A stretch of 28,508 nucleotides of DNA from a virus (IMGVR_UViG_3300031450_000130:1-28508); one strand, 5' to 3'; shown: positions 1 to 28,508, counted from the first letter of the stretch. Translations and numbers: made by a program. The notes: a model not told the origin generated them from the sequence alone.

Positions 1-76
1 CAAACCGCGGCGCGATCCGGTCCACAACGCCGTCCAACTCAACCGACCAACCCATAACGTCCAATCGCATCACCAT
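1..76 (-). CDS. IS701-family-like transposase, 5' fragment running off the window
   Basis: GGAGG RBS, then ATG at 76 reading MVMRLDVMGWSVELDGVVDRIAPRF, which resembles the W..EL.....RI.PRF N-terminus of IS701 transposases. Only 25 codons are visible. Confidence 0.5.
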   Translation of the reverse strand, partial: MVMRLDVMGWSVELDGVVDRIAPRF

Positions 77-127
77 GACAGGACACCTCCGACCAGGTCT
101 AACGCGCAAACCCGGCTGTAGTATTAG
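1..127 (-). mobile_element. End of a putative IS701-family element
   Basis: Minus strand 127->113 reads CTAATACTACAGCCG, similar to IS701-type termini (CGGCTGTAGTATTAG on +), about 40 nt upstream of the transposase-like start. Confidence 0.45.
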
Positions 128-244
128 ACCAATGTCGTCCTGACTGGAAACGCGCTTGCGTTGCCGGTCAGGGCGGCAAAATTGGTCGCTCGAAAAATGC
201 TAGACCGCAGTAGCTCTGACACAGTCATAGCTACTGCGGTCTAG
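125..244. repeat. ~120-bp double-hairpin palindromic element (Bru-RS/CIR/RIME-like architecture)
   Basis: TAGACC + hairpin 1 (GACCAAT-GTCGTCCTGACTGG..CCGGTCAGGGCGGC-AAA-ATTGGTC, with G-T pairs) + A-rich linker + hairpin 2 at 200-244 (CTAGACCGCAGTAGCT..AGCTACTGCGGTCTAG, 16-bp perfect outer stem). Confidence 0.7.
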
Positions 245-278
245 TCACGTTTCAGCTTCGGTAACGGCAGGCTATAGT

Positions 279-698
279 TCAGATAGCCGCCGCGAGCAGG
301 ATAACGCCGACAGCTTTAGCCGCCACGATCAGCGCCTTGTCATTGGTTGCCAGCGGCAAGCCAAGGCGCAGGGCGAGCTCAAGGTAGGTCGCGTCGTAGG
401 CGGTCAGCCGATGCTGCTCGGCGAGGTGGGCCGTCACTGTCCAGGCCTGAGTGGCGGTTTGATCGTCGACGCTGATCGGCAGGGCGTGCAGAAAACTCGC
501 CAGGCGCTGCCGTTCAGCACCAGTGATGCGGCCGCGACGTTCCGCAGTCAGCAGGCCGTTGACCGCCTCGATCGGCCAAAGCTGCGGCACGACAGCGCCG
601 CCTTCGGTCAAGCGATCTAAAACGCCGATATTCGCAGGCGTGTGCTCATCCTCAAAGCACCAGGCAAGGGCGACAGAGTTGTCGAGGACAAAGCTCAC
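279..698 (-). CDS. vapC: Type II TA toxin, VapC/PIN domain
   Basis: 139 aa. N-terminal VLDNSVALAW, W-x-x-E-x-x-N, LTAYDATYLELA and LATND match the PIN acidic residues. Overlaps the antitoxin stop (GTGA). Confidence 0.9.
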   Translation of the reverse strand: MSFVLDNSVALAWCFEDEHTPANIGVLDRLTEGGAVVPQLWPIEAVNGLLTAERRGRITGAERQRLASFLHALPISVDDQTATQAWTVTAHLAEQHRLTAYDATYLELALRLGLPLATNDKALIVAAKAVGVILLAAAI

Positions 699-937
699 CG
701 CCGCCCTTCGCTGACCAGGCCCTTGATCGACAGCCCGCCAAGCTTCAAACCCTTGCTGGCTTGCAGCAGGCTGTCCGCAACGCGACGAGCCTTGGCGCGA
801 TCAAAGCCGGCATCAGCGGGGACCAATCGCGCAATCGGCTTGCCACGCCGCGTGATAAGCACCTCGCCACCCTCCTCGACCTCGTCGAGCAGAGCAGTCA
901 GCCGGTTTTTCGCCTCGAATACCCCAACGCTATGCAT
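695..937 (-). CDS. Type II TA antitoxin, Phd/YefM family
   Basis: MHSVGVFEAKNRLTALLDEVEEGGEVLITRRGKPIARLVP is a typical Phd/YefM fold. ATG 937 preferred to the upstream start at 952. Confidence 0.9.
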   Translation of the reverse strand: MHSVGVFEAKNRLTALLDEVEEGGEVLITRRGKPIARLVPADAGFDRAKARRVADSLLQASKGLKLGGLSIKGLVSEGRR

Positions 938-952
938 ACCATGTCCAATCAT

Positions 953-992
953 CTAGCCAGATGGCTAGCCAGATAGACACAAGCTGCTTGTG
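953..992. promoter_or_regulatory. Probable TA autoregulatory operator
   Basis: CTAGCCAGAT is directly repeated (953-962, 965-974), there is a perfect palindrome TGGCTAGCCA (962-971) and CACAAGC-T-GCTTGTG (978-992), all immediately upstream of the antitoxin. Confidence 0.5.
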
Positions 993-1005
993 ATTTCCAG
1001 TCTAA

Positions 1006-1894
1006 TCAGCCGTTGCTGCACTCCGCCATCAGCGTCGGCACCTCCGCCGCCAGTTCCCGAGCCAAGAAGCCGATCGGGCCGATGCGCTGAGTTAGCCGCC
1101 TTCCCGCCTCACCATGCAGCCACACGGCCCAGCACGCAGCCTGGATTGGCGGCGCTCCACGGGCGAGCAGGCCGGTAACGATACCTGCCAGCACGTCGCC
1201 GGAGCCGCTGGTCGCCAGCCCGACGACGCCGCCCGCATAGGTCCACGCTTCGCCTCCTGGGCTAATGACATGCGTTTGTGCGCCTTTCATCACGACCACT
1301 TGCTGCAGCAGCGCCGCGGCGCGACGGCCGGTGGCGAGCGGGTCGTCCTCGACTTCCGCACGCTCGATGTCCAGCACGTTTGCCATCTCCCCAGCATGCG
1401 GCGTGAGCACGGCACGTCCGGCGTGCGGATGCAGCGCCTCGCGCAGCGCAGCGTGGCCGCATAGCGCCCCCGCATCGAGCACGAGGGCCGGACCGTCCGC
1501 CGGGTCGAGCGGCGCCAGCACACCCTTCACCAGTGCCATGGCCGCATCCGTGTCCATCATGCCGGGACCGAGCAACAGAGCGTCCGTCCGCTTTGCTGCC
1601 TTCGCCAGGGCCTCCGTCGCCTCAGGCCCGAGGTCGCCGGCCTCCGTCTCGGATAGGCCCATTACAAGCGCCTCAGGCAGGCATAGCGCCAGGCCTGGCG
1701 CGATGCTGCGCCCCCGTTGCTACCTGCAGCTTGCCGGCGCCGGCCCGCAACGCCGCCTCGGCCGCCAGCAACGCGGCGCCCGGTACGGCACGGTTGCCGC
1801 CAGCGACCAGGACGCGGCCCCGCTTATCCTTGTCCTCTCCCGGCGGCGGCAACGGGATCGTGCGGAGGAAATCGGCGTCGATCGGCCGCGTCAT
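1006..1894 (-). pseudogene. nnrD: ADP-dependent NAD(P)H-hydrate dehydratase (YjeF C-terminal family), frameshifted
   Basis: ORFs 1673-1894 (KDKRGRVLVAGG..PGAALLAAEAALRAGAGKL) and 1006-1662 (LLGPG, VLDAGAL, LTPHAGE, GLATSGSGDVLAG, WLHG) join into ~295 aa if one base is removed from the C5 run at 1711-1715 (..ATGRSIAPGLALCLPEALVMGL..). Confidence 0.85.
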
Positions 1895-2640
1895 CGTGCA
1901 GCGACCGGGCTGTCTGGCGCCGCCGTTACGGTCTCGCCTTCACGTTCCATGGGAACGGTAAAATTATAGCGCACCAGGCGTAACCCCGAGTCGCTGGCGG
2001 CATACTCGGTGATGCCGCAGTTCGCGACGTCGCCCTCACGGTCCACGCTGAGGATTTCCGCCTCGTCCATGCCCTCCAGCAGATAGCGCAGGCAGAGCAC
2101 GACGACCTGGTGCGCCACGATGAGCACGCGCTCGCCCTCATGATGCAGGTAGATCGTGTCAAGCAGGCTGCGCAAACGGAGGATGACGTCGCACCAGCTC
2201 TCGCCGCCGGGCGGACGGTGATAGAATTTTCCGAGCAGGTTACGAAAGCGGGCCTGGTCGGGGAACTCGGTCTCGATGCCCATCCGGGTCAACAGGTCGA
2301 GCACGCCGAATTCCTTTTCGCGGAGCCGTTCGTCCGCTCCGAACCGCTCGGGGGCGATTGGAGTGCCACCCTGGGCATGAATACGCACGGCGGTGTCGCG
2401 GGCGCGAAGGTATGGTGAGACGAGGACGATCTGCGGTTGCTGCTCGTGCGACATATCGGCGAACCAACGGCCGAGCGCATCGGCCTGGCGCTCGCCGAGC
2501 GGGCTGAGCGGCACGTCCACGTCGCGGATATTCAGGTCGATGCGGGCGTGCCCGGCGACCATGGCCGCGTCGCGCGCGACGTTGCCGGCGCTCTCTCCAT
2601 GCCGTACAATCCAGAGATGCTCAGGCCAGCGCTGCTTCAT
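1891..2640 (-). CDS. Histidine phosphatase (phosphoglycerate mutase-like) family protein
   Basis: RHGES catalytic motif, SPYLRA, LREKEFG, PPGGES, VAHQ. GGAG RBS before ATG 2640. ATGA overlap with nnrD. Confidence 0.9.
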   Translation of the reverse strand: MKQRWPEHLWIVRHGESAGNVARDAAMVAGHARIDLNIRDVDVPLSPLGERQADALGRWFADMSHEQQPQIVLVSPYLRARDTAVRIHAQGGTPIAPERFGADERLREKEFGVLDLLTRMGIETEFPDQARFRNLLGKFYHRPPGGESWCDVILRLRSLLDTIYLHHEGERVLIVAHQVVVLCLRYLLEGMDEAEILSVDREGDVANCGITEYAASDSGLRLVRYNFTVPMEREGETVTAAPDSPVAAR

Positions 2641-2668
2641 TCTCCGCTCCACTTACCAAGGGGCTGGC

Positions 2669-2693
2669 AACGGCTGGGAGAGGCGTGGGTTGC
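2669..2693 (-). promoter_or_regulatory. Putative EcfG/SigT general-stress promoter
   Basis: Minus strand reads GCAAC-N16-CGTT, 28 nt upstream of the ATG. The consensus is GGAAC-N16/17-CGTT. Confidence 0.5.
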
Positions 2694-2945
2694 GGAACGG
2701 AGGCGATTTAACTGTCGCTGCAGCAGCCCCAGCACCGCCTTGCCGAGTCGGCTTAGATGCGGCAACCCAAAGCCATGCAGGCCGACGCTTGTGCGTAGGA
2801 TCGTCGGTTGCCGCCTTGCAAAGGCTTCACTCAACGACGAGGTTCTTGCGCGGGCGAGCGGAGGCCGGTTGCAAACACTGCGGCTTTTGTCGGCGCGCCT
2901 AGGGTTGTATAGATGCGTAATGCCCACGGCTTGCACCCTCTCCTG

Positions 2946-5144
2946 ATGCGTCGATTGATCCTTATGGGGCTTGCGGCCACTGGCGTGCTGGCCGGGTCCG
3001 ACACAGCACGGGCGCAGTTCAGCGGGGTGCGCCGGGCGCGTCCCACAGTAGCGCCGCAGCCGTTAACGCGGACCGACCCGGTGACGTTCACCGCCGACCA
3101 CGTGGAATACGACCGCGACAACGCCATCGTTTCGGCAACCGGCAATGTCGAGGCCTGGCAGAACGACAACGTGCTGCGGGCCGACAAGATCGTGTTCGAC
3201 CGCAACACCAACGTCGCTGCCGCCACTGGGAACGTCGTGATGGTGCAGCCGGATGGGCAGGTGCTGTTCAGCGACTATGCCGAGCTGACCGAGGGCCTGC
3301 GGGACGGCGTGCTGAAGGGCATGCGGGCAATTCTGGCCGAGAACGGCAAGCTGGTGGCGAACGGTGCCCGGCGGACCGAAGGCACGATCAACGAGATGTC
3401 GCGCGCGATCTATTCAACCTGCAACCTGTGCGCCACGGATCCGAGCAAGCCGCCGCTGTGGCAGCTCCGCGCCCGGTCCGCCGTGCAGGATGGGCAAAAC
3501 AAGAAAATCGAGTATCGGGACGTCGTGCTCGACATCTATGGCCTGCCAGTCGCATATTTTCCATACTTTTGGCACGCCGACCCATCGGTTCGGCGTGCCA
3601 GCGGCTTCCTGGTGCCGGCCTTCGGGCAATCGAAGAATTTGGGGGCGTTCGTCGCGGCGCCTTACTTCTGGGCGATCGATGACGTGTCCGACGCGACGAT
3701 CACCCCAACGCTGAGCAGCCAGCAGTATGGCAACCTCAACACCCAGTATCGCCGCCGCTTCAACGACGGAACGCTGGATATCGACACCGGCTTCGGCCGG
3801 GACCTCGGGAAGATCGAGGCCGATATCTTCGCTCGCGGGCGCTTTGCCTATGACGATACCTGGCGCTATGGCTTCGACGTCGACCGGGCTACTACCTCCA
3901 AGTACCTGCGTGACTACCGGGTGAACAACCGGGCGGATGTGTTGACCAGCCGGCTGTTTGTCGAGGGCTTCGGAACCGGCGCCTACACCAAGCTCGACAG
4001 CATCGCCTACCAAGGGCTGGTGGACAGCGTGAAGCAAAACCGGTTGCCGTATGTGCTGCCGCGCTATGAATACAGCTTCTTTGGCCAACCCGATATGCTG
4101 GGCGGACGGCTGTCGTTCGACACACAGAATTTCAATGTGCTGCGGCAGATCGGCACAAATACCCAGCGGGCGGCGGCGACGCTGAATTGGCAGCGCCCAT
4201 TCGCCGGCGCCTTCGGGGAAGTTTACGGCTTGACGTTGCAGGCCGACACCGCCGCTTATGCCGCCACCAGCCTGGACCAGAATCCAAACTTCGCCAGTAA
4301 CGGCAGCGCCGAAACGGCCAGGGCACATCCGCAGGTGGCGATCGACGTGCGCTGGCCGCTGGTGCGGGACGGATGGGGGACTCAGCTGATCGAGCCGCGG
4401 GTGCAGCTCATCGCGGGCCCAAATACCGGGGGCGGACGCAACCAGCGCATTCCCAACGAGGACAGCCTGGACTTCGAGTTCACCGATCAGAACCTGTTCA
4501 GCCTGAACCGCTTTCCCGGAATCGACCGGTTGGAGGGCGGAATACGGGCCAACGTGGCGCTGCATCTGAATTGGACGGCCGGCGGCGCGCAAGTAGACGG
4601 CCTCATCGGCCAGAGCTTCCGCAGCCGTAAGGACGACACCTTCCCGGTGGGCTCTGGCCTGGAGAACCGGGCGTCCGACATCGTCACACGCACGACGGTG
4701 TCGCCAGCCCCGTGGTTCGACCTCACGGGACGGACACGGCTTGACCACAAGACGGCAAATGTGAGGTTCGCGGACGCGATCGGCACGGCGGGAACCCCGT
4801 TGCTGCGGGTGTCAGCGGGATATATCTACTCTGCCGTGAACCCATACTTCCTGTATGATCAGCCGCTGATCCCCGCGAGCTACTTTCAGCATCGGAATGA
4901 AGCGACCGTTTCGGCGAGCACGCAGTTCGACAAGTACCGCGCGTCGGCCTACGTGCGGCGGGATTTGGAGCTATCGAAGCTAAGCAGTGCCGGAGTGCAC
5001 GCCACATACGAGGACGAGTGCTTCGCCTTCGATGTGAGCTATAACCGGCGCTATACGTCGCTGAACGGCGACAACGGCGCCAGCACGATCCTGTTTCAAC
5101 TGACGTTCAAGACAGTCGGCCAGTTCGGCTTGAACCGAATATGA
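2946..5144 (+). CDS. lptD: LPS-assembly outer membrane protein LptD
   Basis: Signal peptide, OstA-like N-domain (ADHVEYD, YSTCNLC, P.WQLRA), SGFLVP, IPNEDS..F...NLFSLNRFPG.DR, C-terminal YEDECF..F.L.FKTVG. Upstream of surA. Confidence 0.93.
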   Translation: MRRLILMGLAATGVLAGSDTARAQFSGVRRARPTVAPQPLTRTDPVTFTADHVEYDRDNAIVSATGNVEAWQNDNVLRADKIVFDRNTNVAAATGNVVMVQPDGQVLFSDYAELTEGLRDGVLKGMRAILAENGKLVANGARRTEGTINEMSRAIYSTCNLCATDPSKPPLWQLRARSAVQDGQNKKIEYRDVVLDIYGLPVAYFPYFWHADPSVRRASGFLVPAFGQSKNLGAFVAAPYFWAIDDVSDATITPTLSSQQYGNLNTQYRRRFNDGTLDIDTGFGRDLGKIEADIFARGRFAYDDTWRYGFDVDRATTSKYLRDYRVNNRADVLTSRLFVEGFGTGAYTKLDSIAYQGLVDSVKQNRLPYVLPRYEYSFFGQPDMLGGRLSFDTQNFNVLRQIGTNTQRAAATLNWQRPFAGAFGEVYGLTLQADTAAYAATSLDQNPNFASNGSAETARAHPQVAIDVRWPLVRDGWGTQLIEPRVQLIAGPNTGGGRNQRIPNEDSLDFEFTDQNLFSLNRFPGIDRLEGGIRANVALHLNWTAGGAQVDGLIGQSFRSRKDDTFPVGSGLENRASDIVTRTTVSPAPWFDLTGRTRLDHKTANVRFADAIGTAGTPLLRVSAGYIYSAVNPYFLYDQPLIPASYFQHRNEATVSASTQFDKYRASAYVRRDLELSKLSSAGVHATYEDECFAFDVSYNRRYTSLNGDNGASTILFQLTFKTVGQFGLNRI

Positions 5145-6496
5145 TCCCGCGTAGGACCCCCATGCCCATTCAAGGCTTCTCGCTGCTGCTCGTCCCATTT
5201 CTGATGACCGGTTTGCTGATATCCACCGATGTCGGGGCACAGCCGCGCAGGCCGGCGCTGCTGCCGGCAGCGCCATCCGAGACGGCGCCGGATAGCGGGG
5301 GCGGGCAGATCGTCGCCGTCGTAAATGGCGACGTGATCACGACCGGGGACGTCGCCAACCGCGGCAAGCTGTTCGCGCTCAGCACCGGCCTGCCAGTCAC
5401 GCCCGATGTACTGGCCCGGCTGCGGCCGCAAGTCGTAAAACAGCTCGTGGACGAGCGCCTGCGCCTGCAGGAAGTGCAGCGCCGCCGCATCAACGTAAGC
5501 GACCGCGAGATCGCCACTGCCATCGAGGAGATCGAGCAACGCAACGGCATGCCGAAAGGAGCGCTTGGCAGCAGCCTGCGCGGGCAGGGCGTGGCACTCC
5601 GCACGCTGATCGACCAGGTCCGCGTGCAACTGGGTTGGACCCGCGTGCTGCGGCAGGAGCTCGGCGCCAAGTCTGAGGTGACAGACGCCGACGTGGCAGA
5701 GCAGGCGCGCATCTTCAAGGACCAAATCGGCAGGCCCGAATTCCGCGTGGCCGAAATATTCATCTCCGTCGACGACCCTGCCAAGTCCGCCGATGCACGC
5801 CGTTTCGCCGATGCGGTAATCGCGCAGCTCCGGGCCGGCGCACCGTTTGCCGTCGTGGCCGCGCAGTTCAGCCAGAGTCAGACAGCGCTGCAGGGTGGCG
5901 ATCTCGGCTGGGTGCGAGCAAGCCAGCTGGATCCGGAGGTCGCCAACGTGGTGCGTGAGATGCCGCCCGGTGCGATCAGCAACCCGATCGAGGTGCCCGG
6001 CGGTATCAGCATCGTCACGCTCCGCACCAAGCGCGAGATCGGGCGGGACCAGTCGACCGCGATGAGCATACGCCAAGTATTCTTGCCCTTCGTCGGCGCG
6101 CTGAACCCGGCCGCCCCGACCGAACAGCAGCGCAAGGCCGTGGAGCAGGCACAGGCGGTCAGCCGTAACGTGAAAAGCTGCAAGGACATGGAGGACGCGA
6201 ACCAGCGTGCCGGCACCGTGCGCCCATCTGACCCTGGCGAGGTGAAGCTGGAAACGGTGGCGTCGGTGCCGTTGCGCACCTTGCTGTCTGGGCTGGCCAT
6301 CGGTGTGCCGAGCAAGCCCGTCGTTGCCACCGAGGGCGTTGCTGTCGTGATGGTGTGCTCACGCGAGGTGAAGACCGCGTCCGCGCCGACCAAGGAAGAG
6401 GTGAGCGAACGGCTGCTGCAGGAGCGTGTGGAGCTGACCTCCCGGCAGCTGCAGCGGGATTTGCGCCGCCGTGCAATGATGGATGAGCGGGCGTAG
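5141..6496 (+). CDS. surA: SurA-like periplasmic chaperone / parvulin PPIase
   Basis: IVAVVNGDVIT, QLVDERLRLQE, rotamase motif FAVVAAQFSQSQTALQGGDLGW. Synteny with lptD. Start uncertain. Confidence 0.88.
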   Translation: MIPRRTPMPIQGFSLLLVPFLMTGLLISTDVGAQPRRPALLPAAPSETAPDSGGGQIVAVVNGDVITTGDVANRGKLFALSTGLPVTPDVLARLRPQVVKQLVDERLRLQEVQRRRINVSDREIATAIEEIEQRNGMPKGALGSSLRGQGVALRTLIDQVRVQLGWTRVLRQELGAKSEVTDADVAEQARIFKDQIGRPEFRVAEIFISVDDPAKSADARRFADAVIAQLRAGAPFAVVAAQFSQSQTALQGGDLGWVRASQLDPEVANVVREMPPGAISNPIEVPGGISIVTLRTKREIGRDQSTAMSIRQVFLPFVGALNPAAPTEQQRKAVEQAQAVSRNVKSCKDMEDANQRAGTVRPSDPGEVKLETVASVPLRTLLSGLAIGVPSKPVVATEGVAVVMVCSREVKTASAPTKEEVSERLLQERVELTSRQLQRDLRRRAMMDERA

Positions 6497-6508
6497 CGCC
6501 TGGACCCT

Positions 6509-7327
6509 TTGCCGCTTGGCTCGCTTCCGCCGCTTCGGGACGTCATCGCGCGTTACGGACTTGGAGCGCGAAAAAAGCTCGGCCAGCATTTTCTGCTGGA
6601 TGCAAACCTCACCGGGCGGATTGCCCGGCAGGCCGGCGAACTCGAAGGCCGGCATGTCGTCGAAGTCGGCCCCGGTCCTGGCGGCCTGACCCGCGCGCTG
6701 TTGAGCACTCAGGCTGCGAGCGTGCTGGCCATCGAGGTCGATGCTCGCGCAATACAGGCCTTGGCGGAGCTGGAGGCCGTGCATCCCATTCGGCTGCGCG
6801 TGCTTGCGGCGGATGCGACGCGGACCGATCTGGCGACGCTGGCGCCAGCGCCCCGGCAGATCATCGCCAACCTGCCCTATAACGTCGCGACCCCGCTGCT
6901 GATTGGCTGGCTGCGGCAGGCGGCGGCATGGGAGCGCATGACGCTGATGTTCCAGTTGGAAGTCGCCGAGCGCATCGCCGCCGCACCGGACACACCAGCC
7001 TACGGACGGCTGTCGGTGCTGGCGCAATGGACCTGTGGCGTGGCGCTGCTGATGCGCCTGCCGCCCGCGGCATTCATACCGCCGCCAAAGGTATGGTCGG
7101 CGGTTGTAGGCCTCGTGCCGCTCGCGGCCCAGCCATCCCCTGCGCTGTTCGCCGCCATGGAACGGCTGACCGCGGCGGCATTCGGGCAACGGCGCAAGAT
7201 GCTGCGCGGCTCGCTTCGGCCACTCGGGGGTGAAGCGTTGCTGGAGCGAGCTGGCATCGCACCAGAGCGTCGCGCCGAGACGCTGGATATCGCGGAGTTC
7301 GACCGGCTGGCGCGACTTACGGCTTAG
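6509..7327 (+). CDS. rsmA: 16S rRNA m6,2A1518/1519 dimethyltransferase
   Basis: KKLGQHFLLD, VEVGPGPGGLT, ANLPYNVAT, MFQLEVAERI, YGRLSV, F.PPPKV.S, FGQRRKMLR. Confidence 0.96.
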   Translation: MPLGSLPPLRDVIARYGLGARKKLGQHFLLDANLTGRIARQAGELEGRHVVEVGPGPGGLTRALLSTQAASVLAIEVDARAIQALAELEAVHPIRLRVLAADATRTDLATLAPAPRQIIANLPYNVATPLLIGWLRQAAAWERMTLMFQLEVAERIAAAPDTPAYGRLSVLAQWTCGVALLMRLPPAAFIPPPKVWSAVVGLVPLAAQPSPALFAAMERLTAAAFGQRRKMLRGSLRPLGGEALLERAGIAPERRAETLDIAEFDRLARLTA

Positions 7328-7500
7328 ATACCTGCGCTAGCGCCGCTCACGCCCCACAGTACCACAACAATAACGCCATTCCGACTCCAAACCAAATATG
7401 ACGGGACTGATCGCGCTAAGCCCGCTACATCGTCCCTCGTATGGCCAGTTGCAACAATGGCGGCTGGCGTAGTCACGCAGCTTTTGGCAGGCAGGACAGT

Positions 7501-8997
7501 ATGGCTGAGGCAGAGAGCTGGAATGTTGAACGCTGGTTCCACCGGTTCCTTCCCCGTTGGCGTTTGGTCAGGACCAATGCGGCCAATCCGGCAGCCCTGC
7601 AGGCCCGGCGGCGGCAACTGGCCAAGGCGCTGGAGCCGCTCGCGCCGACACCGGAACAGCAGGATTCGGTAGAGCAGCGGATCGCGCATTTCGCCCTTAC
7701 GGACGATCTGTTGCAGCTGTCCAATCGGGCGACGATCCTGGCACAACTCGAGCGGTCGATCACCCGAGCGCAACAAACAGCGAGCGGCCTCGCGGTGCTT
7801 TTCCTCGATCTCGACCGGTTCAACCGGGTGAACGGGTCACGCGGCCACGCCATCGATGACCTTCTGTTGGTCGAAGTCGCAGCACGGATGCAAGCGTCCA
7901 TGCGTGAGGGGGACACGGTCGGACGCATGGGCGGAAACGAGTTCGCGGTGGTGTTCCCCGGTGTGTCATCGGTCGAGCAGGCCGGACGGTCGGCCCAGCG
8001 CCTGGCGACCTTGATCCGTGCACCTTATGTGTTGAGCGGGGAAAGCAGCGGAATTGACGTGTCGATCGGCATCGCTTTGTTCCCGGAAGACGGAAGCACG
8101 GCAGAAGAGTTGCTGCGCCGGGCCGATAGCGCGCTTTACCGAGCGAAATCCACCGGGTGCGGCTTAGTCGCGCGCGCGGAACCGCGGACGGCGCTCGACG
8201 ATGCACGGCAGTTGCTGGACGATCTGGACATGGCGCTGGAACGTGACCAGTTCGAGATGACGTATCAGCCTATATTCGACATGAAAACCAGCATACCGCT
8301 TGCATTTGAGGCAATTGTGCAATGGCGGCATCCAAGTCGCGGCATGCTACCGCCATCCGTATTCATCCTTTTATGTGAACGATCGGATCTGATCCATAAG
8401 CTCGGACGTTGGGTGATGCACACGACGTGCACGGAGGCGGCGACCTGGGCGATGCCAGTGCGACTCGCGATCAACTTGTCTCCCGCGCAGTTCTGCCGCG
8501 ACGACCTGGAGCATCAGGTTATCGAAACGCTGCATCGCTCGGGCCTATCGCCTGACCGGCTAGATCTCGAAGTCGCGACTGGCGCGTTGCTGGAGAACTC
8601 GCAACAAGTGCTGTCGACGATGTTGTCCTTGCGGACGCTCGGGGTGCGGCTTGTGCTCGATGATTTCGGGCAAGCGAACGCCTCGCTCAACTCCTTACGG
8701 GATTTCGCTTTTCAGCAGATCAAGATCAGCCCGTCATTCATCGCTGCGATGCTTACCGACCCGGCCACTATGACGAGCGTTCGCGCCGTCTTGACCATGG
8801 CGCTGGAAGCGCAGCTCGACGTGGTAGCCGCAGGCATTGAAAGCCAAGCCCAGCTCGACATTCTAACGCACCTAGAGTGCGGTCAGGTGCAGGGTGCCCT
8901 GCTCGGCGCGCCACTGTCACCGGAGCGAACTCGGAGGTATCTCTGGCAAGTTACCCGGCGCACCGACGGCGAACCATTGTTGCTGGTGGCGGATTAA
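7501..8997 (+). CDS. GGDEF-EAL protein with degenerate catalytic motifs
   Basis: FLDLDRFN..REGDTVGRMGGNEF; YQPI..EAIVQW; DDFGQANASL; VVAAGIE. Start is 7441 or 7501. Confidence 0.88.
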   Translation: MAEAESWNVERWFHRFLPRWRLVRTNAANPAALQARRRQLAKALEPLAPTPEQQDSVEQRIAHFALTDDLLQLSNRATILAQLERSITRAQQTASGLAVLFLDLDRFNRVNGSRGHAIDDLLLVEVAARMQASMREGDTVGRMGGNEFAVVFPGVSSVEQAGRSAQRLATLIRAPYVLSGESSGIDVSIGIALFPEDGSTAEELLRRADSALYRAKSTGCGLVARAEPRTALDDARQLLDDLDMALERDQFEMTYQPIFDMKTSIPLAFEAIVQWRHPSRGMLPPSVFILLCERSDLIHKLGRWVMHTTCTEAATWAMPVRLAINLSPAQFCRDDLEHQVIETLHRSGLSPDRLDLEVATGALLENSQQVLSTMLSLRTLGVRLVLDDFGQANASLNSLRDFAFQQIKISPSFIAAMLTDPATMTSVRAVLTMALEAQLDVVAAGIESQAQLDILTHLECGQVQGALLGAPLSPERTRRYLWQVTRRTDGEPLLLVAD

Positions 8998-9025
8998 GGA
9001 CGCGGCCTCGAAGCAGATCAGCCGG

Positions 9026-9646
9026 CTATCCCACGGTCAGCCGCGCCAGCCGTTCGTCTTTGCGGGCCGAGCCGGCGCTGCTGCCGACCCAGTAGCCAAC
9101 TACGTTGGTTGCCATCGCAGCCAAAGTGCCCAACAGAACATTCAACACCGTCTCCGATCCGGTCGGGATCGCATGCAATAATACTAGGGACACCACGGCT
9201 CCGAAGGTGATCAGCACCACAAGGCTGGTCACCGGTGCGCCCCAAGCCAAGTTGCTCCCGGACTGTGCGAACTGGACCGCCATCGCACGGGCGCTCGCCA
9301 CGTCCGCTAGTTGCGCCGAGAGCCGCGCCTCGGCTGCACTCTCCGCCGCTGCGGCGCGGGTGGCGGCGATGCTTGCGAGCTCTACCCGCAGTTGGCCTGC
9401 AAGGTCGGGGTCGGCCAGCGCTGCGGCCTGGGCGGCGGGCTCGTCAGCACCCGTCACTTCACGGACCGCCCGCTGCACTGCCAGCGTAACCGGCGCAGAG
9501 TCCGGACCGAACAGCCAACGACCGATCTCAGGCGCCAGGTCCAAAGCGATGCCGCCCACCGCACCGAGTGCCGTACCGATGCCGGGCACCACCGAGCCGG
9601 CCGCCGCACCTTTGAGGGCATCGGTCGCCATCCGCGATAAATCCAC
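9026..9646 (-). CDS. Holin-like membrane protein (3TM holin type)
   Basis: D..SAR motif, two C-terminal hydrophobic helices, GYWVGSSAGSARKD terminus; next to the endolysin. Confidence 0.65.
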   Translation of the reverse strand: MDLSRMATDALKGAAAGSVVPGIGTALGAVGGIALDLAPEIGRWLFGPDSAPVTLAVQRAVREVTGADEPAAQAAALADPDLAGQLRVELASIAATRAAAAESAAEARLSAQLADVASARAMAVQFAQSGSNLAWGAPVTSLVVLITFGAVVSLVLLHAIPTGSETVLNVLLGTLAAMATNVVGYWVGSSAGSARKDERLARLTVG

Positions 9647-9709
9647 TTAGCTCTCCATCTCTGCGCGCTGCGAAGGCAGCGACGGCGCCAGACCAAGTTT
9701 CACGAGCAT

Positions 9710-10252
9710 CTAAGTTTCGTTGGGTCCGCCGGACATCCCGATTGCTGCATAGGGCAGCCGGCACAGCCGCCGGGCCCAACCGAGACCGAAAACCCGCCAG
9801 GTCGGCAGCCCCGCCATGAACGTTAGGGGCTGTGCCTGGAATTCCGCCAACAATGCCGCTCCCTGCCCAGCCTTTGCGCCGACTGCGGCCAATGTGCGCG
9901 GTCCGAGCAACCCGTCCGGCGCGACGCCCGTCGCCGCTTGCAGCCAGCGTATCGCACGGTCCACGCCGTTGTTCACCGCCGCATCGAATACCAACAGCGC
10001 CAAGGGCGGCGGTAGGCTATCGCCTTGCACTCGGTCCCAATAATCCCGCCGGTAGATCGCGTGCGCTGCGTCGAGCGTCAGCGTCGCGATCGCCAATCCT
10101 GGATACGCCGCTGCCGAGACGCCATAGCGTGTTCCCAAGCAAACGCCCCGACCGCAAGCGGCCCCGGTCCAATTGCCGGGATCAGCGGGATCAGCGGAAT
10201 AACCGCCCTCCTCCCCAATTACGATGCGGAACGCCTGGTCGAATGCCGCCAT
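9710..10252 (-). CDS. Endolysin, glycosyl hydrolase family 108
   Basis: EEGGYSADPADPGNWTG, T.YGVS, IYRRDYW, FDAAVNNG, DG.LGP.T, FG.GW.RR. Confidence 0.9.
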   Translation of the reverse strand: MAAFDQAFRIVIGEEGGYSADPADPGNWTGAACGRGVCLGTRYGVSAAAYPGLAIATLTLDAAHAIYRRDYWDRVQGDSLPPPLALLVFDAAVNNGVDRAIRWLQAATGVAPDGLLGPRTLAAVGAKAGQGAALLAEFQAQPLTFMAGLPTWRVFGLGWARRLCRLPYAAIGMSGGPNET

Positions 10253-10382
10253 GGGTCAGTCTCCATAAGCTAGAAGCGCCAGGCTTGCGGCCCAGCAGGC
10301 TTCGACGTCTAAAGCATGTCAGTCACACCGACCGCCGGCCGCCATGTGCGCGCCAGCGCCGGGCCGGTCGCGATGCGGCGGG

Positions 10383-10799
10383 TCACGGCGCGGTCTGTGT
10401 TTGCAGATAAGCCGCCAGCGCATCCGCCGCCACGCGCGCCGCAAGCACATCCGGCGCCCGATAACCGGCCCGCGTGCGCCTGGCCCGCAACCGTTGCAAC
10501 GCCTGCGTGGCCTGGAGCGTGAGCGTCGTCAGCCTGTCTATCACCGCCGGCTTGCTGCGCGAGCTCGCCACGTAGTTCGTCGCCTGATCACGCAATGCCG
10601 CGTTGTCGCGGATGACGGCAGCGGGGCTGTCTGCAACGGGTAACGGCACAACGCGGCGTTGCGGGACAGCGACAGGCGCTAGGACGATGGCTGGCCCTGG
10701 CAGATCGGCACCGCCCGGGGAACCAGACGGTGTGCAGCCCGCAGCCAGCATTGCGATAAGCAGCCCACGAAACAGCCGAGACTGCGCGAAGGCTTGCAG
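10383..10799 (-). CDS. Putative lipoprotein (possible o-spanin)
   Basis: The frame is open upstream of ATG 10751 to CTG 10799, giving (M)QAFAQSRLFRGLLIAMLAAG-C, a lipobox-like signal followed by a Pro-rich segment. Lies in the lysis region. Confidence 0.45.
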   Translation of the reverse strand: MQAFAQSRLFRGLLIAMLAAGCTPSGSPGGADLPGPAIVLAPVAVPQRRVVPLPVADSPAAVIRDNAALRDQATNYVASSRSKPAVIDRLTTLTLQATQALQRLRARRTRAGYRAPDVLAARVAADALAAYLQTQTAP

Positions 10800-11032
10800 C
10801 CGGGTCCCTCAGGTATCCCCTCATTTTTTCCGATGTAATTTCAATGATATAGGCGTCGGCAGTGATCAATTGCTTTGCATCTCCGCCGGGGAATCCGCAC
10901 CTATCGATTTCAAGGAATGGTGACGCAGCACCGTATACATAGTAAAATTCTTCCCAATCGAATAAACATCAAATAGAATTCTCGAATTCAAAAGAATAGA
11001 ATGAGGGGATCCCTGAGGCCGGGTCCACCGCA

Positions 11033-11353
11033 TCATCGTTTCCCTAGGTTGGCGGCGATATACTTGCTGGTCGCCTCCAGCCCGATAAGGCGGTCCCGGA
11101 TCTCATTCATGTTGGTCGTCCGCATGTCCTCGCGTTTTTCCATCGCGTCCACACGTGCGTTGGCGCGGATTTCATACTGCACCTGGCGGTCGGCCTGGTT
11201 GTGGTTGGTTTCGGTCTGCGTTGCAAAAAACCATACGCCGGTGCCGCACGCGCCAACGAGCGATGCAATAAAGGCGTAGTTAAGCGTCGGGCTAGAAGTT
11301 AGCCGCACCGACGAGTCGGAAGTCGGCATATCGGTCATGGCCAGCGCCGACAC
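11033..11353 (-). CDS. Single-TM protein with coiled-coil C-terminus (holin- or i-spanin-like)
   Basis: Hydrophobic segment YAFIASLVGACGTGVWFFA followed by a charged helical region; flanked by AT-rich DNA. Confidence 0.5.
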   Translation of the reverse strand: MSALAMTDMPTSDSSVRLTSSPTLNYAFIASLVGACGTGVWFFATQTETNHNQADRQVQYEIRANARVDAMEKREDMRTTNMNEIRDRLIGLEATSKYIAANLGKR

Positions 11354-11502
11354 GCAACTACAGTCATTTGGTCAACCATGAAGTATCCTTCATCTTCTAT
11401 TCAGCTAATACAGCATTCACTAGCGAGATGATAATCCACCGATGCTGTAATTATCTTTACTTATGTGCACCGTATCAGGCTGTGACTTATGTCTTCCAAT
11501 TC

Positions 11503-14500
11503 TTAACGCTGCACAACCATAACCAGCCCCGGCGTTCCCGCCGCCCCGCTGCCCGCCGTGCCGCCCGCAACGCACGACCCAGCCCCCGATCCGCCCGAGC
11601 CGTAACCGGAGCCTGCGCCGGCACTTCCCGCCGACGCACCGCCCACCGCAGACCCGCCGGATCCTCCAGCGGCCCCAGGGCTGTAGTTGTAGGGCGGCGC
11701 GTTCGCGGCCAAGCCCGCGCCCCCAACCGCCGCCGCTACAGCGGCAGCGCCCGGCACCGTCCCGCCGATCCCGCCGCCAAACGCAGCGCTGGTGCTGACA
11801 CCCGTGCCTGCCGCCCCGCTGCCCGCGCCGCCCAATATACCGTCCCGCCCTGCGAAGCCCGCGCCGCCATTAGTACCAGCGCCATCGCCAGGACCTACGC
11901 CGAGAGCGGCCACGCTCGCCTGCGAGCCGGTCAATCCCACGCCGTTGACGCCGTTCGGCCCCCCGCCCCCGCCGCCCGTACTGCCCGCCCCGACAACGCC
12001 TCCGTTGCCGCCATTGCCGCCATAGGCATTGAGCGGCGGGAACGTCGTAATGGCAGAAGCCGCCGTGCCATTGGCGCCAGTGCCCGTAGCAGTCCCGCCG
12101 ACACCGCCAGCACCGTTCGCGGCCACAACTCCTGTTACGGTCGCTGCAACCAACGCTGCCGGCACCGTCATTCGGACGACTGCGCCCGCACCCCCGCCGG
12201 CGCCGCCCGAGCCAGCGGTGGCTGCGGCAAACACACCGCCCGCGCCACCGCCGCCGCCCGCGCCGATCAGCGTGATATCCACCAGCGCCGCCCCAGCGAG
12301 CTTGGTCCAGGTATAGCTTCCAGCCGCGGTGAAAATGTCTAGCCGCGGCAAAGCGTTCGCTGTCCCGCCCTGTAGCGCGCCGTTCAAGTATGCGCTGCCC
12401 GACACCGCCGACAACGTGCCGTCACCTGCTACCGCGAGCCCAACGCCGGGCTTCACCGCGCCGATCACCGAGCTGGTCGCTGCCGTGGTCGGGCCGGCAG
12501 GCCCAGTCGCACCCGTAGCACCCGCTGTGCCCGCGGCTCCGGCACCGCCGGTCGGACCGGGAACCGTGCTAGCGGCTCCTGGCGTGCCCGTTGCGCCAGC
12601 GGCACCCAGGATACCTTGTGTACCCTGAATGCCAGTCGCTCCTGCCGCGCCGGTGCTCCCAGTCGCTCCGATCGGGCCTTGCGCTCCGGTCGCGCCAATC
12701 GCCCCTACGTTCCCAGCCGGCCCTGTGGCGCCGGCGGCCGCCCAAAGATTCCAAGCTATTGCGTTGAACGTCGTGCCGGACGTGAAAGCGGTCAAAGCCA
12801 AATAGGTCTGGCCGCCATAGGTGACGACGTCATACGGCGCATAACTGGTCGATGCGACCCACGCACCCCGGGCGCTGAAACCCTGGCCGACTGCACCTGC
12901 GATACCAGTCGGTCCAGCGGCGCCGGTCGTTCCGGTCAGCCCTTGCGGACCTGCGACGCCGGCAGCACCCGCCGCCCCAGTAAACCCGGTTGACCCGCTG
13001 GCGCCCGTTGCACCGATTGGACCTTGCAAACCGGTGGTGCCGGCCGCACCCGCAGGTCCCGCCGGCCCGGTCGAACCCACGCCACCTGCCACACGCGCGA
13101 CCACGAAAGCCGTCGTCGCCAAGGTCGCGTCATTGCTGCCCGGCGCTGGCGTGATGCCCAGCACACCACCGGAACTCACCGACAGCGCCGTGGTGCCGCC
13201 CACTACGACCTCATACGCCGCAGAAACCGGATTATAGTGCGTGTAGGTCGTGCCAACCGAAACCTTCGCCGGGTTCGAGAAGCCATCCGGAAAGGCACTC
13301 GCGTTCAGATACGTCCGCTGCCCTGCCGCCTGCGTCCAAACAGCTTTTGTCGGTCCGCTCGCCACCGGTGTCGTGTCGATCACATTGTTCCACTTGCCCG
13401 TCGGCTGCAGCGCAACATCAACAGCCTTCGTGCCGAGCGATTGCAGGCGAAACGCTAGCCACCACGCTCCTTTCGCCCCGCCGTTGTTCGTACGGTTGAA
13501 ATTGCGCACCGTGCTGCTGACCGCAATGTCCGACCCGACCGCGCCGAACCCGCCGTCGTCATGGCTAAACTCGTCCACCTCCTGATACGTCCCGTCCGCA
13601 AACGAGAAGATGTCGCCTGAGAACGCCACCAACGCCGGGTTCGCCAGGAAATGCGTGCTTCCCGGCTTGGTACCCGCGACAAACCCGCTGACATGCAGAA
13701 AATAAGCGTCGCCCTGGCCCACATTGCCAACGTTGCTGTTGATCGCGGCAACGCCCGTGCGCCCGCCGACCTGGTTGTCGGTCGCCTGGTTCCACCCGCT
13801 CTGATTAAGCATCGACAGGCTGATCGCGCTGTTCTCGTGGTGCATGACATAGCTGGTCGCAGGCTTGGTCAGCGTGTCGTCACCCTCGATCCGGTGCTCG
13901 ATCGCCAGATGCACAGTGCTCAGATCGCCATCGAATGCCTGGACGATGTCGCCTTGATTGCCATAGCTCGTCGGCGCCGCGGACCGCAGGCTGAACCGTG
14001 GGGCGCGCTTATGACCATCCGCCGTCCGGATTTGGCCGTCGCCATCCATACGCCCGCTCAACCCCTCAGTCGCCGTCGTCACGCGTGCGACGCCCGAGGG
14101 CAAGGTCACCGCCCCCTCCCCTGCAGCGGCCCGGGCCGCCATGAGGGCGGCCGTATCATCCGTCGAATCATTCAGCGCCGCGCCGAAGTCTCGGGCATTA
14201 ACGCGATCCGCCGCGCGTGCGCCCAAGCTGCGTGCCGTGGCCGCACCGCCCGCAATCACTTGGAGCGCGGAAGCGTCCGTGATAACCGGTGCCGCCGCAC
14301 CAGCTGCGCCAGTGTCCCCTTTCAAGCCCGCCGGCCCCTGTGCACCCGGCAAACCGCGCAAGCCAATCACGCCGGTCGCGCCCGCGGCGCCCGACGGTCC
14401 CAAGGAACCCTGGGGTCCCGGGGCACCAGTGTCGCCCTGGATGCCCTGCAAGCCCGGCGTGCCAAGCCCGCCGCCGGATGGCGCCGAGATCACGCCCCCT

Positions 14501-14892
14501 GAATCGATCTGCACCCCCACCCCGGCCGAAAACAGCCGCCGTAGTGCCGTCGCCGGCATCCGCCGTGGCGCCGACCCGCTGTTGATCACCACCTCGTCGC
14601 CCACCAGCAGCCCTGGCGTCGCTGGAAACGCAAGGTGGTCCGCTCCCGTAGCCGCCAGTCCAACGCCCGACACCGCAAGCCCGACGCCAACCGCCACCGG
14701 CTCCGGCTCCGGGCCGCCAACTGACGCCGACACTCGCCCCAGCAGCGCGCCCGGCGCCAGCGTGATGGACGGCTGCGTGCCCGCCAGCAGCAATCCTACC
14801 TTGGCACTCCGGGTAAGGCTGCCTTGGCTCAAAGGCAGCTCGTCTGTCGCTGCCACCCGCGTAGCCAGCGGAAGTTGCTTGATCGTCGGCAT
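11503..14892 (-). CDS. Collagen-like tail fibre / receptor-binding protein (1129 aa)
   Basis: Three Gly-X-Y blocks, tailspike neck motif VNARDFGA...DDTAAL, CBM5/12-like W...TSY.PYDVVTYGGQTY segment, Gly-rich C-terminal domain. Confidence 0.8.
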   Translation of the reverse strand: MPTIKQLPLATRVAATDELPLSQGSLTRSAKVGLLLAGTQPSITLAPGALLGRVSASVGGPEPEPVAVGVGLAVSGVGLAATGADHLAFPATPGLLVGDEVVINSGSAPRRMPATALRRLFSAGVGVQIDSGGVISAPSGGGLGTPGLQGIQGDTGAPGPQGSLGPSGAAGATGVIGLRGLPGAQGPAGLKGDTGAAGAAAPVITDASALQVIAGGAATARSLGARAADRVNARDFGAALNDSTDDTAALMAARAAAGEGAVTLPSGVARVTTATEGLSGRMDGDGQIRTADGHKRAPRFSLRSAAPTSYGNQGDIVQAFDGDLSTVHLAIEHRIEGDDTLTKPATSYVMHHENSAISLSMLNQSGWNQATDNQVGGRTGVAAINSNVGNVGQGDAYFLHVSGFVAGTKPGSTHFLANPALVAFSGDIFSFADGTYQEVDEFSHDDGGFGAVGSDIAVSSTVRNFNRTNNGGAKGAWWLAFRLQSLGTKAVDVALQPTGKWNNVIDTTPVASGPTKAVWTQAAGQRTYLNASAFPDGFSNPAKVSVGTTYTHYNPVSAAYEVVVGGTTALSVSSGGVLGITPAPGSNDATLATTAFVVARVAGGVGSTGPAGPAGAAGTTGLQGPIGATGASGSTGFTGAAGAAGVAGPQGLTGTTGAAGPTGIAGAVGQGFSARGAWVASTSYAPYDVVTYGGQTYLALTAFTSGTTFNAIAWNLWAAAGATGPAGNVGAIGATGAQGPIGATGSTGAAGATGIQGTQGILGAAGATGTPGAASTVPGPTGGAGAAGTAGATGATGPAGPTTAATSSVIGAVKPGVGLAVAGDGTLSAVSGSAYLNGALQGGTANALPRLDIFTAAGSYTWTKLAGAALVDITLIGAGGGGGAGGVFAAATAGSGGAGGGAGAVVRMTVPAALVAATVTGVVAANGAGGVGGTATGTGANGTAASAITTFPPLNAYGGNGGNGGVVGAGSTGGGGGGPNGVNGVGLTGSQASVAALGVGPGDGAGTNGGAGFAGRDGILGGAGSGAAGTGVSTSAAFGGGIGGTVPGAAAVAAAVGGAGLAANAPPYNYSPGAAGGSGGSAVGGASAGSAGAGSGYGSGGSGAGSCVAGGTAGSGAAGTPGLVMVVQR
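12488..14463 (-). repeat. Collagen Gly-X-Y triplet blocks (~14290-14463, ~12880-13077, ~12488-12732)
   Basis: For example GTPGLQGIQGDTGAPGPQG.. and GSTGPAGPAGAAGTTGLQG.. in the translation; each block is roughly 20 triplets. Confidence 0.85.
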
Positions 14893-14940
14893 TTTTGTCC
14901 CCGATCTACTGTCTCATTGCGAGTAGATACTACTGCTGAT

Positions 14941-17481
14941 CTATCCCAGTGCCGCCCAACCCACAGCGTCTAACCCGCTCCGCTTCAGCCACAGCGTCGA
15001 TCCCACGCCGCCATCCAGGTTCCGGTAGTCGGACCCAGGCGGCGCGTTCACAACGCCCTCCGGACTGCCGCGGCCCAGCGCGCTGACAAAGCCCCAAGGC
15101 TCCGCGTCCGACCCCACCCGGACCCGCCCAGGTCCGGAAGGCCGCAGCGTCAGGTCTCCCCTGGCCGTACGCAGCACTAAGCTGCCATCCCCGGTTGGCG
15201 CCAGGTAATCGGCCGGTGCAAAGGCAGCGGCTTGCCAACCGCCCCAAGTTCCCACCCAATCAATCGCTGTCGCCGCAGGAACCAAGATGTCCGTGCCGGT
15301 CCAATTGTCCTGAAATGGAGCGCTGCCCACCCGCTTGAACCGCACGGCGCAATTGCAGTGCAGCCGCAACCGTCGCTCCTCGGTCACTGGCAAGCCAATC
15401 ACTGCCACAGCCGTGGCATCCTGGCCGTCCCCGGTGATCGCCACCGTGGCGCCCGCCGCATACCCGCTGCCGCCACTCACCAGGCTGATGCCCAGCACCG
15501 CGCCATCCCGCACATAGGCGATCGCCTGCGCCCCGCTGCCCGCGCCTGGAAGCGTTGCAGAAATCACGACGCTCGCTCGCCTATAACCGCTGCCGCCCGC
15601 AAGCACGCGCACGAAACCGACCTGACCCGCCGTAGCGGCTTGGTGTGCACCCATGACGCTCTGCACGCCTCGCCCAGCCGAAGTCACCATCGCCTCGTCC
15701 AGCATGTCTGGAACCTGAATCTGCTGTATTGCACCCGTGTCGACCGGGTTGCAGATCATTCGCACCTGGTTGTTCCAGCTATTGTCCCGCACCAGAACGC
15801 TGTCCGTGTGCGCCCATAATGCCTGCGACGGACTGCTGCCATCGCCGCCAAAGAAGGCATTCCGCACCACCGACACACCTTGCGGCGCATCGAGCAAATA
15901 CACTCCGCCGCCCGAGCCATCCCTCAGCACGATGCGGTTGCCCTCAATCGCGAGCCCCTGGCACGCAATACCGAAATTCTGCCCGCGCCCATCTGTCTCG
16001 ACGTTATAGGCCGTGATGCCCCAACCATTGCCCAATAACTGATTATCCGCGACCCGCACGCCACGGCTGCCGCCCGGGTTGATGCCGACCGAACAGCCCT
16101 GCACCAAGTTGCTGGACACGTCGCAATCGACGCACCCTCCCGCGTCGATTCCAAAATAGCTCGGCCCCGACACGATATTCCCAACGATCCGCGACTGCAT
16201 GGCGTTGGCAAGGATACCATCGCCATTGGCAGAAACCTCGTTGTCCGCTACCTGAAGTGCGAGCCCGGCGACCGCGATTCCATAGGACGTGTTGTCGTGG
16301 CAGGCATTGCCCGCCACGATCACGCTTATTGCGTCCGGATGCGCATGCCCCCACCGTGGCGGCTCGGCATTGATCTCATTGAAGTTGCCAACCGAGATGC
16401 CGCGGTTATTGCCCCAGGCCTCGCACCCCAACACCCATACGTGCCGAACCACCTGTCGGAAAGCCGTGTCGTTGAAGTCAATGCAGATGCCATATCCGCC
16501 ATTGCCATGCGCCACGCATCCCTCGATCAACGCGCCCGAAACTGCCTGGATCCAAATCCCATGCACCTGGTTGTCGCGCGCCTCGCACCCCAGCACGCGA
16601 TGTCGGCTCGGCGAGCCCGAAACACCGTCCCGCCCTTGGATCACCAACCCGCTTCCAAGGTTTGCCCCCAGCGCACCTTGGAACACGCAACTATCAAATA
16701 ACGTTTGCACGCACGCCGGCGTCACCAGCACGCCCCAGCTATCTCCCGGCACCTGCCCGGCGTCGAACGAAACTCCCAACGCCGTAAACGCCGCGCCCGC
16801 GATGCTGATGAACGCCCCCGTGGCCAGCGCACCGCCAACCGTTAGCCGCCGCAAGACCGTTCGGCCGGGCACGCCGATCAGTGTCGCCGGGCTGCTGATC
16901 GTCCACTGCCCCCTCAAGGCATAAACATGCGGCCCCAGCCGCACTGGCCGCCCGCTAGCGACCGCTCAATCCAGCGCCGCCGTATCGTCGACGACGCCGT
17001 CGCCCACCGCGCCGAACGCCTCGACCGGCATGGCATCTGCCGTCCAGTCTGCCAGGCTTCGCGCAAACCCGCCCGGCGCCTGCACGAGTTGCGCCGAAAG
17101 ATCGATCCCAGCCACGCCGCCCAGTCCGGCCATGAACGCGCCATACGACACCGCCGTGTCCCGCCCGCCCTGCGCCACGCCGACCAAATCTCCAGCCGCC
17201 AGGGCGACGCCGCCCGGTAGCCCCGCCACGCTGAATGGCGCCGCCGCCGACAGCGTACCATCGATCAAACGCAGGTTGGCGCCCACACCAATCCGCTCTG
17301 CTCCGCCAATCCCCGGACTGCTCCGCCCCAGCAGCACCCCCGCCTGCACCGCCAGCGTCGGCTGCATCCCCGCCAAGAACTGCGCCCGTGTCACGCGCCG
17401 CGCGAGGCCGCCCTGGCTGATTGGCAACAGGTCGCCATCAGCCGCCGCCAAAGCGAGCGGCAGGTTCTTAATCGTCGGCAT
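14941..17481 (-). pseudogene. Tailspike / right-handed beta-helix (pectate-lyase-like) protein with one in-frame TGA
   Basis: ORFs 16966-17481 and 14941-16944 share a frame: FGAVGDGVVDDTAALD*AVASGRPVRLGP. Asn/Gly beta-helix repeats; C-terminal GSPEGVV.APPGS.Y....GG....W.K.SG....GW motif. Confidence 0.8.
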
Positions 17482-17485
17482 GACC

Positions 17486-17971
17486 CTAACTCCCCAACAG
17501 CAACGGATTGCCGAACTCGTCCAAGAGTTCCGACCCGCTCTCCGTTTGCAGCGCCTCCGACACCCAAGGCGCCGACGCCAGCGCCAGCACCGGCAGCAGC
17601 ACCGACCGCGATAGCACTCGCCCGGCCTGCGTCCCGATCGTCAGCGTCACGCTATAAGTCGTCCCAACCTGCCCGCCGGCGAGCCATAACACCGCCCGCG
17701 CGCCATCCGCCGCCGCCGAAGCCAGTGACAAATCTCCAGGGTTCGCCGGGCTGATTGCTACGTCGAGCGTCGCGACCGCATCGCCATCGTTCCCGCTCAA
17801 CGCCGGGGTAATGTCGAACTGATAGTCGAGCACGTCAGCCGGGTCCTTCGCCGGCCACGCCAGCAGTGCCGGAGCCATGGCCGGCGCACCACGCGGCCCC
17901 GGCACGAACCCATCCAACACCAGCACCCGCGCGGCACTGGGCTTATAAAGGTGAACCGCATTAGTTGCCAT
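17486..17971 (-). CDS. Phage fibre-tail adaptor-like protein
   Basis: WPAKDPADVLDYQFD..VLWLAGGQ.GTTY.VT..I.T..GR..SRSV; located between fibre genes. Confidence 0.6.
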   Translation of the reverse strand: MATNAVHLYKPSAARVLVLDGFVPGPRGAPAMAPALLAWPAKDPADVLDYQFDITPALSGNDGDAVATLDVAISPANPGDLSLASAAADGARAVLWLAGGQVGTTYSVTLTIGTQAGRVLSRSVLLPVLALASAPWVSEALQTESGSELLDEFGNPLLLGS

Positions 17972-18001
17972 TTTGTTCCCCAAAAAACGCAGCGACTAAA
18001 G

Positions 18002-18033
18002 CCCTCTCTCCCCGGGAGAGGGTTGAGTGAGGG
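18002..18033. repeat. BoxC/REP-like intergenic repeat, copy 1
   Basis: CCCTCTCTCCCCGGGAGAGGG-TTGAGTGAGGG hairpin plus tail. Confidence 0.65.
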
Positions 18034-18070
18034 CCGCTTGAGAGACCCGCCTAACCAATTTTCAAGTCAT

Positions 18071-19291
18071 CTAATACTCGACAATAACCAGCCCATTCGC
18101 CCCCGTGCCGCGATTCGTGTTCGGCCCAAACCCGCCCGCAGCGCCTGATCCCGCCGCCTGCCCCTGCGCCGGTGATCCGCCAAGGAACGCGCTGCGCCCG
18201 CCGCCGCCGAAGGCGCTGGCCCCGCCCGCCCCGCCCGGCAGCGCCGCCGCGAGCGGTCCATCCCCGCCTGGTCCGCCAAACAGCAACAATGTACCGACTG
18301 TCCCGCGCCCGCCATTGCCGCCCGCGCTGTCCGGATTGCCCGAACGCCCGCCAAACCCGTTCGAGGCAGCAACCAGTGTCCCAAACGACGTTGAGCCGCC
18401 CACCACCCCATTATACCGCGGCGCGCCGCCGGCCCCGCCGACACCGACCGTCACGACCACCACGCCCCCGGGCTCGACCGGCACGATCGCTTCGGCGTAA
18501 CCGCCGGCGCCACCGCCGCCCCCGGTATAATCGGCGCCGCCGCCGCCGCCGGCACCCACCAGCCTTACCTTCGCCGACCGCACATCCGGCGGCGCAACCC
18601 AAATGGTGTTCTGGGGAAACACCTCCTGCCGGCTGAACCCTGGAAGCAATGCCGGTAATTTAAACGGCACGAACGGGCCGCCCGGTGAAACCGCAATGTC
18701 CACCGCCTGGGTCGCCTGGCCGAAATACGTCATCACCGAATACAGCCCGACCCACCCAGCGTCCGCCACCGGCGGAAACCGACCGCCAACAATTCGTGGC
18801 TCGCCTGGCTTTGCGGCCAACGCAATCCGCACCACGCGTTGCGTATTCTGCGCCGCGCCGCTATTGAGTGGCCCGCTCCACGCCACGGCAGGGTCAGCCG
18901 CGTTGAAATATGGCAGCGCCACCGGCCCGGTATCATACTCGATGATGGCCGCCTGAATCAGCCAGCAAATCGCATGGTCGCCGTCCGCCGGCCCATGGAT
19001 CAGCACCGCCGTGTTCGACGCATTATACCCGATCTTCACCAGCGGCGTAGCGTCTGCCGCCACCGACCCAAATGGCCGCGCGTCGGTGACATACAGCGTC
19101 GACAGGCTTCCCGGCCCAACGACCACCCCATATCCCGTCACTGCCGGCACGCAAGCCAGTCCGTCCGCCACCGTTCCCGTCCCGAGCACGCACTGCGCCA
19201 GCAAACCGACCGTCGTCATCATGTTCCGCTGCATTTGCAGCAGGTCGGTGTCGAGTGGAATGGAGCCGGGATAGACGATTTGTCGATCCAT
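18071..19291 (-). CDS. Tail fibre protein, baseplate-proximal, Gly-rich C-terminal domain
   Basis: MDRQIVYPGSIPLDTDLL N-terminus, follows the J/I-like wedge genes, ends in VRLVGAGGGGG..GANGLVIVEY. Confidence 0.75.
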   Translation of the reverse strand: MDRQIVYPGSIPLDTDLLQMQRNMMTTVGLLAQCVLGTGTVADGLACVPAVTGYGVVVGPGSLSTLYVTDARPFGSVAADATPLVKIGYNASNTAVLIHGPADGDHAICWLIQAAIIEYDTGPVALPYFNAADPAVAWSGPLNSGAAQNTQRVVRIALAAKPGEPRIVGGRFPPVADAGWVGLYSVMTYFGQATQAVDIAVSPGGPFVPFKLPALLPGFSRQEVFPQNTIWVAPPDVRSAKVRLVGAGGGGGADYTGGGGGAGGYAEAIVPVEPGGVVVVTVGVGGAGGAPRYNGVVGGSTSFGTLVAASNGFGGRSGNPDSAGGNGGRGTVGTLLLFGGPGGDGPLAAALPGGAGGASAFGGGGRSAFLGGSPAQGQAAGSGAAGGFGPNTNRGTGANGLVIVEY

Positions 19292-19318
19292 CAGTCACTC
19301 TCCAACTAAATTGTTTTG

Positions 19319-19351
19319 CCCCTCCACCTAGGGAGGAGGTCAAGGTGAGGG
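19319..19351. repeat. BoxC/REP-like intergenic repeat, copy 2 (degenerate)
   Basis: CCCCTCCACCTAGGGAGGAGGTCAAGGTGAGGG. Confidence 0.5.
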
Positions 19352-19377
19352 CGACGGCAAACCTACTCAGGATCGCC

Positions 19378-19938
19378 CTAACCGACAAACCGTACCCAAG
19401 CCACGCCTCCCGCCGGCAACGCCTCCACCAGCGCCGCCGTCACCGCCGCATCCGGCGTCGCACTCCGCTTCAACACCACCAAGCACTCCAGCGGCATCGC
19501 CAGCGATCCCCAGCCCCCCGCAACTCCCCAGCCTAGTCCTGGCCCGCCATAAACTCCTGTATCCCGCGGCTGCGCCGGCTCGAAAACCCGCATCGCGCCC
19601 GCACCCTCCTCCACTGCCGCCGCCAGCAGCGCAGCCCGTGTCGCCCGGACCCGATGCAGCACCCGCCCAATCCGCGCACGAAACGTCTCGTCCGCCTCCC
19701 CCGCCCGCCGCGGCAGCCGCCCGCCAAACAGGTCTTGCGCCGAAAGATCGAGAAACCCCGACGTCGCCGTCAGCAGCCGCGACTGCACCCGCACCGTGCC
19801 GAGCAGCGCATATAATCCAGCCCACGCGGCGCCGAGCCCCGTCAGCACCCCATCCAATACCGGCGCGACATCGGCAAACCACCGGTTTGGCAACGCCAGC
19901 CTCAATCGCAACCGCATGTCATCCTGATCGCCGGTCAT
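19378..19938 (-). CDS. Baseplate wedge protein (gpI-like position)
   Basis: LP.RWF, R..TAT..FLD....D.FG..LPRR.GE.D..FR.RI; ATGA-coupled to the baseplate J gene. Confidence 0.7.
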   Translation of the reverse strand: MTGDQDDMRLRLRLALPNRWFADVAPVLDGVLTGLGAAWAGLYALLGTVRVQSRLLTATSGFLDLSAQDLFGGRLPRRAGEADETFRARIGRVLHRVRATRAALLAAAVEEGAGAMRVFEPAQPRDTGVYGGPGLGWGVAGGWGSLAMPLECLVVLKRSATPDAAVTAALVEALPAGGVAWVRFVG

Positions 19939-21049
19939 GCCGACACCGTCATCGACCGTAGCCGCACGACGCCATAACGTCCCGGCGTCAGGTCATCGGC
20001 CAAACCATTCAATGTCACATCCGAAACCCGCGTCACCCCGGGATCGGCGTCATGCGCCCGTTGGATCACCCGCGACACCACCAGCCCGGCTCCAATCGGC
20101 AGCGCCGCCACATACGCTCCCACCGCCGCCCGCACCGCCGCCAAAGCCGCAGCAGGTCCAGCCACCTTCAGCGCAACATCCACCAGCACCACCAGCGGCG
20201 CCCGCACGCTGAACGTGCTGCCTATAGGCCGGATTGCCTCGATCGCCGCTCCCGCCCGCGCCAGCAGCGCTGGTGTTGCCCCGCCCGAACCATCGTCGAT
20301 GGTGACCGTGTGAAGTGCCCCGCTCGAACCGCGCCAGCCGCATCCATCCGCTCCGCAACGGCGAACGACAATCCCTGCTGCAGCCCCCGAATAGCAAACT
20401 CGACCGCGCCCACCGTCGCCCGCGTCCGGCTATCGATGAATCCGCCAAAACGCACCCGCAGCGCCGCATCGGCTTCCGCATCCAATCCGCCCGCCGCCGC
20501 CGCTTCGTTCGTCACCGCGTCCACTCCCGGGATGGCGCTGGCCAACAGCCGCATCTCCCCAGCCCGTACGTTACCCGCCCGACCAGCCGCCAGTGCCCTC
20601 ACCGGAGCCACGACCGCGACATGATCGCCCGACAGCAGGTATCCCGCCCCCGTCCAGGCTGGATGCCCTGCATCCGCCAGTACGGTAAACGACAGCGCGT
20701 CAGTCCCCGTCCCCGTCTTCACCAAAGCTCCTACCGGCACCACCGAACTCAACCCCGTGGTGGTCCGGCTGAACGTCGCCCACCCTACCGCCGGAATGCC
20801 CGGCAACCGCGTCAAGCCAAAATCTGCCACCCAGCTATCCAGGTCCAAACCCGCACTGGTTGCCGCCCGGGTGGTCGCCAGCACCTCGACGATCAGCCAC
20901 TGCACCCACAGGCCAATGCTGGCATTCGCCTCCAGCACCGCCCGCAGCACGCTCCCGACCGACAGGTCGATCAGCCCGCGCGCCGCCCCCTGCACCGCCG
21001 CCGCCTGCGTCCGCACCAGCGCCGTGAAATCCTGCAACGGAAGCTGCAT
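19935..21049 (-). pseudogene. Baseplate J/gp47-family protein, frameshifted
   Basis: GSVLRAVLEA, LDSW.ADFGL.RLP, G..GNV, GG.DAE.DA.LR.RF. An AC duplication at ~20307-20312 (TTC ACACG GTC) breaks GHFTVTIDDGSG; the repaired length is ~370 aa. Confidence 0.85.
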
Positions 21050-21052
21050 GGT

Positions 21053-21421
21053 CTATTTCCCCATTTCGATGGAAAGCGTCCGCGCCTCCGCCGTATCTGC
21101 GTCGGCATACCGAATCTGCACCGACAAGGTGCCGCCAGGATCGGACTGCACGTCGATGACCGGCTCTGGCACTCGCGCCACCGCCAATTCCAGCAGCATC
21201 TGCATCCGGATCACCGCCTGGATCGCCGCCGCATCAGCCGGCTCTCCCACAAACCGCGCCAAACCCGCTCCATAGCCCGGTTGCCAGACATAATCCCCAG
21301 GATTAGTCAGCAGCCGCCGCAATACCCGCTCCGTCCCCAAGGCCGGTCCCGTCACAGTAACAAAGTCCCCCGTCGGCCCCACGAACAAGTCCCCAGCCCA
21401 GCCCTGATGCAAATCCGCCAA
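21053..21421 (-). CDS. Baseplate gpW/gp25-like protein
   Basis: GGAGGAGG RBS then TTG: MADLHQGWAGDL..RVLRRLLTNPGDYVWQPGYGAGL. Confidence 0.75.
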   Translation of the reverse strand: MADLHQGWAGDLFVGPTGDFVTVTGPALGTERVLRRLLTNPGDYVWQPGYGAGLARFVGEPADAAAIQAVIRMQMLLELAVARVPEPVIDVQSDPGGTLSVQIRYADADTAEARTLSIEMGK

Positions 21422-21448
21422 ACCACCCTCCTCCAAAGCGGCAATCTC

Positions 21449-21482
21449 CCCCTCTCCCTCCGGGAAAAGGCCAAGGTGAGGG
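21449..21482. repeat. BoxC/REP-like intergenic repeat, copy 3
   Basis: CCCCTCTCCCTCCGGGAAAAGGCCAAGGTGAGGG, plus an inverted half-copy CCCTCACCCAA at 21531-21541. Confidence 0.6.
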
Positions 21483-21514
21483 CGCTCGAACAACTCAAAG
21501 TTGCTCGCGGCAAC

Positions 21515-22054
21515 TCACCCCTGCTTCCCACCCTCACCCAAATCCTTAGGCTCCGGCGGTGCCGTGATCCCACCCTGCGGGTCAGCATGTCGATGTCGGT
21601 TATAGCTCTGCCGCAGCTGATCCAATGACCCACGTCGGTCAAAGACCTCGCCCTCGATATGCAAATCGCCTCGCACCGAAACCGTCCCGTCATTCAGCAA
21701 ACGCAAATAACTGCCGCTTCGATGCGTCAGCCATAACTCGCCGACAGGTGTTGCCGGCATCGCCGCCAGCGCGCTCCAGGCCCGCCCGGCAATGACCCCA
21801 TGCTCCGCATCACCCTCCTGCGGCAGCACCATCACCTGGTCTCCAGGCGAAGGCGGGCACGAAATCCCCCACCCGGCCCCCACCCAAGGGCTGAGCACCG
21901 GCAGCCACCCCGTCAAAACTCCATCCGGCTGTAATTGCACCCGCGCCGTCCCGGCCGCCGGATCAACCGACGTCACCACCCCGAACCGAGGCTGCCCCGC
22001 CGCCGCATCCTGTGCTCCCGTATGCGCCTTGATCGCGTTCAGAAACCGGTCCAT
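21515..22054 (-). CDS. Baseplate spike, gpV family
   Basis: G.V.SVDP....RV, TGWLP, PSPGDQV.V, C-terminal H-x-H (HRH) metal-binding tip. ATG 22054 overlaps the upstream stop (TGATG). Confidence 0.88.
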   Translation of the reverse strand: MDRFLNAIKAHTGAQDAAAGQPRFGVVTSVDPAAGTARVQLQPDGVLTGWLPVLSPWVGAGWGISCPPSPGDQVMVLPQEGDAEHGVIAGRAWSALAAMPATPVGELWLTHRSGSYLRLLNDGTVSVRGDLHIEGEVFDRRGSLDQLRQSYNRHRHADPQGGITAPPEPKDLGEGGKQG

Positions 22055-23082
22055 CAGCGTCCCCCGTCCGGCCCGAGCGGCACAGCCTGCAGGCACAGCC
22101 GTTGGGTGAAACCCCGCCGCACATCCAAATGCCGGCTCAGCTCCGCCACTGCGTAACTCCGGTCCCAATCCGCTCCGGCACCCAGCAATGCCACCCGGGT
22201 CCGCGCCGTCATCTCAAGCTCCCCCGGCATCGTCGCCTGCGCCGTCCACTCATGCCGCAGCAGATCCGCCAACGCCCACTCCGCCGCCACCTGGGCCTGT
22301 CCGGCATTGAGGTTCGGCCGAACCAACTCATGCCGCCACGTCGCCGCGCCACGCCCAACCCCGCGCCGCCCAGCTTCCCGACGCGCTGTATGCTGAACCG
22401 CCACCCCAGCCCGAGTGCCCCAGCTCCGCACCATCACCTCAATCGCCCGCGACAGCCCCACCTGGTGCTCAAGCTCCAGCCCTAGGCAGTCCTCAACGCG
22501 AAGCACGACCAGCCCATCCCCGGTCGGCGGCGCAAACCGCAGCCGCTCACCCTCCATGAACAGGTCAAATCCCTCCTGACCCGCCAGAAATGCGAGCAAG
22601 TCCCACTCGGTCATCGCTCGCGCGAACTGCCCCAGCGTCAGCCGGTCGTGCTCGTTCTGGTAATACCGCCCAACCGGCGTCGACGTCGGCGTCGCATCCG
22701 CCACCAGCCCGTGCCGCCCGGCAATAACCTCGACAATCTCGCTCGAGGTCCGGTTGGCAAACGTCTCCCCCACCCGCGCCTCGATCAGCCCGGACGACAG
22801 ATCCCGCCCCTCGATCTCCAGCACGCCCCGGATCGGATCAAATGAGACCGTATCCGCGGTCCCCAGCACCAGGCTGGCCCACCTGTCACCGAACCCAACC
22901 TGCACATCCAACCGCAACCCCGGCGCTTGCAGTCCGGCCATATCCGCAACCCGCGCCGCAAACCGCACTCGAAATCGATCCGCCGCCAAATGATTGTTGG
23001 CGAACACGTCCACCGCCAGCACACCCGCCAGCGCCGACCCATCCGCCAGGACCTGCGCCCGCGGCGCTCTAGCTCCGCTCAA
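22054..23082 (-). CDS. Baseplate hub, phage late-control gpD-like protein
   Basis: 342 aa; I.GRD.S..LI, F.N.TSSEIV..IA.RHGL, EWDLL.FLA.QEGF; upstream of the spike gene. Confidence 0.78.
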   Translation of the reverse strand: MSGARAPRAQVLADGSALAGVLAVDVFANNHLAADRFRVRFAARVADMAGLQAPGLRLDVQVGFGDRWASLVLGTADTVSFDPIRGVLEIEGRDLSSGLIEARVGETFANRTSSEIVEVIAGRHGLVADATPTSTPVGRYYQNEHDRLTLGQFARAMTEWDLLAFLAGQEGFDLFMEGERLRFAPPTGDGLVVLRVEDCLGLELEHQVGLSRAIEVMVRSWGTRAGVAVQHTARREAGRRGVGRGAATWRHELVRPNLNAGQAQVAAEWALADLLRHEWTAQATMPGELEMTARTRVALLGAGADWDRSYAVAELSRHLDVRRGFTQRLCLQAVPLGPDGGR

Positions 23083-23254
23083 TGCCGCCTCCAGCCGCCG
23101 GGTCCACCGTCGGCAGCTTCAAAGTAACAAGCCCCGCCAGCACCGGATCAGACAGCCCGTTGATCTTGGCGATCCGGTTCCACTGCGTCGCATCACCCAA
23201 ATGCGCCAGTGCCAGCCGAAACAGGTCACCTCCCGCCACGGTCACAATATTCAC
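23069..23254 (-). CDS. Tail protein X / LysM-like baseplate protein
   Basis: GGDLFRLA..HLGDATQW.RIA.INGL.DP..L.LP, 61 aa. Confidence 0.75.
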   Translation of the reverse strand: MNIVTVAGGDLFRLALAHLGDATQWNRIAKINGLSDPVLAGLVTLKLPTVDPAAGGGIERS

Positions 23255-23810
23255 GTTTTGTTCTCCAAACTCGTCGTATAGGCCCGCGCCGTGGCCAGCC
23301 GGGCCAACAACCCCGCAGCCGCCACGACATCCGACAAAGCCGCTGACGCAAGGCCAATCCCAGCCGCCGCCATCTCGCTCTCAAGCTCCGGCCCCGCCCC
23401 CAGCGCCGCCGCCTCAGCCAGCGTCGCCAATGCCGGTAGCGTCTCGACCGCCGCCAAGTCCCCATCGATAGCACCGTGCATGAAATCCGATACGGCACCC
23501 ACCACGGATTGGCGCTGTCCGCCTCAAAACGCGAAATGATCACAGTGTAACGCCACCCATCCCACCCGAGTGGCAGCGCCTGCCCTGCCCGCCGCAACCG
23601 GTCCAGCTGCCGGACTCGCTCCGCCGCGCCGATCCCCGAAATCATCCCCGACCAAGCCAGCTCCCGATCATCCGGCCCCATCGCATCCACGATCCGCGTC
23701 CCGCCCGGCAACGTATGCACCGTCAGCCGCTGCCGCCCGCCCATCGTGATCCGCTCCGGCACCTCGAACCCCTGGAATGCGACCGGCCCCAATACCGGCG
23801 GCGATCCCAT
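23251..23810 (-). pseudogene. Tail tube initiator (gpU-like), frameshifted
   Basis: FEVPE.I..GG.Q.L.VH.LPGG.R.VDAMG. One base is missing near 23465-23468 (TCG [G]AT GGG GAC); adding it joins ORF 23251-23505 into ~186 aa. Confidence 0.7.
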
Positions 23811-24911
23811 CACGACGCTCCCGACGGCGTCCATGCCGCAGCCTGCCGCGGATCAAACCGCGTCGTCCCAGCCGGAGGCCGAGCCGCGTCGCGGCCCATC
23901 CGATCCGCCAGCCAATGCCCCACCAGCCGTCCATCGAGCATTACGTCCCCTCCACCCTTGCCGCCATCCTGCGCCTGGGGTGGCGGCACCGCCGGGCTGC
24001 CCGGCAACAGCTCGCGCCCCGGCGGCATTGCTTGTCCTTCCAGCCTCCCCGCAATGGGCGCCGCGGGCGCCAGCGGGACTGCAACCATCGACGGAACCCG
24101 TGGTGGCGGCGCATTCGGCCGCTGATGCCTCCCGCGCTCCACATTCCGCATCGGCTCCATCGCACCGATCGGCGCACCTGGCGCCACAGGCGCTACCGCA
24201 GCCGCGCGCTGCGTTTTCATCACCGGAGCCGCCCGCGCCATTGGCGCTGCGGCCCGCATCGCTTCCGCTGCCGCCGGCGTAATCGGCGCGACCGGAATTG
24301 CAATCGCCGCCCCCCTGGCCGGTCCCGCCCCCGAAGTCTGCCCGGGCGCGGCCGGCACACGGTCCGCCACTGCCTGCGGCACGAGCAGAGCCGCCGCCCG
24401 CACCGGCGCCGCCGCCGGAGCCGCAACCGCCGCCGCAACCCGCGTCGCCACCGGAACTCCAGCCCAGCGCGCCGCCACCCCCGGCGTCGCCCCGACCAGC
24501 GCCGCCATCACCGCAACCGGAGCCGCCTGCGCCGGCATCGCCGCTGTCCTTACCACTAACGGCGCCACCGCCGGCCGCTCAAAATCCGCCGTTGGTGCCG
24601 TGACCGCAATCCCCGAAGACAACGCCGCCCGAGCCGCCACTGGCACGCCCGCCGCGGCCGGCTCCGCCATCGCTGCAACCGCCTCCACGATTGTAGGCAC
24701 CTAGAATTGCCCCAGCCGCCGCGACCGCCTGCGCCGCCCCCTGCGCCGCGGCTGTCAGCGCCACGGCTGTCGGCACCTCCAGCCGACCCGCCGACACCGT
24801 CGCCGCCACCGCCCGGTCCAGCATTCCCAGCCCCTGCGCGATCACCCGCAGCCCGGCGCTTACCCCATCCTGCAGCGCCAATTCAATGCCGATCTCATAC
24901 GCGTCGATCAT
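23810..24911 (-). pseudogene. Short tape-measure-like protein, frameshifted
   Basis: N-terminus MIDAYEIGIELALQDGVSAGL and C-terminus GDVMLDGRLVG..GTTRFDP in the tape-measure position. Frame change at ~24701 (CTA G GTG). Repaired length ~366 aa, Ala/Pro/Val-rich. Confidence 0.65.
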
Positions 24912-24934
24912 GCTCAGCCCCTAAGATGCTTAGC

Positions 24935-25240
24935 TCAACGGAGCTGCATAGAGTCTGGGCCACGCACCTCTGACCAGACTGCGACATTTGAGATATCAGA
25001 TAAAATCTTTAAGGCAGTATCTTTGTTAAGCTTAACATCTTCTGGTAATGTAACTACGAATCCTGTATTACCGCTTTCCCAGACAACATTCTGCTCAATT
25101 ATCATTTTTTGCATACCTCTCTCACGAACAAAAATGAATATATGCCAATGTTCATTAGGTAATCGATAGCATCCTTCAACAAAAGACATATCATTTTCCA
25201 TGACAAGATCAAATGTTAATTCTGCTACTGCAACTTCCAT
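24935..25240 (-). CDS. Low-GC hypothetical protein, candidate orphan immunity protein
   Basis: AT-rich 84-101 aa ORF at the end of the toxin/immunity array; no recognisable motif. Confidence 0.55.
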   Translation of the reverse strand: MEVAVAELTFDLVMENDMSFVEGCYRLPNEHWHIFIFVRERGMQKMIIEQNVVWESGNTGFVVTLPEDVKLNKDTALKILSDISNVAVWSEVRGPDSMQLR

Positions 25241-25347
25241 GATTATGGAGCAAATTCCTAATTGGACTTCGCGTATTCTTTGAGTAAAACTAATATATTA
25301 ATGTATCATGAGATACAAGTAGGATTCCTATAGTCCTTCTCGGCCGG

Positions 25348-25701
25348 TCACACGGCGTCCAACACCCCACGATCGAAATAGAACGTGACCTCTGGGCCGT
25401 AGCCTTCATACGTTATAACCCGATATCTCGGGTCCAAATCGAAAAGAGTTTTGCCCCAATCGTGGACAATCTCGTTTGCAAAACTTTCCAGTTCGCCTTC
25501 ATCCTGTACATCAGGAAAAAAGTCATACATGTGTATGTGGTTCAGCAATCTCTCAAGATCAGCAGGTGACTCTGCCTCCCGTTCGATCCACTGATCAATG
25601 ACGTCTGTGTCTGTGTTGCGCGCGTCGAGGTGCAATCCCCTATACACTTTTATCTCAAGGTGCTTCAGTCGCTGTAATGTTCTCTGATCTTCTGATGTCA
25701 T
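25348..25701 (-). CDS. Putative immunity protein for the Ntox24-like toxin
   Basis: 117 aa, acidic, E..NH.H.YD.F..W...L..YGPEVTF; ATGA overlap with the toxin stop. Confidence 0.7.
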   Translation of the reverse strand: MTSEDQRTLQRLKHLEIKVYRGLHLDARNTDTDVIDQWIEREAESPADLERLLNHIHMYDFFPDVQDEGELESFANEIVHDWGKTLFDLDPRYRVITYEGYGPEVTFYFDRGVLDAV

Positions 25702-26222
25702 GGGACTTCTCTCGGAGTCGCTCGTCTCGGAAAGCTCGGGGTTCCCACGAACACCTCTCCCAATGTTGAAAGATTACGAGCAAACTCGGTGACGTGTGGT
25801 GTGGGAACGCCCCCATGAGACGCACCTATCGTATCAACTCTGTAAGCGGGGAAGCCATCCGCCGCCCAAACTTGGTAGCTTGTGATAGTGCCATTGCTGT
25901 CCGCGCGATACATCACAATATTCGGCGTTTGGGGCGTCGTTGGGAAGCGTCCCCGGACCTGTATCCCGATGTTCTTGACATCGCTCCCGAGAACCCTTGG
26001 GACCAACGGCCGGCCCGGGTTGGCAAACGTGTTCACCGGCCCCTGCGGCGTCGGCCCGCCGTTGCGCGCGCCTGCCAACGCCCGCCCGAGCGCGTCAACC
26101 TCGGCCTGCCTCGGCCCGAAACCTTCCGGTCCCGTGACATGCTGTTTCTGGAGTTCAGGGTTCCTGAGGTCGATCTCTTCTAACCGGGAGCGCATCGAGT
26201 TGTAGAGCTCTAGCCGGAACAA
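25698..26222 (-). CDS. Polymorphic toxin C-terminal cassette, Ntox24-like predicted RNase
   Basis: ITSYQVW..DG...RVDTIGASHGGVPTPHV..R.ATP.EVP fits the Y/H/H pattern of toxin type 24. No clear RBS or start, so probably an orphan C-terminal module. Confidence 0.7.
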   Translation of the reverse strand: MFRLELYNSMRSRLEEIDLRNPELQKQHVTGPEGFGPRQAEVDALGRALAGARNGGPTPQGPVNTFANPGRPLVPRVLGSDVKNIGIQVRGRFPTTPQTPNIVMYRADSNGTITSYQVWAADGFPAYRVDTIGASHGGVPTPHVTEFARNLSTLGEVFVGTPSFPRRATPREVP

Positions 26223-26300
26223 CTCGGAATCGCTCAGTGCATGTCCACCCGTCCGTTGGCTAGGGGTCCGGATGTCTAGGCGCGCTTATCGCAACCCCCT

Positions 26301-26735
26301 TCAACCATCATCGTCGTCGGGGATGCGATACAGGTCGATGTCCAGATCGGCATCAAGGTTCGCCATGAACTTGATGGCGCGTTTGGACACGTAAAATGGT
26401 GGTCTTTCGTCGCCAACGATGTATAGGGCAACCAACATCCGGAACTCGCCGCCGAAGTCTAGCGCTTTGAGCTGCTCCTCAACCCCTGCGAGCTGAGCAA
26501 CGACGTCGTCGATCTGCTCGGTAACTTTGTGAGTGACCGGCAGCCTGCTTTTTATCTCCCAAGCACTGCTCCGCCGCTTCATGGCCGGGGCCGGCCCGAC
26601 ATCCCCCTTGCACCATGACTTGGTCGGCGTCAGGCCGAGCATCGCGGAGATCACGTCGGGATCGCAGGAAAAACCACAATAGTAAAATTCTACATGGAAT
26701 TTGCTTTTAAATATAAACTGGCGATCCAACGTCAT
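26301..26735 (-). CDS. DUF4279-like putative immunity protein
   Basis: DPD.IS..LGL.PT..W.KGD..SSAW...LDIDLY pattern; ATGA overlap with the toxin stop. Confidence 0.75.
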   Translation of the reverse strand: MTLDRQFIFKSKFHVEFYYCGFSCDPDVISAMLGLTPTKSWCKGDVGPAPAMKRRSSAWEIKSRLPVTHKVTEQIDDVVAQLAGVEEQLKALDFGGEFRMLVALYIVGDERPPFYVSKRAIKFMANLDADLDIDLYRIPDDDDG

Positions 26736-27376
26736 TTGAAGTCCCTTACATTGAACCCAGTCGGAGTGGGTTCACCCACACCATCCTTATCACCAACATA
26801 GATATTGCCCTTTTTATCTTTATACAGATCAACTCCGGTGCCATATATATCTTTCGTGCTATGAGCATCGTCATCTGTCTTGCCGAGCTTCCTTATCTCT
26901 CCATCCGAGAGTTTCTTCAAGTCCTTTAACTTTGGCGGCTCATCGGATTTCTCAGCATGAAGGACAGTCCCGAGGGCTTTCCGAGCGGCCTCAAGCCCCT
27001 CCAAAGTTAATCTGACAAAGTCTTCGTTCTCAGGCGCTCCCGGTAAAAAGACCGGTGGTAACGCCAATGGCTCATTCCGCCCAATGGCAAACTGAATTTG
27101 GTGGACTGCACCGCCATCGACACTCTAATCGCTCAGCGTCCCAGCCGTCTCCGAGCCGACGCTCTGCAGACGTGAATGTCCAACGCTTTCATTACCCGGC
27201 TGAGAAATGCCCTCCCCAGGTTCGGCTACGTCTTGCAGGACCTCCAACCTCGGCGTCCACCCGCGCAGCGGCCGCATCCGCCACATCCGTCCGTCATACC
27301 CACGCGGCGCCGGCGCCGGCCATTCGATCCGCAGCACCAGCGTGTCCACACCATACGGCAGCGCGTCGCCCGTCAC
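26732..27376 (-). pseudogene. Polymorphic toxin with Ntox33-like C-terminal domain, interrupted by an in-frame TAG
   Basis: C-terminus KLSDGEI.KL...DAHSTK..DLYKDKKGNIYV..K.G.GEP..TG.N has DxHxxK and DxxxD. It is in frame with GTG 27376 through the TAG at 27125-27127 (codon 84 of ~214). Confidence 0.72.
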
Positions 27377-27597
27377 GCCGTCCACCGCATCGCTCCCCAA
27401 TCCCAAACTCGTCCGTCCAACTCGCCCAGCACAACGATCCACGCCGTCCGCTCGGCCGCGTCCAGCGAAAACGCCACGTCGAATGACACCCCATTCCTAA
27501 CAAGAAACAAACTATCTACCAGGTCGGCGCTCCGCGTCAGTGCCCGCAGCGCAGCCGGGCCGCAATCCCCCGGCCCGGCTGCGCCTACAGGTTTCCC
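27373..27597 (-). CDS. -1 frame extension of the tail assembly chaperone (gpGT-like)
   Basis: No start of its own. The -1 frame reads GKPVG..ADLVDSLFLVRNGVSFDVAFSLD..ER.AW....GELDG..WDW..MRW. Fusion product ~184 aa. Confidence 0.75.
   Translation of the reverse strand, partial: GKPVGAAGPGDCGPAALRALTRSADLVDSLFLVRNGVSFDVAFSLDAAERTAWIVVLGELDGRVWDWGAMRWTA
27549..27597 (-). promoter_or_regulatory. Programmed -1 ribosomal frameshift signal
   Basis: G_GGA_AAC slippery heptamer (27597-27591), 6-nt spacer containing the 0-frame TAG, then a perfect 14-bp stem GCGCAGCCGGGCCG/CGGCCCGGCTGCGC with an 8-nt loop. Confidence 0.85.
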
Positions 27598-27926
27598 GGG
27601 GTGGCCGCCGCCAATCCCTCGCCCACGGCCGCCAGCCCCACGTCGCCCAGCCGCGCCACCAGCGCCTCCACTTGCGCTTCGTTCGCCGGCGCCGGCATCG
27701 GCATCGGCACGTCGTCGATCCCCACCACGCAAAACGCCAGCATGGTATAGCCGACATACCGGTCATTACTGGACAGCACCGGTCCTAGCGCCTTGAACAG
27801 CCGCAGCCGGTCCAGCGCTCCCGGCCGCCGAAACTGCAGCGTGCGCCCTGTCGCGTCAGTGACCGCGAGCGCCGCACCGGCCTCCGCCACGATACGCTGC
27901 GTCGGCGTGATAACCGTCGGCTCCAT
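27585..27926 (-). CDS. Tail assembly chaperone (gpG-like)
   Basis: 113 aa; D..GR.L..RRP..LD.LRLFKA.G..IDDVP...P...QVE.LV.RLGD.G; directly after the tube gene and ending in a slippery site. Confidence 0.75.
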   Translation of the reverse strand: MEPTVITPTQRIVAEAGAALAVTDATGRTLQFRRPGALDRLRLFKALGPVLSSNDRYVGYTMLAFCVVGIDDVPMPMPAPANEAQVEALVARLGDVGLAAVGEGLAAATPGNL

Positions 27927-28371
27927 CAAATCCGCTTCCGCCGGCTAGCGAAAAGTCCAATCGCTGCCTTACCGCAGCATCGCCCTTCCATTGCCCGGCA
28001 TTCGTCAGCTTGAACACCGTCCCCTCGAACTGATACGTGCTCACGCTCCCATCCGTCTCGCTCACATACTGATACAGCGTGCTTCCCTGCAGCTCACCCG
28101 AACTATGCCAAGCCTGCTCCAGCGAATTGATGAAATCGTCCGCCGCCGAGTTGCCCCGGTCCAGCTCGAAATGTCCCTCCCACCCCTTCGGCAGTTCCGC
28201 CGCCAAGTGCACGCCATCCAGCCGGTCGATCCGGATCGGATGCGTCACCTGCCGGCTCTCGAACGACGTCACATGCGTCAGGTCCACCCGCCCGCCCTGG
28301 CCTCCGGCGCCCTTCGGCGCAATCACCACCAACTGGCAATCCCGCCCCGTTGAAAAAGTATTCGCAGGCAT
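27926..28371 (-). CDS. Tail tube protein (one-base loss near the C-terminus)
   Basis: GGAG RBS, MPANTFSTGRD..LP.GW.G.F..DR..YQY..E.DGS.STYQF. Adding one T to the T4 run at 27951-27954 gives LDFFASRRKRI* with TGATG coupling to the chaperone (~148 aa). Confidence 0.72.
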
Positions 28372-28382
28372 CGTTCCGCTCC

Positions 28383-28508
28383 GTAACCGGGGCAGATTCC
28401 CGGGCGAGGTAGTTGCGCTGAGGGCGCTGGCGTGATTCACAGCCGACATGACGTTGCCGGATGCATCATCGCTGGAGGCATTCTCGCTTGCCGAGCTGCG
28501 GGAGGTCG
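28383..28508 (+). mobile_element. Putative IS end (IS66/ISBst12-like) with a transposase start at 28448
   Basis: Begins GTAACCGGGGCAGATTCCCGGGCG (GTAA terminus). The + strand ORF MTLPDASSLEAFSLAELREV runs off the window where a sheath gene end would be expected. Confidence 0.4.

Follow-up and report, generated by a model that had tools for sequence, protein, structure and literature searches.

The stretch of viral DNA studied here (the window, 28,508 nt) carries a predicted toxin-immunity block of 2442 nt at 24935-27376 on the minus strand, which is flanked by the T part of a tail assembly chaperone and by a tape-measure gene (Table 1). The tube gene, the chaperone G part with its GGGAAAC site, the T part and then the tape-measure gene stand in the same order in phages Raharianne and phiKX1, which bears out the placement between tail chaperone and tape-measure genes given in the earlier note. 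The start of the lead ORF overlaps the chaperone stop as GTGA, and both toxin/partner pairs are joined by ATGA overlaps, as that note had described. The block had also been called lower in GC; this holds for the whole block (0.527 versus 0.675 in the downstream tail genes) and for its orphan ORF, but not for the leader region, where GC reaches 0.667. The reading of the surroundings as a tail operon was not upheld, since in relatives the element also has terminase, portal and capsid genes and is therefore not a tail-only operon.

Table 1. Features of the window around and within the toxin-immunity block.
Feature	Position	Strand	Evidence or remark
Tail tube gene	27856..28371	-	start 28371; frameshifted near 3' end in window copy
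Tail assembly chaperone, G part	27585..27926	-	GGGAAAC slippery-like site 27591-27597
Chaperone T part, -1 frame	27373..27540	-	TGA stop overlaps toxin GTG start
Lead toxin gene: leader, linker, Ntox33	26732..27376	-	TAG at 27125-27127
Conserved leader core PYGVDTLVLRI...RMWRMRP, proposed loading tag	27266..27358	-	alignments
Ntox33 domain, predicted nuclease, DxHxxK and DxxxD	26747..26917	-	Pfam PF15533, E 9e-10
DUF4279 immunity-type gene	26301..26735	-	Pfam, E 3e-20; ATGA overlap with toxin 1
Headless cassette 2: shared linker 26007-26240 and Ntox24 C-terminus	25698..26240	-	
Ntox24 immunity gene, likely	25348..25701	-	ATGA overlap with cassette 2
Orphan low-GC ORF	24935..25240	-	GC 0.379
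Short tape-measure gene, ~370 aa when whole	23810..24911	-	frameshifted, split into two ORFs
Tube initiator/LysM, hub, spike, wedge, baseplate J, fibres, GH108 lysin	9710..23834	-	Pfam and PHROG
Host genes lptD, surA, ksgA, GGDEF-EAL (right flank)	2913..8997	+	Pfam

The tube gene belongs to PHROG 12993, matches phage genes at the tube position after the sheath at 30-37% and the intact tube of genome G001 at 95% over residues 1-140 of 148; its structure model has a pLDDT of 70. Chaperone G was assigned by position and by conservation in 101 of 107 loci, and we take its site with the T part to work as a frameshift site, as in lambda gpG/gpGT. The tape-measure start, MIDAYEIGI, is conserved and is common to Raharianne gene 41. 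Elsewhere in the window, a PIN toxin with a Phd/YefM antitoxin forms a type II TA pair at the left end (279-952), and an NAD(P)H-hydrate dehydratase gene is broken into two ORFs (1006-1894). Two large fibre genes at 11503-17523 have a common N-terminal segment, one with collagen repeats and a CBM-like match and the other with a beta-helix, and fibre content differs between relatives of the element. At the other end, summed contig depth over 28383-28508 exceeds 1000 in three runs, which suggests a high-copy repeat or an IS end inserted between sheath and tube.

A Pfam search of the five ORFs of the block, as the earlier note had proposed, named Ntox33, DUF4279 and Ntox24 and, together with the ORF layout, agreed with the content described there (Ntox33 with DUF4279, Ntox24 with a partner, and one orphan ORF); no Pfam family was found for 25348-25701 or 24935-25240. 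The Ntox33 motif is listed in PMC3482391, and the pairing of Ntox33 with DUF4279 and its immunity role have been reported (PMC13304343, PMC9424270). The pairing thus stands, but the frame that opens with VTGDALPYG.. meets the TAG after 83 codons, so that the window encodes no full toxin 1. An intact leader-linker-Ntox33 relative (P0020) is 45% identical over 214 columns. Toxin 2, whose Ntox24 domain (PF15529, E 1e-11, in 25698-26222) and ATGA-linked partner were likewise borne out, is a headless cassette and not a full toxin, because its frame begins near 26240 with neither a leader nor a start ahead of an internal TTG and matches P0013, a full leader-linker-Ntox24 protein, at 85% identity over residues 120-299 of the latter. 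Its linker DNA is common to loci L068, L163 and L160. A homologue of its partner gene also follows Ntox24 in L001 and is an orphan in L102; an Atlas match leads to PM0498-like clusters, one of them with an SMI1/KNR4 fusion, and serves as a lead only. The orphan ORF belongs to a real protein family (74 matches, two of them the window's own sequence), no toxin was found upstream of four homologous loci, and it is likely to be an orphan immunity gene.

The window copy is decaying, since toxin 1 has an in-frame TAG and four tail genes (tube, tape measure, tube initiator and baseplate J) are frameshifted; these frameshifts, which the first reading had missed, bring the lesions to five, and those near 23460 and 20310 fall among the particle genes downstream of the tape measure. 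Assembly error is not supported as their cause: Logan contigs of run X1, which is possibly the source of the window, match 23000-28246 with no differing letters. Recoding or read-through of the stop is not supported either, given that the same TAG occurs in L149, that in L151 a sense codon takes its place and the frame ends at a different, earlier stop, and that the other lesions are frameshifts; the tube end is intact in L151. With the lead toxin and four tail genes broken, the array of the window now likely serves only as an immunity reserve.

Sister strains exchange cassette 2 exactly at the linker end. In three of the four sequencing runs examined, a contig departs from the window at 26007, which is the end of the shared linker and the swap point, and rejoins it at 24932 with 955 other letters between. 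The swap allele has a depth of 22.8 in X1, compared with 118 for the window allele, and also occurs in runs X4 and X5 from two other studies, in both of which three of the frameshift sites of the window, and one other position in the tape measure, show single-base indels relative to it. Headless C-terminal cassettes exchanged by recombination are represented here by cassette 2 and its swap at 26007. Several cassettes lie in each of L068 and L102, where repeats of tube, chaperone or leader DNA precede them. As side observations, tandem tube/chaperone/leader repeats, each followed by a different toxin-immunity pair, lie at L102:2145-5006, L069:2964-3690 and L068:13720-15384; pentapeptide-repeat genes lie within toxin-immunity arrays at L069:2280-2912 and L207:826-1356; and in G003 (L104) a tube fragment and the tape measure have no chaperone region between them, owing to a deletion. 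A chance insertion of low-GC DNA into a decaying prophage, without a shared function, could also account for the block, an explanation that suits the five lesions and the lack of a toxin at this slot in most distant relatives. We consider it very improbable, as intact leader-Ntox33 and leader-Ntox24 proteins exist, which largely refutes it, and as multi-cassette arrays recur at the slot and are exchanged at the linker end.

The toxins are headed by a 35-residue leader with the motif PYGxDT...RMRP near the N-terminus. When 8000 candidates were scored with a leader profile, 47 proteins were retrieved, a set that counts the fragment from the window itself and some of the sequences used to train the profile. 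A toxin-type Pfam domain was present in 13 of the 46 leader proteins scanned (nine AHH, Ntox24, Ntox33 and two lysozymes), and CdiA_C, colicin DNase and pesticin were further C-termini from leader loci. Clustering of 64 leader sequences by C-terminus gave 30 groups, a number that is too high because it counts frameshifted tails. Other C-termini were labelled GH19-like, Ntox44-like, REase-5-like and ParB-like on the basis of motifs, and have no Pfam match. The genes directly 3' of leader toxins encode DUF4279, colicin immunity and Imm11 proteins, with LprI nearby, while many partners belong to no family; the leader flags many unnamed toxin and immunity domains. Toxin genes of this kind show the sequence-level hallmarks of polymorphic toxins, namely a conserved N-terminus with variable toxin C-termini, a downstream immunity gene and exchanged orphan cassettes.

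Leader proteins occupy four slots in the element, between chaperone and tape measure, between spike and wedge, between scaffold and capsid, and after the terminase (the last in L163, and after the scaffold in L136, neither in the window). Other copies stand alone, surrounded by housekeeping genes, with Imm11 following or LprI nearby. The toxin had been assigned to the tail module, which is right for the chaperone/tape-measure slot, but the three other slots and the stand-alone copies mean that the leader is not tied to that module. Among the family genomes, with 15 candidates scored per genome, the leader was matched in 20 of 401, of which 14 were at E<=1e-5; the six weak matches were dropped, and those inspected had no motif. 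Of the 14 genomes, ten have a tube match; in another two the leader adjoins genes of the element, and no tube match was found in the leader-positive drafts G161 and G371. An order-level search added only two weak matches among 401 genomes. No match to the leader was found in Pfam, PHROG, NCBIfam or PDB, nor in phage or plasmid records, and comparison with gp10 and with the start of the tape measure showed no homology to either. In L156:2644-9457 and L159:1401-4333, leader toxins with a doubled PYGxDT adjoin a tyrosine recombinase gene and small ORFs including LprI, and this region is possibly a mobile toxin island.

The leader is under purifying selection at the protein level. Its core has a pN/pS of 0.20 among close pairs, in a set chosen by protein profile whose pairs are not independent, and the ratio over residues 3-37 is 0.75 for all pairs. 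Third codon positions are the most variable in the core, and a role as a DNA element only was rejected on this ground. The same constraint bears on the explanation that the pairs are intracellular addiction or abortive-infection modules that keep the element, with the leader being only an anchor for translational coupling and recombination. Ntox24 is indeed known in toxin-antitoxin systems too (PMC3482391), the leader overlaps the chaperone stop, its copies are often preceded by upstream gene fragments and the lead toxins are frequently broken, all as this explanation would have it. It is nevertheless quite unlikely in our judgement, because the leader is constrained at the amino-acid level, muramidase C-termini with LprI inhibitors would have no cytoplasmic target, and orphan cassettes and orphan immunity genes suit competition between strains.

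The relatives of the element belong to the Acetobacteraceae. In the single-contig genome G001, the head end consists of a small ORF, terminase, portal-position gene, scaffold and capsid, which are followed by sheath, tube, chaperone, toxins, tape measure, baseplate, fibres and lysin, with host genes on both sides. No integrase, repressor, replication gene or AAA ATPase was found among 111 ORFs in and around the element of four genomes (G001, G003, G004 and G005; E<=1e-5 for the G001 element ORFs, heuristic ORF choice). The right flank of the window is the same in G001 and G003 (the latter with no surA match) and differs in G004 and G005, and the tube gene is present in 196 of 401 family genomes, mostly as one match. 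Among cultured phages, the closest are the Raharianne-like phages of Ralstonia and phiKX1/2 of Komagataeibacter, whose capsids show 50-56% identity. Judged by gene content, the element fits a domesticated, GTA-like head-tail particle: the gene transfer agents RcGTA and BaGTA are likewise host-kept head-tail clusters with no integrase or replication genes and mostly one copy per genome (PMC9662315), whereas the tail here is myovirus-like and related to Rahariannevirus. Toxin cargo is not described for RcGTA/BaGTA in the available text of PMC9662315, and common phage-like regions in Acetobacteraceae genomes are given no function in that of PMC12142844.

The slot between chaperone and tape measure was compared in 107 tube loci (partly redundant), 101 with both chaperone parts and 100 with a readable slot. 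In 54 of the 100 readable slots it holds an HK97-gp10-like gene (PF04883, TIGR01725) and no toxin, and gp10 also fills it in Raharianne and phiKX1. A gp10-like gene was found in 50 of 63 short-loop tube loci, the leader in none and neither in 13, whereas 17 of the 29 long-loop loci have the leader, none gp10 and 12 neither; the eight unclassified loci have gp10 (four), the leader (two) or neither (two). The leader thus occupies the slot of the HK97-gp10 tail-completion gene of ancestral phages and distant copies, and the mutual exclusivity of leader and gp10 there may simply reflect ancestry. A conserved N-terminus with variable C-termini and immunity genes at this position, as the earlier note had anticipated, was found in close relatives and across the 47 proteins, but the wider family mostly has toxin-free gp10 there. 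Among 19 leader loci, 12 have only a peptide of 36-74 aa and seven have longer inserts; toxin-type ORFs with partners stand at the slot in L001, L068, L069, L102, L017 and L070, and L013 is degenerate. The leader is dispensable, given that 12 of the 19 leader loci are toxin-free and 12 of the 29 long-loop loci have neither carrier. As further observations, the tube of the leader-bearing clade (28337-28357 region; L001-L014, L068-L083) has a Gly-rich insertion of 6-7 residues, GAGGQG, with low model confidence at residues 21-25 and no counterpart in distant elements, and L054/L055 and L060, from distant elements, have transposase-like insertions (by eye) after chaperone T in the same slot.

In the leader clade, gp10 is either relocated between scaffold and capsid or missing, with no gp10 match in G001. 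G002, G003 and G004 have eight, seven and five gp10 matches, respectively, some of which are pieces of one gene and which mostly lie away from the element. In 15 gp10 regions, several are fused to Colicin_E5, Ntox37 or lysozyme domains and others are broken; Imm42 or NTF2-fold immunity genes lie downstream of the fusions. Such fusions with immunity partners are scattered over the chromosomes (L206-L220; G002, G003, G004) and also occur between scaffold and capsid (L003/L005:6-1455). The C-terminus of one gp10 protein is 60% identical to a G001 leader toxin over 180 aa, their partners are 56% identical over 162 aa, and another gp10 toxin has its linker in common with toxin 1 of the window. Because the same C-terminus and partner occur behind either head and a linker is in common, leader and gp10 are interchangeable toxin heads, though not homologous, and the gp10-fused toxins form a second unlisted polymorphic toxin class.

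We propose, with a probability of roughly 0.55, that polymorphic toxins are loaded through the leader into the tail of the GTA-like particle and injected into neighbours. Loading into the tube or with the tape measure had been suggested in the earlier note, and we keep it as a proposal. Full-length toxins would be packed into the particle tail by their N-terminal 35-residue leader, which, like gp10, might sit at the top of the tail channel beside the tape-measure N-termini and tow the toxin. The tail of phage 80alpha contains one gp10-like protein, which caps the DNA, pairs a beta-hairpin with the N-termini of three tape-measure proteins and is presumed to be ejected with them (PMC11661146); the gp10-like protein of SPP1 is most likely not ejected according to the authors (PMC11099176). 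The lysin of the element would release the particles, the fibres would bind the target, and contraction would eject the toxin together with the tape measure into neighbouring bacteria, where kin with the immunity gene would survive. Stand-alone leader-toxin and gp10-toxin genes might provide cargo in trans. More tentatively, one Acetobacteraceae clade may have made the GTA-like particle a toxin syringe, with gp10 and the leader that replaces it tagging a swappable toxin library.

The toxins could instead be soluble proteins resembling bacteriocins, or could leave the cell by a different route (T6SS, vesicles, lysis), with the leader being an uptake or export signal and the cluster serving them only in shared induction and lysis. 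Stand-alone copies are distant from the element, a T6SS is present in G003, G004 and G314, some C-termini are of colicin type, and bacteriocins are frequently near tailocin cassettes (PMC5576092). However, TssC, VgrG, VirB4 and the partner transporter ShlB were not matched in G001 (five leader matches) or in the draft G002 (the ShlB control itself gave a match in 0 of 14), and Pfam finds no receptor or translocation domain in leader proteins. The leader, with a strand-like hydrophobic motif and a basic motif, has a median charge of +4 and is only moderately hydrophobic, and the same toxin is also fused to the virion protein gp10. This alternative is therefore held to be unlikely. Loading into the particle tail is the preferred reading, and the muramidase toxins near LprI inhibitors fit an attack from outside the cell.

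Among known systems, MuF toxins are similar in having a virion-associated N-terminal domain, variable toxin C-termini and a small immunity gene in a phage structural module, and Ntox24 is among them (PMC5576092; PMC3482391). The carrier here is instead an unnamed 35-aa leader or HK97-gp10, the main slot lies between chaperone and tape measure, and the element has no integrase, is widespread in one family and comes with headless cassettes and dispersed copies; the MuF domain has no Pfam match in the window ORFs or the 46 leader proteins. In CDI, Rhs and Maf arrays, a lead toxin is followed by immunity and headless C-terminal cassettes. The same arrangement with common linkers is found here, together with toxin domains that occur in such arrays (CdiA_C, Ntox24, Ntox33 and AHH; PMC3482391), but the toxins are only 130-460 aa long, and in the window ORFs and the 46 leader proteins Pfam finds neither FHA, Rhs and MafB regions nor any other trafficking domain known so far. 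The effectors of eCIS/PVC also belong to a contractile tail, into whose tube varied cargo is proposed to be loaded by a short peptide at the N-terminus (PMC9054023), and their cargo genes, like those of the tape-measure-related effectors of Sle1, may sit apart from structural genes (PMC9054023, PMC13277306). Unlike them, the element here keeps terminase, portal-position gene and capsid, in G001 and others, and so is not headless; most toxins have adjacent immunity genes, the closest phages are Raharianne and phiKX1, no DUF4157 was found, and a scan of the ORFs of the G001 element at E<=1e-5 showed no AAA ATPase. HK97-gp10-like tail completion proteins are the family both of the gene replaced by the leader and of the second carrier (PMC11661146, PMC11099176); the known ones are short and stand-alone, whereas many here have toxin C-termini and immunity partners and are chromosome-scattered.

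No description of this system or of gp10-fused toxins was found in the literature searched, outside which lie survey supplements and most subscription journals, and the part of bioRxiv 10.1101/2021.10.19.465003 that lists trafficking domains includes neither leader nor gp10. The polymorphic toxin family found here, linked to a domesticated phage-like particle, is real and apparently undescribed, and the window holds a broken copy of it. The family has two unlisted carriers, a short leader and the HK97-gp10 tail-completion protein, both tied to a phage-like cluster that occurs in about half of the sampled Acetobacteraceae genomes and for which no described function was found. The ejection of a tail-completion protein into a target cell and the delivery of particle-borne toxins such as MuF become testable in these bacteria. 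If loading is true, polymorphic toxins would be delivered along a new route, the channel through which a domesticated virion ejects DNA, and such a virion would be a weapon instead of, or besides, a gene shuttle.
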